The position numbers and the translations under genes are program-made. A stretch of DNA of 64,000 nt from a virus (lineage: Duplodnaviria > Heunggongvirae > Uroviricota > Caudoviricetes): IMG/VR virus record IMGVR_UViG_3300003097_000006. One strand, given 5' to 3'. Shown here in pieces: positions 1 through 64,000 of this stretch (the stretch's first letter is position 1; every line of letters starts with the position of its first letter). The notes beneath the pieces were generated by a model. That model was not told where the DNA came from. It was given only the letters and a program-made list of their open reading frames with translations, and did not search any database.

Positions 1-293
1 CCGCCAGCATTTACACGGAAGTTCTGCATACCACGACGCAGAGAACCATACGTTGCGATGAAAGTTTTGCCCTCAGATGGGAAGATTACGTTTTTAACTA
101 CGTCAGTCATTTTCTTTTCCTGTTCAGGGATATAGTGTCGGAACTCGACAAAACGCCAAGTATTCATGTAGTGCAGTGCGAGACTTTTAGCCTCTTCGTA
201 CTGAAGGCCACTTCCAATTACGTGGCCATCTTCACCCTTGCCCATACGTCCAATGAGCATGAAACGGTATTTTGGGTCGTTAAGATTTCCCAT
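1..293 (-). CDS. gamma-glutamyl cyclotransferase (AIG2/GGCT)-like protein, partial; runs off the window start
   Basis: The minus-strand reading frame is open from the ATG at 291-293 to position 1. The translation ends ...KTFIATYGSLRRGMQNFRVNAGG, and YGSLRRG is the hallmark N-terminal motif of the AIG2/GGCT fold. An alternative internal start (MTDVV, ATG at 108-110) has an AGGAAAAG ribosome-binding site. Confidence 0.5.
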   Translation of the reverse strand, partial: MGNLNDPKYRFMLIGRMGKGEDGHVIGSGLQYEEAKSLALHYMNTWRFVEFRHYIPEQEKKMTDVVKNVIFPSEGKTFIATYGSLRRGMQNFRVNAG

Positions 294-468
294 TCACAAC
301 CTTCCTACTATTGAGACTGTTGAGCAGGTTTCTGGAAAAATTAAAGGACATTGTATCAAACACCCCTTCACCCTTAGGACCAGCTTTAACTGTTTTCTCT
401 AAGTTTTCACGGAGCTTTCGCCCATTCTCTTCCATTTGAGCTTTGTGTTTTTCATCAAACAGAGCCAC
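280..468 (-). CDS. hypothetical protein (62 aa)
   Basis: ORF from the six-frame track on the strand shared by the whole block. Lys/Glu-rich, no recognisable motif. Confidence 0.35.
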   Translation of the reverse strand: MALFDEKHKAQMEENGRKLRENLEKTVKAGPKGEGVFDTMSFNFSRNLLNSLNSRKVVNGKS

Positions 469-823
469 TTTTACCCTCCGACCAGATTGGCGACAGAGAT
501 TTCAAGAATGAAAACACTTCTTTATCGCTCTTGAAACGTTTAATACCTTTGTGACGTTGAATACCTTCACCGACCATTTGAATGTACTCAAACGCATCAT
601 CAAATGAGAAGAATTCAAACTCTTCACCGCTGTAACGGTTCTTCGTTAAACGCCAAGACAGTGTTGCATCGTAGTCACAATCAATGACGTATTCTGCAAA
701 CCGAATAAGGTCACGGTAATACCGATGGGTTAGTTCATCGGCGGCCTCTTCAAAATCACAGAAGTCATATGGCTCCTCTTCCAAGAAAGCATATAACTTA
801 CCCTGAATTACCAGAATTGTCAT
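455..823 (-). CDS. hypothetical acidic protein (122 aa)
   Basis: Minus-strand ORF tightly packed against its neighbours. No recognisable motif. Confidence 0.5.
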   Translation of the reverse strand: MTILVIQGKLYAFLEEEPYDFCDFEEAADELTHRYYRDLIRFAEYVIDCDYDATLSWRLTKNRYSGEEFEFFSFDDAFEYIQMVGEGIQRHKGIKRFKSDKEVFSFLKSLSPIWSEGKSGSV

Positions 824-875
824 GTTAAAATCGCCTTGTACGCCAACCAGGCGTCTTGACTTTTGACATACACCC

Positions 876-1160
876 TCACTTGATGCTTACAGATACATCA
901 AACACAGAGGTTGGACCATCTCCACAATTCATAATGTTACTACCAGTCATAACAACAACCTTTGTGACTTTATGTTTTGCAGCGAATGCAGCAATGGCTT
1001 CCGTTAGTGCAGTATATGAATTCACATACCCAATATCGTCACAAGACCTCATGTTTGGAGAAGTCAGGGAACAATACGGACCTTTACCGGCAATAACAGA
1101 ATCAATCAACTGCTTTTTGTTGGTTTCATTCTTCGTCACAGTAGTGAACCTCAGCAACAC
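876..1160 (-). CDS. hypothetical protein (94 aa)
   Basis: Minus-strand ORF. It overlaps the 3' end of the upstream ORF 1126..1446 by 35 nt in another frame. Confidence 0.4.
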   Translation of the reverse strand: MLLRFTTVTKNETNKKQLIDSVIAGKGPYCSLTSPNMRSCDDIGYVNSYTALTEAIAAFAAKHKVTKVVVMTGSNIMNCGDGPTSVFDVSVSIK

Positions 1161-1446
1161 GGGTCACTGATTTCTTGGTCGGGTTGATACTCGAACCTTG
1201 ATACCAGCGAGAATCAGAAGAAAGTACATGACCAACCTCTGCTTCTTCAGCAGGCAGAATGGCCACATTACAGGTTTCACCCATTGCATCTTTCATATGA
1301 CTGAAAGGGTTCAGAGAGAAACGTTCGATTTTGTTACACACAGTAACTTTACAGAGACGCTGATTCTTCAGTTCATCTTTCAGAGATGCTGCTGAACCAA
1401 ACGAAACGCCTAAACCAATTACTGCAACAAGTAAAGCCTTTTTCAT
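1126..1446 (-). CDS. hypothetical secreted protein (106 aa) with N-terminal signal peptide
   Basis: N-terminus MKKALLVAVIGLGVSFGSAAS is a typical Sec signal peptide. Confidence 0.5.
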   Translation of the reverse strand: MKKALLVAVIGLGVSFGSAASLKDELKNQRLCKVTVCNKIERFSLNPFSHMKDAMGETCNVAILPAEEAEVGHVLSSDSRWYQGSSINPTKKSVTRVAEVHYCDEE

Positions 1447-1650
1447 TTAATCATTACCTTTTCTTTTAAAGTTAGAACCTACAAGAGTCCCTCTACTTCT
1501 TATTGTGGAAGTAGATACTGAGAATTGATTTCCCGTCTTTGGATTAAAAACATCACAACTTGAAGACCAGCAATATAATATTACCAGATGTTGTCCAGTT
1601 TTACCATCCATTTTAACAACAAGCCCTGGGCACAGGAAAGTATCTTTCAT
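1447..1650 (-). CDS. hypothetical protein (67 aa)
   Basis: Minus-strand ORF abutting its neighbours. Confidence 0.4.
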   Translation of the reverse strand: MKDTFLCPGLVVKMDGKTGQHLVILYCWSSSCDVFNPKTGNQFSVSTSTIRSRGTLVGSNFKRKGND

Positions 1651-1893
1651 TCAACCTCCGAGCCACTGGCTCATTGTTTTTTCGATGTACTCACACTGAA
1701 CATCTGTTGCACCTGTAGAGAATTGTTCATGCAACATACACTCCCAGAATGGATTAAAGACCTCAATCCACGTTGTTCCGTTTGAGAAGTGTGTTCTGTA
1801 GATAACACATCCATTGTTCCAAACAGAATCAATTGCTTTCTTCAGACGTTCATTTTCCATGAGCACCTCATTATTGGCTCCAAGTTTTACCAA
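1651..1893 (-). CDS. hypothetical protein (80 aa)
   Basis: Minus-strand ORF abutting its neighbours. Confidence 0.45.
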   Translation of the reverse strand: MVKLGANNEVLMENERLKKAIDSVWNNGCVIYRTHFSNGTTWIEVFNPFWECMLHEQFSTGATDVQCEYIEKTMSQWLGG

Positions 1894-1974
1894 TTAAACT
1901 AATGTTTCAGAGACAACAGGTTGTAATTGATGTTCCTACGCATCCTGATTTCGAGTCAGGAATTGGAGACGATT

Positions 1975-2033
1975 TGGTGGAGGAGACGGGGGTCGAACCC
2001 GCACAATTAATCCTATACCGACAGGACTCCCCC
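1975..2033 (-). ncRNA. tRNA-like element of unclear identity: T-arm, 7-bp acceptor helix and encoded CCA, no canonical D-arm
   Basis: The reverse complement reads GGGGGAG-TCCTGTCGGTATAGGATTAATTGT-GCGGG-TTCGACC-CCCGT-CTCCTCC-A-CCA. The T-loop (TTCGACC), the acceptor pairing GGGGGAG/CTCCTCC and the terminal ACCA are clear, but only about 59 nt lie between the acceptor strands. Confidence 0.3.
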
Positions 2034-2117
2034 TGAATTTGGGCGAGTTTGTTTAAAGAGGGTTGACTCGCTTACCTCTCCCACACGTTCTCGGTTTGGG
2101 TTTCGAGAACTTACGCC

Positions 2118-2195
2118 TGGTGGATACTTCGGGACTCCAACCCGAGTCTCAGGACCTAAAGCCCTGCGCGCATATGCTTACATCGCCTAGTACCC
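2118..2195 (-). tRNA. atypical tRNA, anticodon UUA as folded (would read the UAA ochre codon); candidate suppressor tRNA
   Basis: The reverse complement folds as: acceptor GGGTACT/AGTATCC; D-stem GCG/CGC; anticodon stem CAGGG/TCCTG; loop CTTTAGG (U33, anticodon TTA); variable loop AGAC; T-arm TCGGG-TTGGAGT-CCCGA; discriminator A plus CCA. Atypical features are A8 and no GG in the D-loop. Confidence 0.45.
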
Positions 2196-2366
2196 GTTTA
2201 TGTTTGCAAGTCCGTGTCGTTAATACGGCTCTCCGGGCTCATGCGACCCAGCGCATTTTGTATACTCTATGCTAACTTGCTAAGTGGTGAATTGAAGCAT
2301 AATTACCGCTATACGACCACCCTTTCGGGCAGGTTGGTTCTGACCCAACGTCTCTTCAATTCAAAA

Positions 2367-2455
2367 TGGTTGGGGTGGTGGGATTTGAACCCACACTCCA
2401 CTTAAGGAGACACATTCTTAGTGTGCTGCGTACGCCTTTCCGCCACACCCCATTA
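2367..2455 (-). tRNA. type-II tRNA (Leu-like) with a long variable arm; anticodon AAG as folded
   Basis: The reverse complement has acceptor TGGGGTG/CACCCCA, D-stem GCG/CGC with loop GAAAGGCGTA, anticodon stem GCACA/TGTGT, loop CTAAGAA, variable arm CTCC-TTAAGT-GGAG, T-arm GTGGG-TTCAAAT-CCCAC and a terminal ACCA. Confidence 0.5.
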
Positions 2456-2500
2456 ATTCATATTCGACAAAGGCCACTCCGAAGAATGACCTTTAGCAAA

Positions 2501-3079
2501 TTACTCAGGCTTGGCCTTGAGTTTGACGACTCGTAACTGTTTGGTCTGAGCGGTGCGCTTGTATTCATCCAGAGAATCCGGAGATACAGTCATAGCGCCC
2601 CAACCTTCAACACGAACATTAATACGAACCATCTTATCATACAACTCCTTGATTTGTGCTGGAGTTTCAATCTTATCACCCTGTACCTGGTTAACCACAA
2701 CTACAGTTTTACCAGTGGATTTCAGACCTTTCTTCACAACACGAGCAGTTACATGATAACCAACAATTACCTCAGTTGTTTCAATGTCAAGGAATTCATC
2801 AGTCAGGTCAATAATATTGGCATCTTTACGACGACCAATATCATATACGCTGCCAACACGGAAACTATCACCAATGTCATAGACACGGATGCCAGTTAAC
2901 TGGGAGCTTGCATATGCTTCTGCACTGCCATAGTTACGAACCATATAAGAATGCTGATTAGCAGACTGACGGACGTAGTTGCTATGATAGGCATCATAGA
3001 TTGACTTTAACTGAGCGAATACATCATCTTTCTCAGTGGAGATGGACATGATGTTGCCAGAATTAACAGTGATAAACAT
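2501..3079 (-). CDS. hypothetical protein (192 aa)
   Basis: The ORF is preceded by the conserved promoter-like box at 3094-3117 and by an AAGGAAC ribosome-binding site. Confidence 0.6.
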   Translation of the reverse strand: MFITVNSGNIMSISTEKDDVFAQLKSIYDAYHSNYVRQSANQHSYMVRNYGSAEAYASSQLTGIRVYDIGDSFRVGSVYDIGRRKDANIIDLTDEFLDIETTEVIVGYHVTARVVKKGLKSTGKTVVVVNQVQGDKIETPAQIKELYDKMVRINVRVEGWGAMTVSPDSLDEYKRTAQTKQLRVVKLKAKPE

Positions 3080-3093
3080 GAGAATATAGTTCC

Positions 3094-3117
3094 TTTATAT
3101 TATGTGGATTTACTGTA
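3094..3117 (-). promoter_or_regulatory. conserved promoter-like box (GTAAATCCACATAATATAAAGGA on the minus strand) 15 nt upstream of gene 2501..3079
   Basis: It is one of four near-identical copies (3094, 16073, 29037, 34976). Each contains a TATAAT-like element and three sit directly upstream of a ribosome-binding site and start codon. Confidence 0.5.
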
Positions 3118-3136
3118 CAATCTTTGTACAGGTCTA

Positions 3137-3652
3137 TTACAGACGGGTTACTACGTTTTCGTAAGTGGTTACAGCTTTACGAGCCACTTTACCGTGCAAG
3201 CGACACCAGAAGAACTCGCCGCCGTGACGCTCAGCCATAGAGTGAGCAACAGCACGAGCCTGCTTTTCACTTTCCAGAACTACGCGAGGTGGCAGGTTTG
3301 AAGTCGGGCACCAGATGATATACTTACCTGGAACATCATCATCGTCTTTCTCTGGAATTGCTTTAGCGCCGTTAGGGCAAAGCTTCTCTTCCAGATACAT
3401 TGCAGTACCATACACCAATGTCCAACAATACTGGCGAAGCTTCTCTTTAGTTACTTCACGAGTACAGTTGAAAGTACGAATAACATTGCCATCGACGTCG
3501 AAATAAGTAACGTCGGTGCTATTAGAGTTAGCACCCGGTTTCAGTTCGATAGCACCTGCAATATTGCTACCGCGTTTAAGGAGAATTCGGTCACCGGTTT
3601 TAAATACATAGGACGGGCCACGAGCCGGAATCAGAGTGTGCTTAACGGTCAT
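3137..3652 (-). CDS. hypothetical protein (171 aa)
   Basis: Minus-strand ORF. Contains a DDDD acidic patch and no recognisable motif. Confidence 0.6.
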   Translation of the reverse strand: MTVKHTLIPARGPSYVFKTGDRILLKRGSNIAGAIELKPGANSNSTDVTYFDVDGNVIRTFNCTREVTKEKLRQYCWTLVYGTAMYLEEKLCPNGAKAIPEKDDDDVPGKYIIWCPTSNLPPRVVLESEKQARAVAHSMAERHGGEFFWCRLHGKVARKAVTTYENVVTRL

Positions 3653-3858
3653 TATTTACCTACCTTGGTAACTGCTTCGATGATGTGAGAAGGGAATGAT
3701 GCAACCAACTGCATGTTGGACTGACCTTTATCGTTCACACCGCTTTCATAGAACTTGGTGTGAGCTGGGTCAATTTGAACCATATCCGCATGAAATGTCT
3801 GAGCTCTACGGTCAACCTCAGATTTCAGGAACTCTACTTTGTACTTAACCTTTGCCAT
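3652..3858 (-). CDS. hypothetical protein (68 aa)
   Basis: Minus-strand ORF whose stop overlaps the next start. Confidence 0.5.
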   Translation of the reverse strand: MAKVKYKVEFLKSEVDRRAQTFHADMVQIDPAHTKFYESGVNDKGQSNMQLVASFPSHIIEAVTKVGK

Positions 3859-3860
3859 TG

Positions 3861-4046
3861 TTAAACCTCAACGACTGATTTGATTTGCTCTAATGGATAG
3901 AGCGCGATTGTATCATAGCGATTTTCACCACTACGAATGGTTTCTTTCTCTTTAAGAATCTGCACAGATGCAGAATCTGTCCAGAGCTTAGTGCCGTTAT
4001 GACGAACCTTCTCGTCATTGTACAGTGTTACTTCGTAGACTTTCAT
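3861..4046 (-). CDS. hypothetical protein (61 aa)
   Basis: Minus-strand ORF. Confidence 0.45.
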   Translation of the reverse strand: MKVYEVTLYNDEKVRHNGTKLWTDSASVQILKEKETIRSGENRYDTIALYPLEQIKSVVEV

Positions 4047-4047
4047 G

Positions 4048-4275
4048 TTACGACCACGCTGGTGTCATGTCCTTCAAGGCAAAGTCACGAACCTGGTCTT
4101 TATCCACGTCGAGCGCCTTCAGGAGCCACTGGTCCTCAGGATGCCACTCCGTGTGGCCGAACCAGATGTTGATGGGGATGATTCTGCGTTCAGCAGTTTC
4201 ACCACGATAGTTGGTATAGGTGACCCGGTGTGGAACACCGAGCACCATCAACTTAGGACGGTACTCGTTTGCCAT
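4048..4275 (-). CDS. hypothetical protein (75 aa)
   Basis: Minus-strand ORF. The plus-strand ORF 4045..4278 lying antisense to it is taken as spurious. Confidence 0.45.
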   Translation of the reverse strand: MANEYRPKLMVLGVPHRVTYTNYRGETAERRIIPINIWFGHTEWHPEDQWLLKALDVDKDQVRDFALKDMTPAWS

Positions 4276-4595
4276 TAGAAAGGTATCTTGTCGTCAAAGC
4301 CAATCATAGACTGAGCAATACGCTCAATCTCCCTGTCACGCATCTGCTGACGGAAGCACATCTTGTCATATATTTCAATGACCTTTCGTACTTTATCATC
4401 AATGGTGATTTTAGGCTTCACATCGTCAATGAAATGAAGCCTTCGGAAAGGCATGACCAAGTACACAAACTTCGCAGCTTCGAGATTAGTGCGAAGGCAT
4501 ACTCGGTCACCATTGCTCAACTTATAATACACAGAGGTGCTCCAGAATTGTTGCGTCTGATGCCGCGACTGGAACCTCCCAGCCAACGATTTCAA
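4275..4595 (-). CDS. hypothetical protein (106 aa); start uncertain
   Basis: Minus-strand ORF overlapping the 3' end of the ATP-grasp gene by about 74 nt. An internal Met would remove the overlap. Confidence 0.4.
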   Translation of the reverse strand: MKSLAGRFQSRHQTQQFWSTSVYYKLSNGDRVCLRTNLEAAKFVYLVMPFRRLHFIDDVKPKITIDDKVRKVIEIYDKMCFRQQMRDREIERIAQSMIGFDDKIPF

Positions 4596-5781
4596 AGTGA
4601 GACATGCTTACGTCGTACTTACCAACAGTACGCTCACCGTCAACAGTGATTAAATAAACACCGTTGTTTTGGAGAGTTGGAGTGCTATTTGCCAACTGAA
4701 CAGCACGTTCGCCATTACGACGGCTCTGGTTGCTTTGGGTACGGTTTACAGGAGTTGCCCGTAAGTTTTGTGCAGAATCGCCGGACAGCGCAAAGTTTTC
4801 ATCAGCAGCAACTTCTTGTTCAGGAGCCGGTGCTGGCGCTGGGGCAGGTGCAGCTTCACGCTGTAAAGTCTGACGAACGGTACGTGTCTGAGCAGAAGGT
4901 GTGTTGTTCACTTCACGCTGAAGTTCGTCCAGAGAAGGGGCAGGCATCACCTCTTCAACTTCCTGGCCGTTCAGGAGACGCAGCACGTTTGATGCGAAGG
5001 TTGTCAGGTTAGTGCCTGTCATACCTGGAGCGGTATTTACTTCCAGAACCCATGCTTCATCACGACGAGTGATTACATCAACTGCACCGTAATCCAGACC
5101 CAGAGCCTGAATAGCTTTCAGCGCTTCACGCTTAGCCTCTTCATTAAGCTGAGCCATTTGGGTGGCATAAATCCAGCCGGTATGGTAGTTGCGAACTACG
5201 CCAGAATATTCCGGCATGTCAGCGTAACCATCACGACGCTTTTTCTGCTGAACGTAGGTGATTTTACCTTTCATGACGTGAATACGGAACTCACGACGGT
5301 CTGCGGTAATACCACGAGTGTACAACTGGGCGCTTACCGCTGATTCAGAAGTCTGGACACCACCGATGTTTCCCAGGCTGGAAGGGTCGCGGTGACAGGC
5401 AACGATGCCCTCGCCTGAATGGCCCTGGAGTCTTGTGCGGGCATAGACAAGTTCACCGCTGTCAACCCACTCTTGGGCGGTTGTGCGTGAAGTGGTGAAG
5501 TCGACAGTTTTGACTCCAGCATCTGCAAAAGTTCGGAAAGCGGTTGATTTATTGGAAGCGTTGCCAATGCGATGTCCTGGGTTGAGAACGGTAGCACGAC
5601 CGATTACGTGAGAAGGCATGTTGGAATCACCATAGTTAATGATGATATCACCAGCACGGCCTGTGAAATTGGAGTTGTTGCGACGAATTTTAATCAGGTT
5701 GTCACCCTGTGCAGCCACTTCAACTTTCAGTGCATTTACAGTGTCAGAAGCCGCGTGAGACCAGATTGCTAAACGTGCCAT
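4522..5781 (-). CDS. ATP-grasp family ligase (RimK-like) with PAPAPAPAPE linker and extra C-terminal domain
   Basis: The segment ...GAVDVITRRDEAWVLEVNTAPGMTG matches the ExN..PG C-terminal ATP-grasp motif, and the N-terminal half fits an ATP-grasp fold. A (PA)4 linker precedes an approximately 100-aa tail. It sits in a cluster with the GATase and amidoligases. Confidence 0.65.
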   Translation of the reverse strand: MARLAIWSHAASDTVNALKVEVAAQGDNLIKIRRNNSNFTGRAGDIIINYGDSNMPSHVIGRATVLNPGHRIGNASNKSTAFRTFADAGVKTVDFTTSRTTAQEWVDSGELVYARTRLQGHSGEGIVACHRDPSSLGNIGGVQTSESAVSAQLYTRGITADRREFRIHVMKGKITYVQQKKRRDGYADMPEYSGVVRNYHTGWIYATQMAQLNEEAKREALKAIQALGLDYGAVDVITRRDEAWVLEVNTAPGMTGTNLTTFASNVLRLLNGQEVEEVMPAPSLDELQREVNNTPSAQTRTVRQTLQREAAPAPAPAPAPEQEVAADENFALSGDSAQNLRATPVNRTQSNQSRRNGERAVQLANSTPTLQNNGVYLITVDGERTVGKYDVSMSHFEIVGWEVPVAASDATILEHLCVL

Positions 5782-5858
5782 TTTGTATTTACCTTTTCAT
5801 CTATTGGTTGGGAAGAATCTACATTATAAGAGGCTCCGAAGAACCTCTGAAATATAGA

Positions 5859-6110
5859 CTACGCCTCTTTCAAAGCAAGAAGACTTGCAACAATATCACG
5901 ATTCTTAGTTTTAAGACCCGCAATCTCGTCGTCTATAAGGCTGTAGTGATAGGTGAGCATCATCAGTGAAAGTTCGCCATTCGTATGGGAAATCATCTGA
6001 TTGACGTAATACAACTTCTCCTCAAGAAGCTCACCAATACGCTTAAGGTTGTCTTTGCAGAGAGCATCGCTCTCCGCTTTCAACTCCTTCATTACATCCT
6101 TATCGGACAT
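5859..6110 (-). CDS. hypothetical coiled-coil protein (83 aa)
   Basis: Minus-strand ORF. Confidence 0.5.
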   Translation of the reverse strand: MSDKDVMKELKAESDALCKDNLKRIGELLEEKLYYVNQMISHTNGELSLMMLTYHYSLIDDEIAGLKTKNRDIVASLLALKEA

Positions 6111-6340
6111 TAGACCTTAATACCTTTCAGTCGGCAATAATCGGCCAGCATCATGTGAATTGACACTGGATAAGGGATGGCCACTTTAACTCCCTTCTGT
6201 TCTTCGTGGAGACGGACTTGGTAGTCACGTACCGCTCGGAGCATATCTGAACCAAAGTCGGTCATTGGCACTTTACGTACTACAACCGGATTGTCCAGGC
6301 GGAGCATTTTAACTTCTTTCATTGAATTATCCATATTCAT
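6110..6340 (-). CDS. hypothetical protein (76 aa)
   Basis: Minus-strand ORF abutting its neighbours. Confidence 0.5.
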   Translation of the reverse strand: MNMDNSMKEVKMLRLDNPVVVRKVPMTDFGSDMLRAVRDYQVRLHEEQKGVKVAIPYPVSIHMMLADYCRLKGIKV

Positions 6341-6349
6341 CTTTACCTA

Positions 6350-8299
6350 TTACTTGTTGTGGCTTGGAACCATTCCCAGTTCCAATTTTTTAGCGCAGGT
6401 TTCACAGCAAGGTGTGCTACCTACGAATTCTGTCGTTGCTGCCTTTTTGAATGGAATTTTATCATGACACCAAGAGCAGGTGTTCATTTCATTCCACTGA
6501 GACAGCGTGACCTTCATCCCATTTTGAAGAGTTTTACGATACGTCAGAATTGGACGAACGTTGCCCTTCGGTTTGTTAGCGTATTTGTTTGCAAAGCACT
6601 GCAAACAGACACACTCTTTTTCTGACTCTGCATCAACTGGAAGTTCAGTCGAACATTCGATACACTCGAAGCGAAGTTCTCCCAGTTGAGGCTCCCCCTT
6701 TGATTGTGACTCCTTTGGTTCAAGGCCGTCAATAAGACCGGCATCTACGCAGGCGTCACAGTAGGCGAAGTCACGGAACACAGTGGCATCAGCCATGAAG
6801 TCGAAGGGGATTGGAGAGCCACAATTTCCGCAGGAATTTAAACAATCGTGTCTCTCCCACTCCTTTTTTGTATAGACGCTACCATCTCTGGTTACGTCCA
6901 TTTCGTTACCGTCTGATTCCTCTTCTTCCATTTCTGGGTCTTGAGGGACGTCAACGTCGTCAGGAGTGTGTGTCTGAGCAATCAGCGCAGTTCCACGAAC
7001 AGTTGATGCAATGATATGTTCCATTTCATCATCTTCATCAAAATCATCATCCAAAGGAATTGGAGTGACATTGACAGTTTCGTCACGAACATCGCTGACA
7101 ATCAGAGTCAGAATGTAGTTGGCTTCATAAGCCGAGATAACTTTACCAGAGTACAGTTGCTCACCGCCATAGATGTTTTTATCAACACCATGACCCTGAA
7201 CTTCGATGTACTCACCTTCACCAATCCAGCCGGTCAGTTGACCACGCTCAGGATTTTTCGGATATGGTTCGAACTGGAATGCTTCGAACTTAATACGGTC
7301 ACCGATTACAGCATCAACGCCGTGGCTCTGAAGCATCTCATTTAACTGATGATGCTTTTCGAGCGTGGCTCTCATTTCTGATGTTTGATGAGTGTTGCTA
7401 GAAACGCGGTTTGGATAGCTGTTAGCCCCTCGATTATTGTGGGGCCAGCGGCTGTCGTAGTCGTCGTAGTCGTCGTCATACGAGTTATAGCCGCCCGAAT
7501 TCCAGTTGCGATAGTTGTAAGAATAGGTGGAGCGAAAGGTTGGAAGCTCATGCTTCACCTCCTCCCTAAACTTCAGCCCATCGGCGGTATCAAAGATATA
7601 CTGAACACCAACTTCGAGTTCAAACTCTTTTTCAATCGTCGGATTGAACTTCCGGCGAGACATAATCCATTTAATCATGTCTTTTTCGGAAGCACCATAC
7701 CAGTCACCGGTATTGGTTTTCATCATGTAGAAAGGACGCTCATCGTTTCGGATGAAATTCAGAGTGTTCTCTTTAGCATCATGCCAAACCAGAACGAACG
7801 CACCATGCAATTTCTTGATGGTTTCAGCGATACCGATTGTAGCAATCGAATAGCAGACATTTTCACTGTCTACTTCGAAACGCTTGTGGTCTGGTAACAA
7901 AGACTGGTCAACCAGTGAACCATTGTGAACCAGGGTGATATGCTCATGTTGGAAAGGGTGAGCGTTTTTGTCGTTAACCGCACCGGCAGTTGCATAACGG
8001 TTGTGACCAACCATGAACTTCGGATTGATTGAAGACGTCGTTGTTGCCTTCGTAACAGGGTTAACATTTTTGGTTTTGTGTTCTTTAACATCATCCCAGA
8101 TTTGGGAACGAACAAACATGTCACCTGGGATTGCTTTCTTTGCAATCTTAATGAAAGCTTGTTCATTATACGGCTTGTAATAAGCCATGACGCCAGTTGA
8201 GTGTTCACCACGGAAAGTGTCAGCAAACAACATGTTTTCAAAACGTTCGATATTAGCCGACGAAAGTGTCACGCCGCCCACAAATACGATTCCACACAT
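6350..8299 (-). CDS. class-II (Ntn) glutamine amidotransferase fused to a C-terminal array of CxxC zinc ribbons
   Basis: The protein starts MCGIVFVGG with a Cys2 nucleophile and carries GHNRYATAG, both characteristic of GATase class II (GlmS/AsnB/PurF-like). A Tyr/Asp/Asn-rich low-complexity linker follows. The C-terminus has at least 5 CxxC pairs (CGNCG, CDAC, CIEC, CLQC, CSWC, CETC). Confidence 0.7.
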   Translation of the reverse strand: MCGIVFVGGVTLSSANIERFENMLFADTFRGEHSTGVMAYYKPYNEQAFIKIAKKAIPGDMFVRSQIWDDVKEHKTKNVNPVTKATTTSSINPKFMVGHNRYATAGAVNDKNAHPFQHEHITLVHNGSLVDQSLLPDHKRFEVDSENVCYSIATIGIAETIKKLHGAFVLVWHDAKENTLNFIRNDERPFYMMKTNTGDWYGASEKDMIKWIMSRRKFNPTIEKEFELEVGVQYIFDTADGLKFREEVKHELPTFRSTYSYNYRNWNSGGYNSYDDDYDDYDSRWPHNNRGANSYPNRVSSNTHQTSEMRATLEKHHQLNEMLQSHGVDAVIGDRIKFEAFQFEPYPKNPERGQLTGWIGEGEYIEVQGHGVDKNIYGGEQLYSGKVISAYEANYILTLIVSDVRDETVNVTPIPLDDDFDEDDEMEHIIASTVRGTALIAQTHTPDDVDVPQDPEMEEEESDGNEMDVTRDGSVYTKKEWERHDCLNSCGNCGSPIPFDFMADATVFRDFAYCDACVDAGLIDGLEPKESQSKGEPQLGELRFECIECSTELPVDAESEKECVCLQCFANKYANKPKGNVRPILTYRKTLQNGMKVTLSQWNEMNTCSWCHDKIPFKKAATTEFVGSTPCCETCAKKLELGMVPSHNK

Positions 8300-8366
8300 G
8301 GGAAAGTTTCCTCTTGAAACATTTAAAGAAGGGGCTTTATGCCCCTATGATGGACGATAGTTCGTC

Positions 8367-10070
8367 TCAGAAGTTGGCTGTATCTTCGTCGTCTTCTTCG
8401 TCGTAACCTTCGTACTCTTCATCATCGTCTTCAAAAGAAGCACGACGTGGGGCCGGTTGAGGTACACTGCGGGAAGAGTAGAACTCACGATAGAGTTGAC
8501 GATGTTGATTCGGCAACTGACGAGGCACGAACCAGTCAGAGTCGAAGGTAATGCCGCGTTCACGACATTTCTCTTGCAACTCAGCCAACCATTCGAATGT
8601 AATTACATCCGGTGCTGAATCTGGGAACAACCACATACCGTCAGTATGTCGGCGCAATTCACGCTGAAGATGGTTGATATATGGGCTTTCAACCGTCACA
8701 CGCATTCTGCGAGATGTATCATCGGTTTCGTTACGAACGTTGTGAACGTAAACATTACGACGACGACACTTAGCCAGAGAAACCACATCGTGAGCCAGCT
8801 TATAACCAATCTCCATGTCTTGCTCAAAGTCCGGTAAGACTTTAGGCAGACCTTTGCGAATCGCTTGGTGAAGCGGAATCGTCATGAGATATTCGATGAA
8901 CGATGAATCATCGCCTTCGAAGTTCATTGCTAACTCTTTCAGCGAGAGGAAGCGGTTGACCAGGCGAATCAAACGACCTTTACGCCACTTCGCTTCACTG
9001 ATGCGGAACTCGATGGAACCGAAGCTCTGCATTGGAAGCAAGTTCAAGGACGTGTACTTGTCCCAGTTTGAAGCGATGCTACGCATGAAGTTCTGGTCGT
9101 CTTGTTCCCACGCACGAGCCAGAATAGCCAACTGGTCTTGGGCAAAGCCCAAAGCAACACAGAAGTTATTCTTGTAACGATGCCACCCTGAACATTTGAA
9201 CAGGATACGCTCGTAAACAATGTACGCCAGAATCATTCGCTTCAACTGAGGAGCAGTCATGTTACGAACGTCTACGTGGACATGAGTTGAACAACGCCAA
9301 GACTCATCCGGAGAGTTCGTGAACAAGAAGCTGTCGATTTCAATCGCAGCATTGTACAGGTCGCGTCCACCCCACGGAGATGAGCAGACAAATTCCATTC
9401 CGGAATTACGCAGAGAACCATCTGACTTAGCTTCCCAATACTGGAAGTTAGGGGGGTTGGAGGTCATGTTCTCCAATTCAATCTCAACCCCAGCGAGATT
9501 CTGACCCACAATCAGTGGGTGACTCTCAATTGTCGGATACGACGCTCGTTGTCCAAAAACCTGAGCAACAGTAACCATATTATTATCAACCTCTACGTTA
9601 CCAGATATGAAGTTTTCCTGATTAACACTTCCAAAGCTTCCGTTGCCTTGGCGAGGGTGGTCCTCATCAGACCAGTGGTAGACACCACTAACAGCACCAG
9701 GTGCATCATCAACCGGTTCTGTGTGAGCTGCTTGGAAGGGGTCAGAAGTTAGACTACCAGAACCCCCTCCAAAGGCGTGTGCAAATTGGGCATATCGACT
9801 GATTCCACCATTAGTACGTGAACGTGATGATACAGACTGAACTGTACGTTGACCGGATTCAGCTTCTGCTCTTGCACGTTCTTGACGTTCTCGGATTCGA
9901 GCTAAATCTCTGTCCCACATTGCCTGCCACTCATTTACCGCCCTTGTGGCATCTTCTGTTGGTGGAGCAGGTGGTGGAGCAGAAGCCTCACGGGCCTCTG
10001 CTTCTAAACGATTCCGGTCATTTTCAGACCGGATATGAGCCATTAACTCGTCGAAACTACGGTTTGGCAT
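8367..10070 (-). CDS. glutamine-synthetase-fold amidoligase (Amidoligase_2-like) with low-complexity N-terminus and acidic C-terminal tail
   Basis: Motifs VEIELENM, SGMEFVCSSP, THVHVDV and GSIEFRISEAKWRKGR give the Glu/Glu, HxH and ExR constellation of GS-like/GCS2 amidoligases. The protein is 567 aa. Confidence 0.6.
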   Translation of the reverse strand: MPNRSFDELMAHIRSENDRNRLEAEAREASAPPPAPPTEDATRAVNEWQAMWDRDLARIRERQERARAEAESGQRTVQSVSSRSRTNGGISRYAQFAHAFGGGSGSLTSDPFQAAHTEPVDDAPGAVSGVYHWSDEDHPRQGNGSFGSVNQENFISGNVEVDNNMVTVAQVFGQRASYPTIESHPLIVGQNLAGVEIELENMTSNPPNFQYWEAKSDGSLRNSGMEFVCSSPWGGRDLYNAAIEIDSFLFTNSPDESWRCSTHVHVDVRNMTAPQLKRMILAYIVYERILFKCSGWHRYKNNFCVALGFAQDQLAILARAWEQDDQNFMRSIASNWDKYTSLNLLPMQSFGSIEFRISEAKWRKGRLIRLVNRFLSLKELAMNFEGDDSSFIEYLMTIPLHQAIRKGLPKVLPDFEQDMEIGYKLAHDVVSLAKCRRRNVYVHNVRNETDDTSRRMRVTVESPYINHLQRELRRHTDGMWLFPDSAPDVITFEWLAELQEKCRERGITFDSDWFVPRQLPNQHRQLYREFYSSRSVPQPAPRRASFEDDDEEYEGYDEEDDEDTANF

Positions 10071-10648
10071 TCTGGGTACTCCTGACTCACTGAACGAAGC
10101 AAATGAGCCGCCTCTGGGAACAGCTCAATGCCTTCCCCGACGAACTTACCGATGTACACGTCTTTATAACGCAAATCATCATCAGTTTTGAGGAAGACGT
10201 TGCCAGACACTTCAGGATACTTGTGCTCACTAAAGAACTCAGCGATTGTATCCCAATCGAACACTGGCATTCCGCAAACACGGCGACTTGTCAGACCTTT
10301 CTTGGTCGAACGATTCGCACGATACGAAACCCAATAATAACGATTACGCCACTTAATGTAGCGAGAGTCTGGAAGTTCCAGAACCAACTTCTCGTCAGTG
10401 TGAGGAACTGAACGGTTTTCGTAATTACCGTTCGGATAACGAACTGTTCCGTGGAACACCAGAGCATCCAGTGCATCATCAGAGAAACCTAAAGTCTCAC
10501 GGTCAGATGCACTCATTGCTCGCAGGTTCATCACATTGTTATCGTGAGTTACCGCTTCAATTTGAAACGGCAACAAACCATGTTCAGGGTCACGATAACC
10601 GACGTAAGTCGAACAGTAATACATTCCGAAATCGTCGGATAAAGCCAT
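10043..10648 (-). CDS. hypothetical protein (201 aa) located between the two amidoligase paralogs
   Basis: Minus-strand ORF with no recognisable motif. Its position suggests it belongs to the ligase cluster. Confidence 0.55.
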   Translation of the reverse strand: MALSDDFGMYYCSTYVGYRDPEHGLLPFQIEAVTHDNNVMNLRAMSASDRETLGFSDDALDALVFHGTVRYPNGNYENRSVPHTDEKLVLELPDSRYIKWRNRYYWVSYRANRSTKKGLTSRRVCGMPVFDWDTIAEFFSEHKYPEVSGNVFLKTDDDLRYKDVYIGKFVGEGIELFPEAAHLLRSVSQEYPECQTVVSTS

Positions 10649-10658
10649 CTTGTGCTCC

Positions 10659-11462
10659 TTAGCAGATGTTCAACATACGGATGAACTGTTCCGCCATGTG
10701 TTTGTCGTTGTTGTTGATTGCCTTCTGAATATCTTCAGGGTTAACAATCGACACCATCTCCATGTAATCACCCTGAGACATGTCGAACGCTTTATGAGCC
10801 TGTTCCCAAGCCCAGCGACGATTATCGTCATTGGCAATCCAGAAGTTAGACAGAACACGATATTCAATACCGTACTCTTTGAAACGGCAAGCACCCGCTT
10901 TGCCATACAGCTCTTTACGACGGTCGTCGCCGTCCAGAAGAAGTGCAGGCAGACCCAGATAGTAATCACACATTACACCCATAACCTTCTGAAGTTCAGA
11001 GGTTACAGGAACCACACCGCTTACGCCAATGTGAATGTGACCACCTGCTGTACGGAGGCCTGGGTCAGCAGCAGCCGGTTTAGGGTTACGCATACCGGTC
11101 AGAGCATTGTAATCCGGCTCACAACCGAATACGAATGCATCTTTGTGGAATGATAATAACTCTTCCGGCGTGAAGATGTGAGAACTCACACCGAGAATAA
11201 CTTCGTGACCAACTTCTGCAACAGCCTCTTGACATAAGTCAATGCCGCGCTTAATGTTGTCATTGAAGCCGTCAAAATCACCATGCGGGTTGGTATCAAA
11301 CTCAACCAGCACGTTATCTTCCTGAATACGAATGTCGTCCGTGACTACCTTTTTGTTGTACTTGTCCGCTCCCAGCAGACCTGCAACTGAACTGATAAGG
11401 TTGCTGCTCACATTACGGGTGAACAGTTCAGGGTCAGTTGCCAACAAAATGACTTTAGACAT
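10659..11462 (-). CDS. second glutamine-synthetase-fold amidoligase paralog (267 aa)
   Basis: VLVEFDTNPHGDFDG, GGHIHIG and EYGIEYRVL reproduce the E-x-E, HxH and E-x-R pattern of GS-like amidoligases. Confidence 0.55.
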   Translation of the reverse strand: MSKVILLATDPELFTRNVSSNLISSVAGLLGADKYNKKVVTDDIRIQEDNVLVEFDTNPHGDFDGFNDNIKRGIDLCQEAVAEVGHEVILGVSSHIFTPEELLSFHKDAFVFGCEPDYNALTGMRNPKPAAADPGLRTAGGHIHIGVSGVVPVTSELQKVMGVMCDYYLGLPALLLDGDDRRKELYGKAGACRFKEYGIEYRVLSNFWIANDDNRRWAWEQAHKAFDMSQGDYMEMVSIVNPEDIQKAINNNDKHMAEQFIRMLNIC

Positions 11463-11476
11463 TTCTATATCCTTAA

Positions 11477-12550
11477 TTAAAGACGTGGTGGAATGTTGTT
11501 ATCGGTACAGAATTGAGCAAGACGCTCAATAAGAAGCTCAGCCTTCTCATCGCTTAAGCTCTCCTGTAGATATGTGATATCATCTAAGAAAAACTTAAAC
11601 CCAAGAACACTGTTCCATTGTTGAATTTCTTCATCAATGGGAACATCCCCCGGAATACTGAACACGTCAATCATGTGCCAATATTTACGAGGACACATTG
11701 GTACTCGGTCTTCACGACCCCAGTTTTGAAGCTCAGCAGCAACATCACGGCTCTTTGTCGTGAAGTTCCAAAGGAACCCTTCATAACGTTCGTCGAACCA
11801 GATTTCGTTTCTGCGGAACCATTCTTCGCGGAAGTAGCCTTTAGACTCACTCCACTTGTGCTGCTTCCACCGGAAAGCTTCCAGATTCTGACCCATAAGG
11901 TTCAGGAACCCTTGACGACCCAGTGTATCAGGACTACACCAGTTATACTCACCGGTTTGTGTGTTCTGAATTACAGCTTTAGGAGCACGACCGAAAGTAC
12001 CTGGCATCACATCAATGTAAACCATGTGCGCCACAACAGCCGCGAAACGAGGACGATAACCTTTGTTCAGTAACCAACGATAACCCATTGCGAAGTTACC
12101 GTATTGAGCCAAGTTACGGAAAAGGTAGAGAGCCAACATGATTTGGTCGGCAGTGTGGTCTTTGATATGCACACGAATGCCGCCGATGAGGGGGTGGACA
12201 GTCACAAGACCTGCCAACATTGGCAAGTCTTCAACCAAATCCTTCATCATGTTCAGAAAGTTACGGTTTGCGGTTTTACGAGCATCGGTTCGAGATACGT
12301 CGCTAGGCCAGTCACGAGTCGAGTAATCAGACTGGTCGTAGCACCAAATTGGATGAATCCCATGAAGAGAGTCATACAAAATGAATGCATGGTCAGAGCC
12401 ATCACGGTCTAACAGACTGTGTACGTTGCTTCCAGAGAAGCTGAACGGTCTCTGCTCATGCCAACGGGCGTTTCCCATAACCCCGAAGCAAATGGATTCG
12501 TTTGAAAAACGGTTCCCATCCTTGAAAACCACACTGTAACGTACTGACAT
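11477..12550 (-). CDS. hypothetical protein (357 aa)
   Basis: Minus-strand ORF, Trp-rich, no recognisable motif. Confidence 0.55.
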   Translation of the reverse strand: MSVRYSVVFKDGNRFSNESICFGVMGNARWHEQRPFSFSGSNVHSLLDRDGSDHAFILYDSLHGIHPIWCYDQSDYSTRDWPSDVSRTDARKTANRNFLNMMKDLVEDLPMLAGLVTVHPLIGGIRVHIKDHTADQIMLALYLFRNLAQYGNFAMGYRWLLNKGYRPRFAAVVAHMVYIDVMPGTFGRAPKAVIQNTQTGEYNWCSPDTLGRQGFLNLMGQNLEAFRWKQHKWSESKGYFREEWFRRNEIWFDERYEGFLWNFTTKSRDVAAELQNWGREDRVPMCPRKYWHMIDVFSIPGDVPIDEEIQQWNSVLGFKFFLDDITYLQESLSDEKAELLIERLAQFCTDNNIPPRL

Positions 12551-12551
12551 T

Positions 12552-13463
12552 TTATTCCCCTTTATTATCTTTCAGTACTTTCTCCCACACCGCCTGAGCA
12601 AGCTTCAGGAATTCACTTTCAACAAAGCGATGATGGTTTCCAAAACTGTTGTTGATAGTCAACAGTTCAGTTTTATCCCAATCTTCCGGGATGTTTTCCA
12701 GAGACGTTAACATCGTTGTATCAGTCAGAGTACAACGACGACCGGTACGTGGGTTAACTGGAGCAGAACCATCCCCGTAGTTACCATAACGACCGTAACC
12801 CTGCTCTGTATCACCGAACACGCCTTGATAGATTTTACCTAATCCACCTTCCATCATGTTGATGAGGTCAGCAACGGTTACTTCGTCACCGAATACACAT
12901 TCATCTCCACCCTGACCTTGCCAGAACGAGTATTCGGATGAACCGAAGCTCTTATTGCACTGATAGGTCATTGCCATGACGAACGAGAATGGAACATCGA
13001 AACCGGCAGTACGCAGAATCATGTACGAGTTCCCGAATGAGCTGTACTCAATCAGGTTACGCAGCATCATTGCGCCCATCACAGTAGTCTGCATGTTTTG
13101 GTCAGCCAGTGGAATATAAATATCACCGGTATCAAAACCGCCAAGTTCCAGACCTGGATAACTCTCATCTTCATCCAGAATCTTAAACCCACTGAAATAC
13201 TGAGGGAATGCTGCCAGAATTTCTGGAAGCTCCTGATTAATCAGCTGAGTTCCATCGCACCCAGATGGGCCAGGTGACCAAACCATATGGCTCAATTCAC
13301 CAGATGAGAAACCACTGAGAGGACCGGCTACATACTCGTCCTCTTCGTCATCCCATTGTTCGTTATCTTCATCCCACTGTTCGATGTAGGATAAAAATCC
13401 AAAGCAAGGTTTTGAAAACTCTTCACTTGCACCTCGCTTATTAAACACCGTAGCCATTACCAT
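12552..13463 (-). CDS. hypothetical protein (303 aa), acidic N-terminus
   Basis: Minus-strand ORF, Gly/Tyr-rich, no recognisable motif. Confidence 0.55.
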   Translation of the reverse strand: MVMATVFNKRGASEEFSKPCFGFLSYIEQWDEDNEQWDDEEDEYVAGPLSGFSSGELSHMVWSPGPSGCDGTQLINQELPEILAAFPQYFSGFKILDEDESYPGLELGGFDTGDIYIPLADQNMQTTVMGAMMLRNLIEYSSFGNSYMILRTAGFDVPFSFVMAMTYQCNKSFGSSEYSFWQGQGGDECVFGDEVTVADLINMMEGGLGKIYQGVFGDTEQGYGRYGNYGDGSAPVNPRTGRRCTLTDTTMLTSLENIPEDWDKTELLTINNSFGNHHRFVESEFLKLAQAVWEKVLKDNKGE

Positions 13464-13540
13464 TGTATTGTTACCTCTTTAGTAAGATTCATCAAGAGCC
13501 CCTCCCGAGGGGAGAGGCGCTTTGAGTATCCGACTAATTA

Positions 13541-13936
13541 TTAGTTAGCCGCTTCTTTTGCTTTGGCTTCTTCCCAAGCCGCATCAAGCGCCAGGACTTT
13601 ACCAGTCTGCGCATCGATGAATTGGGACATCTGAACACGATGGAATTTGTATTGCAGCGCGTCGGCCATCAGTTCGGTATACTGCTGGGCCAGGAAGCTA
13701 CGAGCCGCTACCAGCGCTTTCTGAGAATGACCACCTTTACCTTCACGGATTTTCAGGTTCAGGTCACGCAGGTTTTCGGAGATGATTTTACGCAGCACTT
13801 TTGCAGCGGTGGTTTCGACGTTGAAACGGAAACGGTCGCGGCGGGCACGGGTCAGGATGGAACCTTCGGATTTAACAACTTCGCCCAGAGCGATTGCAGC
13901 AGTGATTACGATTTTGGAAGTAGTGGTAGTAGTCAT
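13541..13936 (-). CDS. hypothetical protein (131 aa)
   Basis: Minus-strand ORF. A GC-rich hairpin lies downstream at about 13494-13512. Confidence 0.55.
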   Translation of the reverse strand: MTTTTTSKIVITAAIALGEVVKSEGSILTRARRDRFRFNVETTAAKVLRKIISENLRDLNLKIREGKGGHSQKALVAARSFLAQQYTELMADALQYKFHRVQMSQFIDAQTGKVLALDAAWEEAKAKEAAN

Positions 13937-14011
13937 GGTTAAATACCTTTTATCGATTTGACTTGGATTGGGAAGATTTTACTACAGTTTCAAACTGGTA
14001 CTGCCGGGTGA

Positions 14012-14209
14012 TTAGCCCAGCAGGTTGTCAAAGAAAGCTTTTACTTTGGAGATTTTAGCGCCTTCGGCTTCGCACTCAGCGACTTGCTTCTGAGCTTTTT
14101 CAAGCTCCGCATTGTTGAAGTCTTCCGCAGCTTGCAGTTCTTCCTGCGCTTTGGTGAAGGTCTTCATTGCTGAAGCGAAGGTTGGTTTACCGGTGATAGC
14201 TGTCAACAT
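14012..14209 (-). CDS. hypothetical protein (65 aa)
   Basis: Minus-strand ORF. Confidence 0.45.
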   Translation of the reverse strand: MLTAITGKPTFASAMKTFTKAQEELQAAEDFNNAELEKAQKQVAECEAEGAKISKVKAFFDNLLG

Positions 14210-14221
14210 TGGTGAATCCTC

Positions 14222-14479
14222 TTAGATTTTAGCGTTAAGTTCGACGACTGATGCCGCCTGGAAGGTTGATTGTGATGTGATGTGAGGCTGCACAACAACA
14301 CCATTGCTCAAGTCAACTAAGCTGAAGGTAGAAGAATGAGAACCTTCAAACTTAATCTTCATGAACATTGTTTCTGTCAGGATTGTATCCTGAGCTGTTT
14401 TCATGCGGACAACTTGTCCACATCCTACATCTGAAAAACTAACCCAGGGGTTTCCCCCTGAATTAATAGTTACTTTCAT
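14222..14479 (-). CDS. hypothetical protein (85 aa)
   Basis: Minus-strand ORF. Confidence 0.45.
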   Translation of the reverse strand: MKVTINSGGNPWVSFSDVGCGQVVRMKTAQDTILTETMFMKIKFEGSHSSTFSLVDLSNGVVVQPHITSQSTFQAASVVELNAKI

Positions 14480-14483
14480 AGTC

Positions 14484-14972
14484 CTATTCTCTTAAGAAGT
14501 AATGGTTACCGTACTTGTAAGCACGTTTACCTTTAGCCCAATAGGGTCTGTCGCTCCCACTGTAGAAGTGAACAAACTTGTACTTGGGAATGTAACCGGG
14601 CTTCATTACTTTGTACGCAACTTGAGCAGCTTGGAAATACGCATGACGTTCCTTGTCACCAAACTTTCGTTCAGCGAACAGCTTCTCTTGATAACGTATC
14701 AAACCATTGAAGTCTTTGGATTTAAGGCGTTTAGTCCAGTTAAACTGGTTGGACTGTAGAACAACTTTGCAAACGTCATTCGGGTACTTTTCGTTATGAA
14801 CACGAGTTATCACTGTATCAGCGACAATCTCCATGCCCTTAGTACCTTCGCCTCCGGCCTCCGTGTAAATGTTAAGGGTGAGTGCTAACCAGCACACTAA
14901 AAAGCTCATCGGGGATTGACTCTCCTTATAGCCGCCATTGAGTTTAAAAAAGGACTCTGTTTCCAGAGCCAA
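14484..14972 (-). CDS. cell-wall hydrolase (SleB/Hydrolase_2-like); candidate endolysin with N-terminal hydrophobic (possible signal-anchor-release) segment
   Basis: TEAGGEGTKGMEIVADTVITRVHNEKYPNDVCKVVLQSNQFNWT matches the conserved block of the SleB family (EAxGE...NRV...VVxQxxQFS). The N-terminus MSFLVCWLALTLNIYT is hydrophobic. Confidence 0.6.
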   Translation of the reverse strand: MALETESFFKLNGGYKESQSPMSFLVCWLALTLNIYTEAGGEGTKGMEIVADTVITRVHNEKYPNDVCKVVLQSNQFNWTKRLKSKDFNGLIRYQEKLFAERKFGDKERHAYFQAAQVAYKVMKPGYIPKYKFVHFYSGSDRPYWAKGKRAYKYGNHYFLRE

Positions 14973-15153
14973 ACTTTAAAGCCAATGTAAACTGTGGATA
15001 ACCTGTTCTTTTACTCTATTCGGCGGATGTTCGAGCATTTGCTCTCCCTAGCACCGAAGCCATACGGCAATTGTTTAAAAGAATAGGTTAGTGAGTTACC
15101 CTGTTAAAATAACTCCAATAGCCCTCTCGTAAGAAGGCTATAAGTGTTACTTA

Positions 15154-15390
15154 TTAGAAAGTTACAGTGGCCTCTGGCCAAGGCATAACTTTTTGAATAC
15201 CCTCAAACCAATGAGGGTTACCATTGGCTAAAGAGATGCAGTTAACATTATATTGAACTTCATCTTCTTCAATTCTAACCAAAGGTTCAGTTTTTAAATA
15301 GGTTGAAGTAGAGCCATCAACTGTAAAAACTTCTCCACACTGAACCTCTTTAAACTCAACCCGGGTTTTGGGTTTTGGTGATATTTTCAT
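15154..15390 (-). CDS. hypothetical protein (78 aa)
   Basis: Minus-strand ORF. Confidence 0.4.
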   Translation of the reverse strand: MKISPKPKTRVEFKEVQCGEVFTVDGSTSTYLKTEPLVRIEEDEVQYNVNCISLANGNPHWFEGIQKVMPWPEATVTF

Positions 15391-15839
15391 TCAACCTCCA
15401 TACGAGGGCAGTATTTATCTTTGTAACCCTGCCACATGGCAGACACCCAACCTTGCTTCTTGGTCTTTGGTTTCTTGTCACGATACAGCAAACGTTGGAA
15501 CCCAGTAACCAATTTGGAAATGCACCAAGCCACTGAAAAGAATGCCGCAACTAAAGATGCAACAAAAGCAGCACCAGCGAAAGGTGCAGCAAAGTATTTC
15601 CAGGTTGGGATTAATTCCCAATGGTCGCCAAAATTATCCATCTCTTGCAACGGAACAGTTCCCACAAGAGAGGCAGCAGCAATCAGGAATGAACCCAAAA
15701 GCGCAATGAGAAAGAAGTGCTTAACAGTTTTCCAGAAGTATGGGCAAAAATTAGTCTGTTCATCCCACCACCAACCCGGTTGGTCTGACACTGATTTGTT
15801 GAATCGATGAATCCAACTGTTCTTATTGATTTTAATCAT
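15387..15839 (-). CDS. membrane protein with 2 predicted transmembrane helices (start trimmed to the internal Met MIKINK)
   Basis: Hydrophobic segments FFLIALLGSFLIAAASLVG and AAPFAGAAFVASLVAAFFSVAW. The ORF track start at 15956 would overlap the upstream gene by about 120 nt. Confidence 0.45.
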   Translation of the reverse strand: MIKINKNSWIHRFNKSVSDQPGWWWDEQTNFCPYFWKTVKHFFLIALLGSFLIAAASLVGTVPLQEMDNFGDHWELIPTWKYFAAPFAGAAFVASLVAAFFSVAWCISKLVTGFQRLLYRDKKPKTKKQGWVSAMWQGYKDKYCPRMEVE

Positions 15840-16065
15840 CTTCAAAGTGCTCCATCTTATATGTTGCACGAACACGTTGCATGTTCTTACCGCTGTATGC
15901 CTCGCGCTTCTCAACGCACTCTTCAGAGTTCTTTGCATACACTGGATAGTCTTCATAGTTGAAGGTATCAGTTACAACAATTAAGAACTCAGAACCTTGA
16001 GCCTTGCCACGAAGAATCCAGTCACGTAGTTCGCCACGATGGGGAAGTGGAAATTTACCTTTCAT
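15832..16065 (-). CDS. hypothetical protein (77 aa), start at the internal ATG downstream of the promoter-like box
   Basis: The track ORF 15832..16095 reads through the conserved box. ATG 16063-16065 is preceded by an AGAGG ribosome-binding site and by the box at 16073-16093. Confidence 0.5.
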   Translation of the reverse strand: MKGKFPLPHRGELRDWILRGKAQGSEFLIVVTDTFNYEDYPVYAKNSEECVEKREAYSGKNMQRVRATYKMEHFEDD

Positions 16066-16072
16066 AGAACCT

Positions 16073-16093
16073 CTTATATTATGTGGATTTACC
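16073..16093 (-). promoter_or_regulatory. conserved promoter-like box, copy 2 (GGTAAATCCACATAATATAAG on the minus strand)
   Basis: Identical core to the box at 3094. It lies immediately upstream of the ribosome-binding site and ATG of gene 15832..16065. Confidence 0.5.
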
Positions 16094-16264
16094 AAAGACG
16101 TAATTGTTTACCTCTTCAATGCTCCTGGTTTCTAATACTGTTCTCCAATCAAAGCAACGACCATACCCTCTTCTGTCGTCACCATCCATCCACTTTTGCA
16201 CATGGAATAGAGTTAGATGTTCATGTTGTAAAACACGAACACCATCTCCCGAATATATTAACAC
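16079..16264 (-). CDS. hypothetical small protein (61 aa, GTG start)
   Basis: A strong AGGAGGT Shine-Dalgarno sequence sits 7 nt upstream of GTG 16262-16264. It is in frame with the C-terminal part of the track ORF 16079..16354, and its stop lies inside the promoter-like box. Confidence 0.4.
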   Translation of the reverse strand: MLIYSGDGVRVLQHEHLTLFHVQKWMDGDDRRGYGRCFDWRTVLETRSIEEVNNYVFGKST

Positions 16265-16274
16265 TGTTGACCTC

Positions 16275-16448
16275 CTACTTATTGCAAGCCCAGAACGCAC
16301 CCTGAAGCGCTGCAAAGATGCCACCAACGAATGCCATACCCAGTGCATTGTCACCAGACCGGCACAGTAGTAAGATGAAAACGAAGATAAGAGTAAGCAG
16401 GAATGTAATCACTGCACTATAACCAAACAAACGACAAGCAGTTATCAT
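16275..16448 (-). CDS. small hydrophobic membrane protein (57 aa); candidate holin or lysis accessory
   Basis: ATG 16446-16448 overlaps the stop of the upstream HTH gene in an ATGA arrangement. The translation MITACRLFGYSAVITFLLTLIFVFILLLCRSGDNALGMAFVGGIFAALQGAFWACNK contains two hydrophobic stretches. It is below the 60-aa track cutoff. Confidence 0.4.
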   Translation of the reverse strand: MITACRLFGYSAVITFLLTLIFVFILLLCRSGDNALGMAFVGGIFAALQGAFWACNK

Positions 16449-16759
16449 TTCTTTCTAAGCCTCAGTGACACATCAAGTACATAACAAGCATGGTATGAAA
16501 GAGAAGCAAGGGAGCGACCCAGTTTTTTAGCCATAGTAGCTCTTGACATACGACCTGCCCAACGACGGACATAAGCCTCTTCTTCTTTTGTCCACACTTT
16601 CTTGTGGTAGGCAATCGAGATTCCATAATTGGAAGCCGTCCGCTTAATTGTTTTAACAGTTACCCCGAAGTGTTTAGCAATCGTCTCGACTGAAACCTTC
16701 GTGCCCATCTCGGTCAGTTCATCCAACCGTTCATCAGTCCAGAATTTTTTACGACCCAT
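16445..16759 (-). CDS. helix-turn-helix DNA-binding protein (about 104 aa)
   Basis: VSVETIAKHFGVTVKTIKRTASNYGIS is HTH-like. ATG 16757-16759 has an AGAGGTGG ribosome-binding site; the track start 16765 is GTG. Confidence 0.55.
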   Translation of the reverse strand: MGRKKFWTDERLDELTEMGTKVSVETIAKHFGVTVKTIKRTASNYGISIAYHKKVWTKEEEAYVRRWAGRMSRATMAKKLGRSLASLSYHACYVLDVSLRLRKK

Positions 16760-16781
16760 AACCACCTCTAACGATTTAATA

Positions 16782-16803
16782 AAGGGCTCCCTAAGGAACC
16801 CTT
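16782..16803 (-). other. conserved hairpin, copy 1 (AAGGGTTCCTTAGGGAGCCCTT on the minus strand)
   Basis: An 8-bp stem with a 6-nt loop. A near-identical sequence occurs at 25625-25646. No U-tract follows. Confidence 0.4.
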
Positions 16804-16895
16804 GATAAACATTCAGAGAGAGTCTACATCAAAGGCCACCAAAAGCACGATACCGAATGCGATACATGCTAATGTTAAAAGCAAGCCCCAATCCA

Positions 16896-17117
16896 TCACC
16901 CCTCCTTAGAAACACTTCCAGAAAATTTAACCTTGAAGTATTTCTTCAAATGCTCCACAGACATATACGCCAGCACAACATCAATGCCAGCACCCAGCAC
17001 TGATGCGTTGCGTACATCGTAGATAAACAGGAAGAACAGAATAACTAAAAACACCATATGTGCATACGGTGTATTCAGAAAGTCTGCAACCTTATTCAGC
17101 TTTGACTTAAAGCTCAA
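16896..17117 (-). CDS. small membrane protein (73 aa)
   Basis: Hydrophobic segment HMVFLVILFFLFIY. Its start overlaps the NAMPT stop. Confidence 0.45.
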   Translation of the reverse strand: MSFKSKLNKVADFLNTPYAHMVFLVILFFLFIYDVRNASVLGAGIDVVLAYMSVEHLKKYFKVKFSGSVSKEG

Positions 17118-18784
17118 AACAGCCCCTTAGCTACGGCTTCTTTCACCGTGCGGTCAACGTATGATTCGATACGTGCCAGCACTTCATCACCGCTTTCAGT
17201 GAAGATTTCACCGTTGCGGTAGATAGTTACCAGCGCAGTGTCTGCTTCTTCTTCAACAGTAGCCTGGTCTTTGAAAGTCCAGTTACCGTTTTCATCGACG
17301 AAGTGAGCCATCAAGCCTTTAGCAGACTTTTTGGTGCCATCGTCAGTTGCAGGGTCTTTGAAGATTTCGCGGGCTTCACCATTAACGATGCCCCACGTCG
17401 CTTTCATAGCCCAGCCCAGCGTGTCACGAGTGACATACTGATAGGTGAACGAGCCGATACCCAGCACAACGTTGCTAGAGGCAAAGCCCTTAGCTTTGAG
17501 ACGCTGGAAGATTTCGAGCTGACGTTCCAGAGAGATTGAATCGCCGTAAATCAGGCCGATTTGAGGAGCGAGGACTTTGTAGCCTTTGGAGTTGATTTCA
17601 CCACCAAAAGTATCCCACAGAATCTGAATCGCACCTTTCACTTCCGCTTCTGACTTTTTAGTCACGCAGAAGTAACCGCCGTTGAAGTACGCATAGGTGA
17701 AGTATTCATCACCAATCTGTACAACATACGAACCATTTTCCGGCAGGTCGTTAGCATCATCCAGCATCCACTGACGTGCAATGTTCTCGTCTTTGAAACG
17801 AGCCACAACAGTGAATCCACAGATAATGTCTTCCGGAACACCGGAATCAGGACGAACAACCAGCTTACCATCACGTTCCATGATGATATCTTTGATGCTC
17901 GGCAGGGTGATTGTCAGAACATCCCAGAAGTTCCAGGTGTCAGACACGACCGACAGAATACCGGTAGTGTAGACTTCGGTCAGAAGACGAATGAACGTCT
18001 GGCGCTCATCATCTTTACCACCCATGCACATTACTGAATGCTCAGTAGCATTTACAGAGCCACCACGACCAGCTTCGGTCGGATAATGCTCATTGAAACG
18101 CTCACGGGCAAACACAGAGTCTGTCCCGTTGTAAGCCATCATATGACCAATACCGGTCAGACTGTTAGCCCACATGCCCATGCTCCCACGAGCAGCAAAG
18201 TCATGACCCTGCCACTGAACGTGGTCGTTGTTGTCGCAGGTCAGCTCAGCGAAGTATTCGCTCATCAGACGGAAGCTGAGTGCAGTCGTTGCAGAGGTAG
18301 CAACAGGCCACAGTTCAGCGCTCATCAACGTTTCCAAATAGTTCGGAATCCAGTAGAAATCGTCGATGGTGTTGATGATGGTAATCGGAGGACATTTAAC
18401 TTCCACCACATTACCTTCCGGCACTGCTTTAACGTGAATCGGCAGGTAGCCGAGTTTGTGCAGTTCATAGAACGGCTTCACGTCATAGTCGGTGTACAAA
18501 TAACTGTTAACCGATGCACGGAATTTCTCAACCACTTCTTCAGCGGGTTGGTTAAAGAAGTTGGTCTGAAACTCGTCGACCAGCCACTGAAGCATGAAGG
18601 TCTGAGCACCAACCCAAAGGATTGGAGAACCAGCTTCACCACGGAGGGCTTTGAAGAACGGAGATTTCAGATACTTGTTCGCACGAGGCGTAAAGTTACT
18701 GTACACGCGAGTAGTACCTTCTGGGTACTGAGCGCGGTGACCGAGTTTATAGCCGTCAATCGCAAAGATAGGACTAATTTTCAT
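17114..18784 (-). CDS. nadV: nicotinamide phosphoribosyltransferase (NAMPT/NadV-like)
   Basis: The N-terminus ...SPIFAIDGYKLGHRAQYPEGTTRVYSNFTPR matches the conserved NAMPT N-terminal block (DSYK..H...YP). Size is about 556 aa. The start is trimmed to Met15, giving a TAATG overlap with the Prs stop. Confidence 0.8.
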   Translation of the reverse strand: MKISPIFAIDGYKLGHRAQYPEGTTRVYSNFTPRANKYLKSPFFKALRGEAGSPILWVGAQTFMLQWLVDEFQTNFFNQPAEEVVEKFRASVNSYLYTDYDVKPFYELHKLGYLPIHVKAVPEGNVVEVKCPPITIINTIDDFYWIPNYLETLMSAELWPVATSATTALSFRLMSEYFAELTCDNNDHVQWQGHDFAARGSMGMWANSLTGIGHMMAYNGTDSVFARERFNEHYPTEAGRGGSVNATEHSVMCMGGKDDERQTFIRLLTEVYTTGILSVVSDTWNFWDVLTITLPSIKDIIMERDGKLVVRPDSGVPEDIICGFTVVARFKDENIARQWMLDDANDLPENGSYVVQIGDEYFTYAYFNGGYFCVTKKSEAEVKGAIQILWDTFGGEINSKGYKVLAPQIGLIYGDSISLERQLEIFQRLKAKGFASSNVVLGIGSFTYQYVTRDTLGWAMKATWGIVNGEAREIFKDPATDDGTKKSAKGLMAHFVDENGNWTFKDQATVEEEADTALVTIYRNGEIFTESGDEVLARIESYVDRTVKEAVAKGLF

Positions 18785-19674
18785 TAGACACCTGAGTAGT
18801 TGAGTGTACGAGCCAAATGTCCGCAATCATAGATGCGAACCTGCGGGTTGTCTTCGTGAGGTTTCTCACAGAAGGACACTGAGTTTGTAGTGTAGATTTT
18901 ATCCACACCACGACTGAGCAGGTGGTCGTAACCTTTACTAAAGATTCCGTGAGTTACCACCAGTTCGACTGTCTTAGCCCCAGCCTTTTTCAGGGCTTCG
19001 GCAGCACCGATGAAGGTCATACCACCGTCGCAAATATCATCGAAGATAACGCAACGACGGCCTTCAAGAGAAGACAGTGAACAGTCAACGATACGCATAC
19101 CGACAATATTGCCAGTCGCCACGTCACGCTCTTTATCCAGAACAACCAAGCCGATACTCGGCACGACCTTCTGAATACCATGAATTTTCTTCAGAGCACC
19201 GGCATCAGGAGAAACGATTACAATATCGTCACCCTGGGTTAAGCCATAGTGAAGAGGGTTGATTTGAAGCAAACGAGCCTGAGGAATGTTGAACACATTG
19301 TCAATCAAACCTGGGCCAACATCAGAGTGAGCATCAAACACGATGATTGAATCGAGTTCAAGTGCATTTAACTGCTTAGCGAACACTTTAAGAGTGAACG
19401 CATCGTTCTGAACCATGCGACGGTCTTGACGTGCATATGGCAGATACGGCATGAACAGGCAGATACGCATACGCGGATTGATGAATCGCAGAATATCTAC
19501 CACGCAAGCAACTTCAAAGAATTGATGTTGCGGGTCAGTGTCAGCCGTAACACTGATTGTAGCGCTTTCACATTGACGAGGCAGAACCCCTAACAACTGA
19601 ACACGCAAAGCACCGTCACTGAAACGTCCAGATTCGATGGATACATCGAGCGAATTAACCTTAAGATTAATCAT
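18784..19674 (-). CDS. prs: ribose-phosphate pyrophosphokinase (PRPP synthetase)
   Basis: PYLPYARQDRR, FDAHSD and VIFDDICDGGMT are the classic Prs motifs. The start is trimmed to MINLKV (ATG 19672-19674) with an AGAGG ribosome-binding site. Confidence 0.8.
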   Translation of the reverse strand: MINLKVNSLDVSIESGRFSDGALRVQLLGVLPRQCESATISVTADTDPQHQFFEVACVVDILRFINPRMRICLFMPYLPYARQDRRMVQNDAFTLKVFAKQLNALELDSIIVFDAHSDVGPGLIDNVFNIPQARLLQINPLHYGLTQGDDIVIVSPDAGALKKIHGIQKVVPSIGLVVLDKERDVATGNIVGMRIVDCSLSSLEGRRCVIFDDICDGGMTFIGAAEALKKAGAKTVELVVTHGIFSKGYDHLLSRGVDKIYTTNSVSFCEKPHEDNPQVRIYDCGHLARTLNYSGV

Positions 19675-20009
19675 ATTGCCTCTGTATGAAGGGTGGTAAC
19701 CACACTGCCAGCCTGGCCTAAAAACACGGGAACAGAAAATCCACATAAAAGGTTTTACCCAGGATTTTAAGAGCCTTACAAACTATCGTTTGATGGTCGC
19801 CGTCTGGGCAACCAATGAGGCTTATTCAACTAACTTTTAATTGAGCGCCATGCCCATACTGAGTGTTAACAGCTGAGTCTTAAGTTTTAACCCGGTGCGG
19901 TTTTACGGCTGCCCGGTTAGCCCCTAGGTTTCAATTAGCAGTTGAATGCCACTATCGCTGTGGCTTGCGTTCTGTTTTAGTTTTAACAGCAGGTGATTAC
20001 CGATTTTGT

Positions 20010-20651
20010 TTACGCCGCTGGGACTTCGATTTGAGTCGCTGCGTTTGTTTCGTTCAGTGCAACGTCGACTTCCTGCTCGAACACCTCAATTTCGTTCAAC
20101 TGAGTTGTGATGAACTGTTGCAGGTCAACCGGTGCAACGATGGAAGGAGTACCACGCTTACGCATGTCTTCAATCGTCGTCTTCACCAGGTCTTCGTTCG
20201 TATTGTCGGCCTGTTCTTTCGAATAGGCGTCGATACGGTTTTCAAGCTCAGTCTTCTTCGTACCAACCGTCGCTGATACTGAACGGAGCTGCATCTGAAG
20301 GCGTAACAGGAACGCTTTGCGACTCACGACGAATTTCTTCATCTCAATCGCTTCCGCCAGCGTGTATGTCTTTTCGCCAACCTTCACAGTAGTTTGTGCA
20401 TTAGCCGTAACCACTGCTCGCTTGACCAACTCACGGCGAAGGATTAACGCTTGCAGTGAGTCGAAGTTACCTTTCAGCGCTGCTTTGAGCGATTCAAGGT
20501 CTTTGAAAGTGTTATCATTAGGTTTGGCGAGTTCGCCTTCACCCAACACAACACTCACAACTGGTAGGGCTGCCGCACGTTCAATGCGACCTCCCAGTGA
20601 TTTCAATTCTACCAACGCACGAGCGATGGAGATTTTAGTTGTTCCCGACAT
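20010..20651 (-). CDS. hypothetical protein (about 213 aa, start at MSGTTK)
   Basis: ATG 20649-20651 has an AAGAGG ribosome-binding site. The track start 20720 overlaps the upstream gene. Confidence 0.5.
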   Translation of the reverse strand: MSGTTKISIARALVELKSLGGRIERAAALPVVSVVLGEGELAKPNDNTFKDLESLKAALKGNFDSLQALILRRELVKRAVVTANAQTTVKVGEKTYTLAEAIEMKKFVVSRKAFLLRLQMQLRSVSATVGTKKTELENRIDAYSKEQADNTNEDLVKTTIEDMRKRGTPSIVAPVDLQQFITTQLNEIEVFEQEVDVALNETNAATQIEVPAA

Positions 20652-21363
20652 TTTGAAGACCTCTTGGGGGTGGAGTAACAAATTTGCGATGGTCGAAATC
20701 AAGCCCTTCAATTTCACCAATCACACGGTAAGTTGTGTTCATAGTTTCAATGAACCAAACCTGAGCAATGCAGTAAATCTGTTTGATACTGCTGGTGTGG
20801 ATGTGAGTACCATCACGGAATGGATGATGCCCCGTGGTCATTTTATCATCAAAGATATTGCCCCACGCTATCGCACGACTCTTGTCCAGGTTGTACTGGA
20901 TGAAGCAACGACCAAGTCGAGCATCAAAGTGATGCTGCTTAGGTGCTTTAATCAAACCGGTAAGCAGTGGATTTTCATCCGCTGTAAACGATGAGAATGC
21001 GTTACGTTCATACATGATTTTGAAGTCACGAGCGAACTGACGCAGGCGGTTTGGGTTAAGACGCAGTACGTTCTTCTGGAAGCCACGTAACTGAACCGGG
21101 TCCATTAACTTCATGGAACCATCAACAGCGACACGGCTACCGACTGAGGTTGCCATGCACAGGTATTCATAACGACCACACCAGACATACAACAGTTGAC
21201 CGATTTCGAATTCAGTGAAGTCAGTCAACTCTGCCAGCACTTTGGTAGTGCCAATTGCCAGAGGTTCAGGGAACTTCTTATTGAACAGATGAGGAAAACG
21301 CTCAATCAGTTCAGGCATACGGCGGCTGTAGAAATCATATTGAACAGGAGAAACTGGACGCAT
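20635..21363 (-). CDS. ProQ/FinO-domain RNA-binding-like protein with an unknown C-terminal domain
   Basis: The N-terminus ...MPELIERFPHLFNKKFPEPLAIGTTKVLAEL resembles the ProQ N-terminal block (ERFPHCF...PLKIG). ATG 21361-21363 has a GAGAGGTG ribosome-binding site. Confidence 0.5.
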   Translation of the reverse strand: MRPVSPVQYDFYSRRMPELIERFPHLFNKKFPEPLAIGTTKVLAELTDFTEFEIGQLLYVWCGRYEYLCMATSVGSRVAVDGSMKLMDPVQLRGFQKNVLRLNPNRLRQFARDFKIMYERNAFSSFTADENPLLTGLIKAPKQHHFDARLGRCFIQYNLDKSRAIAWGNIFDDKMTTGHHPFRDGTHIHTSSIKQIYCIAQVWFIETMNTTYRVIGEIEGLDFDHRKFVTPPPRGLQNVGNN

Positions 21364-21456
21364 CTTAACACCTCTCATTGTTAGTTGACATATAACTAAT
21401 AAAGCCCACTTATCAACCACCCCTCTAAGAAGGGAAGCTGTAAATGGGCTTGATAG

Positions 21457-21579
21457 TTACATGAGTGATTTAATCTTATCCACTGCCAATTGCACAGCAG
21501 ATACAAACAAGGCAATCAGAATTGCTCCGATGCCACCTTTAATTGCAACCACCACACAATCAACAATGAATTGAGACAT
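21457..21579 (-). CDS. small hydrophobic peptide (40 aa) upstream of the SPFH gene
   Basis: An AGGTGA ribosome-binding site precedes ATG 21577-21579. The translation is MSQFIVDCVVVAIKGGIGAILIALFVSAVQLAVDKIKSLM. It is below the ORF-track cutoff. Confidence 0.3.
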   Translation of the reverse strand: MSQFIVDCVVVAIKGGIGAILIALFVSAVQLAVDKIKSLM

Positions 21580-21593
21580 GAATCACCTATGAA

Positions 21594-22514
21594 TTATTTG
21601 GAACGACTGTCGAAGATGGTAGAACCGGCGTAGCCAGCACCCATAACAGTGTTCGGAACGCCACCCTGGTATTTATCAGCAATGGTCTGCTGAACATCCA
21701 GTTCTTTCCAGCGAATCATCTCAGGTGTGATGGTCTGCTGAAGGGCACGGTTAGCTTCTGCTTCTTTCTTAGCTGCGTACAGCTTAGCATCAGCATCACG
21801 TTCGTTCGCCTGAGCGGCGTTAGCACGAGACTCTTTCGCTGCTACAGAAGTAACAACTTGCTGTTGAGCAATCTGTTCTTTCTTAGCCAGTTCAGCTTTC
21901 TCAGCGTTCACCTCTTCTTCACGAATCTTGGTGTTAGTCACCTGAGTCATGATTACTTCCGGCAGGGTGATGTCCTGCAAGAAGATTTCCTTAACGGTAT
22001 AACCGTAAGGACGGGCATACGCTTCGATTTCTGCTTTCACAGAATCTTGCAACTGAGCCTGGATTTCAGCATTGAAAAGGTCTTGAGCTTTCGGCACTGA
22101 CTTACCGAACTCGCGGACAGTAGAGAGCAATTTCTGCTCAACATACTTATCCAGCGCCTGGTCCTGAGTACCAGCGTTGATGCGGTTCATTGGCGCTTTA
22201 GAGCCATCAAACTGCAACATGACAGTCATATCCACAGTGGATTTGAACTTGTCCTGGCTAGGAACCTGGAGCTTGTCGTATGAGATTTTAATATCCTTCG
22301 TGGAGAAGGTATCAAAACTTGCAAACGGGTTCACGATGTGGAAGCCCGGCTTGACAGGTGCAGTTGAAACTTTACCCAGGAAGGTCTGAGTCTTAACCGT
22401 ACCGTCTTGCACAACGGTGTAGGAGTTGAGGCCAACAATCAGTGCAACGACTGCAACCAGACCACCTAAACCCCACTTCTTAAACTTCTTGAACAAGTCT
22501 TGCTCACGAGACAT
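21594..22514 (-). CDS. SPFH/band-7 (HflK/C, stomatin/prohibitin-like) membrane protein
   Basis: An N-terminal transmembrane segment (GLGGLVAVVALIVGL) is followed by YTVVQDGTVKTQTFLGKV, typical of the band-7 core. The C-terminus is a long Ala/Glu/Lys-rich coiled coil. Confidence 0.65.
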   Translation of the reverse strand: MSREQDLFKKFKKWGLGGLVAVVALIVGLNSYTVVQDGTVKTQTFLGKVSTAPVKPGFHIVNPFASFDTFSTKDIKISYDKLQVPSQDKFKSTVDMTVMLQFDGSKAPMNRINAGTQDQALDKYVEQKLLSTVREFGKSVPKAQDLFNAEIQAQLQDSVKAEIEAYARPYGYTVKEIFLQDITLPEVIMTQVTNTKIREEEVNAEKAELAKKEQIAQQQVVTSVAAKESRANAAQANERDADAKLYAAKKEAEANRALQQTITPEMIRWKELDVQQTIADKYQGGVPNTVMGAGYAGSTIFDSRSK

Positions 22515-22599
22515 GGATTAACCTTATCAGTTAGTTGTTGAAACCGGAGCCAACATGACTCCGAACAAACCCTCTCGTAAGAGGGCTTGCGCAGAGCAC

Positions 22600-23808
22600 T
22601 TAGCTGAACAGACGTTCCAGCATGTCTTTCTCAGTCTTCGCCTTCATAGGCTCGACGATTACAGTGAACAGCTTGCCGTCAACCTGACGTTCGAAGCGAG
22701 CACCTTTTGTAGTGCTGAAGGTGTCGGTCGCTGTATCCAGGCGCAGGTAGGCTTTGAATGGGGTTTCAAAGTCTTCCAGGTCTTCTTCAGTAGGTTCACG
22801 CTCTTTGGAGATTTCCACCAGTTCACGGTTGTAGTGATAGCAGTTGGATTTGCCCATCGCGCTGATGAAGGTCGCCATGTCTTTCCAGTTATCGAGTTCG
22901 AACCCGATGTTGAACAAGTGGCTACCTTCGTGTACAGCAACCAGGTCAACCATAACGTGAGCGTCATGAACTTTCAGCTCTTCGTCACCCCAGGTAACTT
23001 TGGTGGTGCGGCAGTGCATACGAGTTGCTTCACCCAGAGTCACGTTCATGTCCAGAATCAGGTCAACGAAGTTGGCGTCAGGGTAACGGTTGAGTTCTTC
23101 AACAACAGACTGCAACACGTCGAAGGACATGTCAGTGCTGATACCCCAGAACACGCGGATTTTCGGCAGGAAGTCTTTATTGACCAGCACGTCGTTACAG
23201 TAGCCAATCAGAACTTCTTCTTCCAGCTTGACGTAACGCCAGTGATAGAAGAAACGGCTTGGACGAGACAGCAGGAATTCACTGACCTGACCATCGTTGG
23301 TAGTCGCCAGGAACAGCTTGTTGTTAACGCCAGTGCCGTCCAGCAGGGACAGGAGGCCGTTCTGTTTGTCGTGGTCGTTGTATTTCTTCTCGAACTCGTC
23401 GATGAATACGACAACCGGCTGAGTGATGGAGTTCATGAACTGGTTGAACTCAGTACCCATGTACGCTTCTTCAATCAGAAGAACAGGTTTGTCTTCTTCA
23501 AGCGCCAGGGCGCAGATGGTACGGGACAGCAGGGTTTTGCCAGAGCCTTTGTTACCAGACAGCAGTACGCCGGTGTTCTTGTCCGTGCGGCTGTTGAAGG
23601 TGTTCAGCACTTTACGAGCACGAGGCTCAACAGTACCGTACAGCTTCTCAGGCAGAGTCATGTCAGCCTGACGACGCAGGAAGAAACCGCCAGCCATAGG
23701 GTTGTAATCAACCACATAGACGCCGGTTGGGATAGCAGGAATCTCATCACCACGGTCAGACGCAGTGAATACATTCTTGCCACGGGCTACAAAATGTTGC
23801 TGTTCCAT
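22600..23808 (-). CDS. classical AAA ATPase with unknown C-terminal domain
   Basis: Walker A (LLSGNKGSGKTLL), Walker B (VVVFIDEFE), sensor-1 (ATTN) and arginine finger (LLSRPSRFF). It lies immediately upstream of the SPFH gene on the same strand. Confidence 0.7.
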   Translation of the reverse strand: MEQQHFVARGKNVFTASDRGDEIPAIPTGVYVVDYNPMAGGFFLRRQADMTLPEKLYGTVEPRARKVLNTFNSRTDKNTGVLLSGNKGSGKTLLSRTICALALEEDKPVLLIEEAYMGTEFNQFMNSITQPVVVFIDEFEKKYNDHDKQNGLLSLLDGTGVNNKLFLATTNDGQVSEFLLSRPSRFFYHWRYVKLEEEVLIGYCNDVLVNKDFLPKIRVFWGISTDMSFDVLQSVVEELNRYPDANFVDLILDMNVTLGEATRMHCRTTKVTWGDEELKVHDAHVMVDLVAVHEGSHLFNIGFELDNWKDMATFISAMGKSNCYHYNRELVEISKEREPTEEDLEDFETPFKAYLRLDTATDTFSTTKGARFERQVDGKLFTVIVEPMKAKTEKDMLERLFS

Positions 23809-23876
23809 GTTACTTCCTCTTTTGTTTGCATTACAGTAAAAGTGAATAAGCCCTCTCGAAAGAAGGCTTAAGCAAA

Positions 23877-24065
23877 TTACTGTCCGTTTGTACGGATTAC
23901 CAGTGTGCTATCACGTTCTGCCATTTGCAGAGTTTCAACCAATGCAATTGCTGCATTGAGACCTTCCATAGCGAGCCGGTAGCCTTTCTCGTAAGAGGTG
24001 GCGGATTGGGCTCCATCACGCTGAGATTTCAGGTGATATAGAGTGGATGGGTTAATGATTGACAC
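23877..24065 (-). CDS. hypothetical protein (62 aa)
   Basis: Minus-strand ORF. Confidence 0.4.
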   Translation of the reverse strand: MSIINPSTLYHLKSQRDGAQSATSYEKGYRLAMEGLNAAIALVETLQMAERDSTLVIRTNGQ

Positions 24066-24068
24066 TAA

Positions 24069-24287
24069 CTACCTCACTGAATTATTGATTTCGTCTACAC
24101 GGTCACAATGGATAAGGAAACTTTCTTTAGCTTTATACCAGCTTTCAGTTCCATAATTCCAAATACCGTAGAATTTTAGAAGATTTCGATAATACACCAT
24201 TTCACGACGGTGCATGACGTATGCTTCACCCATACTAATGGTGTTACGTTTTACCAACATCTTCTTTGTTTGCCATAAGGTAATCAT
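24069..24287 (-). CDS. hypothetical protein (72 aa)
   Basis: Minus-strand ORF. Its ATG overlaps the stop of an upstream 30-aa membrane peptide (24284..24376) in an ATGA arrangement. Confidence 0.45.
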   Translation of the reverse strand: MITLWQTKKMLVKRNTISMGEAYVMHRREMVYYRNLLKFYGIWNYGTESWYKAKESFLIHCDRVDEINNSVR

Positions 24288-24368
24288 GGCTTTTTACCAC
24301 AATGGCCTTCGACAAATATCCAGATTACAACACCAACAGCAAGTAGTGCGTAATCAATCCACCAGTAG

Positions 24369-24584
24369 TCAGACATAATAGTGGAACTCCTTGTTGTGGA
24401 AGATAAATTTCTTACCAAGCAAAGTGCCCACCAAAACGGGAGACGTCACAGTAGTTTTAACTTCGAGAACAACCATTGATTCATTTTCAATCTTCAGTGG
24501 CTTGTTCTTCTTTTGCTTCTTTTTCATTGACTGGCTCCGGTACACAACGTGGGTTGGATTTTGGGAACCAGTGAATGCGACCAT
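24369..24584 (-). CDS. hypothetical basic protein (71 aa)
   Basis: Minus-strand ORF. Confidence 0.4.
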   Translation of the reverse strand: MVAFTGSQNPTHVVYRSQSMKKKQKKNKPLKIENESMVVLEVKTTVTSPVLVGTLLGKKFIFHNKEFHYYV

Positions 24585-24613
24585 CAGATTGGCGAATGCC
24601 GAATCCAGGAAGA

Positions 24614-25033
24614 TTAATCACCTGTTCCAGGTTTGCTGACACCATTGAAACGACCTCGCTTCATGACTCTCGCTTGTTCTGCTAAGCGAAATGCCCTACC
24701 TGCTTCTGCTGCCTGACGTTGTGATTCTTTAACCACACGTAAAGCATCCTGCTGCAATTTGTTATTCATTCGACGCTGAAGAACCATAATGCACTTCTTC
24801 AGAATCGCAATCTTAACAGCGTCAGGAATCTTATTGAGTCGCAGGAATTTATCAACGAAAGACTTGGCGTTGTTATATTCTTTACGAACAAAGACAACGT
24901 TGCTTTCCGTATAATCCAACAATGGGTCAAGACGTTCAAATGTAACGTCATGCACATCACTGAATTCTTCGCCTGAGTAGTAGCATGTTCCATCACCTTT
25001 GCGGAACAGCTTAACCATTTTCTCAAGGCTCAT
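24614..25033 (-). CDS. hypothetical protein (about 139 aa, start at MSLEKM)
   Basis: ATG 25031-25033 has an AAAGG ribosome-binding site. The track start 25225 overlaps the upstream gene by more than 100 nt. Confidence 0.45.
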   Translation of the reverse strand: MSLEKMVKLFRKGDGTCYYSGEEFSDVHDVTFERLDPLLDYTESNVVFVRKEYNNAKSFVDKFLRLNKIPDAVKIAILKKCIMVLQRRMNNKLQQDALRVVKESQRQAAEAGRAFRLAEQARVMKRGRFNGVSKPGTGD

Positions 25034-25106
25034 TTTAACCTTTGGCTCATTGCTTGCACCACGGTCGCAGTTAGCATACTTGGCGGCAATCAACCGGCTG
25101 ATAGCA

Positions 25107-25421
25107 CTATCGGTCAAAGTCGAGTACAACACTCCCTTTCTCCTCAATCTCAGCCATAACTTTATTATACTCACGAACAGTTCGAACGAGAGCAGCTTTA
25201 GGATTATCCTGCATGGCAATCCCAACGATTACGCCCTGTACCTGAATATCAGTACACCACGTATTAGTAATTGTTGCTGCGCAACCAACCAGCTTAGGTT
25301 TGGTTCGAGCTTTTCGACCTTCTAGGTCTGCAACACGCTCTTCCATTAACATTGTGAGAATCATTGTCTCAAGAGCGTCTTCATACATCTCTAACTTTTT
25401 GTCAGGAAAAATCATTCGCAT
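25107..25421 (-). CDS. hypothetical protein (104 aa)
   Basis: Minus-strand ORF. Confidence 0.5.
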   Translation of the reverse strand: MRMIFPDKKLEMYEDALETMILTMLMEERVADLEGRKARTKPKLVGCAATITNTWCTDIQVQGVIVGIAMQDNPKAALVRTVREYNKVMAEIEEKGSVVLDFDR

Positions 25422-25624
25422 AAGTCCTATTTTAAAATAGGGAGGCGGGGACGAGCCGCCTTTATCCCTAGAAGCATGTAAGACCTAACAAACCCTACCC
25501 CGTCCGAAATGAGGGGATACGATTCTAAGGGGCGGTAAATTACCCGGCCTACGTTTCGCATTGTTTAAGTTAGTGTCACCTTTCGGTGACGGTTAGGTGT
25601 CAAGGTTATCTAATCCTCAACTCA

Positions 25625-25646
25625 AAGGGCTCTCTAAAGAACCCTT
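25625..25646 (-). other. conserved hairpin, copy 2 (AAGGGTTCTTTAGAGAGCCCTT on the minus strand), 12 nt after the stop of gene 25658..25900
   Basis: Same stem as the copy at 16782-16803. Possible RNA processing or regulatory site. Confidence 0.4.
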
Positions 25647-25657
25647 CACGTTGTAGG

Positions 25658-25900
25658 TTAGAGTGTAATTGTCACTTTTGCAGTTTTAACAATTACACAC
25701 AATACACTGTTAATAGGTGCAATCATGTCGCCAGATTCAAGATTGGCTAACATTGTTCGTTTGCTAAAATCTGACTTATTAACATAACTGGATTCGTCTG
25801 GGTTAAGGACTAAGTAATGCTTGTCGTTAACTTCAACCACATCACCAGATTTAGCAGAACCAACTGAAACCTTTTTATAATTCGTAACTTCGACTTTCAT
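25658..25900 (-). CDS. hypothetical protein (80 aa)
   Basis: Minus-strand ORF. Confidence 0.5.
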   Translation of the reverse strand: MKVEVTNYKKVSVGSAKSGDVVEVNDKHYLVLNPDESSYVNKSDFSKRTMLANLESGDMIAPINSVLCVIVKTAKVTITL

Positions 25901-25901
25901 C

Positions 25902-26318
25902 TTAGTCCCCTAGTTTAAGACCCCAATCAGACCAATGAAGCTTGTGAGCCTCGTTATTAGTCTCGATGGAGTCAATAAGAGCCTGATAAGCTTTCTGCTG
26001 ACTTTCTGGAAGCTTCAAGATGATATGATAATTACCAAACCAATGGTATTGACCATACGTTCTAGGAACACCCATTTCAGACATGCAGATTCCAGTTACC
26101 AAGAACGAATGAGCGTACTCGCTGTGAGTATTCACTGAGGATGAGATTCTGAGAATCAAATCTCTGTGGACTTGCTCATAACTTGGCTTGGACAGCCTAC
26201 CATCAAAAATCGGTATAACCCAATCACCCGGTTTCAACTCTTTGAGGTCTTTAACTCTCAGAGGATGATTAAGGTACTTATTGAGGTACTCAGGTATAAT
26301 CGACATGGCGGCCATCAC
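25902..26318 (-). CDS. hypothetical protein (138 aa)
   Basis: Minus-strand ORF. Confidence 0.55.
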   Translation of the reverse strand: MMAAMSIIPEYLNKYLNHPLRVKDLKELKPGDWVIPIFDGRLSKPSYEQVHRDLILRISSSVNTHSEYAHSFLVTGICMSEMGVPRTYGQYHWFGNYHIILKLPESQQKAYQALIDSIETNNEAHKLHWSDWGLKLGD

Positions 26319-26324
26319 AGTAGT
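26313..26324 (-). repeat. 12-mer ACTACTGTGATG (minus strand), copy a of a 4-copy motif
   Basis: Spans the junction between the 50-aa ORF stop and the 25902..26318 start. Confidence 0.5.
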
Positions 26325-26476
26325 TACTGGAGTTTAGGCTCCGAGTGAAGATTACGAGAAGGCTCATAACGGTCATACGTTTTTGAGCCACCAGACTGCT
26401 TGATACTTGCGAAGCGGTCATGATTGAGCGCCTCGATAATATCTTTGCAGAAGAAGTCTTTAATGTGTTTCCACAT
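26324..26476 (-). CDS. hypothetical small protein (50 aa)
   Basis: A TGAGGT ribosome-binding site precedes ATG 26474-26476. The translation is MWKHIKDFFCKDIIEALNHD... It lies between tRNA-Cys and gene 25902..26318. Confidence 0.3.
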   Translation of the reverse strand: MWKHIKDFFCKDIIEALNHDRFASIKQSGGSKTYDRYEPSRNLHSEPKLQ

Positions 26477-26490
26477 AAATACCTCAGAAA

Positions 26491-26566
26491 TGGAGGATAG
26501 CACCCGATTCGAACGGGTGTGATTCGGATTTGCAATCCGATGCCTAAGCCACTCAGCCAGCTACCC
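26491..26566 (-). tRNA. tRNA-Cys (GCA)
   Basis: The reverse complement has acceptor GGGTAGC/GCTATCC, anticodon arm TCGGA-TTGCAAA-TCCGA (anticodon GCA), T-arm ACCCG-TTCGAAT-CGGGT, discriminator U73 (typical of tRNA-Cys) and an encoded CCA. Confidence 0.7.
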
Positions 26567-26572
26567 TATGAA

Positions 26573-26803
26573 TTATTTCAGGATGATATCAACGTCCAAC
26601 AGGTGCTTGACCCGCTGAGTGCAGGAGAAGTGCTTGAACCCGCCTTCCACATCAACAGCGTTAAAGTTAATCCCACGATGGCTTAGGTCTTTTGAATCGT
26701 TGACCTTAATGAACACGTTTGAATCAACCTGGAAGTATGACCAAAGAGGCAACTCACTGAAAGTTGCCTTTGCTTTAGTTTTATCAATCACTTTGATAGA
26801 CAT
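26573..26803 (-). CDS. hypothetical protein (76 aa)
   Basis: Minus-strand ORF. Confidence 0.5.
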   Translation of the reverse strand: MSIKVIDKTKAKATFSELPLWSYFQVDSNVFIKVNDSKDLSHRGINFNAVDVEGGFKHFSCTQRVKHLLDVDIILK

Positions 26804-26820
26804 GATATCACCCCTTGTGA

Positions 26821-27015
26821 TTATTCGCCTACAGACACACCGGTGCGGAAGCTTTTAGCACCCAGACGATTCATTGCCTTACGTGCCTGACGCTGGAGCT
26901 GAGCGCCCAGAACATCAACACGCTTGTTGGACTTGCGCTTGTAACCGTTGCGGGAGGTTGCCGGTTTAGCGAAAACTTTAGAGCTGGAATCTTGTTTCTT
27001 AGCACCTTTAGCCAT
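26821..27015 (-). CDS. small highly basic protein (64 aa)
   Basis: Lys/Arg-rich (AKGAKKQDSSSK...KRKSNKR). Possible nucleic-acid-binding protein. Confidence 0.5.
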   Translation of the reverse strand: MAKGAKKQDSSSKVFAKPATSRNGYKRKSNKRVDVLGAQLQRQARKAMNRLGAKSFRTGVSVGE

Positions 27016-27050
27016 TTTGAATCTCTCTTTGTTAGTTTGGTTAATTAAGT

Positions 27051-27133
27051 TGGAGCGGGCATCAGGAGTCGAACCTGAATCAGTTGCGCACCACTGTATG
27101 CCTACAATGGACTGATAATCCTATATTACCCGC
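27051..27133 (-). tRNA. probable tRNA (about 83 nt), anticodon arm not resolvable by eye
   Basis: The reverse complement has a 7-bp acceptor GCGGGTA/TGCCCGC, T-arm TCAGG-TTCGACT-CCTGA, discriminator U and an encoded CCA. The 48-nt core does not fold canonically. Confidence 0.4.
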
Positions 27134-27138
27134 TGAGG

Positions 27139-27217
27139 TGGGACGACCGAGGATTCGAACCTCGTACTGACTACGTAACAGCGCGCCTTCTGTAGCCAGC
27201 AACTACCTGCATCATCC
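27139..27217 (-). tRNA. probable tRNA (about 79 nt), anticodon arm not resolvable by eye
   Basis: The reverse complement has acceptor GGATGAT/GTCGTCC (with G-U pairs), T-arm CGAGG-TTCGAAT-CCTCG, discriminator C and an encoded CCA. The core is non-canonical, with GCGCGC and CTACGTAG palindromes. Confidence 0.4.
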
Positions 27218-27726
27218 ATCGAGCCCCCTTTCCTTAATACAGAGTAGGGAGAACACTCCGGTCGTTTCGATTATGAAGGCGACTCACCCTTCACGAGCGC
27301 ATTGGCGATTAAGCTGCTACTCGGAACGCATTATCATTTGCATTTATCTTTGTGGTCTGTTTCTTAAAAACCGCATAGACGCTACGACGATAACGAAAAC
27401 CTTTAAGAACTCTCGTGAGAACTCTTAGAGCTTTTCGTTGCCGCCTGTATCGTAGACGGCACACGCCCTATCAAGGGAAGCATTCTTAGTTCGAGTCACA
27501 TTCTCGGTTAAATTTACTGCTTCGGACTAGCTCGGATAGATTTCATAGTTTCTTTTCCGGATTCGCGGAGGTTAATGGGCGATGCCGAGTTTTGTTAGAG
27601 CAGGTTTTCTCGGAAACTGCTTGTCAGATGTTTGTTAACCCAGTTGTCTCTGGAAGGCTTGTACCGTCAACCCCTATTGGCGAGGTGAGATTGATAGTCT
27701 CATAGGGGCTGGCAGGTGGCGTCCGA

Positions 27727-27906
27727 TTACACCAACTGAGTCCCGAAAGGACGGGTTTGCTCAATCATGTTGATGTTACGGACAATGCCGCGAAGAATAA
27801 CCGCTTCAGATTTGAGAGCACCATTGCTGATGCTTTCCATCTTGGAAGGGCGATTCATACGCTTTTCAGCGTTGCGGCGAAATGCTTTGAGGTTACGAGA
27901 ATTCAT
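27727..27906 (-). CDS. hypothetical basic protein (about 59 aa)
   Basis: ATG 27904-27906 overlaps the 3' end of the zinc-finger gene by 14 nt. The translation is MNSRNLKAFRRNAEKRMNRPSK... It is below the ORF-track cutoff. Confidence 0.3.
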   Translation of the reverse strand: MNSRNLKAFRRNAEKRMNRPSKMESISNGALKSEAVILRGIVRNINMIEQTRPFGTQLV

Positions 27907-28108
27907 TTATGTCTTCCTTAATTTGCATGAGGAGGGTTTCTTTAGGTACAGCACAACCCGTACCATCGCAGGAGGTGCATGTCCAAGAGTTATAGGACAT
28001 GTCACCAGGTTCGGCATCGTCACACTGACCTGTTCCGTGACAAACGGGACACTTCATGGCCTCGACGTGGCGCTTTAAATTCTGGTAAAAGCCGGTAGGC
28101 TGAGGCAT
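27893..28108 (-). CDS. small zinc-finger protein (71 aa)
   Basis: CPVCHGTGQC...CTSCDGTGC. An AGGAG ribosome-binding site lies 9 nt upstream of ATG 28106-28108. Confidence 0.5.
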   Translation of the reverse strand: MPQPTGFYQNLKRHVEAMKCPVCHGTGQCDDAEPGDMSYNSWTCTSCDGTGCAVPKETLLMQIKEDINEFS

Positions 28109-28343
28109 TGAATCGTGCTCCTGTAAAGATTAAACCTTCACCAGAGCATTGATATGGCGTCAGGTCAGTGGCTTTGAAGAACATCTCACGAGCAACAGCA
28201 CGTAACTTGTTTACCATGCTTGTGTTTGAATCATGACGATACAGACAAAGACTGAGTTTGTAGAAAGTCCCCTTACACTTGAAGTACAAGGCATCGCGGT
28301 CTTTGTCGATTGATTTTTTATAAACTGTAACTATAACAGCCAT
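28020..28343 (-). CDS. hypothetical protein (about 107 aa); overlaps the zinc-finger gene by 89 nt in another frame
   Basis: The track ORF 28020..28538 is trimmed to the internal Met directly after the stop of the 28345..28644 gene. Confidence 0.35.
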   Translation of the reverse strand: MAVIVTVYKKSIDKDRDALYFKCKGTFYKLSLCLYRHDSNTSMVNKLRAVAREMFFKATDLTPYQCSGEGLIFTGARFNASAYRLLPEFKAPRRGHEVSRLSRNRSV

Positions 28344-28344
28344 T

Positions 28345-28644
28345 TTATTTTCTCCAGACCGGTTTGACTTTACCAGGGTTAAACCAGTCCCACTTGGAAC
28401 TATAAACCCCTTTTGCTGGGCCATATATTGATACTCCATTCTTTTTTGGATAGGAGCGATAGCCTTTCCACCAGACACGCTTGAGATAACCATCAGCGTC
28501 CAACTCACCGATACGAACATAGCCACGCTTAGTAGCATAACGTTTTGCAGTGAGCAGGTTATGTCTGACGTAGACCACTTCGTTTTTCTTAGTCATAATG
28601 ACATAAGTTTCAGCGGGGAATTTGAACACTGAGTCAGCCGTCAT
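28345..28644 (-). CDS. hypothetical protein (99 aa)
   Basis: Minus-strand ORF. Basic and Trp/Tyr-rich. Confidence 0.5.
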   Translation of the reverse strand: MTADSVFKFPAETYVIMTKKNEVVYVRHNLLTAKRYATKRGYVRIGELDADGYLKRVWWKGYRSYPKKNGVSIYGPAKGVYSSKWDWFNPGKVKPVWRK

Positions 28645-28649
28645 AGTAG

Positions 28650-29018
28650 TTAAGCCTTTTCTAAGAGCTTGTCACTCTCACGTTTAAATTCTTCAATCAA
28701 ACCATCATCAGGTTCAATAGGCATTAAATGCTTTTCAGCAATTAATGCGTAATCATCTGGTATGTTTGAATTGTAAATTTCAGGATTCTTTCTGAACCCC
28801 TCACTGCGGATGAGCCACAGGTTGATATCACATCGACGGATTTTAAAAGTTTTACCTGGGAAGATTACACAACTTCCCACCCAAGTCCCTTCTTCATCCA
28901 CCTCATGTGCAGCGAATCGCTGAACCAGAGTAACTGACTTACCGACTAAATGCTTTTTGCCGTAGTTAGTACGAGCATTAATTACAAGAGCATTTTCACC
29001 AGGAATTAAACCTTTCAC
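28650..29018 (-). CDS. hypothetical protein (122 aa, GTG start)
   Basis: An AAGGAG ribosome-binding site lies 7 nt upstream of GTG 29016-29018. The promoter-like box at 29037-29059 is immediately upstream. Confidence 0.55.
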   Translation of the reverse strand: MKGLIPGENALVINARTNYGKKHLVGKSVTLVQRFAAHEVDEEGTWVGSCVIFPGKTFKIRRCDINLWLIRSEGFRKNPEIYNSNIPDDYALIAEKHLMPIEPDDGLIEEFKRESDKLLEKA

Positions 29019-29036
29019 AGTGAACTCCTTATTATA

Positions 29037-29059
29037 TGTGGATTAACTGACTAATAAAT
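29037..29059 (-). promoter_or_regulatory. conserved promoter-like box, copy 3 (GTTAATCCACATATAATAAGGAG on the minus strand)
   Basis: Contains an exact TATAAT. It is directly followed by the ribosome-binding site and start of gene 28650..29018. Confidence 0.5.
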
Positions 29060-29342
29060 ACTCAGAGAATACTCATTAGTGAGTTGCCAGTCTCTTCCTG
29101 GCCGTCAAACCTAATCGGTGTCATAGCGGTTAACTATGTATGCGAGGTAAATCTCCATGTGGGAGCAAAACCTCCACCTAACTCATTCATTCCTATTCCA
29201 ACGTGCTCGGCCAAAGGAGGAGACCTTATCTGTACAACGAGTTGGTAGACTCACAGAGGGCTACATTGGGGAATTGTCCCATTTCAGAGAATTGACGATG
29301 AGCTGCCGCCTTCAGCAACGCAGACTAGCGTCTACAGCAGTG

Positions 29343-29501
29343 TTATTTTTCGGTCAGATAACGAATATCTGCCAGGATTTTGAATTGTTGCCCACAGTGT
29401 GTGCAGGTAACACGAATCTGGTCGAACTGACGTACACGATATGCAATCGTCCACGGTGTAACTTCTTTCTTACCCTCGCAATGAGGACAAGTAACAAACA
29501 T
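29343..29501 (-). CDS. small zinc-ribbon protein (52 aa)
   Basis: The translation MFVTCPHCEGKK...VTCTHCGQQF has two CxxC pairs. It is below the ORF-track cutoff. Confidence 0.4.
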   Translation of the reverse strand: MFVTCPHCEGKKEVTPWTIAYRVRQFDQIRVTCTHCGQQFKILADIRYLTEK

Positions 29502-29502
29502 C

Positions 29503-29685
29503 TTATCCACTTTTGATTACCTCTGTTTTAAATGTGTAGTCTGCACGAATATTGAATTCGGTTTCGCAGCCAGAGCATTTACGTTTAATGGGAGCGCCAG
29601 CCTTAACAAGACCTGAGACGCTATCTGATAAATTACCCCGTGTACCACACACAGGGCAGAAGAAAGCATTTTTGAAAATATCCAT
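29503..29685 (-). CDS. small zinc-ribbon protein (60 aa, start at MDIFKN)
   Basis: FFCPVCGTRG...KCSGCETEF. The track ORF 29503..29784 is trimmed so that it abuts the upstream 60-aa gene. Confidence 0.45.
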   Translation of the reverse strand: MDIFKNAFFCPVCGTRGNLSDSVSGLVKAGAPIKRKCSGCETEFNIRADYTFKTEVIKSG

Positions 29686-29686
29686 G

Positions 29687-29869
29687 CTACCAACCACGGA
29701 TAGTGTTGTTACGGCGTACAGAGTACTCTTCTTCACGCAGACGGCGAAGATTCTCGCTAATCTGTTGTGTTTCAGATTTCTCATTCTTCTTATTCAGAAG
29801 ACGCTCACGACGGTCTAAGTCACGCTCAGTCTGTCCGATAACAGCAGGTTTCATTTCTTTGGTATCCAT
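29687..29869 (-). CDS. hypothetical Arg/Glu-rich protein (60 aa)
   Basis: Minus-strand ORF fitting exactly between its neighbours. Confidence 0.4.
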   Translation of the reverse strand: MDTKEMKPAVIGQTERDLDRRERLLNKKNEKSETQQISENLRRLREEEYSVRRNNTIRGW

Positions 29870-30228
29870 CTTCTCTGTTGGAAATTAATGCTCCGAGCAT
29901 ACAGCGCCAAATGATTTGCACGATTGGCGATAACTTCAAGCGGGATGTCACCCTGCTCAAGCCCGGCGTCACAGTAGTACTTCTGGTGCAGACAAACACC
30001 CATCGCATACTCTCGACGGTTCTGCCAGATAGTAAAGAAGTCGTCTAACATTTCATCACTGAACTTGATGTATGGGTCAGACTTCATTCGGTTGATTGCC
30101 TCCGGTGATAGAGGCAACGGAGAGTGAGGCTTCATTGTGTGAGGGTAAATGTCACACATCATCGGCTTCACTGCTTTGTAATTCTCGTACTGCTCAGGGG
30201 TGAAGTGCGTTATCTCTGCCCGTACCAT
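29851..30228 (-). CDS. hypothetical protein (125 aa)
   Basis: Minus-strand ORF. Confidence 0.5.
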   Translation of the reverse strand: MVRAEITHFTPEQYENYKAVKPMMCDIYPHTMKPHSPLPLSPEAINRMKSDPYIKFSDEMLDDFFTIWQNRREYAMGVCLHQKYYCDAGLEQGDIPLEVIANRANHLALYARSINFQQRRWIPKK

Positions 30229-30592
30229 TTAGAACCTTCGATTTATTAGCCTCACCTACAACATAATACGAACCCCAAAGAGGTGTATAAATCTTGCAAG
30301 ACTGAGAAGGGTTTAAGTCACAACCTGTTTGCTCTTCTGCGAGACGAAGTACATCGACTAACGTCGCTTCTGTCTTTGATTTCGCACCCATCTCGATAGC
30401 TTCAAGATAACTATCGAAAACCATATCAAGACAAGTATCAGAGTCGCTTTGATTAGCAGCATCACACACCACCTTAGCGTCGTCGTTCATTTCATCAACG
30501 ATAGCTTGCGGCAGGAATACATCTGATTCATGTGCAAGCGCAGGAGCTGGATGACAAGCAGTCATCAACAGAATTAAAAGTAAACGTTTCAC
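30194..30592 (-). CDS. hypothetical secreted protein (132 aa) with signal peptide
   Basis: MKRLLLILLMTACHPAPALA is a signal peptide. Several Cys residues are present. Confidence 0.5.
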   Translation of the reverse strand: MKRLLLILLMTACHPAPALAHESDVFLPQAIVDEMNDDAKVVCDAANQSDSDTCLDMVFDSYLEAIEMGAKSKTEATLVDVLRLAEEQTGCDLNPSQSCKIYTPLWGSYYVVGEANKSKVLNGTGRDNALHP

Positions 30593-30595
30593 TAC

Positions 30596-30856
30596 TCACC
30601 TCAGTTGGCTGTCTTTCGAGCCTCTACGATTGTATCCAGAAGCAACCATACGGTCATTACCAGATTGGCAGCGGATACAGTGTGTGCAGCCCGGAACAGC
30701 TAATCGGCGGGCTTTAGGAATTGTCCGACCACAAGCTAAGCAATGGGTTCGAGCCTGTCCTCTCTTGATTTGAGAGCGAGCAAAGTCAACAGCATTATCC
30801 ACTGTAGCTTGAATAGTCTCTTGATGGTTGTCTACAGAACCGAACCCAACAGCCAT
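30596..30856 (-). CDS. DksA/TraR-family C4 zinc-finger protein
   Basis: CLACGRTIPKARRLAVPGCTHCIRCQ is the CxxC-x17-CxxC signature of the DksA/TraR family. Confidence 0.6.
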   Translation of the reverse strand: MAVGFGSVDNHQETIQATVDNAVDFARSQIKRGQARTHCLACGRTIPKARRLAVPGCTHCIRCQSGNDRMVASGYNRRGSKDSQLR

Positions 30857-31098
30857 TACTTGATTACCTCTAATGATTTGATGCTACGGGCTTCTACTAC
30901 CCCGTCAGACCACTTAACCCACACACGCTGGATGTTACCAGTGAATGCTGTAATAGTCCCAAACACCTGCTGGGTTGGTCGTGCATAGCGATAAAGCACT
31001 TTCTTATTTAACAGCACTTCACGCTGTACCTGGTTGACAGGTGCGCCGTTGTTGTTATCAAGAGAGGCTTTTAATAATTGGAAAGCTGATTGACGCAT
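30856..31098 (-). CDS. hypothetical protein (80 aa)
   Basis: Minus-strand ORF. Confidence 0.5.
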   Translation of the reverse strand: MRQSAFQLLKASLDNNNGAPVNQVQREVLLNKKVLYRYARPTQQVFGTITAFTGNIQRVWVKWSDGVVEARSIKSLEVIK

Positions 31099-31188
31099 GA
31101 TTTACATCCCCAAAGCTGCGGCAAATAACAGGCCGCCAAACACACCAGTGGCGCACAACGCAACCACACCAGACACAACAGAACGCGC

Positions 31189-31200
31189 CGTCACAGTAGT
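31189..31200 (-). repeat. 12-mer ACTACTGTGACG (minus strand), copy b
   Basis: Lies inside a small hydrophobic ORF (31102..31308 frame) and encodes the peptide N-T-T-V-T-A. Confidence 0.5.
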
Positions 31201-31201
31201 A

Positions 31202-31609
31202 TTACGAGTTGCCATGAGTGAGCACCTTAACCATTGCATATGGATTGATTGAAGTAATGTCGCCAGTTTCCAGAACTTTGGCACGAACTTCGGAGAAATC
31301 ACCCTCATTTTCGAGGATTAAAAACGTTTCAGAGTTGAAGTTGTTCTTATCATCTGCCATACGAACAACATCATTCACATCAAGTGCGCCAGCTTCGACT
31401 GGTTCGACTGCCTGAGTAGGCAGGAATTCGCACCGTGCATACGGCTGAAACTTCATGATACGCTTAGTATCTTCTTGAATGGCAAGCACATTGTCGTACT
31501 CACCATACATACGAATACACACGAACACCGCGCCGTTTGCTGTAAAACGTTCGCCGATATTCAATTCAAACATTTCTTTACGCATAGTTTTAGTCATGAT
31601 TAACTCCAA
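31202..31609 (-). CDS. hypothetical protein (135 aa)
   Basis: Minus-strand ORF. Overlaps the small hydrophobic ORF 31102..31308. Confidence 0.5.
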   Translation of the reverse strand: MELIMTKTMRKEMFELNIGERFTANGAVFVCIRMYGEYDNVLAIQEDTKRIMKFQPYARCEFLPTQAVEPVEAGALDVNDVVRMADDKNNFNSETFLILENEGDFSEVRAKVLETGDITSINPYAMVKVLTHGNS

Positions 31610-31788
31610 ATATCACGTTTAACAGTGAGATTGATTTGTGGTTTGCTACCAAACAAAGCCACACGAATCAGAGGCCACAGGGCAAGGATAAAGAAAACGC
31701 TTGCCAACATGTTGCCGCCCATGAGCCAGAAGAAGGCAGCCAGGATAAGGAACAATACAGACAGAGCAACAGTCAGAAACGTTTTCAT
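31600..31788 (-). CDS. small membrane protein (62 aa, 2 transmembrane helices)
   Basis: LTVALSVLFLILAAFFWLMGG and ASVFFILALWPLIRVALFG. Confidence 0.45.
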   Translation of the reverse strand: MKTFLTVALSVLFLILAAFFWLMGGNMLASVFFILALWPLIRVALFGSKPQINLTVKRDIWS

Positions 31789-31790
31789 AA

Positions 31791-32360
31791 TTAACCCTTA
31801 AACAGATTCCAGTGAACACGGAGTGCTTCCATGTCCAACTTAACACGGTGTTCTTTCAACTCTGTACCTTCATACAAAGCTGAATATGGATGATAGCAGT
31901 TGAAGTGTACTTTCATAGTGTCAGGGTCAACACTCATAAGTCCACGTTCAAACAGGATACGCAGAGTCGTGTCAAACAGTATTCCATTTGACGTACCATC
32001 ACCACCAGTAGGACGAATCATTGCAGCCTGCAAGCATTTGTCAATCTTATGACCCGTTACAGCACACTTACCACCAAAGTTAGCCATGACACGCTTATGG
32101 AATGTCATGAATTCAGTTTTAGGCGTTGCAGGAGCTGGAACATTTGCTTTGCTGGGCGGCGTCACAGTAGTTTGTGACACCTGGCGGTGACGGTGAAGTT
32201 GTGGGCGATAAGTTACCGTCTCTTCTGTTGCCCGCTGCTCTGCCTCAATACGTGCTTGACGTTGACGCTGAGCTTTTGTCGGTTTGTTTAACAGATTGTT
32301 TTGAGCCTTGAGCATATCAGCAATGATACGGTCTTGCTCCTCACGAGACGGCATATTCAT
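31791..32360 (-). CDS. HNH endonuclease (HNH_2-like) with basic N-terminal region
   Basis: GGKCAVTGHKIDKCLQAAMIRP...SNGILFDTTLRILFERGLMSVDP matches the HNH_2 pattern (C..TG....L.AAHI.P....NG..L....H.LFD.G). Confidence 0.6.
   Translation of the reverse strand: MNMPSREEQDRIIADMLKAQNNLLNKPTKAQRQRQARIEAEQRATEETVTYRPQLHRHRQVSQTTVTPPSKANVPAPATPKTEFMTFHKRVMANFGGKCAVTGHKIDKCLQAAMIRPTGGDGTSNGILFDTTLRILFERGLMSVDPDTMKVHFNCYHPYSALYEGTELKEHRVKLDMEALRVHWNLFKG
32160..32171 (-). repeat. 12-mer ACTACTGTGACG (minus strand), copy c, inside the palindrome GTCACAAACTACTGTGAC
   Basis: Lies inside the HNH gene and encodes the peptide Q-T-T-V-T-P. Confidence 0.5.
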
Positions 32361-32361
32361 T

Positions 32362-32571
32362 TTAAAATCCCCACACGTTATTCGTGTAACTCACACCTGT
32401 AGGCCGTGACGTGTCCGCCATTGACCTATCGTGTGCTTTCTTGATGTTAGCCTTGAGTTGTTTTCTCTCGGCCTGTAAACGTTTGTAGAGCTTTTTGCTC
32501 TTGACACGCGGAACACAGCGGCCTTTACACTTTTGAAGATGTTCGAGGTCGTTCCACGTTTTACTAGCCAT
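32362..32571 (-). CDS. hypothetical basic protein (about 70 aa, start at MASKTW)
   Basis: The track ORF 32362..32727 is trimmed. ATG 32569-32571 overlaps the stop of gene 32564..32932 by 8 nt. Confidence 0.35.
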   Translation of the reverse strand: MASKTWNDLEHLQKCKGRCVPRVKSKKLYKRLQAERKQLKANIKKAHDRSMADTSRPTGVSYTNNVWGF

Positions 32572-32932
32572 GACGCTTGCCCTTTGCAAACTTAGAGGAC
32601 TGGCGACGTGCTTTGTGAATCTTTGGCTTAGGTGTGCCACGAACACCACGACGATTAGGCGCAGCATTCTTTTCAGCCAGCATTTCAGGCGTATATGTAC
32701 GCTCGTCACCCAGCTTGATTGTTTCACCTGACACTTTGGTCTTAAAGCCGTGTTGACTCACCTGGTAGTGCAGACATTTACGCTTACGACCGTCTAAGAG
32801 CTTTGTAGTCAGTTCACTAGCAGTCTTACGACCACCCACAGGAGAAAGAGCTTGCTTGCGTTTAGGCTGGCGAGATTTACCCTTTGGTTTGACTGCGTAG
32901 ATTGACGCATTCATGATGAATTGAACAGACAT
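32564..32932 (-). CDS. hypothetical highly basic protein (122 aa)
   Basis: An AAGGGG ribosome-binding site is present. Lys/Arg-rich. The 12-mer motif copy d lies about 30 nt upstream. Confidence 0.5.
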   Translation of the reverse strand: MSVQFIMNASIYAVKPKGKSRQPKRKQALSPVGGRKTASELTTKLLDGRKRKCLHYQVSQHGFKTKVSGETIKLGDERTYTPEMLAEKNAAPNRRGVRGTPKPKIHKARRQSSKFAKGKRHG

Positions 32933-32963
32933 ACTAACCCCTTGTCAGTTGATAGGCGCACCC

Positions 32964-32975
32964 GTCACAGTAGTT
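32964..32975 (-). repeat. 12-mer ACTACTGTGACG (minus strand), copy d, flanked by GGTGCGCC direct repeats
   Basis: Non-coding position between the 41-aa ORF and gene 32564..32932. Confidence 0.5.
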
Positions 32976-32993
32976 TCGAGGCGCACCAGTGCT

Positions 32994-33118
32994 TAGATAA
33001 ACATACTTGCAACAATCATTGCAGCGATAATCAATCCGGCAAACTTTGCCCAGAATGCTGCCACACCTTCATGAATGTTAATATCACCGTATTCAACGGT
33101 GTACTTGTTACGCTTCAT
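32994..33118 (-). CDS. small membrane-anchored peptide (41 aa)
   Basis: A strong AGGAG ribosome-binding site lies 8 nt upstream of ATG 33116-33118. The translation MKRNKYTVEYGDINIHEGVAAFWAKFAGLIIAAMIVASMFI is hydrophobic at the C-terminus. It is below the ORF-track cutoff. Confidence 0.3.
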
Positions 33119-33187
33119 AACATTACTCCTATTGTTACCAGTGAATTTAATAAAGCCCCTGCTATCAGAGGCTTGATAATCCCACTG

Positions 33188-33805
33188 TTACGCCGCTTTT
33201 TTCTCTGCTTTGTTGCGCAGTTCACGGACGTTATCAGCCGCAAACATATCGCTAACAGCTTTCAGTGCCATGTTACGCAGCACGTCGATGTTAGCGCCGC
33301 TGTCAATCGCAGCCTGGATTTGAGACTGGATAGATGTACGGATTGCTTTTGCAGACTTATCCATGTCGTAGGATTTTTCAGTACGTGCCACGGTCTTTTT
33401 ATCGTGCAGCAGGGAGGTATGTTCCGCTTCGATGAAAGACTTAACAAAGGTACGGAAAGCAACCTTTTCTTCTTTCGTGGTCGCAACTTCGCCTTTTTCG
33501 GCGTTAGGTTTCCAGTTAACCACGGTGTAAGCCTTCTCTTTCTTATCAGCGGACGTGTTGTCTTTATCCAGCTTGATAGTCAGTTTAGCCATACGTGGCA
33601 GCAGGTCATTAATGACCGCCTTTTGTAACTGAGGGAAACGCTTGATAGCGTTCACGAAAAATTCAATGTTGGCCGGGTTACAGGAGTCTTTGCCCCAATA
33701 ATCAGACACAACTACTTCGAAAGACTTAACCAGACCACGGGAACCTTCACGGAAATTCTTGACGGATTCCAGAATCAGAGTTTGGGTAGCATTCAGTTTA
33801 GCCAT
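33188..33805 (-). CDS. hypothetical protein (about 205 aa); first gene of the leftward block
   Basis: ATG 33803-33805 has a GAGGTG ribosome-binding site. The track start at 33901 has no ribosome-binding site. Lys/Glu-rich, no recognisable motif. Confidence 0.55.
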   Translation of the reverse strand: MAKLNATQTLILESVKNFREGSRGLVKSFEVVVSDYWGKDSCNPANIEFFVNAIKRFPQLQKAVINDLLPRMAKLTIKLDKDNTSADKKEKAYTVVNWKPNAEKGEVATTKEEKVAFRTFVKSFIEAEHTSLLHDKKTVARTEKSYDMDKSAKAIRTSIQSQIQAAIDSGANIDVLRNMALKAVSDMFAADNVRELRNKAEKKAA

Positions 33806-34975
33806 GATAACACCTCGATAATTAACCATTTGATTTGAAGGAAGCAACGCGCTTCGGTGGATAGACCTCGCCTCATAAGATTTAAGGTCTACCCGAAACA
33901 CACTACAACCAGCCGCCGGAGAGTCCAGGAGCTGGAAGGTACAACTCTAGCCGGTATCAGCTTGACCGGCAACGCTCGACAGCTACGCTCATGACTGCAT
34001 GAGGAAACGGCTTAATCCGTTCGGTCGCTATCAATTTTGTTACACTATCCAGTAACCAGGACAATCACGCGCCTAATGGATACGGGAGGCGAGAACCTTT
34101 GCACTTTACATGATTAATTTCTTTCCCCTTTATACTCCCGACAATCAGCAATTAAACCAGTGTTATTTGATTCAGGGAAACGCCGCACACACAAAAGGCA
34201 GCGTGATAATCAAATCACCGCCGCGCTATTGTTTAACGTGGTATTGTTGTTTCCCGTTGTCGCATTCTTTGCTTAACGCTTTCGGGAGTTAGTCGCAATT
34301 AGTAGACAAACTGCACGCCTAGCTATCGCTTTCACCTTTCGGATTTTTAATCTATAGCGGCTATTCTATTCACCGCCGACCAATTCCGAGATACAGAAAA
34401 CCATGCCAATTCACCCAATCATATAGCCTGACTGCTGCTAGGTTAGAATATTGGATGCCTTGCCTACAGTGCCAGCCTGATACAGAACAGCTACACTTTC
34501 AGAAGCAAAGGGCTACGCGCTCTTAAGTTTAGTCAGTGTCTTATTGCATCGTCGGATTTTGTCTATCATCTTGCCCGACTAGCTCACCACACTACGATAA
34601 AGAATCACCAGTAAAGAGTCTACAGTTTGCCCTACCAACTGACTAGACCAGTCAGATTATAGGGTATAACTTGCAAACGGTGACGCCTCGGTACTTTGAG
34701 GAAACGCCTTGTCACCCTGGCTATCTCGCAACACGTTCGGTAAACAATTCTAAATTACCCGCCGTGTCTATCGCCTTGCCTTATTGCTTATGGCTTAATC
34801 CGCATCCCATTACAGGACGGATTATCACATTGACCAGGGGAAAATATCCATTGGCCTGATTTTTACCTTGCCATTAGGCGCTAGTCGATTCATTCCCTAG
34901 CTTTTCGGACGGCGTTAGTGATTCGCTGCCTAGTATCAGTAAAACTATGGCTATCTGATACGTTCAAATTTTATA

Positions 34976-34999
34976 CAGTAAATCCACATATAATAAGAG
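34976..34999 (+). promoter_or_regulatory. conserved promoter-like box, copy 4 (CAGTAAATCCACATATAATAAGAG), pointing rightward into ORF-free DNA
   Basis: Same box as upstream of three minus-strand genes, but here in the plus orientation. The only downstream ATG (35001) is followed by a stop after 2 codons. Confidence 0.45.
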
Positions 35000-36039
35000 A
35001 CTTACTTTATGGAATGATATTCTTAACTCATGCCGTTTTGCTTTCGGTAGCTTGCTTATATGCTCATACGTCATAACTCGCAAAGCGTTACATCGCTCAT
35101 GCCCTATCGTGTCTTATACAGTTTCGGTTACTTTGCTATTCAGCTTCACCTATCCGATACCAGGTAGCTACTTTACGTTTCCGCTTCACTATCTGATGTA
35201 AGTCACTATACAGTGTCTTTTCCGTAGTGTCTAGCTTTATTTTCACTTTTTTTCATCTGATTTTCTAGATGAAAGTGAATCGCTTAACACGTTGTCAGAT
35301 TAACCAGGATTAAAAACCTTGTCAATCCATCTAGGATAAAAATTTACCCTTTTATCGTTCGGCGTTTTGTATCGCCTCCCGATGAATTGAATATTAGAGA
35401 CTCCTGGTTTTACTTGCAAGCGTTTATTTTAAAAAAGATTAAAATAGTTACTAACTCACTGATTAATAAGGGAATTTATTTTCACTTATTTTCTACCTAT
35501 TTCATAACTCATTGATTTATAACGATTAATTCCAATCCACCAGGTTTTAAAATATGAATAAGTCTTTGACTATCACAATTCAATCTATCTTGTCTATAGG
35601 ATAAGTCTTAATAATCACCGCATGAATACAACAATGTGATAAGTCATTGATTAACATGCGATTTGTTATCCCATACGCATAAAATCTATACACTGAAAAG
35701 AGAAAAGATTAAAAGAATCAATAACATACGAATTAATCCTTATATAACAGTCGCTTATATTAAAACGTGGTATTTTCCAGCCCCTGAAATGGTAGAATCT
35801 ATCAATCAATAGTTAATCAATAGGTTTAACCGATGGAACGTGATGGATAATGAAACATCATTTCAGGACGTATGAAACGAAAGGTTAGCCATTAATGAAC
35901 CGGCGTTTTAGTTTTGTAAAATAACGGGGATGTTATAACGTAACAATATCTTTACTGTACATAATTACATGATGGATAAATCCCCAGGTTATCAGCTCAT
36001 AGCACTGTATGAATAGCCATGCTGTATGGATACCCAGTA

Positions 36040-36100
36040 TTACCAGTGTGATTATATACGTGTGAAACTATATCGTGTGGAATGATACCGTGTGGATATT
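36040..36100. repeat. three direct repeats of CGTGTGRA spaced about 15 bp apart (tacgtgtgaaact / atcgtgtggaatg / accgtgtggatat)
   Basis: Seen directly in the sequence. A candidate protein-binding array. Confidence 0.4.
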
Positions 36101-36184
36101 AATGATTAGCTAACTAACAATGATTCCCGTGTCACTGTATCAGTACACTAGTACAAGGGATTGTAATGTTATAGTGTAACAGAT

Positions 36185-36193
36185 GGGGGGGGG
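36185..36193. repeat. G9 homopolymer tract followed by the perfect 12-bp palindrome ATGTTATAACAT (36202-36213)
   Basis: Seen directly. Candidate slipped-strand or sequencing-error hotspot in non-coding DNA. Confidence 0.5.
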
Positions 36194-36622
36194 TAGTGTG
36201 ATGTTATAACATAAAGGGATTGTACTGGATGGATGTACAGCTAAGAGGCTAAGTGTTTGATATTTATAGGGAATTAGCGTATCAGCGTACTAGTGCAGAG
36301 AGGACGACCCACTTCCCCCTTTTCGTGTGCGTGTTTGACCGTACGCCTCCTATACCACCGCGTGTGAGTTCAATAATGAGGATATCCTGACTTGATATAA
36401 GGGTGTGTGAATGACCCCGCATCAATGTTCCGTGTACTTACATATCTTTATTTTATTTCTTTTCAGTGTAAAGGGTAAGATTTCCAGAAAATTTGAACTA
36501 AAGTTCATGGGCGAAGGGGAAAGGGGTTCAGGGATATTCACTATCCTTGTTTAATCCTCTTCTTATCTAACTCTTTCACTCAATTTCCCTTCTCAAAAGA
36601 GCCCGTCCTCTGTCTAAGGTAT

Positions 36623-36715
36623 GACCTCCCATCAAACGCTGATAAGAATGACATCCCATCAATCAGTGACCAATATGATATCCCATCTATCAGTGTAAAT
36701 ATGAATAGCCATCAA
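36623..36715. repeat. iteron-like array of four direct repeats of TCCCATCWATCAGTG spaced about 26-28 bp apart; candidate replication origin or regulator-binding array
   Basis: The four units read cctCCCATCAAacgctg, caTCCCATCAATCAGTG, taTCCCATCTATCAGTG and tagCCATCAATGtttt. The neighbouring sequence TTTTCAGTGTAAAG recurs at 36461 and 36729. Confidence 0.5.
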
Positions 36716-36856
36716 TGTTTTCAATCTTTTTCAGTGTAAAGTTGTAATGTTTTCTTCTTAACAGTGCTATAAGTCAATGTAGCATCTGTAAGGATATGAA
36801 TTCTATGACAGATGGGTGGAAGGTGGGAGCTACATTAGTTGAAGGAGTGATGTGTA

Positions 36857-37252
36857 ATGGCTGATAACGATAATGAACTGATTGATTCTATTATTGAAGG
36901 TCGCTCCGTCAAGACTGGACAGTTTGTCAAGGGTAATACAGCAGGTAAGGGAAGACCTAAAGGTTCGAGAAACAAAATGACTCAACGAATGTTGAATCGT
37001 GTTGCTGAACGAAGTGAAGACGGTCTGTCAATGGAAGAAATCATGATGGATATCGCCCAAGACCCTAACATGCCCGCTGAGTTAAGATTCAAAGCTGCGG
37101 CTAAAGTTTCTGACCTCGTTTATCCGAAAGCATCCTCTGTTGAAGTTAAGATGGACGAGAAAGAGAGCATGACTAAAGAACAAATTGACGCTCGACTCAA
37201 AGCTTTGCTTGCTGGCAATGTTGTTGAGACGAAGGAAGAAGACGAAGACTAA
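36857..37252 (+). CDS. putative terminase small subunit or DNA-binding packaging protein (131 aa)
   Basis: First gene of the rightward block, upstream of the large terminase. The basic segment GNTAGKGRPKGSRNKMTQRMLNRV resembles small-terminase N-termini, and the C-terminus is acidic. A GAAGGAG ribosome-binding site is present. Confidence 0.45.
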   Translation: MADNDNELIDSIIEGRSVKTGQFVKGNTAGKGRPKGSRNKMTQRMLNRVAERSEDGLSMEEIMMDIAQDPNMPAELRFKAAAKVSDLVYPKASSVEVKMDEKESMTKEQIDARLKALLAGNVVETKEEDED

Positions 37253-37257
37253 GGTAG

Positions 37258-37497
37258 GTGACTATGATTGGACTGCTGTTTGATATTTTGATTCCTCGAT
37301 TTGTCACTGAACCTTTCTGCTTGAGTGGTAATGACAATGAAGGCTATGATGCTGTTTGTGCTTACCGATATCGAGAAGAAGGTGAGCGGTTCGATAAAGT
37401 CGCTGATATAAGTTACTTCAATCTCTTCGGGTTGATGTTGTTCATCAAGGTTAGACAAGATACAGTACGTAATTTTTCACGAGAAGACGTGCTGTAA
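37258..37497 (+). CDS. hypothetical protein (79 aa)
   Basis: Plus-strand ORF. A stem-loop (CTGGTAT-13 nt-ATACCAG, 37524-37551) follows it, ahead of the tRNA array. Confidence 0.45.
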   Translation: MTMIGLLFDILIPRFVTEPFCLSGNDNEGYDAVCAYRYREEGERFDKVADISYFNLFGLMLFIKVRQDTVRNFSREDVL

Positions 37498-37561
37498 ATC
37501 AGGATACCTTAGGACGTCTTTCGCTGGTATAGACGATTAAAGAATACCAGCCGCGAAATTC

Positions 37562-37638
37562 GTTTCCATAGCTTAATTGGATAGAGCAACAGCCTTCTAA
37601 GCTGTCGGTTGAAGGTTCGAATCCTTCTGGGAACGCCA
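37562..37638 (+). tRNA. tRNA-Arg (UCU)
   Basis: Acceptor GTTTCCA/TGGGAAC, D-arm GCTT-AATTGGATA-GAGC, anticodon arm ACAGC-CTTCTAA-GCTGT, T-arm GAAGG-TTCGAAT-CCTTC, then GCCA. Confidence 0.75.
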
Positions 37639-37643
37639 GATAT

Positions 37644-37733
37644 AGAGAAGTGGCCGAGTGGCTTAAGGCACCATCTTGGAAAGGTGGCAACTCTTAATTG
37701 GGTACGTGAGTTCGAATCTCACCTTCTCTGCCA
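37644..37733 (+). tRNA. tRNA-Ser (GGA), type II
   Basis: Acceptor AGAGAAG/CTTCTCT, anticodon arm CCATC-TTGGAAA-GGTGG, long variable arm CAACTCTTAATTGGGTAC, T-arm GTGAG-TTCGAAT-CTCAC, then GCCA. Confidence 0.7.
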
Positions 37734-37737
37734 AATT

Positions 37738-37813
37738 GGACGATAAGCACATGTGGATGTGCGGTGAGCTGTTAACTCAATGGTAGTTGGTTCGAATCCA
37801 ACATCGTCCGCCA
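37738..37813 (+). tRNA. tRNA-Asn (GUU)
   Basis: Acceptor GGACGAT/ATCGTCC, D-arm GCAC-ATGTGGAT-GTGC, anticodon loop CTGTTAA, T-arm GTTGG-TTCGAAT-CCAAC, then GCCA. Confidence 0.75.
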
Positions 37814-37819
37814 AAATTT

Positions 37820-37896
37820 CTCCGACTAGCTCAATTGGCTAGAGTACACCGTTTGGGGCGGTGGGGTTCAAGGTTCGAGTCCTTGGTTGGAGACCA
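37820..37896 (+). tRNA. tRNA-Pro (UGG)
   Basis: Acceptor CTCCGAC/GTTGGAG, D-arm GCTC-AATTGGCTA-GAGT, anticodon arm CACCG-TTTGGGG-CGGTG, T-arm CAAGG-TTCGAGT-CCTTG, then ACCA. Confidence 0.75.
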
Positions 37897-37902
37897 AACA
37901 AT

Positions 37903-37976
37903 AGGGATGTAGTGTAACGGTAGCACATCGGACTTTGAATCCGATAGCCTAGGTTCGAAACCTAGCGTCCCTGCCA
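37903..37976 (+). tRNA. tRNA-Gln (UUG)
   Basis: Acceptor AGGGATG/CGTCCCT, D-arm GTGT-AACGGTA-GCAC, anticodon arm TCGGA-CTTTGAA-TCCGA, T-arm CTAGG-TTCGAAA-CCTAG, then GCCA. Confidence 0.7.
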
Positions 37977-37983
37977 AACAAAT

Positions 37984-38057
37984 GGGTGATTCGTATAGTG
38001 GTATTACGCTGGATTCCAAACCCAGTCACCGGAGTTCGATTCTTCGATTGCCCGCCA
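37984..38057 (+). tRNA. tRNA-Trp (CCA)
   Basis: Acceptor GGGTGAT/ATTGCCC, anticodon arm CTGGA-TTCCAAA-CCCAG, T-arm CGGAG-TTCGATT-CTTCG, then GCCA. Confidence 0.65.
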
Positions 38058-38060
38058 AAT

Positions 38061-38138
38061 TGCGAGTTACAGTTCTGGTTGAACTGGTCAGTCTCATAAA
38101 CTGAATAAAGGTAGGTTCGATTCCTGCACTCGCCTCCA
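38061..38138 (+). tRNA. tRNA-Met or tRNA-Ile2 (CAU)
   Basis: Acceptor TGCGAGT/ACTCGCC with a U1-C72 mismatch, D-arm CAGT-TCTGGTTGA-ACTG, anticodon arm TCAGT-CTCATAA-ACTGA, T-arm GTAGG-TTCGATT-CCTGC, then TCCA. Confidence 0.65.
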
Positions 38139-38159
38139 CATTAAGGACTATCTTTACCA

Positions 38160-38315
38160 ATGAATGAAAAAGTTAAATCCGTAATCTACAAAGATGGGAA
38201 TGTTATAGTTCACATTGGTAAAGATGGTTTTGATTCAACACGATTCTTTGTATTCTCAAAGGAAACTGCTAAAGAAGTGGTCGAAGTGTTGAATGAGTTT
38301 ATTCGCAAACATAGC
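38160..38315 (+). CDS. small ORF (51 aa) embedded in the tRNA array; its 3' end overlaps the last tRNA
   Basis: An AAGGA ribosome-binding site lies 13 nt upstream of ATG 38160. The translation is MNEKVKSVIYKDGNVIVHIGKDGFDSTRFFVFSKETAKEVVEVLNEFIRKHS, and the TGA stop falls inside tRNA 38305..38379. It is below the ORF-track cutoff. Confidence 0.35.
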
Positions 38316-38379
38316 TGAGATGGATTAGCGCTTGCCTGAAGAGCTTGAGAGCTTGGTTCGATTCCAAGTGTTTGCACCA
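38305..38379 (+). tRNA. tRNA-Phe-like (GAA) with a weak anticodon stem (two U-U mismatches); possibly degenerate
   Basis: Acceptor GCAAACA/TGTTTGC, D-arm GCTG-AGATGGAT-TAGC, anticodon region CTTGC-CTGAAGA-GCTTG, T-arm CTTGG-TTCGATT-CCAAG, then ACCA. Confidence 0.5.
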
Positions 38380-38468
38380 AATAACGAACGGTAAAAATTT
38401 TGCGCGTTCGCTTCGCAGATGTTAAAGGGTCGCCACATGGGGCGCGTCTGTATTGGAGGTTTAGTAAA

Positions 38469-39953
38469 ATGGATTTTGATAACATCGATTTCGACAACTT
38501 GCCGGAACATGTTAAGTGGGAGATTATTGACTTACTAGAGGAAAGAGAAAGGGTCATTAAGTATAATCGTATTAACACTTTCATGCCATACAAGTTTCAA
38601 AAAGATTTTTATAAAGCAAGTGCAAAGTATAAGAGGCGCTTTCTGTGCGCGGCTAACCGTGTGGGTAAATCCTACTCCGAAGCTGTAGAAGTGTACTATC
38701 ACTTGTCTGGTCTGTACCCTGAATGGTGGGAAGGGCACAAGTTTAACAAGCCAATTCTTTGTTGGTCTGTCGGTATTACAGGGGATTCGACGCGAAAGGT
38801 TCTTCAAAAAGAATTGTTCGGTACTCCTATGGGTAAAGACACCGATGCCTTAGGCACTGGTGCTATTCCGCGTGACCTGATTGATATTGATAACATTGAG
38901 AAAGACGGTAACATCATCAAGATTGCTAAGATTAAGCATCATGACGCCAATGGTCACTTCGATGGTTGGTCTACTCTCGAATTCCGTTCAACTCAACAGG
39001 GTGAACACGTACTGATGGGTGCGACAGTTGATTATATCTGGCTTGACGAAGAAGACCCATTCAAATCTATGGAAATCTATGCTCAGTGCGTTACTCGTAC
39101 TGCTACGACTGGTGGTTTGATTACCATCACAGCGACACCTGAGAACGGTTTGACGAAACTGGTAGACCTGTTCATGAAAGATATGTCGGGCTATTTATAT
39201 TTTCAGAACGCTACATGGGATGATGCACCGCACTTAGATGAGGAAACTAAAAAAGAATTGCTGGCGTCTATTCCATCTTGGCAACACGAAATGCGAAGCA
39301 GGGGTATACCAATGATGGGTGAAGGTCTTATTTATGACATTCCTGAATCAATGATTGCTATGGAACCAATTGAGATTCCACAACATTGGCGTAGGATTTG
39401 TGCTATTGATATCGGTATTAGTCACGATACTGCTGCTGTTTGGACAGCTTATGACGCTGCAACAGACACAATTTATGTATATGACTGCTACCACGCAGAT
39501 GCGGGAGTTCCTGCAATGCATGCCACTGCAATTAATGCGAGAGGCAACTGGATTCCTGTTATTCTTCCGCACGATGCTGACAACACCGAACGTGGCTCAG
39601 GTCGTAGCGTAGCATCTTACTATGCAGAAGCGGGCGTCAATGTTATGCCTGAAACGTTTTACAATCCTCTGGATTGGACTGGTAAGAAGAATAACTTTGT
39701 TGAACCAGGCATTATGGAGATTCTTCAAAGGATGAAGACTGGTCGATTCAAAGTATTCAGTACTTGCGGTCGGTTCTTCGAAGAATTACGTCGTTATCAC
39801 CGTAAGGACGGTAAAATCGTTAAAGACTTCGATGATACGATGGATGCTACCCGATATTCAGCACTCTCTGTTGTTGCACGAGGATTAAGTGCGGGTGAAG
39901 CAAGCGCTGGCTACAACGCTGCGTACAATGACGGCTGGAATTATAACTATTAA
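38469..39953 (+). CDS. terL: terminase large subunit
   Basis: Walker A-like CAANRVGKS, Walker B YIWLDEED, and a C-terminal nuclease-like region. A GGAGGT ribosome-binding site lies 9 nt upstream of ATG 38469. The track start at 38400 has no ribosome-binding site. Confidence 0.8.
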   Translation: MDFDNIDFDNLPEHVKWEIIDLLEERERVIKYNRINTFMPYKFQKDFYKASAKYKRRFLCAANRVGKSYSEAVEVYYHLSGLYPEWWEGHKFNKPILCWSVGITGDSTRKVLQKELFGTPMGKDTDALGTGAIPRDLIDIDNIEKDGNIIKIAKIKHHDANGHFDGWSTLEFRSTQQGEHVLMGATVDYIWLDEEDPFKSMEIYAQCVTRTATTGGLITITATPENGLTKLVDLFMKDMSGYLYFQNATWDDAPHLDEETKKELLASIPSWQHEMRSRGIPMMGEGLIYDIPESMIAMEPIEIPQHWRRICAIDIGISHDTAAVWTAYDAATDTIYVYDCYHADAGVPAMHATAINARGNWIPVILPHDADNTERGSGRSVASYYAEAGVNVMPETFYNPLDWTGKKNNFVEPGIMEILQRMKTGRFKVFSTCGRFFEELRRYHRKDGKIVKDFDDTMDATRYSALSVVARGLSAGEASAGYNAAYNDGWNYNY

Positions 39954-39972
39954 TTTTTGAGGAGTGTTAAGA

Positions 39973-42324
39973 ATGTCAGATTGCAAGATTACTGGCAACG
40001 TTATGCTTGACGACGAGACCCTGAGTACTCTCCAATATCAGGTTGGTACTTATTATAACCACGCAATTGGTTATCATGAGGGCGAGTTAGGTGTACGTGC
40101 TCGAATGGGTTGGGAATACTACTACGGAAACCTCCCAGAACCCGTCACACGCGGTTCTTCACGTTGGGTTGACCGAAGTGTATGGGAAAGTGTCAACGGC
40201 ACGTTACAGGAGCTTGTGAGCGTTTTCACGAGTGGTGAGGATGCAGTTAAGTTCTCCCCAATGCACTCGAAAGATGCTGATGCTGCTATGGCTGCCACTA
40301 AGATGGTAAATAAAATTCTTCTGCGTGATAATCCAGGTTTCAACGTACTGCATGACGCCTTTAAGGAATGTCTTGTTGCACGTAACTCCTTTATCAAACG
40401 CTATTGGAAAACAGAAAAGAAAACTTTCACTGAAGAGTTTGAAGGTTTGACTAAAGATGAATTGGACTTGTATCTGTCTCAAGTTGAAGGTGACATCATT
40501 GAATTCACTGCTGAACTGGAAGATTTGTCCGAGAAAGAAGAACACGTAATCGAAACTCATGCTGACGAACAAGAAGATGATGAGCAAGATTTCAATAAGA
40601 TTCAGGATGAAGAGCCTGCTAAACCACCAATGCCTAAAGAGTCCGATGGATTTGAACAAGGTATTGAGAATGAGTTTGCTCAGGAAGATAAACCTACCGA
40701 AGACGTAAAAGAAGAAAAAGCTCCGAAAGGTGTGATGGCTACTGACGAACCTAAAGATGGTGAGAATGATAAAGAAGAACGATTCTCTGGTCAAGTCACA
40801 TATGAAATCACAACTGAAGGTGTTTGTGTTGAGTACGTACCATTTGAGGAAGTAATCGTTGAGCCAACCGCACGGTCACTCAAAGATGCTAACTATATTG
40901 GTCACCGAGTTCGTAAGAGTAAAGATGAATTGTTACTAATGGGTTTTGATGCTGAAGCAATTGAGAACCTAAACCCTGCGTCTTCAGACATCGAAGCTGG
41001 TGTTATTGCTAACTCCCGCGTAAACAACTTGAACCCTTTGAACGTGAGTGATGTTCTTTCTGTTGGTGATGAGAAAGCAGACAAGCTGTGGTTACATGAG
41101 AACTACATCAAGACGTCTCTTGTTGCTGATAGAATGGAAATCCTTCAAGTCTTCACGTTGAATGGTCAGATTTTAGAAGTCAACCGTGTAAACGAGTTTC
41201 CTTTTGAAACGATGACTCCATTCCCAATCCCAGGTTCTATTTGGGGTGAATCTGTTTTCGATATTACGAAAGATGTTCAGGATTTGACTACTACTTTAGT
41301 ACGTGGTGTCATTGATAATATCATGAACGCTAACTTCCGTCGTTACGAAGCAGTTAAAGGTCAGTATGACCGTGAATCACTTCTGAATAACAGACCAGGT
41401 GCTGTGATTGAAGTTCTTTCTCAAGGTGCGGTTACACCTTTCCAACATCACCAGCTTCCTGCTGGCGTCGACTCCTTGCTTGAGTACATCAATGGCAAGA
41501 AAGAAGAACGTACTGGTGTTTCAAAGGTTGGCCAAGGTCTTGACCCTAACGTGTTTAAAAATGACAACTCAACCGCCACTGTAAATATGGTAATGTCCGC
41601 TGCACAAAACCGTCTGCGTATGGTTGCACGTAACATTGCTCAGCGTGGTATGATGAGTCTGATGCTGTCAATCTATAACTTGGTACGTGAGAATGGCAAA
41701 GCTCCTATCTTTGTCGAAACTGCTAACGGTACGGTCACACTTGACCCACGTAAGCTGCCTCATCGTTCTGAAATGATTGTTGCTGTTGCCGTTGGTGATG
41801 GTGAGCGTAAAGAAAGAGCTGCTGCTCTCCAAGGTTTGATGATGAGTATGACTCAGGTTCCGCAGTTACAACAGTTCCTGCAACCTCAGAACGCTTATCA
41901 CCTTGCTGCTCAACTGTTTGAATCTATGGGTGTGTACGATGTTGAGAACTACTTAACTCCACTCGACCAGATTCCACCACCACAACCAGACCCAATCCAA
42001 GAGCTTACTATCCAGCAATTGCAGGAACAGATTAAGCAGATTGGTGTACAGACTCAGAAACTTATTTCCGATGTTAATAACGAAGACAGAAAATCCGAGT
42101 TCGAGCAACAAAGAGCTGCTGATGAGATGTCGCTTAAGATGGGCGAGTCGAAGAGCAATGCTGATATGAATGCTGAGAAGATGGCACTCGAACGAGCAAA
42201 ACTGGATTTAGAACGTGACCGTGTTAATCTCGAAAGAGAGAAGATTGAGCTTAAACGTCAAGAGATGTTAATGGAAGCTCAAATCGAAGCACGTCAGGTA
42301 CGTCCAGTATCTATCGGGAGATAA
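39973..42324 (+). CDS. portal protein (about 783 aa)
   Basis: Immediately downstream of terL and of the size expected for a portal. A GAGGAG ribosome-binding site lies 8 nt upstream of ATG 39973 (the track start 39964 is GTG). The C-terminus is a coiled coil. Confidence 0.6.
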   Translation: MSDCKITGNVMLDDETLSTLQYQVGTYYNHAIGYHEGELGVRARMGWEYYYGNLPEPVTRGSSRWVDRSVWESVNGTLQELVSVFTSGEDAVKFSPMHSKDADAAMAATKMVNKILLRDNPGFNVLHDAFKECLVARNSFIKRYWKTEKKTFTEEFEGLTKDELDLYLSQVEGDIIEFTAELEDLSEKEEHVIETHADEQEDDEQDFNKIQDEEPAKPPMPKESDGFEQGIENEFAQEDKPTEDVKEEKAPKGVMATDEPKDGENDKEERFSGQVTYEITTEGVCVEYVPFEEVIVEPTARSLKDANYIGHRVRKSKDELLLMGFDAEAIENLNPASSDIEAGVIANSRVNNLNPLNVSDVLSVGDEKADKLWLHENYIKTSLVADRMEILQVFTLNGQILEVNRVNEFPFETMTPFPIPGSIWGESVFDITKDVQDLTTTLVRGVIDNIMNANFRRYEAVKGQYDRESLLNNRPGAVIEVLSQGAVTPFQHHQLPAGVDSLLEYINGKKEERTGVSKVGQGLDPNVFKNDNSTATVNMVMSAAQNRLRMVARNIAQRGMMSLMLSIYNLVRENGKAPIFVETANGTVTLDPRKLPHRSEMIVAVAVGDGERKERAAALQGLMMSMTQVPQLQQFLQPQNAYHLAAQLFESMGVYDVENYLTPLDQIPPPQPDPIQELTIQQLQEQIKQIGVQTQKLISDVNNEDRKSEFEQQRAADEMSLKMGESKSNADMNAEKMALERAKLDLERDRVNLEREKIELKRQEMLMEAQIEARQVRPVSIGR

Positions 42325-42326
42325 TT

Positions 42327-42554
42327 TTGGATAGTTCTCTGATTTACAAACTTAAAAACTTGATGGAGGGGGACGACCTCTCCATCCTTTTACAAAGTAT
42401 TAAACATGATATTGCCCTGAGTATAGTTCACACTGCCTTCGACGAAAAGGTCAAGAGGGAAGAGCTATACATGCTAACTAAAGCTATAGATGGTTTACAG
42501 GTTAAGCTTCAGGAGTATGTTAACGAATATGACAAGATTCAGGAGAGTGAATAA
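42327..42554 (+). CDS. hypothetical protein (75 aa)
   Basis: Plus-strand ORF between the portal and scaffold genes. Confidence 0.5.
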   Translation: MDSSLIYKLKNLMEGDDLSILLQSIKHDIALSIVHTAFDEKVKREELYMLTKAIDGLQVKLQEYVNEYDKIQESE

Positions 42555-43612
42555 TGGCTAATGACGCTATCGAAGTAACCAATCAAGAAGTAACCAACCC
42601 TATGTTTATCGACACTGACAACTTCAACTTCTTCGATTTGGAAGACGTTGTGCAGGAAGATACTAACGAGTTGGGTTATTCCACCAAACAAACTGGCAAA
42701 GACCTCATGACCAAAGATGAAATCTCTGACCTCGTAGGTGAAGATGAGGAAGAATCTGAGGAAGAAGAGCACGATGAGCTCCCAGATGAGGGTGATGAGG
42801 ACGAAAATGATGAGTCCGAGGAAACTGAGGAAGGCGAAGTCGAAGTAACCGATGAAGACGGTGAAGAAGTTGACTTTGAATCCTATGAAGTAACCCTGCC
42901 GTCAGGCGAAGTTGTAGTTCTGAGTGAAGCTATTCAGGGTTATAAAGCTGCTGCTGAATTGAAAGCTGAACGTGAAGAGTTTGAAACAACTCGTGATGCG
43001 TTTGCACAAGAATCAGAGAAAGTTGCTAAATATCTTGAACTGGCTCGTCTTGAAGCTGACCGTGTTATCGAAGATTATGAAGATTTCGATTGGGCTGCTT
43101 ATAAGAAAGACGACCCTGTAGGTTATGTTGAGAACCGTGAGTTCCTTGACCGCTATAAAGCTCGTCGTCAGGAAATTCTGGCTGCTCAGCAAGAACTCGA
43201 AGAAGAAAAAGCTGCTAAGGATGCAGAAGAGTTTAAAGTCAAGGCTCGTGAAGCGGGTGTAGTTCTGGCTCGTGATATCCCTGGCTGGAATAACGACCTG
43301 TATCAGCAACTGATGGTTTACGCTGTAGAGAACGGTGCTAACGCTGAAGAAATCGCTAACTCTGTTGACCCAACTATCTTTAAGATTCTGTATAAAGCTA
43401 TGCAGTATGAGAAAGGTAAGCAGGTTGTTAAGGCGAAAGTTAAACGTGTTGGTGGTTCTCCGAAGAAAGTTGCTACCCCATCTGCTAAACCTGCTCCTAC
43501 TTCAGAGGCTACCCAGAAGGGTGCTGCTAAGAAAGCAATCATCAAGAAAATGGAGAATGGCGGTCTGAACGAACGTGAACTGCGTAATTCCTTCAATTTC
43601 CTGGAAGATTAA
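42554..43612 (+). CDS. scaffolding protein (acidic, coiled-coil, 352 aa)
   Basis: Contains poly-Glu/Asp stretches (EDEEESEEEEHDELPDEGDEDENDESEETEEGE) followed by long helical segments. It lies directly upstream of the capsid gene. Confidence 0.55.
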   Translation: MANDAIEVTNQEVTNPMFIDTDNFNFFDLEDVVQEDTNELGYSTKQTGKDLMTKDEISDLVGEDEEESEEEEHDELPDEGDEDENDESEETEEGEVEVTDEDGEEVDFESYEVTLPSGEVVVLSEAIQGYKAAAELKAEREEFETTRDAFAQESEKVAKYLELARLEADRVIEDYEDFDWAAYKKDDPVGYVENREFLDRYKARRQEILAAQQELEEEKAAKDAEEFKVKAREAGVVLARDIPGWNNDLYQQLMVYAVENGANAEEIANSVDPTIFKILYKAMQYEKGKQVVKAKVKRVGGSPKKVATPSAKPAPTSEATQKGAAKKAIIKKMENGGLNERELRNSFNFLED

Positions 43613-43736
43613 TAGGTTAATCTGTAAGGCAATGTAACAAAACGTACTATAATAGTATGTTAACAACAAGGAAATGCCTTGTGTGCTTAACTCAAGCCGC
43701 AAGGCAACTACAATATATTCAGAGGAGAATTCTCTA

Positions 43737-44675
43737 ATGGCAGATACTACTTTAGTTTCTTACGACCTGAACGGTAAGAAACTCTCTTTTGCAAACTGGA
43801 TTTCGAACCTGTCTCCTACTGAGACCCCGTTCGTATCTATGACTGGTAAAGAAGCAATCAATCAGACCCTGTTCCAATGGCAGACTGATACCCTTGAAAC
43901 TGCGAATGCGAACAACGCCGTAGTTGAAGGTTCTGCTGCTGAAGCACCAGTTCGTAGCTCTACCACTGTACTGTCCAACGTTACCCAGATTCTGCGTAAA
44001 GTTGTTCGTGTTTCTGACACTGCTAACGCTCTGGCGAACTATGGCCGTGGTCAAGAACTCCAGTACCAGATGGAAAAAGCTGGTAAAGAAATCAAACGTG
44101 ACCTCGAAGTTGCGCTGCTGCGTAACGGTGCGAAGGTTGATGGTTCTGGCACTGTAGCACGTAAGACCGCTGGCTTTAAAGCTCTGGTTGCTGCTAAAGA
44201 TGCTGCTGACCCAGATACCGGTGCAGTAGTTCACAAAGAAACTGCGGCTTCTGGTGTAATTACCGAAGCAGAGCTGTTTGACCTGACATACAACCTGTAC
44301 CTGTCCGGTTCTAACGCTAACATCATCATGTTCCACCCGAAACACGCAAGCTTCTTCGCGTCTCTGATGGAAACTCCGGCTGCTGGTGCAAACCGTATGA
44401 AGATGTTCGATGGTCAAGATACCAAGTTCAACCAGTACGTTTCTACCGTAGTTGACCCGCTGGGTCAGTTGTTCAAACTGATTCCTAACCGTTGGATGGG
44501 CGAAGCTGATGTTTACTTCTTCACTCCTTCTGACTGGACTCAGATGGTACTGCGCGCTCCACAGCGTACCAAACTGGCGAAAGACGGTTCCTACGAAAAA
44601 TGGATGGTTGAGATGGAAGTTGGTCTGCGTCACCGCAACCCGTATGCTTCCGGCATCCTGTCTATCAAAGCTTAA
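43737..44675 (+). CDS. major capsid protein, lambda gpE-like (312 aa)
   Basis: A GAGGAG ribosome-binding site is present. NANIIMFHPKHASFFASL resembles the lambda gpE block NIIVFDPKGWALFRSF. A strong intrinsic terminator follows the gene. Confidence 0.75.
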   Translation: MADTTLVSYDLNGKKLSFANWISNLSPTETPFVSMTGKEAINQTLFQWQTDTLETANANNAVVEGSAAEAPVRSSTTVLSNVTQILRKVVRVSDTANALANYGRGQELQYQMEKAGKEIKRDLEVALLRNGAKVDGSGTVARKTAGFKALVAAKDAADPDTGAVVHKETAASGVITEAELFDLTYNLYLSGSNANIIMFHPKHASFFASLMETPAAGANRMKMFDGQDTKFNQYVSTVVDPLGQLFKLIPNRWMGEADVYFFTPSDWTQMVLRAPQRTKLAKDGSYEKWMVEMEVGLRHRNPYASGILSIKA

Positions 44676-44695
44676 TCGTAAGTTTTGAAACCTTT

Positions 44696-44728
44696 AAAGG
44701 GGAGGAGAAATCCTCTCCTTTTTTTTTT
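44696..44728 (+). terminator. Rho-independent terminator after the major capsid gene
   Basis: A 10-bp stem AAAGGGGAGG/CCTCTCCTTT with loop AGAAAT, followed by T10. Confidence 0.75.
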
Positions 44729-44752
44729 GAAAAAGTTCTAGGAGAATACTAG

Positions 44753-46510
44753 ATGGCAGATACCACATTAGTATCCTATGACCTGAATGGTAAGAAACTT
44801 TCATTTGCGAACTGGATTTCCAATCTGTCCCCAGATGAAACACCCTTCGTGTCCATGACAGGCAAGGAGAGCATTGCTCAAACTCTTTTCCAATGGCAGA
44901 CTGACTCGCTCGAAGCAGCCGTTGATAATAACGCAGTTGTTGAAGGCTCACAAGCTGAAGCACCTATTAGAAAAACAACCCTGACACTCAACAACGTTAC
45001 TCAAATCCTTCGCAAAGTAGTTAAAGTTTCCGATACATCTCAGAGCTTGGCTAACTATGGTCGTGGTAATGAACTGAAGTATCAAATGGAGAAAGCAGGT
45101 AAAGAGATTAAGCGTGACTTGGAAGTAATTTTCCTTTCTGCTCAAGATAGAGTAGATGGTGATGCAACTACCATTCCTCGCAAAACCGCAGCATTCCAGA
45201 AACTTGTTGCAGCATTTGAAGTAGCAGACCCAGACACAGGTGCTATCGTTCATAAGGCAATGGCAGGTGAAACTCCTACCGAATCCGAAATCTTTGATAT
45301 CACTTACAACCTGTATCTGTCAGGCTCCAAAGCAAACATTATCATGTTCCATCCTAAGTTTGCTTCCTTCTTCAGTTCACTGATGGAAGTTTCTCAGACT
45401 GGCAACCGTGTTAAACTGTTTGATGGTGAAGATACTCGTTACAACAAATATGTGACTGAAGTGGTTGACCCACTGGGTTGCACTTATAAGCTGGTTCCAA
45501 ACCGTTGGATGCCAGAAAAAGCAATCTACTTCCTCAGTGCATCTGATTGGACTCAAATGGTTCTCCGTGCTCCAGAAAGAACTAAGCTTGCAAAAGACGG
45601 TTCTTATGAGAAGTGGATGTTGGAAATGGAAGTTGGTCTGAGACACCGTCACCCTTATGCCTCTGGTATTCTGGTAACTGCAAGTGCTGCTCCGGCTGAC
45701 CCAGTTGCCTCAATTGCACTGAACAACACAAACTTCTACGGCGGTTTGAATGCTCTGCAAGTTGGTGCTGCTGCTACTTCCGATGCTGTTGCTGCTACAA
45801 CCTCTACAGCTAACGTAACTATTCTGCCATCTGGTGCAAACCAAGCGTTTACTGCCGTGAGCTCTGCTCCTGCTGTTGCAACGGTTGCAATCCAAGGTAG
45901 TTCTGTTAAGATTACTGCTGTGAGTGCTGGTACTGCAACCCTGACTGTTACTTCTGTTGGTGACCCGACTAAGACTGCAACTGCTACAATTACTGTTTAT
46001 GATAGAAGTGTTTCTACTGATTCCTTCTCTAATCAGCCGTTGTATGTAGGTCAGACTCAGACTATCGGTAAGTCAATCGATGTTTCAACCCCTGCTCCAA
46101 CTTGGAGTTACGTATCTCTGGATACATCGGTTGCGACAGTTAACAGTTCTGGTGTGACTACTGCTGTTGGTTCTGGCTTTACCCGTATCCGTGCAATCGC
46201 TGCTGTAAACGGTATTCGCTTCTTCGACCAATCTGGTATTGATGTTGAAGCTGCTGTAGTGGTGACTGCAACTGGTGGTGCTGCAACTGTTGCCTCTGGC
46301 TCTACAGTAAATCTTGCTTCTGCATTTAGTGCAACCCCTGCATCTGCTCAGACTAAGGGCTTCACTTATGCATCCAGCAATGACACTAACGCAAGCGTAG
46401 ATGCTTCTGGTGTTGTGACTGGTAAAGTTGCTAGTACAAGTGTTACAATTACTGCAACTTCTAAAGCAGACACAACTAAGTCCGCAACTAAAGTTGTAAA
46501 CGTGACCTAA
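44753..46510 (+). CDS. capsid-protein paralog with C-terminal tandem Ig-like (Big_2-type) domains (585 aa)
   Basis: The first roughly 310 aa are about 70% identical in protein sequence to gene 43737..44675 but heavily diverged at synonymous sites. The C-terminal roughly 270 aa are Thr/Ala/Val/Ser-rich repeats (ITAVSAGTATLTVTSVGDPTKTATATITV etc.). Confidence 0.7.
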   Translation: MADTTLVSYDLNGKKLSFANWISNLSPDETPFVSMTGKESIAQTLFQWQTDSLEAAVDNNAVVEGSQAEAPIRKTTLTLNNVTQILRKVVKVSDTSQSLANYGRGNELKYQMEKAGKEIKRDLEVIFLSAQDRVDGDATTIPRKTAAFQKLVAAFEVADPDTGAIVHKAMAGETPTESEIFDITYNLYLSGSKANIIMFHPKFASFFSSLMEVSQTGNRVKLFDGEDTRYNKYVTEVVDPLGCTYKLVPNRWMPEKAIYFLSASDWTQMVLRAPERTKLAKDGSYEKWMLEMEVGLRHRHPYASGILVTASAAPADPVASIALNNTNFYGGLNALQVGAAATSDAVAATTSTANVTILPSGANQAFTAVSSAPAVATVAIQGSSVKITAVSAGTATLTVTSVGDPTKTATATITVYDRSVSTDSFSNQPLYVGQTQTIGKSIDVSTPAPTWSYVSLDTSVATVNSSGVTTAVGSGFTRIRAIAAVNGIRFFDQSGIDVEAAVVVTATGGAATVASGSTVNLASAFSATPASAQTKGFTYASSNDTNASVDASGVVTGKVASTSVTITATSKADTTKSATKVVNVT

Positions 46511-46523
46511 TACGTCAACCTAA

Positions 46524-46554
46524 GAGGGGCAGGGGTAATCCCCTCCCCTTTTTT
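46524..46554 (+). terminator. Rho-independent terminator after the Ig-decorated capsid paralog
   Basis: GAGGGGCAGGGG-TAAT-CCCCTCCCC followed by TTTTTT. Confidence 0.6.
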
Positions 46555-46572
46555 CGTTTCTGGAGGTTAATA

Positions 46573-46857
46573 ATGGCTGTACCAGCTCCGCTGTACAAAC
46601 TTAACTATCCTATCGAATCTGCTGAAGCTAAGAAGTTCTGGTCTTCTAATCTGAAGTTGAACAGAATCAAAGCAATCATCGCTTTCTCTCTTGATTTAGA
46701 GAACGCCAATGACAACTTGAGAAGATATGGATATTCCAAACAATATAGAAATCGCGCATTGAGAGCATTTGGCCAATACGTGAATAATCCAACAATGGCA
46801 GGTGTTCCCTTCAACCAGTTGGAAGACAAATGGTGGGAAGAAATGCCATACGCATAA
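46573..46857 (+). CDS. hypothetical virion protein (94 aa)
   Basis: A GGAGG ribosome-binding site is present. Located in the structural module. Confidence 0.55.
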   Translation: MAVPAPLYKLNYPIESAEAKKFWSSNLKLNRIKAIIAFSLDLENANDNLRRYGYSKQYRNRALRAFGQYVNNPTMAGVPFNQLEDKWWEEMPYA

Positions 46858-46871
46858 GATAAGGAGTTAAC

Positions 46872-47063
46872 ATGTGGGCTTTCTTTGTTAAAGCCCTCGT
46901 GGCATTTGGGTACAACCTAATGGTAGCGCTTGTTGGTGAGGCGATGATTCAGTGGGTGTTCTTCAAAGTGACACGTTGGCTTGCCTCTAAGACCAAAACC
47001 AAAGTCGATGATGAGTTTATCGAAAAGTTAGAAGATAACTACAAACGCGGTAAGGGTGGTTAA
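46872..47063 (+). CDS. small membrane protein (63 aa)
   Basis: The N-terminal hydrophobic segment FFVKALVAFGYNLMVALVGEAMIQWVFF is followed by a charged tail. Confidence 0.5.
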   Translation: MWAFFVKALVAFGYNLMVALVGEAMIQWVFFKVTRWLASKTKTKVDDEFIEKLEDNYKRGKGG

Positions 47064-47108
47064 TAATCGGAACTAAGAGAGTATGCAAGTGCTCTCTTTG
47101 GAGGAAAG

Positions 47109-47798
47109 ATGAATCAGATTAACAACTATAAAGATTTAAAAGATGCTGTACAACTCTGGCTTAACCGTCGAGACCCTGCAACCGTGAACAACATCCCAAT
47201 GTTTATTAACTTTGCAGAGAAACAATTCACTCGATTAGTTAAATTGCCATATTATGAAACTGGTGTTAACTTTACCATTGACGACCAGTTCAACTACGTA
47301 GTAATCCCTCAAGACTTCCTGAGTGCAAAACATGTCATGGTAAATGGTAAGCCATATAACCGTACAGATGTTGAAACATTCATGAGACTTAAGAACATGG
47401 GCAACTTCAGTGATGTTCAACAAGCATCTACTGACCCGAACCCAAGCCAAGACGTCCTCAAGTCGGGTTCGACCTCAGAGAAGAATTACTTCTTCACTCG
47501 TATCGGTGAACAAATCCACTTCCTTCCAACTCCAGTTCCTGGTGATGTGATTGAGTTGATTTACTCACAAGATATCCCAGAGATGACGTTTGATAATGAC
47601 CAACCATATTCACTATTGATTGCTCCAGACGTTCTGATGTACCTGTCACTGAGACACGCTTCAATTTTCCTCCGTGATAATGAACAAGAACAATTCTGGA
47701 TGTCTAAAGCCCAAGAAGCAGCTGAATCCTTGAAACAGCAGCTCGACGAAGCCGAATGGTCTGGTTCTGCTCTTGTTGTTCCATTCTTTGACCGATAA
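47109..47798 (+). CDS. hypothetical structural protein (229 aa)
   Basis: Plus-strand ORF with a GGAGGA ribosome-binding site. Confidence 0.55.
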   Translation: MNQINNYKDLKDAVQLWLNRRDPATVNNIPMFINFAEKQFTRLVKLPYYETGVNFTIDDQFNYVVIPQDFLSAKHVMVNGKPYNRTDVETFMRLKNMGNFSDVQQASTDPNPSQDVLKSGSTSEKNYFFTRIGEQIHFLPTPVPGDVIELIYSQDIPEMTFDNDQPYSLLIAPDVLMYLSLRHASIFLRDNEQEQFWMSKAQEAAESLKQQLDEAEWSGSALVVPFFDR

Positions 47799-47807
47799 GG
47801 AGTAATA

Positions 47808-48569
47808 ATGGCTACGTTACCAACTAAACCAGATGCGTTTACACAACCAGCATCTGAGGATATTTCAAACTTGGGGGTCAACGTAGCCCCCTTTGCTTGG
47901 ACTACCAATGATATTACCAGTGTTAAAGACATTCTGACCTATGTTCAGACTGCACTTCAAGCTGCTGAATCTGCTCAAGCAAATGCTGCTGTAGCTACTG
48001 CTGCTGTTGACAGGATTAACCTATTGGATTCACAATATCAAGTCAAGCTTCAAGACATTGACCAAATGTATGATAATATGGTCACCCTGTCAAATAACGT
48101 AACTGTTACGAACGCTGATTTGATTCAGTATCGTGACCAAACTAAAGCATACCGAGATACAACCCAAGCCATGTACACTGAAGTTATTGGATTGAGAGAT
48201 GATATCTTAACTTATGCACTTCAAGCAATTTATAAGTACTTTGCTAACAACAACCCCGGTGCTTCTGGTTCATTGGCACTTAACGTTGCAGATGGTACAG
48301 TACAGTTTTTCAAATTGCAACAACCTTCTACCACATTTAACATTGCAACCTTCACAGACCCAGTAAGTACTTGTCGACAAATCACTTTGATTCTTCAGCA
48401 AGGTACTGGTGCAAACCAAGTGACTTGGCCTTCTAAGGTTAGATGGAACAACAACAGGACTCCAGTTCTGTCATACGTTAAGGATAAGGTTGACTTTATC
48501 ACACTTTTAACTAAAGACTCAGGTGCCACTTGGTACGGTTTCTACAACGGGGGTTGGTTCAATGCTTAA
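47808..48569 (+). CDS. tail-fibre-like protein with conserved N-terminal anchor motif (253 aa)
   Basis: The N-terminal block FAWTTNDITSVKDILTYVQTALQAAESAQANA is shared with gene 51456..51914. Confidence 0.55.
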   Translation: MATLPTKPDAFTQPASEDISNLGVNVAPFAWTTNDITSVKDILTYVQTALQAAESAQANAAVATAAVDRINLLDSQYQVKLQDIDQMYDNMVTLSNNVTVTNADLIQYRDQTKAYRDTTQAMYTEVIGLRDDILTYALQAIYKYFANNNPGASGSLALNVADGTVQFFKLQQPSTTFNIATFTDPVSTCRQITLILQQGTGANQVTWPSKVRWNNNRTPVLSYVKDKVDFITLLTKDSGATWYGFYNGGWFNA

Positions 48570-51459
48570 TGCTTTATCGAATGCTAACTTTGACCAGAAC
48601 GATGTTGAATCAATGATGCAGGGACATTTGCTGTTCCTGCAAAAGAATACTGGTAGAACGGATGATGCTACTCAGCAACACTACGTTTTCAACCCAGAAA
48701 TGATTCTCTCGAACAACAGGCACTTCATTGCAAGGGCCCAGATGGAAGCACAGCCAAACGGTGATGCTACAACTGAAGGTCAGTCACTCCAAATCATTGG
48801 TTTCTGTTATGCATATATGGCTACAGGTGTTCCTGAATATCTACAAGCAGCAAGAGATTGTTTTGATGCGTACATTGACCACTTCTATGCAGGACAACCA
48901 ATTCCAAACTCACCTCAGCGTTACATCTGTAACTGGCTGGTGAATGGTAAAGAACCTGTACTGGCTAACTGGCCTGTAGACCTTGAATTTCCGACTCACT
49001 CCGGTTTCAAAGGTGTGATGATGAATTTCACCAATGGTAGAACTCAAATCCCTCATGGTGCTCCATATTGGGGCGAGTACGTTGATAAGGTTACGTTTGC
49101 TTTTGATGGTGCATTAGGTTGGGATTCAATTGTAGGTGCAGTTAAGGGTATCAACCCCGACGGTTCTACGGACTGGAACTCTGATGGTGTTCAATACGAT
49201 TGTGAATGGGTAATCTCGTACACTGGTCAGAAGATTACTGGTGATGCTTGGAAGGGTAATGACATTGATGGGAATTATCGTGAAGGGTCTGGCTGGATTC
49301 TGTCTGAAGGTCATCCAACATCTGAAATCGGTACAGTTCAACTCGGTAACAAGAACGTCCAAGGTAATCACAAGTTAAACTGGGGTAACAGGCAGCCAGT
49401 TGAGCATGGTGGTTATATGATGCAAAGGAATGAAGTGTGGCATAACCGTCCACTCAACGTTCCAGTAGCAGTTGACAAAGGTGATGGTCAAGGTCGTCCA
49501 TACGGTCAGCTCGGTAACGCATCTGATGCCGAACAGTGGTTTGCTGATGCTGCTTATTTGCTGTATAAGATTACTGGTGAGTCAAAATACTGGACTGTTT
49601 GGCAATGTGTTATTGAAACGGTAACTGAATACTCCAACATTGACGCTGTAGATAGATTCTTCCGTCAAGAAGTTGGTGCAAACACTCCGTGGACTGATGG
49701 CATCTCTTATGACTACCAATATCCATCTGGAAACAAGGTTGGTTACATTCGTGACGAGAACGGCTACATCGGCGTCACAGTAGCTGAGGGTGGTTCTAAC
49801 ACAATGGAGCAACAGGCCGTTTGGTATCTGTGTGATAACAACTCTAAGGTGAGAACTACGATTGGAGGGAGAGGTAACTTAGGTGAAAACCTGAACGTTG
49901 AAGTGACAATTAGTATGGCTAATAGTAAAACTGAGCCTGAAGCTAATTGGACTATTTGGAAGGCGAATTTGCCGTACCCATCAGAACAGCCGAACATTAT
50001 CGACACTAAGATGAATGAATTCCTTCAATTAAGACGTGAAGACGGTTCTGAATTCGTAATGGCAGATAGTCGCTCTGTTGTAAACTATGGTGCTTCTGAG
50101 AACACAATGATGTTCCAAGATAATATCATTGATGGTCGTACAGCACAAGTTTCCTACAACACTTTGCGTAACTCTGGTTCTGGTGTGATTATTGGTTTCT
50201 GGTTGCTGGAAAGCAAGAGACTTGATGTTACTTCAATCGTTATGAAAAGTAACATGGGGTTAGATATCGGAATCACTGACGATAACGGTTGGTACTGGCA
50301 CTGGCAGGTTCCTTCGACTGGTAACCAATGGAAAGAAGTTTCACTACCTCGCTCTGGTTTGATTATTAATGATTATCAAGCGAACCCTGGTACCCCTCCA
50401 TCAGCTCCGTCTTATACAACTGTAGACCAAATTGAGATTACTCAGACTAGTAACAACCCAAGTGGTGAGTTTACTTGGTATTCAGTGAACGAAATGCCAA
50501 GACGTTATAATCTGGGTAAACGTTACTTGATGAAATACTCAATGAACGTTCGTAACTCTGACTCTGGTTTCAGTTATAAGGTTGGTGACTGTATGGTTGT
50601 GGACTATCTGGATGGTGACCTGTTCTGTACTCCAGGTGTTATTCCATTCTCAAATATCTACACCGAGGGTTCTCAACAGTTTGATGGTTGGCATGGTATG
50701 CCTTATCCTGGCTATCAATATCCATTTGTTTGGTTATTCAGGCCCAACTTTAAAACCAGACTGAATAACATGGTCGAGTTTATGTATCAATCTCAAACTT
50801 GGTTCCAAGGTAGATTTGGTACTCTCGGGCCAGGTGCTTCAGCCTATATCTGGAACCGTTGGGATAACTACAAATATGGTACACCAGATACCTGGACTAT
50901 GTACCACTGGGGTAGTGACCACGCTTGGGCAGGTTATCAGCCTCGTGCTTACTTTGGTGCTGCTCGTGCTTGGTACGAATTGGTACTTGAAGGGGAAACT
51001 GTTCCACCGAAACTGATTACATATGTTGAAAACTGGACTAAGTTCCTGTCTAAGACAATGGAAGCGAATGGTGGTTACTCTCCAACTGACTTTACAACAG
51101 ATGGTAGGGTAATTTGTGACCCCAATGACTTTACTGGTCATATGTGCGGTTTGTTCTTGGCAGGTGCTTGTATCTCATATTTGGCAGGTGCTAAAACCCC
51201 TGGTATTGAGAATCTGATTGAAATGTTAGCTGCTGAACTGAGCAGAAACTATCAAATCACCCCAACCCCAGACCATGTGATGAACGGCTCTTGGAGTCCT
51301 GCACTGAGATTGGGTACTGGTTCTGGTCCAGAAAACAATGGTATGTTCTTTGGCTTCTGGTCTGGTGAAATCCTGAGAGGCTTAGGCTTATACCTTCTTT
51401 ATAAGAAACTGTCTCCTAAAGATGACATGTACGAATACTCACAGGAGGAACATTCATGA
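48562..51459 (+). CDS. large tail protein, possibly a tailspike or receptor-binding protein (about 965 aa)
   Basis: The ATG at 48562 overlaps the stop of the previous gene. Trp/Gly/Asn-rich sequence typical of fibre or spike beta-structure. No enzymatic motif recognised. Confidence 0.6.
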   Translation: MLNALSNANFDQNDVESMMQGHLLFLQKNTGRTDDATQQHYVFNPEMILSNNRHFIARAQMEAQPNGDATTEGQSLQIIGFCYAYMATGVPEYLQAARDCFDAYIDHFYAGQPIPNSPQRYICNWLVNGKEPVLANWPVDLEFPTHSGFKGVMMNFTNGRTQIPHGAPYWGEYVDKVTFAFDGALGWDSIVGAVKGINPDGSTDWNSDGVQYDCEWVISYTGQKITGDAWKGNDIDGNYREGSGWILSEGHPTSEIGTVQLGNKNVQGNHKLNWGNRQPVEHGGYMMQRNEVWHNRPLNVPVAVDKGDGQGRPYGQLGNASDAEQWFADAAYLLYKITGESKYWTVWQCVIETVTEYSNIDAVDRFFRQEVGANTPWTDGISYDYQYPSGNKVGYIRDENGYIGVTVAEGGSNTMEQQAVWYLCDNNSKVRTTIGGRGNLGENLNVEVTISMANSKTEPEANWTIWKANLPYPSEQPNIIDTKMNEFLQLRREDGSEFVMADSRSVVNYGASENTMMFQDNIIDGRTAQVSYNTLRNSGSGVIIGFWLLESKRLDVTSIVMKSNMGLDIGITDDNGWYWHWQVPSTGNQWKEVSLPRSGLIINDYQANPGTPPSAPSYTTVDQIEITQTSNNPSGEFTWYSVNEMPRRYNLGKRYLMKYSMNVRNSDSGFSYKVGDCMVVDYLDGDLFCTPGVIPFSNIYTEGSQQFDGWHGMPYPGYQYPFVWLFRPNFKTRLNNMVEFMYQSQTWFQGRFGTLGPGASAYIWNRWDNYKYGTPDTWTMYHWGSDHAWAGYQPRAYFGAARAWYELVLEGETVPPKLITYVENWTKFLSKTMEANGGYSPTDFTTDGRVICDPNDFTGHMCGLFLAGACISYLAGAKTPGIENLIEMLAAELSRNYQITPTPDHVMNGSWSPALRLGTGSGPENNGMFFGFWSGEILRGLGLYLLYKKLSPKDDMYEYSQEEHS

Positions 51460-51914
51460 GTTTCTACAGCGCAAACGGGGTCAAGAGAGTCTATGACGTT
51501 CAAGCGGTTCTCGATGGTGACCCCGATATCGTAAGAGTAAGGGAGGCTAACGTCTCCCAGTTTGGTTGGACAACTAATGACCTCAAATCTGTAAAAGACT
51601 TGGTGACATGGGTTGCCGTAGCAATTGAAGCTGCTGAATCGGCTCAGGCAAACGCAAAGTACGTTGAAGACTCAGTCCAATACGTTCAAGACCGTTCTGC
51701 TGAAGTTGATAACAGTGTTTCAGACGCAAACACGATGTTGGCAAGTGTGACCTCACTCTACAATGATTTCATTCCCAAGTACAACACCTTCAATACGAAC
51801 TATGCAGACTTTACTTCCAAGTATGCAGACTTCCTGGTCAAGTACGCTGATTTCATTGAGAAATTCAACATCTGGGCTGCTTCGAATCTTCCAGACGCTC
51901 CTATTACTCCATAA
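51456..51914 (+). CDS. small fibre-associated protein sharing the N-terminal anchor motif (152 aa)
   Basis: FGWTTNDLKSVKDLVTWVAVAIEAAESAQANA. The C-terminus has three YADF repeats. Confidence 0.55.
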   Translation: MSFYSANGVKRVYDVQAVLDGDPDIVRVREANVSQFGWTTNDLKSVKDLVTWVAVAIEAAESAQANAKYVEDSVQYVQDRSAEVDNSVSDANTMLASVTSLYNDFIPKYNTFNTNYADFTSKYADFLVKYADFIEKFNIWAASNLPDAPITP

Positions 51915-52009
51915 TCAATTGACAAAAGCTGCTTTTAGTGCTGATTGGTAAGAACTCTTACTGAAAGGCACTAAAAGTTGTGTCAAGTGGAAAATAATGG
52001 GATACTGAA

Positions 52010-52279
52010 ATGTTTGAAGACAGCATAAGAAATATTCTTATTGGTGTAGCCACTTCTCTATCGGTTGCATCAATCGCAGTGGGCGTTAACACTTATGTTG
52101 ACGTTCAAATACTGAAAAATAACCAGTCCGAGCAAAAGGATACTGTAAAGACAATCCAAGAAATCCTTAATCGGATAGATAAAACTCAGGCTGTTCAAAG
52201 TGAAACAATTAAGACCCTATCTGACGTGGTTCAGAGAATAAACAGGGAAAACAAGGACGATTCGGGAGGTTCTAAATGA
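52010..52279 (+). CDS. hypothetical protein with N-terminal transmembrane segment (89 aa)
   Basis: ILIGVATSLSVASIAVGV is followed by a coiled-coil segment. Confidence 0.5.
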   Translation: MFEDSIRNILIGVATSLSVASIAVGVNTYVDVQILKNNQSEQKDTVKTIQEILNRIDKTQAVQSETIKTLSDVVQRINRENKDDSGGSK

Positions 52280-53103
52280 CTGTAGAAACTGGTGCTAGTT
52301 TCATCAACCAATTGAATGAAACGTACCCTCGAAAAAGTGACCTCATCAAAGAGGGTGATGACCACCTGAGACTTATTAAACAGGTTCTCAAGCAGACTCT
52401 CCCGAACTTTGACCGAGCAATCACTATGACTGGCGCAACTCTGAACCTGTTGAACACGGTTCTGACGCCAACCGCTGATACACTAACAATAAATACAGGC
52501 GTGAAGGCGGTCGCCAACAAGACATATGATTTTGCTGCTAACAAGCTAACAAACGTAGCCAACCCATCAAACCCCCAAGATGTTGTTACTCTTAACTATC
52601 TGACTGGTGGTGCAGGTGCTCAAGTTGCTTGGCCTGTTGGTTCTATTTACATGAGTGTAGATACTCGTAACCCATCAGCCTATATGGGCTTTGGTACTTG
52701 GGTTCAGTTTGCTTCTGGCAGATGTATCATTGGTTCTGGTACGACTGTTGATGGTCGTGGTGAATCAAGGGTGTTTAACCTGAACCAAACCGGTGGTAAC
52801 TACCAGCATCAGCTGTCTACTGCCGAAATGCCCAGCCACTCTCATGGACACAACCTTTCAGGTACTACTTCCGTTGAAGGTGCTCACAACCATGCTATTA
52901 GAACAGGTAGTCAGCGTATGTCAATCGATGACGTTCGTGGTAACTGGTTCCGTGCAAACGACCAAGTCAACTACACTGAATATGCCGGTGCTCACAGCCA
53001 CGTTGTAACAATTGCAGGTGGTATTTCAGCGACAGGTGGTAATGCTTCACACAATATTACTCAACCATACGTTGTTGTTAACATCTGGAGAAGAACTGCG
53101 TAA
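52276..53103 (+). CDS. tail fibre protein with phage tail-collar domain
   Basis: GSIYMSVDTRNPSAYMGFGTWVQFASGRCIIGSG...LSTAEMPSHSHGH is the tail-collar signature. Confidence 0.65.
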   Translation: MTVETGASFINQLNETYPRKSDLIKEGDDHLRLIKQVLKQTLPNFDRAITMTGATLNLLNTVLTPTADTLTINTGVKAVANKTYDFAANKLTNVANPSNPQDVVTLNYLTGGAGAQVAWPVGSIYMSVDTRNPSAYMGFGTWVQFASGRCIIGSGTTVDGRGESRVFNLNQTGGNYQHQLSTAEMPSHSHGHNLSGTTSVEGAHNHAIRTGSQRMSIDDVRGNWFRANDQVNYTEYAGAHSHVVTIAGGISATGGNASHNITQPYVVVNIWRRTA

Positions 53104-53112
53104 GGAGTTACA

Positions 53113-54825
53113 ATGCCTATTTTTAGATTAAGAGGTCTTGGTAACAAGGGTGTCGTAACAGACACCCCTCCTTTTGATTTACCACCTGATACTTGGTCAG
53201 ACGCTCGAAATGTTCGTTTCCAAGCTGGTAGGGTTCAAAAGGTTGGAGGCAATAAGCCAGCTGTTACTCGAAACATGCCAGCAAATAGGGTTCCACTTTC
53301 AATCGTCCAAAGACCATTGAGTGAATCTATTATTTATGGCGCTTATAACCCTGCAACTCTTCGTGGAGATTTGTGGAGAATTGAAGGTCCAACTCACACT
53401 AACATCAGTAAAAGAAACTCTGGTGGCACTGGCCCAATCGACTACGAAGTACGTCCATCTCAAACTTGGGATTATACAACCCTTTCTAACACGGTAATTT
53501 TCTCAACCCCTCTGACAAACCCACAAGGTCTTGCTCCAGGTAAAGAGTATTTTGAAGACTTGCCAGGTTGGGGTATTCCTAAAAAGTCAGCACCGGGTGA
53601 AGTTAAGGATTGGAAAGCAAACAGAATTAGAGCCTATAAAAACTATTTATTGTGCTTAGGTATTATAGAAACTGGTACAGAATACCACCAACGCGTTAGA
53701 TGGTCTAACGTTGCTTATCTTAACAGCTTGCCACCAGATTGGTATGAAGATGATGAAACGGGTGATGGTGGTTTTAACGACCTCACAGACTCCCAATCTC
53801 ATATTATTGACGGAAGACCTCTCCGAGATTCATTTGTCATTTATACCAACCGAGATACGTTCATTATGGACTATGTTGGTGGTACGATGGTGTTTAACTT
53901 CCGTAAAATCTTTGCTGACTCTGGTATTCTGGCTCCAAACTGTTGTGTGGAATTCGAAGGTAAACACTTTGTTATCAGTGAAGAAGACATTTTTGTTCAT
54001 AATGGCTCTACAAGACAATCAGTTGCGACTGGTAGGATTAAGGAGAAGCTGATGAATGAAATATCATCTGTTAACTTCTTGGCAACTAAAGTTTACTCTT
54101 ATCCAACAAGAAAAGAGATTTGGATTACTTATGTTGGCCCAGGTAATACAGCAAACCCTGGTGGTACTGGTGATGATAACTTCGCATGTGACAAAGTAGC
54201 GATTTGGTCATGGCAGTATGACACTTGGTCATTTGCAGATTTGCCTAATATCTACGACATTGGTATGGGTATTCCACCCGATACAGATGCTCGTATTTGG
54301 GACCAATACAACCCAGATGGTACTCCTGGTGAAGACGGTCCAGAGTGGGACTCTACATCTGTTGAAGAGGATGTATGGGAGCAATTTTCTCAGACATTTA
54401 CAGCACATGTGATGTTTGCCCCATCAAGTGATGGGTTCTTCTATAATCTAGACACTGGCTACTTCAGTTATTCATATAACCCAACAACTCACTTGTTTGA
54501 CAGGGTTCCAGTTGTTTGTGAGGTAACAAAACAAGCAATTGATATGGATGAACAAGAACCAGATATCAGTTACTACAAATGGTGGAGGGCAGTATATCCA
54601 CAAATGGCAGGTTCAGGAACCGTCAGGTTCTTTGTTGGTGGCTCTGATAATCCATACAAAGACCCAGATTGGGATTCAACACAAGATTATATTATCGGTG
54701 TTGATACAAAAGTGGACTGCTTCAGTAACTATCGTTATCCAGCGATTAAGATTCAAGATACCGCAGAAGGTGCTTGGAGCTTTACTGGATTTGATGTTGA
54801 ATACTTCAGAGAAGGTAATAGATAA
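53113..54825 (+). CDS. hypothetical tail protein (570 aa)
   Basis: Plus-strand ORF in the tail-fibre cluster. Confidence 0.6.
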   Translation: MPIFRLRGLGNKGVVTDTPPFDLPPDTWSDARNVRFQAGRVQKVGGNKPAVTRNMPANRVPLSIVQRPLSESIIYGAYNPATLRGDLWRIEGPTHTNISKRNSGGTGPIDYEVRPSQTWDYTTLSNTVIFSTPLTNPQGLAPGKEYFEDLPGWGIPKKSAPGEVKDWKANRIRAYKNYLLCLGIIETGTEYHQRVRWSNVAYLNSLPPDWYEDDETGDGGFNDLTDSQSHIIDGRPLRDSFVIYTNRDTFIMDYVGGTMVFNFRKIFADSGILAPNCCVEFEGKHFVISEEDIFVHNGSTRQSVATGRIKEKLMNEISSVNFLATKVYSYPTRKEIWITYVGPGNTANPGGTGDDNFACDKVAIWSWQYDTWSFADLPNIYDIGMGIPPDTDARIWDQYNPDGTPGEDGPEWDSTSVEEDVWEQFSQTFTAHVMFAPSSDGFFYNLDTGYFSYSYNPTTHLFDRVPVVCEVTKQAIDMDEQEPDISYYKWWRAVYPQMAGSGTVRFFVGGSDNPYKDPDWDSTQDYIIGVDTKVDCFSNYRYPAIKIQDTAEGAWSFTGFDVEYFREGNR

Positions 54826-55040
54826 TGGCAGATGCTATTGACAGGACAAAACAGCCATACCGACTTTATAAGCCACTGTTCCTTGATGTGAACCATTTGA
54901 AGATGGACTTGGACCGAGAGTTCGAGTCTGTCTCTCAGGCTTTGATTTGGGTGACTTCAAACATGAACATCATTGTTGATGCTCTTAATACACTACTTCC
55001 ACCAGGCAGTAAAATTGAACTGGTGTATCCTACTAAGTAA
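54825..55040 (+). CDS. hypothetical protein (71 aa)
   Basis: Plus-strand ORF with an ATGA overlap with the upstream gene. Confidence 0.45.
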   Translation: MADAIDRTKQPYRLYKPLFLDVNHLKMDLDREFESVSQALIWVTSNMNIIVDALNTLLPPGSKIELVYPTK

Positions 55041-55050
55041 GGAGTAAGAA

Positions 55051-56292
55051 ATGGGTAAATCTAAGTCTCAGACTCAGAAGACGAGTTCTAAAACTGAGAA
55101 CAATCCGTGGGGGCCTGCCCAAGACCAACTCAAAGATATTTTGAGTGAAGCTCAGAAACAGTACGAGGCTACAGGTGGTCTTGATGGTAACTGGATTGAT
55201 AAACAGTTTCCAGACTTGACACCAGAGATGAAAAACTCTTTACAGAATCTTGCATCATCTGGGAATCTAAATCAAGTCGCTGACAACATCAATGCCATTA
55301 CAGCGGGTGGTGCTGGTAACGTTAATAACGCTTCCAATGCATTAACTGGTTTGGCTCAAGGTGGTATCACAGGCCAGCAAGTAAATGACCTGGCAGCACA
55401 ACTTTATGACAATGACACTGTTAATTCTCAAATTTCTAACCTGACAGATGATGTCAATAAGAACTACGATAAACAGGTTCAAGGTCTTAACCAAGCCGCT
55501 GTATCTTCTGGTAACATGGGCTCCTCTCGTGCTGGTGTTGCTCAAGGTGTTATGGCAGGGGAAGCAAACAAAGCAATTGCAAAAGGTACTGCTGATATTC
55601 AAAACACTGCAAGGACGAATGCTTATAACCAAGCACTTGGGACTTTGCAGGGCAATCAGCAAACAAACCTGAATGCTGCTGGTCAGTTGGGCCAGTTGGG
55701 TATGAATCAAGGTTCTCTCCAAGCTGGTAACGCTGGTATTTACCAGAATATCCTCCAGAACGAAGCAACTGCTGCTAATACCACTCAAACGCAAGCTCAA
55801 GGTCAAGCCGAAAACAATTGGTTTAACCAAATGGGTCAAGCTAATGCAGGTTGGGATAACTTGTCCAAATATCTGCAAATGGTTGGTGCAATTGGTGGAA
55901 TGGGTGGCACTTCCAACACCACTGGTAAGACCACAGCATCTGGTGGTGGCGGTGGTATGTTTAACTCCATTCTTGGTATGGGCTCTACTGGTGCTGGTAT
56001 TATCGGTGCTGGTGCTCAAGCAGGTTGGTGGTCTGACGCTTCCATGAAGAAGAATGTTAAGAAAACCGGCAAGACTAAAGATGGTACGAACACCTATGAG
56101 TGGGAGTGGAACAAGGCTGGTGAGAAGAAGGGTATGAAAGGTAAAGGTTCTGGTGTACTTGCACAAGATGTTGCCAAATCTAACCCAGAAGCAGTTAAGA
56201 AAACTCCGGATGGTAAGCTGATGGTTGATTATGATAAAACCCAGGTTACTCCGAAGAACTCTAAAGCTAAGAAGAAAAAGGGTAAAAAATAA
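55051..56292 (+). CDS. Gly/Asn/Gln-rich fibre-like protein with C-terminal intramolecular chaperone (peptidase S74-like) domain
   Basis: The C-terminus ...WWSDASMKKNVKKTGKTKDGTNTYEWEW...VLAQDVAKSNPEAVK resembles the S(D)xxLKxN(V/I) autoproteolytic chaperone block of fibre and endosialidase C-termini. Confidence 0.55.
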   Translation: MGKSKSQTQKTSSKTENNPWGPAQDQLKDILSEAQKQYEATGGLDGNWIDKQFPDLTPEMKNSLQNLASSGNLNQVADNINAITAGGAGNVNNASNALTGLAQGGITGQQVNDLAAQLYDNDTVNSQISNLTDDVNKNYDKQVQGLNQAAVSSGNMGSSRAGVAQGVMAGEANKAIAKGTADIQNTARTNAYNQALGTLQGNQQTNLNAAGQLGQLGMNQGSLQAGNAGIYQNILQNEATAANTTQTQAQGQAENNWFNQMGQANAGWDNLSKYLQMVGAIGGMGGTSNTTGKTTASGGGGGMFNSILGMGSTGAGIIGAGAQAGWWSDASMKKNVKKTGKTKDGTNTYEWEWNKAGEKKGMKGKGSGVLAQDVAKSNPEAVKKTPDGKLMVDYDKTQVTPKNSKAKKKKGKK

Positions 56293-56324
56293 GGGGGCTT
56301 CGGCCCTCTTTTTAAGGAGGAGTA

Positions 56325-57236
56325 ATGGGTAACCTTTTAAAAGATGGTTTAGATTACGTCAAAATGACTGCTTGGGACCAACCTACTGGCATTCTTAAAG
56401 ATGTTGGTAAGGGTGATATTGGTGGTGCTTTTGGTAAGTGGAAACATACCTTTGGTGATAACAACGACGGTGAAGAAAAACTGCTTGGTGATGTGGGTAT
56501 TCGTGGATGGGTTGGCAGACACCCCACTGAATCAGCGGGCGCTGTTGTAGGTTCTATCTTTGGTGGTATTTATGCAGCCGGTGCTTATGGTGCTACCGCA
56601 GCAGCGGGCTCTGGTGCAGCCGCAGGTGCAGGTGGTGGAGCTGCCGCTACTGGTTCTTCTGCTTTAGGTGGAATTGGTGCAGGAGCTTACATGGCTCCAG
56701 CAGCTTCAGGTGGTGTAGCAACCACAGGTTCTGGTGCTGGTTTGGCATCTTCTGGTGCTCTTTCTGCTGCTTCAGCAAATGCTCCATCAACAATGGCACT
56801 GATTAACATGGGTAATGCTGGTGTTGGTGCTTCTGGTGCTACTGCTGGTGCTTCCAGTTTTACACCTGCTATGTTGACAACTCAAGGTGCTGCTGCATCT
56901 GGTGGTACTTATGGAGCTGCTTCTGCCCCTGCTGCAACTCTCAGTGTTCCTGCTGCTTCTGCAAGTACATATTCCCCATCATCTTTAGGTGCGGTTGAAT
57001 CTGTTAAAGGTGCTAGCAGTGGTATGAATGCTGGGGATTGGAATAACATTGCAAGATTGATGAATTCCATCAAACAACCAGAACAACAACAGCAACAACT
57101 TAGTCCTGCACCTGGTGGCAGAGCACCTGGCGGTAGTTTCAACTTTGACCGTAAGGCTTTCCAAAATCAGGCACTAACAAAGACGTACAGTGACTTATAT
57201 AACAACCCGACTCGGGCTGCTAATATTAAATTCTAA
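56325..57236 (+). CDS. Gly/Ala-rich low-complexity virion protein (303 aa)
   Basis: Long (G/A/S)n tracts. A GGAGGAG ribosome-binding site is present. Confidence 0.55.
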   Translation: MGNLLKDGLDYVKMTAWDQPTGILKDVGKGDIGGAFGKWKHTFGDNNDGEEKLLGDVGIRGWVGRHPTESAGAVVGSIFGGIYAAGAYGATAAAGSGAAAGAGGGAAATGSSALGGIGAGAYMAPAASGGVATTGSGAGLASSGALSAASANAPSTMALINMGNAGVGASGATAGASSFTPAMLTTQGAAASGGTYGAASAPAATLSVPAASASTYSPSSLGAVESVKGASSGMNAGDWNNIARLMNSIKQPEQQQQQLSPAPGGRAPGGSFNFDRKAFQNQALTKTYSDLYNNPTRAANIKF

Positions 57237-57246
57237 GGAGAGTTAG

Positions 57247-57795
57247 ATGGCCACTAATGCTTACTTAGAGCGTATGAATCAACTCCGTTCTGAAAGACGT
57301 CAGAATACAACTAGACAGCTAGAAGAAGCGGGCGTTCCGATTCGTCGCCCTCAAGAACATCAAGCTCCTGTTTCACCTTCAGGTGTTCCAACAGGACAAG
57401 CTCCGATTCCTCAAGAAGACGAGTCCTATAAAGATACTCACTTTTATAACGCATTTGAAGGTTATAAAGGTCAAGACCCTTACTTTGGTGGTGTAGTTGA
57501 TGAACTAACTCAACTAGCTACTGGATTGAGGGAGCAAGTTAAACTTGGCTATATGCCAGAACAAGTTGCTCGTCAAAGACTTACTCAGTTTGTTGGTGAT
57601 ACACAACAACACTTCATCAGAAACAAACCTAAGATTCAAGAAGAAGAGAAAAATCGTCAGATGCAGGCACTTCTTGGTGCTCTGACTCAGGTTTCTGGTG
57701 CTCAGGGTGGTCAAGAGCAACAACCACAGCAGCCTCAAGAGATTCCTCCTGAAGGCGTTTCCGCTCAACAAGCAGCTCAGATGGAGGGGCAATAA
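57247..57795 (+). CDS. Gln/Pro-rich protein (182 aa)
   Basis: Plus-strand ORF. Confidence 0.55.
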   Translation: MATNAYLERMNQLRSERRQNTTRQLEEAGVPIRRPQEHQAPVSPSGVPTGQAPIPQEDESYKDTHFYNAFEGYKGQDPYFGGVVDELTQLATGLREQVKLGYMPEQVARQRLTQFVGDTQQHFIRNKPKIQEEEKNRQMQALLGALTQVSGAQGGQEQQPQQPQEIPPEGVSAQQAAQMEGQ

Positions 57796-59426
57796 TGGCT
57801 GATTCACCTAGTTTAATGACTTACGCTATTGGCGCTTTAAACCCTCAAGTGGCTTACGGTGCTGGTATGCAGAACGTCAAAAGGGTTGTTAGTCCAGTGA
57901 TTAACACATCCTTGGCAGAGAATGATTTTAAAGAGGCCAATGGCCGATATCCTAATTCCGCTGAAGAACGTGATGCTTGGATTAAATCCCAAGGTCAGGG
58001 TGAACGGGACAGACGTGCTGCTCAACAGCAACCTACTCCAGATAACCCAGAAAACGCTGTTCAGCAACAACTTCCACTTGGTCCAGCGACTGAAGTAAGT
58101 GCTCAAGACCAAGCCGCTCAGCAAAGAGGTGTTTTAAGCACCGAATTGCAGAATCAAACTCAGAAGAAAGTAGATGCTACTGCTGCTGGTTACACTGATG
58201 TACCAGATGCTGCATCTAACCCTGTTGGTAACTTAGCTGCTAGAAATAGCAACAAAGCTGCTGGTATTGGTGGCTCTTCTGGTCAAATTAACTTTGGTGA
58301 AGGTGGTCCAAAAGCACCTACTGTTCAACAACAGCAGAACATGCAATTAGACCAGACTGGTAAACAACAAGCATTCAGTATGAAAGATATGCCTGCTTGG
58401 TACGAGTCTAACTCCTTCAACTATGGCTTAATCTCATTTGGTCTTAATCTACTGTCCGGTAATGATTTGGCAACATCTTTTAATGCTGCTGGTCAAGCTT
58501 TTGGTGACATGTATGGTCAAGAACGTAGACAAGCATGGGCACAAGATTTGATTTCTCAGGGTTACTCTCCTACAGAAGTTGAAGAATATGTTCGTACTGG
58601 TAAGTCTGATGTACTGACTGACCCAATGAAGAAACAAGCTCAACAGATTCAAATGCAGACTAATCTGCAACAGCTTAACAATCTGCAATACGAAAACTCA
58701 GACGAAATGCGTCAATACAAACTTGACCAAGATACGTTTGACCGTAATATCAAGATTCAACAACTTGATGATGCTCGTGCTGCTAGAGCTGAAACTGCTG
58801 CATTGCGTCGTGAACAAATGGCTGCTGCTGCTGAAGATAGAGCTTATCGCCGTCAAGAACGTGCTGATAAAGAAGCTGCTAAAGGTCAAGAGTATAAAGA
58901 GAACTTGGCGAAAGCTGAAAACTGGTATACTCGTGCTAGACAGGGTTATAAGAACTACGAAGACACTGTTAAAGGGTATGGTGGTACTGACAATATTTAC
59001 TCTAATAATGCGTTTGGTAAGTTAACACAAGGTGCTATGACCGATATGATTTTCTCCGGTGATACTACTAAAGAAGTTGCTGCTAAACAACTTGATGAGA
59101 AATTTGTTACCACAGTTAACCGTGAACGTGAGTTCCTTGCTCCACTGCTGCGTAAAGACTCTGGTGCTGCCATTTCTCAGAGTGAATGGAAAACCACAGG
59201 TGAGATTTACTTCCCACGTCCTGGTGATACCAAACAAGCCCAAGAGCAGAAAGCTCAGTCTCGTGTTGTTGCAATGATGTCTATGAACCCTCACGCCTCT
59301 GGCGAAATGAGGAGTGCAGTTGATAACTACACTATGGGTAATTTAAGAGCCCTCAAAGAGTCAAGAGGTAAGGTTTATGCTCAAACTCTTGATGGACAGT
59401 GGTTCGAAATTAACCAAAACAAATAA
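57795..59426 (+). CDS. Gln-rich coiled-coil protein, putative internal virion protein (543 aa)
   Basis: Plus-strand ORF. Confidence 0.6.
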   Translation: MADSPSLMTYAIGALNPQVAYGAGMQNVKRVVSPVINTSLAENDFKEANGRYPNSAEERDAWIKSQGQGERDRRAAQQQPTPDNPENAVQQQLPLGPATEVSAQDQAAQQRGVLSTELQNQTQKKVDATAAGYTDVPDAASNPVGNLAARNSNKAAGIGGSSGQINFGEGGPKAPTVQQQQNMQLDQTGKQQAFSMKDMPAWYESNSFNYGLISFGLNLLSGNDLATSFNAAGQAFGDMYGQERRQAWAQDLISQGYSPTEVEEYVRTGKSDVLTDPMKKQAQQIQMQTNLQQLNNLQYENSDEMRQYKLDQDTFDRNIKIQQLDDARAARAETAALRREQMAAAAEDRAYRRQERADKEAAKGQEYKENLAKAENWYTRARQGYKNYEDTVKGYGGTDNIYSNNAFGKLTQGAMTDMIFSGDTTKEVAAKQLDEKFVTTVNREREFLAPLLRKDSGAAISQSEWKTTGEIYFPRPGDTKQAQEQKAQSRVVAMMSMNPHASGEMRSAVDNYTMGNLRALKESRGKVYAQTLDGQWFEINQNK

Positions 59427-59437
59427 TGGAGATATGA

Positions 59438-62400
59438 ATGAACTTAGTAACTGACCCAGAACTGTTAAAGGAGTTAAATTCTGGATTTGGGGAGCTTCCG
59501 AGCTCTCCGTCAGTTTCACCACAGGGTGAGACGACGCCAGATACACAAACTCAAAGCGCTCCACAGGAAGGTCGTAGCTGGGGTTTATATAACCAGGAAG
59601 ATGGTTCTATTATGGATGCCATTGGTTCTGGTTTAACTCGTTTAGGAAGAGCAACAGCCGCTGGCTTTGTACCTTCTGGTGACGATGATATGTCCGATTA
59701 TGCTATCTCCCGTGCTCGTATTGCGAGTCAAGAGAATAAGCAAGATATGGATAAACTTGGTTATGCAGGTCAGGTTGCTGCTGGTGCAGCTACTTATGCC
59801 CCTGTAATTGCCGCTGGTCTTGCTAACCCTGTAGCGGGTGCTGCAATGATGGGTAGTGCTACGACTGCTGATGCTCTTGCATCTCAGATTGATAACAACC
59901 AAGATGTAAACCTTGACGATGCCATTGGTGCGGGGATTGTATCTGCTGGTGCTGATTTAGCCACTATGGGCGTAGCATCAAAAGGTATGGATATTGCTAA
60001 AACGTTAACTAGTCCACTTCGTCGTGGTGCTGCTGGCACTGCTGTACAAGCAGCTCAAGGGGCTTCCTCTAACGCAGCGTCTCAGGTGGCTGTTAACCTA
60101 GCTTCTGGTAGACCTTGGAATGAAGGTCTGGAAGAGGCTGCTGGTATTGGTGCTGTTGCAGGTGGTGGTTTACACGCATCTCTTGCAGGTTTAAACTACA
60201 GAACTGGTACTCCTAAGAACCAAGGTGGTCAGAAAGCTATTGAAGACCAAGTTAAGTTCGAAACTAAGTCTGGCATTCAACCTTCTAATGATTATCGTAA
60301 TCAGGTTTATGAATACGGTAACAAACGTCATGAGTATGACACTGATATTGACAACATTGACATTGATGATTTGAAAACCCTTGATACGGCTGTAAAGGCT
60401 AAAGTTGGGTTGTCAATGGAGAATGGTACTGCAACCGCTGTTCAGGATGCAGCTAAAGTTTATGAAAAGTTCAAGTTCCCTAATACGATTAATATTTGGG
60501 ACATCTCAGCTGGTCATGGTATTGCAAGTCCTGAAACTGGTAACATTGCTCGTGATTGGTTTAAAGCTACTCCACAAGAGTTGTCTGATGCTGGTGAATC
60601 AATTACCAGAGCTCGTCAAACAATGACTGGTCGTGCTAAAGCTCGTGAAGCAGGTGAGTTTGATACAGCATTCTCAGAGAAGTTGAAAAACTCTTATGAT
60701 GAAGCTCAAACTGACATGTATAACCGTGCTAAATCAAACCACAATCTGATTGAAACTATTCGTGCAAACTCTCGTGATGCTGAACGTGGCATGAAAGACA
60801 ACTTAACTGACCTGTCTCGTAGCCTAGATTCATATCAGAAAATGGTTCGTGATGCCAATAATGGACATGCTCCAGATTTGGATACACTTCGTCGTACATC
60901 TGAAGACATTGAGCGTCTGTCTAAACTCACTGGTACTCGTGACCAACTTAAATCACTGATTGGTGATTCTGAAAGATTTGACCCAGTTAGTAACTTGCAG
61001 ACTGCTTTGATTGTAGCTAAGGGTACAAAGAAACTGGATACTTCTATCCAGAATGCTAACCCTAACTCAATGAAGGTTTCTTCTGCTGCTGGTAACATGA
61101 TTGACGCTGCATCTGTTGCGACTGGCCAGTTCTGGATTCCAATGGTTCGTCATACTGCTAAAGAAATTGGCGGTAAGATGTCTCAACGTAGACTTCGTAA
61201 AGCTAAGGAAGCTGGTTCAGAAATGACTCGTTCCCTGGCACAAGAGCCTGCTGGTTTCCGTAACAGAGCTGCTGAAGCTGGTGATTTTAAAGGTGGTGCT
61301 GCTGAGGCTGCTGCTGATTTAGAATCAATGGGTATTAATACCGGCGGTGCTAAGCAGCAAGTTGAGAAGGATGTTTGGGGTCGTGAAGTTGAGCAACCAA
61401 CTCAGAGTCAAGATATGCCACCTCCGGCAGAACCGATTCCTGAGACTGCTCCAGTAGCTCCTCAAGAACCTGAGCTTGATGTTTGGGGTCGTCCGAAAGA
61501 GTTTACTGACCTGACTGGTCGAAATGTACGTGATGCTGAAGCCGAAGCTATTGCTAGACGTCAAGCTGAAGAAGCTGCTGCTAATGAGCCTACTCCTGTA
61601 GACCCAGAAGTATTAGCTGCTGAAAGGGCTAGACAAGCTGCTGCACTTTCTCAAGATGCTCGTGTCGATTCACAAAGACGTGCTCCTGTTCAAGAAGTTG
61701 AACCTGAACCCGCACCAGTCCGTAGTGAAGAAGAAATTGCCGCTGAAGCAGATAGAATCAGGGCAGAGGAAGAGGCTGCATTTTCTGCTCGTGAACAAGA
61801 AATTGCTTCACGTAACGCTGATAACGCTGCTAATGCTCGTGTTGAATCTCAACGTAGAACTCCACAAGAACAACCTGCTACAACTCCAGAAGAAGCTGAA
61901 GCATTGGCTCAAGCTCTTGTTGAAAGCAATCGTCGTAAAACTGAAAATGCTCGTGTAGATAATGCTCGTCGTGCCCCTAAAGAGGAAACCACTACAGAAC
62001 CTACACAGGAAGCTCCTAGAGCGACTGAAGAAGCAGAAACACCTGAAGCTAAGGCTGAGCCAGAGAAGGTCACAGAGCCTGAACTGGAGAGCGAGAAACA
62101 AGGTGTTAAATCTTCTGAATTGGTTAGACGTCCTATCTCTGACAGACTGGATGAGATTAAAAATCTCCCTGCTAAAGAGAAGAACACTATGCCTGTTATT
62201 AACGAAACTCAGAGACTTCGTCGTCAACTGAAAGAAGTTAATAAGGCAGTTAGCAACAGAGCAACTGCTCAGTCTATTCCAGAAGAGAATGTTTGGAGAA
62301 TCATCGAACGTCAAGGCGGTATTGATGAAGTCTTTGCAAATGGTAACTCTGCTGAGCGTGGTCTGAACTTGCTGTTGCAGAAGGATAAAGTTGAAGTTGC

Positions 62401-63964
62401 TCGTAGAGCTGAAGTTGAAGCTAAGGCTGCTGAGAACGCTGTTGATAATGCTGTTTCTGGTAAGTCAGACGGCACAGTAGTTGACCCAGAAGTTACTATT
62501 GAGGCAATGAAGAAAGACTTTATCTCGAAGGGTGTTTCTGAAGAGACCTTTGCTGAGGCTAGAACTAAGGCAGCACAGGATTTGGGAGAAGATTACACAC
62601 CGACTCAATTGGCGAACGTAGTTAAAGTTCTGGCAAGAGAGAAGGCCGCTAAGGCGCGTGAAGCTGCTAAGGCAGGCAAGAAGGGTGAAAGTAAGACAGT
62701 TCGTCCAACTAAGGCTGAAAAAGGCCCAGAACGCACTATGGAGAACTCTTGGAATGACATTAACAAATACGCTAAAGATAGCGGTGTTGATACAGACCCA
62801 GAGGTCCAGAAGGCTATCAGAGAAGCTATGAATGCTGGTAACAGATTACGCTCCACGTTTGCACCACTGAGTGATGCTGCTGAACGTAAACTGTATAACC
62901 TGATTGATAGAACTGCTGATAATGCTAACAGGTCTCCAGAGCAGGCTCGTACAATGCAAACTTCATGGGATGAGATTAATGGTTATGCCCAGGCACTTGG
63001 TGTTGAAGGTGAACCTGAAATCCGCAAAGCCCTTAAAAAGGCTATGAACCCAGGTAACAAGAAACGTTCTGCATTTGGCCCATTAAGCCAGTCAAAAGAG
63101 CGTGAAATGTACAACATGATTGACGACTTCATCAAAGGTCAGGAAGAAGCTTATGAGGCCGCTTTGGCGAGACCTAAAACTGAGCAGCCTGCTGAACTGG
63201 GTGAATGGCGTAAGAAAGTTGCAGACCTGAAGAAACGCCGTGCAAGAGTTTCAAACTTCAATGAATGGCAGAATCAGAAAGCCAATGCTCGTAAAAAGGC
63301 TGCGGAAGAAAAGATTCGTCAGGAAGATATTCGTAAGGAGAGACTTGAAGCAGAAGCGAAGAAGGCAGAGGAAGAGGCTTCTAAGGCTGACCAAGTTGTA
63401 GAAAACCTGGAAAAAGCCAAAGAGAGGCAGATTGAGGATGCTAAAGAAGCAGTTAGAGAAGAGTTTGCTGACAAGCAGCTCGACAATGATGTAATCACTG
63501 AAGCGGGTACTAATCTGTTTGAGAAACTGGCTGATAAGGTGCATAACACTGACTCACCAGATTACGTCAAACTCAAAGCTGTTATGGATGTAATCTCTGA
63601 AAACTTGACCACTGGCCCGTTCCGTAAAGGCGAGCGTGACCCTCAGAGAGCACTTTTTAACGCTCAGAAAGCTTTGTTTGATGGTTTACAGCGTAAAGCT
63701 GAATTCCCTAACAATCCAGAACTCTGGTTATCTACCACTGAACGTAACGCTATCGGTGAAGCCTACACCGGTAAAGTTGGTTCTAAAGATTATGGTAGTA
63801 TGTATCAGAAACTTCGTTCTGGTCTGTTCGAAGATGAAAACACTCGTGAATACGTACACCTGCCAATCGAAGCGATTAATAAGAAGATTAAAAATCTTCG
63901 TAAACGCAGAGAAGGTGCTCGTGACCTGAGTGAGGGTGCAATCAACGTTCAAGATATTAAGTAA
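59438..63964 (+). CDS. very large internal virion or ejection protein (1508 aa) with a Gly/Ala-rich N-terminus, ARV(D/E)SQRR(A/T)P repeats and long charged coiled coils
   Basis: Three copies of NARV(D/E)xxRRxP lie within about 300 nt (61650-61990). No tail tube, sheath or tape-measure genes precede it, which fits a short-tailed virion with large core proteins. Confidence 0.65.
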   Translation: MNLVTDPELLKELNSGFGELPSSPSVSPQGETTPDTQTQSAPQEGRSWGLYNQEDGSIMDAIGSGLTRLGRATAAGFVPSGDDDMSDYAISRARIASQENKQDMDKLGYAGQVAAGAATYAPVIAAGLANPVAGAAMMGSATTADALASQIDNNQDVNLDDAIGAGIVSAGADLATMGVASKGMDIAKTLTSPLRRGAAGTAVQAAQGASSNAASQVAVNLASGRPWNEGLEEAAGIGAVAGGGLHASLAGLNYRTGTPKNQGGQKAIEDQVKFETKSGIQPSNDYRNQVYEYGNKRHEYDTDIDNIDIDDLKTLDTAVKAKVGLSMENGTATAVQDAAKVYEKFKFPNTINIWDISAGHGIASPETGNIARDWFKATPQELSDAGESITRARQTMTGRAKAREAGEFDTAFSEKLKNSYDEAQTDMYNRAKSNHNLIETIRANSRDAERGMKDNLTDLSRSLDSYQKMVRDANNGHAPDLDTLRRTSEDIERLSKLTGTRDQLKSLIGDSERFDPVSNLQTALIVAKGTKKLDTSIQNANPNSMKVSSAAGNMIDAASVATGQFWIPMVRHTAKEIGGKMSQRRLRKAKEAGSEMTRSLAQEPAGFRNRAAEAGDFKGGAAEAAADLESMGINTGGAKQQVEKDVWGREVEQPTQSQDMPPPAEPIPETAPVAPQEPELDVWGRPKEFTDLTGRNVRDAEAEAIARRQAEEAAANEPTPVDPEVLAAERARQAAALSQDARVDSQRRAPVQEVEPEPAPVRSEEEIAAEADRIRAEEEAAFSAREQEIASRNADNAANARVESQRRTPQEQPATTPEEAEALAQALVESNRRKTENARVDNARRAPKEETTTEPTQEAPRATEEAETPEAKAEPEKVTEPELESEKQGVKSSELVRRPISDRLDEIKNLPAKEKNTMPVINETQRLRRQLKEVNKAVSNRATAQSIPEENVWRIIERQGGIDEVFANGNSAERGLNLLLQKDKVEVARRAEVEAKAAENAVDNAVSGKSDGTVVDPEVTIEAMKKDFISKGVSEETFAEARTKAAQDLGEDYTPTQLANVVKVLAREKAAKAREAAKAGKKGESKTVRPTKAEKGPERTMENSWNDINKYAKDSGVDTDPEVQKAIREAMNAGNRLRSTFAPLSDAAERKLYNLIDRTADNANRSPEQARTMQTSWDEINGYAQALGVEGEPEIRKALKKAMNPGNKKRSAFGPLSQSKEREMYNMIDDFIKGQEEAYEAALARPKTEQPAELGEWRKKVADLKKRRARVSNFNEWQNQKANARKKAAEEKIRQEDIRKERLEAEAKKAEEEASKADQVVENLEKAKERQIEDAKEAVREEFADKQLDNDVITEAGTNLFEKLADKVHNTDSPDYVKLKAVMDVISENLTTGPFRKGERDPQRALFNAQKALFDGLQRKAEFPNNPELWLSTTERNAIGEAYTGKVGSKDYGSMYQKLRSGLFEDENTREYVHLPIEAINKKIKNLRKRREGARDLSEGAINVQDIK

Positions 63965-63982
63965 TTGTAAGGAAGGTGTGTG

Positions 63983-64000
63983 ATGGGCACTAATATAATT
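63983..64000 (+). CDS. start of next gene, runs off the window end
   Basis: A GGAAGG ribosome-binding site followed by ATG GGC ACT AAT ATA ATT. Confidence 0.3.

What the first reader, a model, noticed from the sequence alone, without database searches (positions are those of the whole stretch)
17114..19674. NAMPT plus PRPP synthetase: a phage NAD+ salvage module likely to counter NAD-depleting immunity
The two genes overlap by a TAATG stop-start arrangement. Prs makes PRPP and NAMPT condenses PRPP with nicotinamide to NMN. Nicotinamide is exactly what Thoeris, DSR, SIR2-type and other NADase defences release. Phage NAD-reconstitution pathways containing NAMPT have been shown to overcome such defences. 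No NMN adenylyltransferase (HxGH motif) is visible in this window, so either the host NadD/NadR is used or the partner lies outside the window.
Basis: partly seen in the sequence, partly recalled or inferred. Interest (0 to 1): 0.6.

Follow-up and report, generated by a model that had tools for sequence, protein, structure and literature searches.

The report
Phage NARP1 NAD-rebuilding gene pair
These two overlapping phage genes look like PRPP synthetase and NAMPT, but they are the already described NARP1 pair (Adps + Namat), which rebuilds NAD+ directly from the ADP-ribose and nicotinamide left by NAD-destroying bacterial defences, so no NMN adenylyltransferase is needed.

Summary
Two minus-strand genes, a Prs-like ORF (19674→18784, 296 aa) and a NAMPT-like ORF (18784→17114, 556 aa), overlap in TAATG. 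No NMNAT or Nudix gene is in the window.

The proposed biochemistry (PRPP → NMN → NAD via an NMNAT) is the naive Pfam reading. Osterman et al. (2024) disproved it experimentally for this operon type. The pair is NARP1: Adps pyrophosphorylates ADP-ribose, and Namat joins ADPR-PP to nicotinamide to give NAD+.

- The NAMPT-like protein carries the Namat adenine-clamp motif (GSFTYQYVTRD).
- It matches the SpβL1 Namat crystal structure at 429 bits, against 197 bits for human NAMPT.
- It falls with Adps-linked Namats and away from NMNAT-linked Nampts in 500 of 500 bootstraps.
- The Prs-like protein has the Adps state at 12 of 16 class-discriminating positions. It lacks the Prs N- and C-terminal elements and scores like validated Adps on the Prs model.
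- The orthologues in Salmonella phages 7-11 and SE131 are already listed in the NARP1 paper's tables.

Verdict: real, functional-looking (dN/dS 0.06–0.13), already known. The anti-defence idea is right; the enzymology and the expectation of an NMNAT are wrong.

The parts
18784..19674 (-). adps: ADP-ribose pyrophosphate synthetase (Prs-like), 296 aa; first gene of the pair
   Evidence: ORF and sequence. Prs-family domains. TIGR01251 scores 141.5 bits, like the validated Adps of Bas63 (138.5) and ICP1 (98.3), against 422.7 for E. coli Prs; all Prs equivalog cut-offs are failed. Adps state at 12 of 16 class-discriminating columns. Residues corresponding to ICP1 Adps are conserved: F18, R82, H116, D157, K181 and D212-D213-I-C215-D216. 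The 7-11 and SE131 orthologues are in the 'Adps homologs' table with Namat nearby = Yes. dN/dS 0.10-0.13.
17114..18784 (-). namat: nicotinamide ADP-ribose transferase (NAMPT-like), 556 aa; second gene
   Evidence: The best solved-structure matches are SpβL1 Namat 9W5X/9W5W at 429 bits, against 197 bits for human NAMPT. The SCH clamp motif GSFTYQYVTRD lies at residues 444-454. The SCL reads PR-A-N-K37-Y38. The catalytic core is D10, Y12, F196, R199, D222, H249, R311, D313. The Namat/Nampt split has 500/500 bootstrap support. The 7-11 and SE131 orthologues are labelled 'Adps-associated'. dN/dS 0.06-0.08.
18782..18786 (-). TAATG stop/start overlap joining adps and namat (translational coupling)
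   Evidence: Read directly from the sequence. The same arrangement occurs in pSal-SNUABM-01, where the two CDSs share a coordinate. In phage 7-11 the genes are 8 nt apart instead.
17657..17812 (-). Lineage-variable insertion in Namat (residues ~325-376) relative to SpβL1 and ICP1 Namat
   Evidence: The HMMER alignment to 9W5X breaks between query residues 324 and 377. Bas63 and Pakpunavirus HJ01 Namats carry insertions at the same site. ICP1, the Gram-positive phages, the chromosomal homologues and all Nampts lack it.
16896..17117 (-). Small downstream ORF (73 aa, hydrophobic); its TTG start overlaps the namat stop (TTGA). Possibly co-transcribed; function unknown
   Evidence: ORF list. Annotated as a hypothetical protein at the same position in pSal-SNUABM-01 and 7-11. 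No Pfam match. Membership in the module is not shown.

Best explanation
The two genes are a NARP1 (NAD+ reconstitution pathway 1) operon of a 7-11-like (Grimontviridae) Salmonella phage.

Gene 1 (Adps) uses ATP to transfer pyrophosphate to the terminal ribose of ADP-ribose, giving ADPR-PP. Gene 2 (Namat) replaces that pyrophosphate with nicotinamide and yields NAD+ directly. The substrates are exactly the two products of NADase effectors (SIR2, TIR, SEFIR, DSR). The pathway therefore runs only when a defence system is cleaving NAD+, and it needs neither PRPP, nor NMN, nor an NMN adenylyltransferase.

Shown here: the gene structure, family and clade membership, conservation of the catalytic and substrate-selectivity residues, absence of an NMNAT, and purifying selection. 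Inferred from orthologues (SpβL1, Bas63, Fado, ICP1): the chemistry and the anti-defence phenotype.
For: 1. Published classification. The orthologues in phages 7-11 and SE131 (82-83% aa identity for Adps, 92% for Namat of 7-11) appear in Osterman et al. Table S1, 'Adps homologs', with 'Namat within 10 genes' = Yes. They also appear in Table S2 as 'Adps-associated'.

2. Namat.
- It scores 429 bits to the SpβL1 Namat structures 9W5X/9W5W, against 197 for human NAMPT and 176 for Xcc Nampt.
- It carries the family-defining SCH motif GSXΦXΦXΦTRD as GSFTYQYVTRD. KVP40-type Nampts have GGGLLQQLDRD.
- The SCL has Lys then Tyr, as in Bas63.
- All NAM/NMN-site residues are conserved.
- The NJ split of 9 Adps-linked Namats including the window from 4 Adps-less Nampts (KVP40 validated; CcrPW with an adjacent NadM) was recovered in 500/500 bootstraps.
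- tblastn identities are bimodal: 36-43% to Adps-linked phage proteins and 24-29% to KVP40-type proteins.

3. Adps.
- It has the Adps state at 12 of 16 columns that separate 6 Namat-linked phage Adps from 75 canonical Prs. It has the canonical state at 1.
- It has the DDICDGGxTF loop against DDMIDTGGTL, KERDVATGNIVG against KRRPRANV, and AHSDV against LHAEQIQGFF.
- It lacks the roughly 17-aa N-terminal and roughly 20-aa C-terminal Prs elements.
- Its Prs-HMM score matches that of validated Adps.
- The ICP1 catalytic K185 and its acceptor residues are conserved.

4. Gene order. adps→namat is the order in Bas63, ICP1, Eyuki, SAML-685, Lewan and HJ01.

5. No NMNAT or Nudix gene in the window or in the rest of the closest complete genome.

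6. dN/dS is 0.06-0.13.
Against: - Nothing has been measured for this protein pair or for any 7-11-like phage.
- The window Adps is the most Prs-like of the Adps examined. It keeps 64 of 192 canonical-invariant residues against 40-52 in the others, including RFSDG.
- Its BLOSUM distance to E. coli Prs (0.75) is about the same as to Bas63 and ICP1 Adps (0.73-0.76).
- I could not root an Adps/Prs tree with phylogenetically diverse canonical Prs. The only ones retrieved were gammaproteobacterial and at least 80% identical to each other. Clade membership of Adps therefore rests on class-specific positions and on the published tree.
- The Namat has a 7-residue-longer SCL and a roughly 52-aa insertion that are absent from the crystallised enzyme. 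The genetically validated Bas63 Namat does have an insertion at the same site.
- Namat enzymes keep PRPP→NMN activity in vitro.
Confidence: 0.9

Rival explanations
1. One reading: a true PRPP synthetase plus a true NAMPT make NMN from ribose-5-phosphate and nicotinamide, and a host enzyme (NadR, or PncC with NadD) or an off-window phage NMNAT completes NAD+. This is NARP2-like chemistry.
For: The Pfam and NCBIfam names fit. Namat enzymes can make NMN from PRPP in vitro at about half the rate of human Nampt. The window Adps keeps several canonical Prs motifs, namely RFSDG and ARQDRR.
Against: The same hypothesis was tested and rejected for the orthologous operon: no dependence on pncC or nadR, no measurable product from Adps when tested as a Prs, and a preference of Namat for ADPR-PP. 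The window protein sits in the Adps-linked Namat clade, not in the Nampt clade that co-occurs with Nmnat in 94% of phages. No NMNAT was found in the window or in the rest of the closest complete genome. All Prs equivalog cut-offs are failed by more than 150 bits.
Confidence: 0.04
2. Same NARP1 chemistry, but the main role is housekeeping: recycling the ADP-ribose and nicotinamide produced by the phage's own NAD+-consuming enzymes, rather than counter-defence. The close relative encodes a Sir2-family protein and a Poa1p-like Macro protein.
For: pSal-SNUABM-01 encodes a SIR2-family protein (PF02146, 8e-25) and a Macro-like protein outside the part covered by the window. Chromosomal nrtR-prs-nadV homologues in Enterobacteriaceae suggest that non-defence uses of the pathway exist.
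Against: Deleting NARP1 from Bas63 or Fado gives a phenotype specifically on NADase-defence hosts, and NARP1 does not raise NAD+ in defence-free cells. Whether the window's own genome has the Sir2 and Macro genes is unknown, because they lie off-window. The two roles are not mutually exclusive.
Confidence: 0.05
3. Extended pathway (NARP1-AP): the pair also depends on a Macro-domain ADPR-1''-phosphate phosphatase (Adpp), so that it can also defeat RES-type (aRES) NAD+ phosphorolysis.
For: The relative's gp075 is 31% identical (E 2e-18 pairwise) to the phosphatase embedded between adps and namat in Vibrio phage K354. It is 36% identical to one lying three genes from namat in Pseudomonas phage NoPa. 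Adpp is described in bioRxiv 10.64898/2026.01.28.702374.
Against: No Macro gene lies in or next to the operon in the window. The candidate is about 25 kb away in the relative and is off-window here. Its Pfam Macro score (21.0) is below the gathering cut-off (22). The same Macro family occurs in about 2,900 phage records, many of them without NARP1.
Confidence: 0.25

Closest known systems
NARP1 (Adps + Namat) of Bacillus phage SpβL1, E. coli phage Bas63 (genes 79-80), Bacillus phage Fado and Vibrio phage ICP1 (Osterman et al. 2024; Namat structures 9W5X/9W5W; ICP1 Adps structures, NAR 2026)
   Same: Two-gene adps→namat operon, Namat clamp motif, Adps donor-loop and β-hairpin signatures, conserved catalytic residues, no NMNAT in the genome. 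The orthologues in 7-11 and SE131 are already catalogued as NARP1.
   Different: Only 35-47% aa identity to the characterised enzymes. TAATG overlap instead of an intergenic gap. Namat has a roughly 52-aa insertion (shared in position with Bas63 and Pakpunavirus, absent from SpβL1 and ICP1) and an SCL 7 residues longer than in Bas63. The Adps retains more canonical Prs residues than other Adps.
NARP2 (Nampt NadV + Nmnat NatV) of Vibrio phage KVP40
   Same: Same protein superfamily for the second enzyme, the same end product (NAD+) and the same anti-defence purpose.
   Different: KVP40-type Nampts prefer PRPP, lack the aromatic clamp (GGGLLQ in place of GSFTYQY), form a separate clade (500/500 bootstraps), are not linked to a Prs-like gene and co-occur with an Nmnat. 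None of this applies to the window.
NARP1-AP (Adps–Adpp Macro phosphatase–Namat), e.g. Vibrio phage Gary; the same arrangement seen here in Vibrio phage K354
   Same: Same two core enzymes. A homologue of the phosphatase exists elsewhere in the closest complete relative.
   Different: There is no Macro gene inside or beside the operon in the window.
Chromosomal nrtR<>prs-nadV operons of γ-proteobacteria (Rodionov et al. 2008), here Kosakonia cowanii and Cronobacter sakazakii
   Same: They are the closest cellular homologues: Adps 42-43% and Namat 47% identity. The order is the same, the Namat motif is GSFTYQYNTRD and the loops are Adps-type. The Adps proteins group with the window at 95% bootstrap.
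   Different: They sit in the core chromosome next to an ADPR-sensing NrtR repressor, lack the Namat insertion and presumably have a housekeeping role.
Canonical Prs (E. coli b1207) and NAMPT (human, Xanthomonas)
   Same: Same folds, and shared catalytic Lys, Asp and His residues.
   Different: The window Adps fails every Prs equivalog cut-off, lacks the N- and C-terminal Prs elements and has a re-wired donor loop. The window Namat has the adenine clamp that Nampts lack.

Membership tests
NARP1 | A Prs-like (Adps) gene immediately upstream of a NAMPT-like (Namat) gene on the same strand | tested here: met
   19674→18784 followed by 18784→17114, overlapping in TAATG. The same order is seen in Bas63, ICP1 and four other phages.
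NARP1 | [quoted passage not shown] | tested here: met
   GSFTYQYVTRD at residues 444-454, with F446 and Y450 aromatic. The four Nampt-clade proteins have GGGLLQ…RD.
NARP1 | Namat selectivity-clamp loop (β1-β2) supplying a stacking residue: third residue Arg/Lys/Tyr, and if it is Lys or Tyr the fourth residue stacks | tested here: inconclusive
   The window has PR-A-N-K37-Y38, as does Bas63 (S-D-K-W). KVP40-type Nampts also read G-G-K-F, so the sequence rule alone does not discriminate. The window loop is 7 residues longer than in Bas63, and no structure was modelled.
NARP1 | Conserved Nampt-like catalytic core in Namat (SpβL1 D13, Y15, F189, R192, D215, catalytic His, R306, D308) | tested here: met
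   Window residues D10, Y12, F196, R199, D222, H249, R311 and D313.
NARP1 | Namat falls in the Adps-associated clade, separate from Nmnat-associated Nampts | tested here: met
   NJ split recovered in 500/500 bootstraps. PDB score 429 against 197 bits. Published table label 'Adps-associated' for the 7-11 and SE131 orthologues.
NARP1 | Adps-type donor (PP) loop and catalytic β-hairpin, distinct from canonical Prs | tested here: met
   DDICDGGMTF against DDMIDTGGTL, and KERDVATGNIVG against KRRPRANV. The window has 12 of 16 discriminating columns in the Adps state and 1 in the canonical state.
NARP1 | Adps catalytic Lys (ICP1 K185, SpβL1 K162) and ADPR-acceptor residues (ICP1 F18, R87, H121, D161, D212, D213, D216) | tested here: met
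   Window K181, F18, R82, H116, D157, D212, D213 and D216. ICP1 F92 is Met in the window, as it is in Bas63.
NARP1 | Loss of the Prs C-terminal α11-α12 filament/regulatory region | tested here: met
   The window protein ends about 20 residues before E. coli Prs. It also lacks the roughly 17-aa N-terminal helix.
NARP1 | Adps belongs to the well-supported Adps clade in a tree with diverse cellular Prs | tested here: inconclusive
   Only closely related gammaproteobacterial Prs could be retrieved, so monophyly could not be tested here. The published Table S1 lists the 7-11 and SE131 orthologues among Adps homologues with Namat nearby.
NARP1 | Enzymology: ADPR + ATP → ADPR-PP, then ADPR-PP + Nam → NAD+ | not testable with these tools
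   Shown for the SpβL1, ICP1, DyoEdafos and P. foliorum enzymes, not for this lineage.
NARP1 | Rescue of phage from NAD+-depleting defence, independent of host pncC and nadR | not testable with these tools
   Shown for Bas63, Fado and SpβL1 NARP1.
NARP2 | Nmnat (NadM/NadR/NatV-type) gene in the same genome | tested here: not met
   No CTP_transf_like, NMNAT or NUDIX hit in 52 window ORFs or in 28 off-window CDSs of pSal-SNUABM-01. None is annotated in that genome.
NARP2 | Nampt of the KVP40 clade (PRPP-preferring) | tested here: not met
   25-28% identity to KVP40-type proteins, opposite side of a 100% supported split, and class motifs not shared.
Canonical ribose-phosphate diphosphokinase (Prs) | Reaches NCBIfam equivalog or subfamily cut-offs for Prs, and has the canonical DLHAxQIQGFF and DTGGT regions | tested here: not met
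   Best equivalog score is 105 bits against a cut-off of 296. Only the broad TIGR01251 model is passed, at 141 bits against 423 for E. coli Prs. The two regions read DAHSDVGPGLI and DGGMT.
NARP1-AP | Poa1p-like Macro phosphatase (Adpp) within or beside the NARP1 operon | tested here: not met
   No Macro hit among the window ORFs. A homologue exists about 25 kb away in the relative only.

The most novel reading that the evidence does not exclude
The window's NARP1 belongs to a sub-lineage shared with the ADPR-sensing, NrtR-controlled chromosomal 'prs-nadV' operons of Enterobacteriaceae. Those operons would then be cellular, ADPR-inducible NARP1 pathways. That would answer the 2008 puzzle of why a second 'prs' is co-regulated with nadV. 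It would also mean that 7-11-like phages exchanged the module with their hosts.

In this phage lineage the pathway may further be fed by an unlinked Poa1p-like Macro phosphatase and a phage Sir2, which would give a dispersed NAD+ cycle. Osterman et al. already hint at housekeeping bacterial NARP1 in their Discussion, so this would sharpen that idea rather than start a new one.
Probability: 0.45. Interest if true: 0.45.

Novelty: already known. Interest (0 to 1): 0.2.

Why it matters
For this window it matters mainly as an annotation correction. Public records of this phage lineage, and Pfam and NCBIfam, still name the genes 'ribose-phosphate pyrophosphokinase' and 'nicotinamide/nicotinate phosphoribosyltransferase'. 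Those names lead a reader to expect a missing NMNAT.

Recognising the pair as NARP1 predicts three things:
- the phage should plate on Salmonella or E. coli carrying SIR2-HerA, DSR1/2, type I Thoeris or SEFIR;
- it should remain sensitive to RES-type NAD+ phosphorolysis unless it also has a working Adpp;
- it should impose little metabolic cost in defence-free hosts.

That is useful when choosing or engineering therapeutic Salmonella phages, but it is not a discovery.

Tried and rejected
1. NMNAT/Nudix partner. I scanned all 52 non-overlapping ORFs of at least 100 aa in the window, and 28 CDSs of the off-window part of pSal-SNUABM-01, against Pfam. Nothing was found.

2. Rooted Adps/Prs tree. 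That set is too narrow to test Adps monophyly, so I replaced the tree with a class-discriminating-column test. The first Biopython bootstrap labels were scrambled by re-rooting, so I recomputed split support directly.

3. NCBIfam PRK09198 does not separate Namat from Nampt. It scores 468-508 bits on all of them, so it was not used as evidence.

4. The SCL 'Lys then aromatic' rule is also satisfied by KVP40-type Nampts. I judged it non-discriminating.

5. The promoter/terminator scan around the operon gave no more sites than shuffled sequence does, so no regulatory claim is made.

6. [quoted passage not shown] I could not identify them from the literature and did not use them.

7. No solved Adps structure was found by sequence in the PDB copy.

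8. Structure prediction was not run. It would not have changed the verdict.
Full report
**What is there**

The finding covers two genes on the minus strand.
- A 296-aa ORF starts at ATG 19674 and ends at TAA 18786-18784.
- A 556-aa ORF starts at ATG 18784 and ends at TGA 17116-17114.
- The two share one base in the sequence TAATG.
- SD-like sequences sit 4 nt upstream of both starts: AGAGG and AGGTG.
- Pfam assigns Pribosyltran_N, Pribosyltran and Pribosyl_synth to the first protein, and NAMPT_N plus NAPRTase to the second.
- NCBIfam gives TIGR01251 (3e-41) and PRK09198 (1e-147).

**Origin**

The region is 94% identical in DNA to Salmonella phage pSal-SNUABM-01 and about 85% identical to phages 7-11, SE131 and SeKF_80 (Grimontviridae, about 90 kb). 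The whole window is collinear with pSal-SNUABM-01 at 68-88% identity. It runs across the ends of that linear record and covers roughly record positions 56.2 kb → end → 29.3 kb.

**The key point from the literature**

They refuted it.
- Bas63 still overcame SIR2-HerA in a ΔpncC ΔnadR host.
- A new metabolite, ADPR-pyrophosphate, appeared during infection.
- The purified SpβL1 'Prs' gave no measurable product when tested as a Prs (ribose-5-phosphate per the Fig. 2D legend) but converted ADPR + ATP into ADPR-PP.
- The 'Nampt', given PRPP and ADPR-PP together, made only NAD+.

They named the enzymes Adps and Namat and the pathway NARP1. It occurs in 859 phages, 4.3% of those surveyed. The NAMPT-containing pathway that does need an NMNAT is NARP2, typified by KVP40. 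It uses a separate Nampt clade, and 94% of those phages also encode an Nmnat. No phage was found with both pathways.

**Is the window protein a Namat or a Nampt?**
- Its best solved-structure matches are 9W5X and 9W5W at 429 bits. These are the SpβL1 Namat crystal structures. Human NAMPT scores 197 bits and Xanthomonas Nampt 176.
- The structural paper defines Namat by an adenine 'selectivity clamp'. [quoted passage not shown] The other is a variable β1-β2 loop that supplies another stacking residue.
- The window has GSFTYQYVTRD at residues 444-454. SpβL1 has GSFTYQYNTRD, and Bas63 and ICP1 have GSYTYQY[MV]TRD.
- Four Adps-less phage Nampts have GGGLLQ..(D/T/N)RD in that position. They are KVP40, Klebsiella phi1_146010, Aeromonas AhFM11 and Caulobacter CcrPW, the last lying next to a NadM-type NMNAT.
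- Other class-specific differences go the same way: IYGDS against IQGD, and ATEHSVM against AREHST.
- The catalytic core is intact: D10, Y12, F196, R199, D222, H249, R311 and D313.
- In a 13-sequence NJ analysis, the split between nine Adps-linked proteins (window included) and the four Nampts was recovered in 500 of 500 bootstraps.
- tblastn against 50,697 phage records is bimodal: 36-43% identity to Adps-linked proteins and 24-29% to KVP40-type proteins.
- The loop rule (K37-Y38) is met, but KVP40-type proteins also read K-F there, so I do not count it as discriminating.

**Is the Prs-like protein an Adps or a Prs?**

Overall similarity does not decide this. The distance to E. coli Prs is about the same as to Bas63 or ICP1 Adps. 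I therefore used three other tests.
- Profile score. On the general Prs model TIGR01251 the window protein scores 141.5 bits. The validated Adps of Bas63 scores 138.5 and that of ICP1 98.3, whereas E. coli Prs scores 422.7. Every Prs equivalog cut-off is missed by a wide margin.
- Discriminating columns. I defined these without using the window: at least 95% conserved in 75 canonical Prs, and conserved as a different residue in at least 5 of 6 Namat-adjacent phage Adps. Of 16 such columns the window has the Adps state at 12, the canonical state at 1 and another residue at 3.
- Elements named in the ICP1 Adps structural paper. The donor 'PP loop' is DDICDGGMTF; ICP1 has DDICDGAASF, Bas63 DDICDGGRTF and E. 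coli Prs DDMIDTGGTL. The catalytic β-hairpin is KERDVATGNIVG against KRRPRANV. The AHSDV segment replaces LHAEQIQGFF. The C-terminal α11-α12 region and a roughly 17-aa N-terminal helix are absent.
- Conserved residues. The catalytic lysine (ICP1 K185, SpβL1 K162) is K181 here. The acceptor-site residues F18, R82, H116, D157, D212, D213 and D216 are conserved.

**Published classification**

The supplementary tables of Osterman et al. already contain this lineage. HM997019_00126 (7-11) and MG873442_00036 (SE131) are in 'Adps homologs' with 'Namat within 10 genes' = Yes. HM997019_00125 and MG873442_00037 are in 'Namat homologs' with the genomic environment 'Adps-associated'. The window proteins are 82% (Adps) and 92% (Namat) identical to those of 7-11.

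**The 'missing' NMNAT**
- None of 52 non-overlapping window ORFs of at least 100 aa matches a cytidylyltransferase/NMNAT or NUDIX family.
- None of 28 CDSs in the roughly 27 kb of pSal-SNUABM-01 that the window does not cover matches either.
- None is annotated in that genome.

Under NARP1 this is expected.

**State of the genes**

Both genes are under strong purifying selection. dN/dS is 0.10-0.13 for adps and 0.06-0.08 for namat, measured against pSal-SNUABM-01 and 7-11.

**Peculiarities**
- The Namat has a roughly 52-aa insertion (residues ~325-376) between the RPDSG segment and the following helix. It also has a β1-β2 loop 7 residues longer than in Bas63.
- Insertions at the same site occur in Bas63, which is genetically validated, and in Pakpunavirus HJ01. 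They are absent from ICP1, the Gram-positive phages, the chromosomal homologues and the Nampts.
- The Adps is the most Prs-like of those compared. It keeps 64 of 192 canonical-invariant residues against 40-52 in the others.
- Neither feature contradicts NARP1. Both are untested.

**Relatives outside phages**

The closest cellular homologues of the Adps (42-43% identity, 224 bits) are 286-aa 'ribose-phosphate diphosphokinases' of Kosakonia, Cronobacter, Phytobacter and related genera.
- In Kosakonia and Cronobacter they sit in the core chromosome, between prkB/crp and yheS/kefB.
- They form a prs-nadV operon transcribed divergently from an NrtR-type (NUDIX + WHD_NrtR) regulator.
- The chromosomal 'NadV' carries GSFTYQYNTRD. 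The 'Prs' has Adps-type loops and 12 of 16 Adps-state columns.
- It groups with the window Adps at 95% bootstrap.
- Rodionov et al. (2008) showed for Shewanella that NrtR leaves the prs-nadV operator in response to ADP-ribose. They called the dedicated second prs unexplained.
- NARP1 chemistry would explain it. Osterman et al. already allude to this possibility, and a bacterial NARP1 from Paenibacillus has been shown to be active.

**Other NAD-related genes of the lineage (off-window)**
- pSal-SNUABM-01 encodes a SIR2-family protein (8e-25).
- It also encodes a Macro-like protein, gp075. Its Pfam Macro score of 21.0 is just under the cut-off of 22.
- gp075 is 31% identical to the phosphatase embedded between adps and namat in Vibrio phage K354. 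It is 36% identical to one near namat in Pseudomonas phage NoPa.
- Such Poa1p-like phosphatases (Adpp) extend NARP1 so that it also defeats RES-type NAD+ phosphorolysis.
- Whether the window's own genome has these genes cannot be told from the window.

**Verdict**

The feature is real and intact, and it is almost certainly a NARP1 operon (confidence 0.9). The enzymology (PRPP and NMN), the gene names and the expectation of an NMNAT are wrong. The module, including its orthologues in this phage lineage, is already in the literature, so novelty is 'already known' and interest is low.

Noticed in passing
L007 7082-10364; L010 7084-10360 (Kosakonia cowanii and Cronobacter sakazakii chromosomes): The closest cellular homologues of the window pair form a chromosomal prs-nadV operon transcribed divergently from an NrtR (NUDIX + WHD_NrtR) regulator. 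The 'NadV' has the Namat clamp motif GSFTYQYNTRD and the 'Prs' has Adps-type loops. Because NrtR responds to ADP-ribose (Rodionov 2008), these look like ADPR-inducible cellular NARP1 pathways. That would explain the 'second prs' puzzle of 2008. Osterman et al. hint at this; a search for NrtR together with NARP1 returned only one paper, the NARP3 study.
   Followed up: partly
L002 2102-2605 and L001 41361-42128 (pSal-SNUABM-01; off-window part of the relative's genome): The closest complete relative encodes a Poa1p-like Macro protein. It is 31-36% identical to phosphatases embedded in or next to NARP1 operons of Vibrio phage K354 and Pseudomonas phage NoPa. The relative also encodes a SIR2-family protein. 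Together these suggest a possible unlinked Adpp (NARP1-AP) and a phage-own NAD+ consumer. Their presence in the window's own genome is unknown.
   Followed up: partly
window 17657-17812 (-), Namat residues ~325-376; also residues 39-56: There is a roughly 52-aa insertion in Namat at a site where Bas63 and Pakpunavirus Namats also carry insertions of different length and sequence. The β1-β2 'selectivity clamp loop' is 7 residues longer than in Bas63. The structural and functional meaning is unknown.
   Followed up: partly
window 2118-2195 (-): ARAGORN calls a tRNA with anticodon TTA (it would read UAA, an ochre-suppressor type) next to a tRNA-Leu(AAG) at 2367-2452. The anticodon position (37) is atypical, so it may be spurious. 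No tRNA is annotated at the matching place in pSal-SNUABM-01.
   Followed up: no
window 37562-38379 (+) and 26491-26566 (-): A cluster of eight tRNA genes (Arg, Ser, Asn, Pro, Gln, Trp, Met, Phe) lies just upstream of the terminase gene, and there is a lone tRNA-Cys. The relative is annotated with seven tRNAs in the cluster and no tRNA-Ser.
   Followed up: no
window 4522-13463 (-): A phiEco32-type block of predicted peptide-ligase and amidotransferase genes: RimK-like ATP-grasp, class-II glutamine amidotransferase, Amidoligase_2, COOH-NH2 ligase type 2, and two unannotated ORFs. The substrate is unknown.
   Followed up: no
window 43674-44675 and 44753-46510 (+): Two adjacent paralogous SU10-type major capsid protein genes. 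They cross-hit each other at about 71% DNA identity in the comparison with the relative.
   Followed up: no
window 34993-35159: The window runs straight across what are the two ends of the linear GenBank record of pSal-SNUABM-01 (record 89500 → 54). The source contig is therefore circularly permuted relative to, or starts differently from, the deposited relatives.
   Followed up: no
window 21594-23808 (-): An SPFH/Band-7 protein is followed by a 402-aa AAA ATPase with weak hits to novel STAND NTPase families (nSTAND3 at 1e-6). Both lie upstream of a ProQ/FinO-domain protein (20635-21420) and of the NARP1 operon. Function unknown.
   Followed up: no

What the first reader, a model, noticed from the sequence alone, without database searches (positions are those of the whole stretch)
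21457..23808. AAA ATPase, SPFH/band-7 protein and small membrane peptide operon
A classical AAA ATPase (Walker A GSGKT, Walker B DEFE, sensor-1 ATTN, arginine finger SRPSRFF) is followed on the same strand by an SPFH/band-7 membrane protein (N-terminal transmembrane segment, YTVVQDGTVKTQTFLGKV core, long coiled coil) and a 40-aa hydrophobic peptide. In bacteria, SPFH proteins (HflK/C) cage the AAA protease FtsH. SPFH domains also occur in several anti-phage systems. A phage-encoded AAA-SPFH pair is unusual. It could remodel host membrane proteostasis, control lysis timing, or counteract a membrane-based defence. The ATPase C-terminal roughly 200 aa have no obvious protease motif.
Basis: partly seen in the sequence, partly recalled or inferred. 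Interest (0 to 1): 0.7.

Follow-up and report, generated by a model that had tools for sequence, protein, structure and literature searches.

The report
Neighbouring phage AAA ATPase and SPFH genes
The three genes are real, but the ATPase and the SPFH membrane protein are two separately mobile, already catalogued phage gene families of unknown function that are neighbours in only a few related phages, so a dedicated ATPase–SPFH machine is unlikely.

Summary
The window is a Salmonella phage 7-11 relative (Moazamivirus, about 90% nucleotide identity). All three minus-strand genes are real. The first is a soluble classical-clade AAA ATPase (22600-23808). The second is a single-pass SPFH/Band_7 protein (21594-22514). 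The third is a 40-aa membrane peptide under purifying selection (21457-21579).

The proposed functional pair is weakly supported. The SPFH gene is the ortholog of T5.080 and RB43ORF139c and occurs in 724 phage records. In nine genomes where I centred on SPFH, no copy of this ATPase lay nearby. The ATPase family occurs in 397 records. Outside Moazamivirus, SPFH was adjacent to it in 1 of 12 sampled genomes (Proteus phage Privateer).

In 7-11-like contigs SPFH occupies at least four different positions. One contig has SPFH 98.7% identical over the 77 residues held (ATPase 66%), lying 4.8 kb upstream of the ATPase. The ATPase has no transmembrane segment and no protease domain. The bulk of SPFH is predicted to be periplasmic. 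SPFH plus the peptide look like a compact unit bracketed by conserved hairpins.

Both families are already annotated in close relatives, and neither has a known function.

The parts
22600..23808 (-). Soluble classical-clade AAA+ ATPase (402 aa). It has a small N-terminal beta domain (about residues 1-50), an AAA core plus lid (about 60-255) and a C-terminal alpha/beta domain (about 255-402) with no known fold relative. It is the ortholog of 7-11 gp125.
22515..22599 (-). Structured 85-nt spacer between the ATPase and SPFH genes. It contains the hairpin motif AGCCCTCTTACGAGAGGGTT (22568-22587).
   Evidence: The 88-nt stretch 22515-22602 (the spacer plus the ATPase stop codon) folds at -32 kcal/mol with z -4.1. 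The motif occurs 3 times in the window against 0 expected. The spacer is 95-99% identical in all Moazamivirus relatives. It does not meet the scan's intrinsic-terminator criteria, and no sigma-70-like promoter lies between the genes.
21594..22514 (-). SPFH/Band_7 membrane protein (306 aa). It has a K/R-rich N-terminal tail, one transmembrane helix, an SPFH domain and a long helical C-terminal region. It is the ortholog of T5.080, RB43ORF139c and 44RRORF098c.
   Evidence: Band_7 1.6e-18 and PHROG 200 2.4e-77. It matches 724 phage records and is 72-77% identical to the T5 and RB43 proteins. The family profile hits QmcA at 3.5e-8, HflC at 4e-5 and prohibitins at 1e-4. In 31 of 32 homologs there are more K/R residues before the transmembrane helix than after it, and none has a lipobox.
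21457..21579 (-). 40-aa single-pass membrane peptide that starts 14 nt after the SPFH stop codon and has its own GGTGA ribosome-binding site.
   Evidence: It shows 19 synonymous versus 6 non-synonymous codon differences against pSal-SNUABM-01, and KD19 is 2.53. It is found only in the four Moazamivirus phages (6 records). It has no Pfam, PHROG, NCBIfam or PADLOC hit.
21364..21456 (-). Long conserved hairpin between the peptide gene and the ProQ/FinO-like gene. It closes the SPFH+peptide unit on its downstream side.
   Evidence: The 97-nt stretch 21364-21460 (this spacer plus the end of the peptide gene) folds at -38.1 kcal/mol with z -5.7, and none of 200 shuffles folds as well. It is 96/97 identical in pSal-SNUABM-01, although the adjacent peptide gene differs at 25 of 40 codons.
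23847..23870 (-). Terminator-like hairpin upstream of the ATPase gene. It is the third copy of the hairpin motif.
   Evidence: The terminator scan reports a 10-bp stem followed by a T-rich tail. It is conserved in relatives.

Best explanation
These are three genuine genes in the early (leftward) accessory region of a 7-11-like Salmonella phage. They are best read as two independent functional units that happen to be neighbours in this lineage.

Unit 1 is a soluble classical-clade AAA+ ATPase. By analogy with that clade, I infer that it forms a cytoplasmic ring. It would use ATP and an aromatic pore loop to unfold or remodel an unknown host or phage protein. The small N-terminal beta domain and the lineage-specific C-terminal domain would supply substrate or partner recognition. 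It has no protease domain of its own.

Unit 2 is the SPFH gene plus the tightly following 40-aa membrane peptide, bracketed by conserved RNA hairpins. The SPFH protein is anchored by one N-terminal helix. The positive-inside rule predicts a cytoplasmic N-tail and a periplasmic bulk, the same orientation as HflK/C. By analogy with QmcA, HflK/C and prohibitin, I infer that it self-assembles into a ring or cage on the outer face of the inner membrane. That would alter envelope physiology early in infection, for example by corralling or shielding inner-membrane proteins such as FtsH, or by stabilising the membrane so the infected cell stays productive. It does this without the ATPase, as it must in T5, RB43 and hundreds of other phages.

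Shown: gene reality, domain identities, the independent distribution, the variable position of SPFH, and the absence of a transmembrane segment and a protease in the ATPase.

Inferred: oligomeric state, topology, targets and physiological effect.
For: Identity and family.

Independent distribution:
- SPFH occurs in 724 phage records and the ATPase in 397, with largely different host and organism spectra.
- ATPase-centred loci: SPFH is adjacent in 1 of 12 non-Moazamivirus genomes and within about 5 kb in 4 of 12.
- SPFH-centred loci: the ATPase is present in 0 of 9.

SPFH is mobile within 7-11-like genomes:
- It lies between the ATPase and ProQ here.
- It lies 4.8 kb upstream of the ATPase in L007. 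There SPFH is 98.7% identical over the 77 residues seen, while the ATPase is 66%, ProQ 42% and the T5.085-like protein 59% identical.
- It lies between two TerD genes in L025.
- It lies inside the amidoligase cluster in L026.

The recurrent downstream neighbour of the ATPase is a ProQ/FinO-like gene, preceded by small ORFs.

The 7-11 reference keeps an intact ATPase but carries a 2-nt deletion that splits SPFH.

Compartments differ. The ATPase has no transmembrane segment. In SPFH the N-terminal charge bias favours an N-in, C-out orientation in 31 of 32 homologs.

SPFH and the peptide are 14 nt apart and flanked by hairpins of -32 and -38 kcal/mol, which are conserved more strongly than the neighbouring peptide gene.

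A chromosomal Morganella homolog (55% identical) stands alone.
Against: The two genes are adjacent, at the same site between the ATPase and a ProQ-related gene, in two genera of Grimontviridae (Moazamivirus and Privateervirus). They also lie within 3-5 kb of each other in Lahexavirus, L007 and L008. This is more clustering than random placement in a 90-kb genome would give, although accessory genes all concentrate in this early region.

SPFH proteins partnered with AAA proteases are a recurring theme in cells (HflKC-FtsH, prohibitin-m-AAA).

Topology rests only on the positive-inside rule. The best PDB sequence match is QmcA, which from my own knowledge faces the cytoplasm.

No expression, localisation or interaction data exist. 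No mechanism for either protein has been tested in any phage.
Confidence: 0.68

Rival explanations
1. The AAA ATPase and the SPFH protein, with the small peptide, form one membrane-proteostasis machine analogous to FtsH-HflK/C or m-AAA-prohibitin. In it the SPFH ring would recruit or cage the phage ATPase at the inner membrane.
For: The genes are co-directional with no sigma-70-like promoter between them. They are adjacent in Moazamivirus and Privateer and near each other in Lahexavirus, L007 and L008. The ATPase belongs to the same classical AAA clade as FtsH. The SPFH profile matches HflC at 4e-5.
Against: Most genomes carry one gene without the other. The ATPase has no transmembrane segment and no protease domain. 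The SPFH bulk is predicted to be periplasmic, leaving only about 15 poorly conserved cytoplasmic residues for contact. A nearly identical SPFH sits 10 genes away from the ATPase in L007. A structured 85-nt spacer separates the two genes. SPFH is frameshifted in the viable 7-11 reference.
Confidence: 0.12
2. The SPFH+peptide unit is a membrane-level competition or protection module. It would act in superinfection exclusion, or as a counter-measure to membrane-targeting abortive-infection effectors or colicin-like pores, rather than as a regulator of proteolysis.
For: The family is confined largely to virulent phages and is exchanged between unrelated families such as T5-like, T4-like and 7-11-like phages; one paper also reports an SPFH-like gene in an N4-like phage (PMC13239085). 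It lies in early or accessory regions (PMC8948821). In L025 it sits between TerD genes next to TerC, and from my own knowledge Ter genes are linked to phage and colicin resistance. Small, unrelated membrane ORFs lie next to it in RB43, 44RR, LAh_6 and 5P1b.
Against: There is no PADLOC hit, no experimental data, and published work says the function 'remains unclear' (PMC13239085). The neighbouring small ORFs are not homologous, and T5 and Privateer have none. A standalone chromosomal homolog in Morganella suggests a housekeeping-type scaffold.
Confidence: 0.25
3. The ATPase is a replication-type AAA+ protein, such as a DnaC-like helicase loader, an Hda/DnaA-like regulator or a clamp-loader subunit, rather than a protein unfoldase.
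Confidence: 0.1

Closest known systems
Salmonella phage 7-11 gp125 / SE131 gp139 (PHROG 2376 'ATPase')
   Same: It is 99.3% identical over all 402 aa and sits in the same genomic position. The same family is found in Lahexavirus, phi92-like and phAPEC8-like phages, jumbo Erwinia and Cronobacter phages, Herelleviridae and crAss-like phages.
   Different: Nothing substantive differs, and no member has a known function. In the more distant members only the first about 260 residues are shared, and the C-terminal domain differs.
Phage T5 T5.080, RB43ORF139c and 44RRORF098c (PHROG 200, labelled 'lipoprotein')
   Same: The architecture is the same, and identity is 59-77% over nearly the full length.
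   Different: Those phages lack the ATPase and the 40-aa peptide. The N-terminal tails differ. The 'lipoprotein' label is not supported, because none of the 32 homologs has a lipobox.
E. coli HflK/HflC-FtsH complex
   Same: Both involve an SPFH protein with an N-terminal anchor and a predicted periplasmic bulk, next to a classical-clade AAA protein. The SPFH profile matches HflC at 4e-5.
   Different: The SPFH protein gave no NCBIfam match at all at E 0.01, so no HflK or HflC model hit it. The ATPase has no transmembrane helices, no periplasmic domain and no M41 protease (FtsH_fam 15.9 bits against a cutoff of 600). There is a single SPFH gene rather than a K/C pair. The pairing is not conserved.
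E. coli QmcA and other stomatin-type SPFH proteins with NfeD partners
   Same: QmcA is the best solved-structure sequence match (3.5e-8). Both have a single N-terminal anchor and a small membrane-protein gene immediately downstream.
   Different: From my own knowledge, QmcA faces the cytoplasm, whereas the charge bias here predicts the opposite orientation. The 40-aa peptide has no NfeD match and is too short for the NfeD OB-fold.
BCS1, YjoB and p97-D2 type classical AAA remodellers
   Different: Identity is only 17-19%. The N- and C-terminal domains are unrelated. There is no membrane anchor, unlike BCS1.

Membership tests
Classical AAA clade (Pfam PF00004) | Score above the Pfam gathering threshold | tested here: met
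   33.4 bits against a cutoff of 21.2.
Classical AAA clade (Pfam PF00004) | Walker A GxxGxGK[ST], Walker B hhhhDE and a sensor-1 polar residue | tested here: met
   G85, G88, G90, K91, D137, E138 and N171 are invariant in 62 homologs.
Classical AAA clade (Pfam PF00004) | Second region of homology with two arginines (the RPGRFD-like segment) | tested here: met
   In the SRPSRF segment, R182, P183 and R185 are invariant. The best profile hits are p97/Cdc48 D2.
Classical AAA clade (Pfam PF00004) | Pore loop 1 with an aromatic-hydrophobic-Gly motif | tested here: inconclusive
   The window has Y116-M-G118. Position 116 is F/Y in 52/62 homologs and position 118 is G in 44/62, but the middle residue is often small or polar.
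Classical AAA clade (Pfam PF00004) | Hexameric ring with ATP-driven substrate threading | not testable with these tools
   This needs biochemistry or cryo-EM.
FtsH-type AAA protease | N-terminal transmembrane helices | tested here: not met
   Maximum KD19 is 1.04, with no hydrophobic segment.
FtsH-type AAA protease | C-terminal M41 zinc peptidase with a conserved HEXXH motif | tested here: not met
SPFH / Band_7 superfamily (PF01145) | SPFH domain above the Pfam threshold | tested here: met
   67.8 bits against a cutoff of 23.6, covering residues 42-209.
SPFH / Band_7 superfamily (PF01145) | N-terminal membrane anchor and a helical region after the SPFH domain | tested here: met
   A hydrophobic segment at residues 15-35 is present in all 32 homologs. 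Residues 154-253 align with the helical regions of QmcA and HflC. No 3D model of this protein was made.
SPFH / Band_7 superfamily (PF01145) | Assembly into large ring or cage oligomers | not testable with these tools
   This is inferred from the QmcA, HflK/C and prohibitin structures only.
HflK / HflC | Match to the HflK or HflC equivalog models | tested here: not met
   The SPFH protein gave no NCBIfam hit of any kind at E 0.01. The match to HflC in the PDB is only a distant profile hit at 4e-5.
HflK / HflC | Physical association with FtsH | not testable with these tools
   This needs co-purification from infected cells.
SPFH-NfeD operon | Downstream NfeD partner (PF01957, OB-fold) | tested here: not met
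   The 40-aa peptide has no Pfam hit and is too short for the domain.
Bacterial lipoprotein (the PHROG 200 label) | Lipobox [LVI][ASTVI][GAS]C at the end of a signal peptide | tested here: not met
   None of the 32 homologs has a lipobox, and the window protein has no Cys in its first 45 residues.
Known anti-phage defence systems (PADLOC-DB 2.0) | Significant match to a defence-protein model | tested here: not met
   There are no hits for SPFH, the peptide, the ProQ-like protein or the T5.085-like protein. The ATPase has only P-loop-level hits at E of 1e-3 or weaker.
Conserved AAA-SPFH gene pair (the finding's own proposal) | Adjacency maintained in related phages | tested here: not met
   The genes are adjacent in Moazamivirus and Privateer only. 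They are non-adjacent or one is absent in L007-L013, BUCT695, Lahexavirus, PD06 and tuntematon. SPFH occurs without the ATPase in T5, RB43, 44RR, Aeh1, 5P1b and L025-L027.

The most novel reading that the evidence does not exclude
The T5.080-type phage SPFH protein, here with its 40-aa membrane partner, may build a periplasm-facing cage on the host inner membrane. In this reading the cage is a widespread, so far uncharacterised host-takeover or counter-defence device of virulent enterobacterial phages. In the 7-11/Privateer lineage it would additionally cooperate with the neighbouring soluble AAA unfoldase through its short cytoplasmic tail, giving a split, phage-encoded analogue of the FtsH-HflK/C system.
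Probability: 0.1. Interest if true: 0.65.

Novelty: already known. Interest (0 to 1): 0.27.

Why it matters
Nothing new is established by this window. The same genes, 98-99% identical, are already deposited and annotated in phages 7-11 and SE131.

The wider question is still open and testable. An SPFH scaffold protein is carried by more than 700 sequenced virulent phages, including the model phage T5, and no function has been assigned (PMC13239085 says the reason 'remains unclear'). A classical AAA ATPase family found in about 400 phage genomes is equally uncharacterised.

Knowing that the two are independent units tells an experimenter how to proceed. SPFH (plus the peptide) and the ATPase should be studied separately. 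T5 or RB43 are better genetic systems for the SPFH question than the 7-11 group.

Tried and rejected
- PADLOC and NCBIfam scans gave no defence-system or HflK/HflC/FtsH membership.
- A Foldseek search against AFDB50 for the C-terminal domain could not be run because the library was unavailable.
- I tested whether the 438-aa antisense ORF over the ATPase (annotated as a CDS in SeKF_80) could be a gene. It acquires stops in homologs, including pSal-SNUABM-01, so it is a codon-register shadow ORF.
- I tested whether the 40-aa peptide travels with SPFH. It does not. It is confined to Moazamivirus, and the small membrane ORFs next to SPFH in other phages are unrelated to it.
- Literature searches for functional work on phage SPFH/T5.080 or this ATPase family found nothing beyond annotation remarks.
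- The sigma-70 promoter scan found no promoter inside the cluster and fewer sites than in shuffled sequence, so it does not inform operon structure.
Full report
**What the window is.** The region 20000-24200 matches Salmonella phage 7-11 (Moazamivirus, Grimontviridae) at 90.8% nucleotide identity over its full length. It also matches SE131, SeKF_80 and pSal-SNUABM-01 at 88.6-90.2%. In those records the three genes of the finding are annotated as 'ATPase', as 'lipoprotein' (or 'SPFH_like_u3', or hypothetical) and as a 123-nt hypothetical gene. In the 7-11 gene-expression papers this leftward-transcribed part of the genome belongs to the early host-takeover cluster. It is transcribed from sigma-70 promoters upstream of gene 151, probably as very long read-through transcripts (PMC8948821, PMC4331800).

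The 306-aa protein matches Band_7 at 67.8 bits (cutoff 23.6) and PHROG 200 at 2.4e-77. A profile of 32 homologs matches QmcA (3.5e-8), HflC (4e-5) and the prohibitins (1e-4).

The 40-aa ORF is a real gene. Against pSal-SNUABM-01 it shows 19 synonymous and only 6 non-synonymous codon differences, and it encodes one hydrophobic helix.

Starting from the ATPase, tblastn finds the family in 397 phage records. These include phi92-like and phAPEC8-like coliphages, jumbo Erwinia and Cronobacter phages, Herelleviridae and crAss-like phages. A fold search of viral models agrees. The neighbourhoods were as follows:
- Proteus phage Privateer (ATPase 28% identical) has SPFH immediately downstream.
- Aeromonas Lahexavirus phages (48%) have two unrelated genes in between.
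- Contig L007 (66%) has SPFH 4.8 kb and ten genes upstream.
- L008 (62%) has a different Band_7 protein five genes upstream. That protein is not detectable with this SPFH by tblastn.
- L009-L013 (33-44%), BUCT695 (Grimontviridae, 44%), PD06 and tuntematon have no Band_7 gene within 3.5-6 kb.

Starting from SPFH, the family is in 724 phage records. In T5 it is T5.080, standing alone between a tRNA gene and a terminator. I also examined RB43, 44RR2.8t, Aeh1, Vibrio phage 5P1b, three metagenomic contigs (L025-L027) and the Morganella morganii chromosome. None has this ATPase nearby.

Within 7-11-like genomes the SPFH gene sits in at least four different places:
- between the ATPase and the ProQ-like gene (this window and Privateer);
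- upstream of the ATPase (L007);
- between two TerD genes downstream of NAMPT-TerC (L025);
- inside the amidoligase/GATase/ATP-grasp cluster (L026), whose counterpart in the window lies at 4.5-11.5 kb.

The L007 copy is 98.7% identical to the window's SPFH over the 77 residues held. The flanking ATPase, ProQ-like and T5.085-like proteins are only 66%, 42% and 59% identical. This shows recent exchange of SPFH independently of its neighbours.

The gene that recurs downstream of the ATPase is not SPFH but a ProQ/FinO-domain gene, preceded by small ORFs (L007, L008, L009, BUCT695). SPFH plus the peptide therefore look like an insertion between the two in the Moazamivirus/Privateervirus branch.

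Finally, the 7-11 reference sequence carries a 2-nt deletion that splits SPFH into gp124 and gp123 while its ATPase is intact. If this is not a sequencing error, SPFH is dispensable for growth of a phage that keeps the ATPase.

**Anatomy of the locus.** SPFH and the peptide gene are 14 nt apart, and the peptide has a GGTGA ribosome-binding site. An 85-nt spacer separates the ATPase from SPFH. Folded together with the stop codon (22515-22602), it forms a -32 kcal/mol hairpin (z -4.1). The stretch 21364-21460, which is the 93-nt spacer between the peptide and the ProQ-like gene plus the last 4 nt of the peptide gene, folds into a -38 kcal/mol hairpin (z -5.7).

These spacers are 95-99% identical across the Moazamivirus phages. 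This holds even in pSal-SNUABM-01, whose peptide gene differs at 25 of 40 codons. The core motif AGCCYTCTTNCGAGAGGGYT occurs three times in the window against none expected. One copy, upstream of the ATPase, meets terminator criteria. No sigma-70-like promoter lies within the cluster.

The simplest reading is one long early transcript punctuated by conserved structured elements, which could be terminators under antitermination, processing sites or stabilisers. Within it, SPFH plus the peptide form the only tightly coupled pair. Sequence alone cannot decide operon structure.

**How it most likely works.** I infer that the ATPase is a cytoplasmic ring-forming unfoldase or remodeller acting on an unknown substrate. 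This rests on its clade, its motifs and its lack of a membrane anchor. It cannot degrade proteins itself.

The SPFH protein has a K/R-rich tail before its single transmembrane helix in 31 of 32 homologs, and no lipobox in any. The positive-inside rule therefore puts the N-tail in the cytoplasm and the SPFH and helical regions in the periplasm, as in HflK/C. The database label 'lipoprotein' is unsupported.

By analogy with solved SPFH assemblies, it probably forms a ring or cage on the outer face of the inner membrane. With only about 15 poorly conserved cytoplasmic residues, it offers little surface for a soluble ATPase. What the cage does is unknown. I consider two possibilities the most likely, and neither is tested:
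- modulation or shielding of inner-membrane proteins (FtsH-like targets), or stabilisation of the membrane;
- a competition or protection role, such as superinfection exclusion or resistance to membrane-acting defences.

**Comparison with known systems and novelty.** The proteins are 99.3% (7-11 gp125) and 98% (SE131) identical to deposited proteins. Both belong to catalogued PHROG families. SPFH domains in T4-like phages were tabulated in 2006 (PMC1524935). A 2026 paper still states that the reason for SPFH in phage genomes 'remains unclear' (PMC13239085). I found no functional study of either family.

The locus fails the defining features of FtsH (transmembrane helices, M41 protease), of HflK/HflC equivalogs, of SPFH-NfeD operons and of any PADLOC defence system. 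I therefore rate it as already known at the level of what is present, with unknown function.

The proposed AAA-SPFH coupling is unlikely (about 0.1) but not excluded, because the two genes do sit together in two genera.

**Verdict.** The domain calls are right; the idea of an unusual functional pair is mostly contradicted by comparative genomics. Interest is modest. The open biology concerns the widespread T5.080-type SPFH protein and the orphan phage AAA family as separate problems, not this particular neighbourhood.

Noticed in passing
window 22555-23871 (+): A 438-aa ORF runs antisense across the whole ATPase gene and is longer than the ATPase itself. The SeKF_80 GenBank record annotates this antisense ORF instead of the ATPase. 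The codon-register antisense frame has 0-9 stops in homologs, including 2 in pSal-SNUABM-01, so it is a shadow ORF and that annotation is probably wrong.
   Followed up: yes
window 15120-15139, 22568-22587, 23849-23868 (-); and 21364-21460 (-): An intergenic hairpin motif, AGCCYTCTTNCGAGAGGGYT, occurs three times against none expected. A separate, very stable long hairpin (-38 kcal/mol) follows the peptide gene. These spacers are 95-99% identical among Moazamivirus phages, which is more conserved than the neighbouring peptide gene. They may be terminators under antitermination, RNase processing sites or cassette boundaries.
   Followed up: partly
L001 (phage 7-11, NC_015938) about 10373-10376, equivalent to window about 22375: The 7-11 reference genome has a 2-nt deletion (TTCCTGGGT to TTC--TGGT) that splits the SPFH gene into gp124 and gp123. 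This is either a sequencing error or a natural knockout in a viable phage.
   Followed up: partly
window 20635-21363 (-): This ORF encodes a phage ProQ/FinO-domain protein (Pfam 1.1e-6) with an extra C-terminal domain. A ProQ-like gene recurs downstream of the ATPase in L007, L008, L009 and BUCT695. Privateer has a 71-aa protein resembling only its C-terminal part.
   Followed up: partly
window 2118-2195 (-): ARAGORN calls a tRNA with anticodon TTA ('tRNA-Stop'), which would read UAA. It lies next to a tRNA-Leu(AAG) and could be a phage suppressor tRNA or a miscalled tRNA.
   Followed up: no
window 20010-20720 (-): This is a homolog of T5.085. It is labelled 'tail fiber protein' by PHROG 1491 and RefSeq but 'septicolysin-like' in pSal-SNUABM-01. 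It lies in the early accessory region next to NAD-salvage genes, so the tail-fibre label looks doubtful.
   Followed up: no
L025 4076-6590; L026 2723-7186: In other 7-11-like contigs the SPFH gene lies between two TerD genes next to TerC (L025), or inside the phiEco32-type amidoligase/GATase/ATP-grasp cluster (L026). This hints at a link with membrane-stress (Ter) modules.
   Followed up: partly
L014 3884-3982 (RB43); L015 3891-4109 (44RR2.8t); L004 4771-4908 (LAh_6); L023 1216-1395 (Vibrio 5P1b): Small, mutually unrelated hydrophobic ORFs lie directly beside the SPFH gene in several phage families. They are a 32-aa unannotated ORF, a 72-aa pilin-like protein, a 45-aa ORF and a 59-aa ORF. T5 and Privateer have none. 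This could be a recurrent 'SPFH + mini membrane partner' arrangement or coincidence.
   Followed up: partly
window 17114-19746 (-) and 4522-11462 (-): The window carries an NAD-salvage pair (NAMPT plus PRPP synthase). It also carries a phiEco32-type cluster of ATP-grasp, glutamine amidotransferase, amidoligase and COOH-NH2 ligase genes. Both are known features of 7-11-like phages.
   Followed up: no

Follow-up and report, generated by a model that had tools for sequence, protein, structure and literature searches.

A one-strand motif matching the nick consensus of Pseudomonas phage tf in a relative of Salmonella phage 7-11

Introduction

Fixed single-strand nicks in phage genomes have been on record since the 1960s, with T5 as the early case. 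In the Pseudomonas putida phage tf (Krylovvirus), localized single-chain interruptions (sci1-14) share the consensus 5'-TACT/RTGMC-3'; three variants are nicked (TACTGTGAC, TACTGTGCC and TACTATGAC), and the lesion is sealed by T4 ligase, which identifies it as a nick (Glukhov et al. 2012, PMC3517423). Nicking in tf was lost when position 4 was substituted (TACC), and at sci1, sci4 and sci11 a start codon directly follows the nick point. Native nanopore data have since confirmed nicks at WACTRTGAC in the Pseudomonas phage Rembedalsseter, and this motif characterizes a cluster of 61 Pseudomonas phages, including Bruynoghevirus; among the 250 genomes closest to Rembedalsseter covered by that survey, no enrichment was seen outside the cluster (Dougherty et al. 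2025, PMC11780129).

Here, we describe a closely similar word in a stretch of viral DNA of 64,000 nt (hereafter, the window). The phage it comes from is a relative of Salmonella phage 7-11/SE131 (Moazamivirus, Grimontviridae). In the literature searchable here, physical evidence of nicks was found neither for this phage nor for any other member of the Grimontviridae.

Results

The motif ACTACTGTGAYG is present in eight exact copies in the window, every one of them on the minus strand. Its chance expectation is 0.02, and none of 100 shuffles reached eight copies; with a composition-based expectation of 0.008, the probability is P=4e-22. These values bear out the initial annotation, which had considered random recurrence very unlikely on the basis of four minus-strand copies. 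All four exist, three of them exactly where they had been placed (26313-26324, 31189-31200 and 32160-32171) and the fourth at 32963-32974 rather than 32964-32975. The repetition is thus real, but its extent had been underestimated, as additional exact copies lie at 1134, 13077, 24444 and 29967. The copy at 29967 falls inside the very interval that had been annotated. The four had also been given a common reading, AACTACTGTGAYGG, which holds for two of them, while 31189 has a T before the motif and 32160 a C after it.

Six further sites differ from ACTACTGTGAYG by one base and are likewise confined to the minus strand, giving 14 sites against none on the plus strand (Table 1). Among these variants, 16360 and 62470 end in GTGCCG, 28639 in TATGACG and 20382 in GTGAAG. 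The core TACTRTGMC was found 11 times on the minus strand and never on the plus strand, compared to 1.05 expected (P=2e-8); the matches comprise eight TACTGTGAC, two TACTGTGCC and one TACTATGAC, and the other three sites depart from the core at position 9 alone (GAT, GAA). Strand counts for this core were 12:1 in 7-11, 13:1 in pSal01, 12:1 in SE131 and 14:0 in tf. When k-mers were scanned without bias, TACTRTGMC ranked first among strand-asymmetric 9-mers in the window and in every Moazamivirus genome.

Twelve of the 14 sites lie on the sense strand of early/middle genes, and the two in the late arm are antisense. The spacing between sites drops from 5.6 kb to 0.8 kb toward the early-gene end. 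The motif occurs in all three reading frames, at gene junctions, between genes in one case and opposite the coding strand of late genes. Within the early arm, half of the sites fall deep inside genes, in three different frames. The peptide T-T-V-x is read in frame at six of the 14 sites and at one site of 7-11; 31189 and 32160 both encode T-T-V-T, as had been noted initially. A start codon immediately 3' of the predicted nick point is found at 26313 and 28639, and at gp089 of 7-11. Other local features described before also proved correct, namely the copy bridging a stop-start junction (26313, with a TAA stop and a GTG/ATG start), the copy in a 5' UTR with flanking repeats (32963, with GGTGCGCC at 32955-32962 and 32980-32987) and the copy within the palindrome GTCACA-N6-TGTGAC (32160). 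The palindrome and the flanking repeats are each restricted to that single site.

Table 1. The 14 motif sites in the window and their state in the relatives 7-11, SE131 and pSal01
Site	Coordinates	Strand	Match to ACTACTGTGAYG	Context	Relatives
ACTACTGTGACG	1134..1145	minus	exact	gene junction; motif GTG is the annotated start codon of gp089 in 7-11; predicted nick between 1140 and 1139	12/12 in 7-11 and SE131
CCTACTGTGACG	6754..6765	minus	one-base variant	within 649-aa glutamine amidotransferase gene, frame Y-C-D	12/12 in 7-11 and SE131; 11/12 in pSal01, flanks 22% diverged
ACTACTGTGATG	13077..13088	minus	exact	position-9 variant (GAT), within 303-aa gene; putative nick site	12/12 in 7-11, SE131 and pSal01
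ACTACTGTGCCG	16360..16371	minus	one-base variant	TACTGTGCC variant (nicked in tf); close to gene boundary	no match in 7-11 or SE131; 11/12 in pSal01
ACTACTGTGAAG	20382..20393	minus	one-base variant	position 9 is A; within 236-aa gene	canonical GAC at same place
ACTACTGTGACG	24444..24455	minus	exact	within 71-aa early gene, T-T-V-T	12/12 in pSal01 despite 22% flank divergence
ACTACTGTGATG	26313..26324	minus	exact	stop/start junction; TAA of upstream gene ends on motif base 1, GTG/ATG of 138-aa ORF from base 7; predicted nick between 26319 and 26318	
ACTACTATGACG	28639..28650	minus	one-base variant	TACTATGAC variant (nicked in tf, dominant in LUZ24); arranged like 26313, with stop codon TAA on base 1 and start codon ATG from base 7	12/12 in all
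ACTACTGTGACG	29967..29978	minus	exact	within 125-aa early gene, Y-C-D frame	12/12 in pSal01; flanks differ at 30/100 positions
ACTACTGTGACG	31189..31200	minus	exact	one base past TAA of 135-aa ORF, in start of small downstream ORF	
ACTACTGTGACG	32160..32171	minus	exact	within ORF 31791-32360; local GTCACA/TGTGAC inverted repeat	conserved QTTVT island amid otherwise hypervariable linker
ACTACTGTGACG	32963..32974	minus	exact	intergenic, 31 nt upstream of ATG at 32932; loop of quasi-palindromic stem GGTGCGCC/GGTGCGCC	12/12 in pSal01, stem there CCGCC/GGCGG
GCTACTGTGACG	49773..49784	minus	one-base variant	antisense to late (tail) genes	no nucleotide homolog of this stretch in the three
ACTACTGTGCCG	62470..62481	minus	one-base variant	antisense to 1508-aa late gene (59438-63964)	12/12 in 7-11, SE131 and pSal01; flanks 22-25% diverged

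Site conservation was assessed in three relatives, 7-11, SE131 and pSal01 (pSal-SNUABM-01), all of which keep the one-strand motif, as do further lineages; such a count had been suggested in the initial annotation. Compared with pSal01, mismatches affect 4 of 132 motif positions and 192 of 1155 flank positions (Fisher P=5e-6), and sites remain intact where the flanks show 20-30% divergence. This pattern indicates purifying selection at the DNA level; the intergenic site, an antisense late-gene site and the QTTVT island are among the sites kept. The earlier inference that the motif acts at the level of DNA, whatever the reading frame, is supported, the motif being conserved far above its flanks whether it lies in any of three frames, at junctions, between genes or in antisense.

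Nine lineages carry the one-strand word or a one-base variant of it. It reads TACTGTGACg in tf, gTACTATGACg in LUZ24 and aCTACgGTGACg in GAP52 and LAh_8. The last two have the one-base variant ACTACgGTGACG of the motif, on one strand only, while Privateer has both T and G forms, also on one strand, and PKM.Lu.22.1 and TacPo2 have a word identical to that of the window. When one genome per lineage was pooled, the early-sense strand carried 90 sites, compared with 5 for the opposite strand. The motif is absent from the genomes of phiEco32 and Vibrio phage Phriendly. Such lineage-wise co-variation is what a site recognized by a protein should show. In GAP52 and LAh_8, the TACG sites would need a changed specificity, given that TACC at position 4 abolished nicking in tf.

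The motif-bearing phages also share genes. Of 63 core Grimontviridae ORFs, 19 have homologs in both tf and LUZ24, and the common core includes the terminase, portal, capsid, polymerase, primase-helicase and amidoligase cluster. This gene content points to common ancestry, or a common gene module, between the window phage group and tf/LUZ24-like phages.

The gene at 31791-32360, annotated initially as HNH and proposed as the acting enzyme, found no support as the nickase. Its HNH_2 match (E 0.0014, 18.8 bits) is under the Pfam cutoff of 21, and blastp retrieved no homolog of it in the motif-bearing phages tf and LUZ24. Where the 7-11 homolog has its putative catalytic histidines (AAHI...HLLFD), the window, SE131 and pSal-SNUABM-01 have M and R (AAMI...RILFE), and all three retain the motif. 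Comparative genomics points weakly to two candidates encoded outside the window. One is endonuclease-I-like. The other, 7-11 gp068, is a small HNH-like protein linked to a late promoter; it has about 100 aa, belongs to PHROG 4590 ('unknown function') and has been annotated in another frame in tf and LUZ24. Neither candidate alone fits the phyletic pattern of the motif cleanly: phiEco32 has the HNH-like protein and Phriendly an endonuclease-I homolog, and both genomes lack the motif.

Discussion

We propose, with a probability of about 0.75, that a phage-encoded nicking system of the tf type, specific for both site and strand, recognizes the 14 copies. A strand-specific nick site was one of four candidates put forward initially, and it is favoured here because the window core equals the experimentally mapped consensus of tf. 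Direct observation covers the word itself, its confinement to one strand, the degree to which it is conserved, the way it co-varies from lineage to lineage and the fact that it is identical with the tf consensus; from these, we infer for the window phage a physical nick, its exact position, its timing and an enzyme. If tf is a guide, a nuclease produced in late infection would recognize the asymmetric word (a)CTACT-RTGAC(g) and cut only the strand that bears it. The cut, between T and R (ACTACT/GTGACG), would leave 3'-OH and 5'-P termini open to sealing by ligase. Some 14-16 fixed nicks would then be present in virion DNA, in the strand whose 5' end is at the early-gene terminus, and these would be sealed after injection. 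Early transcription of unrepaired DNA would probably not be blocked, since the nicked strand is the non-template strand of early/middle genes.

Other functions could in principle account for a repeated word. An RNA-level signal, with ACUACU/GUGACG as an mRNA processing site or translation-initiation element that makes, for example, leaderless mRNAs, would suit the sense orientation of 12 of the 14 sites, the GTG/ATG starts directly after ACTACT at 26313, 28639 and, following the 7-11 annotation, 1134, and the position of 32963 in the loop of a 5' UTR hairpin whose stem differs in sequence in pSal01. We regard it as unlikely, as is the RNA cleavage signal suggested initially: two sites are antisense to late genes, with 62470 unchanged in three relatives amid diverged flanks, half of the early-arm sites are deep in genes in three frames, hairpins are absent at the other sites tested, and in tf and Rembedalsseter this word has been proven to be nicked in DNA. 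An RNA-level role and a nick are, in any case, compatible. A site-specific base modification by a methyltransferase or hypermodification enzyme, instead of a strand break, is quite unlikely. The window phage group does encode DNA methyltransferases and an unusual amidoligase/ATP-grasp/glutamine-amidotransferase cluster, but the amidoligase cluster is also found in the motif-free phiEco32, and the tf lesion is sealed by ligase and is hence a nick. Moreover, the motif is long (10-12 bp), asymmetric, rare and restricted to one strand, and typical methylase sites are unlike such words.

Recognition by a transcription factor, or use as a promoter element such as the -10 'aCTA' for the phage sigma factor gp47, appears very improbable, and the regulator binding site proposed initially meets the same objection, the motif sites having no promoter overlap. 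The opening ACTA resembles the -10 of the published late-promoter consensus GTAAtg-N16-aCTA, but GTAA 19 nt upstream of CTA is absent at all sites, even with a relaxed pattern that recovered all eight published promoters. The eight late promoters of the 7-11 promoter study all lie elsewhere, the sites are found inside genes without conserved flanks, and no homolog of the gp47 sigma ORF was seen in the motif-bearing tf and LUZ24. A replication signal deserves even less credence. The complement CGTCAC... contains the 5'-GTC-3' of T7-type primases, and motif-bearing phages encode T7 gp4-like primase-helicases, so a primase-helicase site or an unsealed Okazaki junction might be envisaged. T7-type primase sites, however, have 3-5 nt and number hundreds per genome, unlike the roughly 14 sites of 10-12 nt seen here; a primer opposite GTC would be expected to start with the A of GAC, a base that lies 3 nt downstream from the tf nick, and phiEco32 and Phriendly have homologous primase-helicases without the motif. 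The absence of any function, with the motif arising by chance or as a by-product of codon usage or of a recurrent T-T-V-T peptide, could appeal to the in-frame T-T-V-x readings; it is effectively refuted by probabilities of about 1e-8 to 1e-22, the lack of plus-strand copies, the three frames with non-coding and antisense contexts, and the recurrence of the word, or a one-base variant of it, in nine lineages.

If the nicking reading is true, nick words of the tf type are no longer confined to a Pseudomonas-only cluster but reach at least six more enterobacterial/Aeromonas phage lineages, and the problem moves to hosts that are easily handled genetically, Salmonella and those of the E. coli type. 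Together with two related motif-free genomes, the natural variant in specificity (T to G beside the cut) would then offer a comparative design, which narrows the enzyme search to two small candidate nucleases. More tentatively, and with considerable doubt, these two may form a conserved two-component late nicking system of a minimal HNH-like nuclease (gp068) and a T7-endonuclease-I-like protein, in a large podophage supergroup on Pseudomonas, Salmonella, Cronobacter, Proteus, Pantoea and Aeromonas; its specificity would have co-evolved with the sites (TACT to TACG), and the nicks would be placed deliberately, in the non-template strand and in many cases exactly before a start codon. Were this so, the long-sought nickase would be identified, and the unexplained role of nicks in phage genomes could be studied in an enterobacterial model that is genetically tractable. 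In practical terms, native long-read sequencing shows one strand in fragments where such nicks are present, and known sites help to interpret drops in coverage of the window phage group.

Compared with described nicked phages, the window word is unrelated to the sites of the T5 and phiKMV types. T5/BF23 (5'-R/GCGCRGG-3') and phiKMV-like phages (5'-CGACxxxxxCCTA/CTCCGG-3') also have fixed nicks in one strand of virion DNA, but they are unrelated or only distantly related to the window phage, and phiKMV-like nicks are on the non-coding strand, whereas the window sites are mostly on the sense strand. Phage tf differs in that its nicks have been physically mapped, whereas the window sites are known from sequence alone. 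The window phage has Salmonella as host, belongs to the Grimontviridae and encodes its own sigma factor; the genomes of its group, of about 90 kb, are about twice the size of that of tf, with a GC content of 44-45% versus 53%. The window word is longer at the 5' end (aC-TACT...), and its position-9 variants GAT and GAA are absent from tf. Nevertheless, the two share the 9-bp core, the same three allowed variants and the 3' G, as well as a replication and structural gene core. In both, the sites are on one strand, the sense strand of early/middle genes, denser toward the early-gene end, with a couple in the late arm and several at start codons. With the Rembedalsseter cluster, for which the TACG variant of the present phage group is not described, the window has in common the motif family, the one-strand bias, the bias to gene starts and the uneven genome distribution; the present phage group, composed of Moazamivirus, Crifsvirus, Privateervirus, PKM.Lu.22.1, TacPo2 and Lahexavirus, falls outside that cluster.

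Occurrence of a strand-specific word in the window

The 12-mer ACTACTGTGAYG is present in eight copies in the window, all eight on the minus strand; shuffled windows contained a mean of 0.02 copies and never reached eight. The initial annotation had reported four minus-strand copies, all of which are real, but its count was too low, and three of its coordinates were exact while the fourth was off by one base. The 14-mer that it described as common to all four does not fit two of them. The contexts it gave (a stop-start junction, a 5' UTR with GGTGCGCC repeats, a palindrome and a T-T-V-T peptide) were correct on re-inspection. Allowing up to two mismatches to that 14-mer, we retrieved 14 matches, all on the minus strand, versus 1.0 expected. 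When the contexts of the window sites were listed, they showed a conserved core, CTACTGTGAC(G), and no conserved flanks. When every 8-mer and 9-mer was scored without prior selection against an order-2 Markov background, ACTACTGTG and CTACTGTGA came out as the most strand-asymmetric words, both in the window and in every Moazamivirus genome. The occurrence of the word in the window is real and highly non-random.

The window is ~93% identical to the Salmonella phages SE131 and 7-11 (Moazamivirus, Grimontviridae) and ~80% identical to pSal-SNUABM-01, and its equivalent in the 7-11 record is roughly 55.5-89.9 kb plus 1-29.3 kb. Early and middle genes are encoded on the minus strand from 1 to ~34 kb, and late genes on the plus strand from ~36 kb onward. 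A gene-poor stretch matches both ends of the 7-11 GenBank record (at ~34.4 kb of the window). Since the window spans the deposited 7-11 genome termini, the source record must begin elsewhere.

Coordinates of the word and of associated features
Genome	Feature	Coordinates	Strand
Window	Copies of ACTACTGTGAYG (starts)	1134, 13077, 24444, 26313, 29967, 31189, 32160, 32963	minus
Window	ORF with HNH_2-like domain, 189 aa	31791-32360	minus
Window	Hairpin at site 32963	32945-32995	minus
pSal-SNUABM-01	Stem CCGCC/GGCGG	42590-42632	minus
Window	Gene-poor stretch	~33900-36100	
Window	Degenerate copy, now ACTTCAGTGATG	47404-47415	plus
Window	Unique copy	49773-49784	minus
7-11	Copy in gp013 tail-gene homolog	13087	plus
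pSal-SNUABM-01	Copy in gp013 tail-gene homolog	13111	plus
PKM.Lu.22.1	Copy in gp013 tail-gene homolog	17616	plus
tf	gp068-like ORF (annotated tf_29, 16115-16429)	16129-16416	plus
LUZ24	gp068-like ORF (annotated gp26, 15668-15937)	15622-15933	plus
Contig L042	Tandem array	7484-7700	
Contig L089	Tandem array	1-135	

Match to the nick consensus of phage tf

In Pseudomonas putida phage tf, nicking of the DNA, mainly at TACTGTGAC, was demonstrated by denaturing gels, which showed a ligase-reversible ladder, and by sequencing run-off and primer extension; its consensus, 5'-TACT/RTGMC-3', has 14 sites on one strand only (PMC3517423). All three nicked variants of tf (TACTGTGAC, TACTGTGCC and TACTATGAC) were found in the window, where composition predicts 1.05 occurrences of TACTRTGMC (P=2e-8). 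In 7-11, pSal-SNUABM-01 and SE131 all copies but one per genome lie on a single strand. Nicks at WACTRTGAC were confirmed in phage Rembedalsseter by native nanopore sequencing in 2025, and this motif is enriched in 61 Pseudomonas phages, with no enrichment reported outside that cluster (PMC11780129). In literature full text, the motif strings were found only in the tf and Rembedalsseter papers. A literature search for nicks in Moazamivirus or Grimontviridae yielded no report, and the 7-11 transcription paper states that its authors found no over-represented motif between genes. The best explanation for the word in the window is that its copies are predicted tf-type nick sites, which are previously undescribed for the Grimontviridae.

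Related lineages each carry their own version of the word, always one-stranded, and pooling one genome per positive lineage gave 90 copies on the early-sense strand versus 5 on the other. Pantoea phage TacPo2 and Aeromonas phage LAh_8 were picked solely for carrying the candidate enzyme genes, and both turned out to have the word. The system of Proteus phage Privateer may tolerate either T or G beside the predicted cut, or its genome may lie between two specificities. The word was not found in phiEco32, and a diverged motif there was rejected, its top asymmetric words being terminal-repeat sequence and conserved MSK gene starts.

Strand distribution of the word in phage genomes
Genome	Word	Strand counts	Remark
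Window	TACTRTGMC	0/11	plus/minus
7-11	TACTRTGMC	1/12	plus/minus
pSal-SNUABM-01	TACTRTGMC	1/13	plus/minus
SE131	TACTRTGMC	12/1	plus/minus; record inverted
tf	TACTRTGMC	14/0	plus/minus
tf	nTACTGTGACg	14:0	
LUZ24	gTACTATGACg	9:0	
GAP52	aCTACgGTGACg	8:1	top non-repeat asymmetric word
PKM.Lu.22.1	ACTACTGTGA	12:0	
Privateer	ACTACTGTG	8:0	T form
Privateer	ACTACGGTGA	4:0	G form, same strand as T form
TacPo2		10:0	
LAh_8	ACTACGGTG	9:2	

In a set of 80 viral-contig loci centred on the shared COOH-NH2 ligase, strong enrichment was restricted to contigs of the tf cluster, and Grimontviridae-like contigs showed enrichment at lower density. Three distant relatives with this ligase in common, L053 (IMGVR_UViG_3300020050_003099), L080 (3300020049_003308) and L041 (3300020050_008607), carry other dispersed one-strand words, rGGTCGGTCAt (10:0, 9:0) and GGTCTATCA (7:0), which lack conserved flanks and several of which directly adjoin ATG or TAA; these may be equivalent sites for recognition or nicking, with a different specificity. 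The asymmetric k-mer signals of L042 and L089 were discarded as spurious and unrelated to the word, arising from long tandem arrays of 12-bp GTCTGCTGCTRR and 6-bp CGGCWA units.

Conservation and turnover of sites

Each window site was aligned with its counterparts in relatives. Compared with pSal-SNUABM-01, the 11 comparable sites had mismatches at 4 of 132 motif positions versus 192 of 1155 flank positions (Fisher P=5e-6). Site 62470, antisense to a late gene, is retained at 12/12 positions in three relatives while its flanks are 22-25% diverged, and site 29967 keeps 12/12 with differences at 30 of 100 flank positions. Within an otherwise hypervariable protein linker, site 32160 accounts for a conserved QTTVT island. 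Turnover exists among sites. No match to site 16360 was found in 7-11 or SE131, and the stretch surrounding the unique minus-strand copy has no nucleotide homolog in the relatives compared. One plus-strand copy, conserved in three relatives, is degenerate in the window, 2.4 kb from this unique copy.

Hairpins surround only sites 32160 and 32963 and are local peculiarities; the other sites folded no better than shuffles. Being confined to these two copies, secondary structure was rejected as part of the signal. Site 32963 lies in the loop of a stem built by two GGTGCGCC repeats, and a different stem (DNA-fold z = -2.8) occupies the same place in pSal-SNUABM-01, which suggests that the second early gene has a conserved hairpin in its 5' UTR.

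Alternative explanations

The -10 part of the published late-promoter consensus of 7-11, GTAAtg-N16-aCTA, resembles the start of the motif. The pattern GTAA-N19-CTA overlaps none of the sites, and a relaxed version that recovered all 8 published 7-11 promoters, used as controls, recovered 0 motif sites, so this reading was rejected. The initial annotation had considered functions in RNA and in priming. An RNA-level role is judged unlikely, as it leaves the conserved antisense sites unaccounted for, and so is a primase site: the word is too long and too rare for one, and the nick position mapped in tf does not agree with it.

Candidate enzymes

As a possible cleaving enzyme, the initial annotation had pointed to the ORF at 31791-32360 as an HNH gene. 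We rejected it as an HNH nickase: its HNH_2 match is below threshold, the putative catalytic histidines are missing in 3 of 4 motif-bearing Moazamivirus genomes, and blastp found no homolog in tf or LUZ24. The N-terminal region of the protein is charged and a hypervariable linker joins it to an HNH_2-like domain at the C terminus, and the signature AAHI/HLLFD of 7-11 gp147 reads AAMI/RILFE in the window, SE131 and pSal-SNUABM-01. Judging from its sequence, the nuclease domain may have lost its activity. The terminase was discarded because the tf and LUZ24 ends show no likeness to the motif, and Endonuclease VII (7-11 gp083) because SE131 and pSal-SNUABM-01 keep the motif with no annotated equivalent at that place.

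A subtractive comparison of 63 core Grimontviridae ORFs, by blastp and profile HMMs, found 19 common to both tf and LUZ24, among which a Phage_endo_I-like protein (7-11 gp029) was the only one absent from motif-free phiEco32. It is insufficient as sole determinant because Vibrio phage Phriendly, also motif-free, carries a 48%-identical homolog. The 113-aa gp068 (PHROG 4590) has a minimal HNH-like signature, VDHKK..GG.N..SNL...N; its family matched the Pfam HNH model weakly in 5 of 7 members (best E 0.0016) and PHROG HNH families at 1e-4 to 4e-5, and a sequence search of solved structures gave no match. A gp068-like protein occurs in 9/9 positive lineages and is absent from Phriendly, but its presence in motif-free phiEco32 argues against it as sole determinant. 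In tf and LUZ24 it is encoded outside the annotated frame; tf_29 and LUZ24 gp26, described as transmembrane proteins, are probably mis-annotations or overlapping genes. In 7-11, gp068 lies directly 3' of gene 69, whose experimentally validated late promoter, P69, is located 112 nt upstream of that gene. Together, the HNH-like and endonuclease-I-like proteins fit 9/9 positive and 2/2 negative lineages. This pair is a candidate enzyme, to be taken as a lead and not a finding because the lineages are non-independent and the negatives only two. Both genes lie outside the window.

Site arrangement and comparison with tf

The early and middle arm holds 12 sites, on the sense strand, and the late arm 2, antisense. 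About half of the early-arm sites lie at gene boundaries. A common layout, taA-CTACT-(G/A)TG, is seen at 26313 and 28639: the first motif base is the last base of the upstream stop, and the downstream start opens at the predicted nick. The GTG of the motif is the annotated start codon of gp089 in 7-11. In tf, the mapped single-chain interruptions sci1, sci4 and sci11 coincide exactly with the first base of tf_04, tf_15 and tf_41 (PMC3517423). Spacing between window sites falls toward the early-gene end (5620, 6323, 3283, 4022, 4062, 1869, 2326, 1328, 1222, 971 and 803 bp), a trend comparable to that of the sites in tf, a phage known to be nicked.
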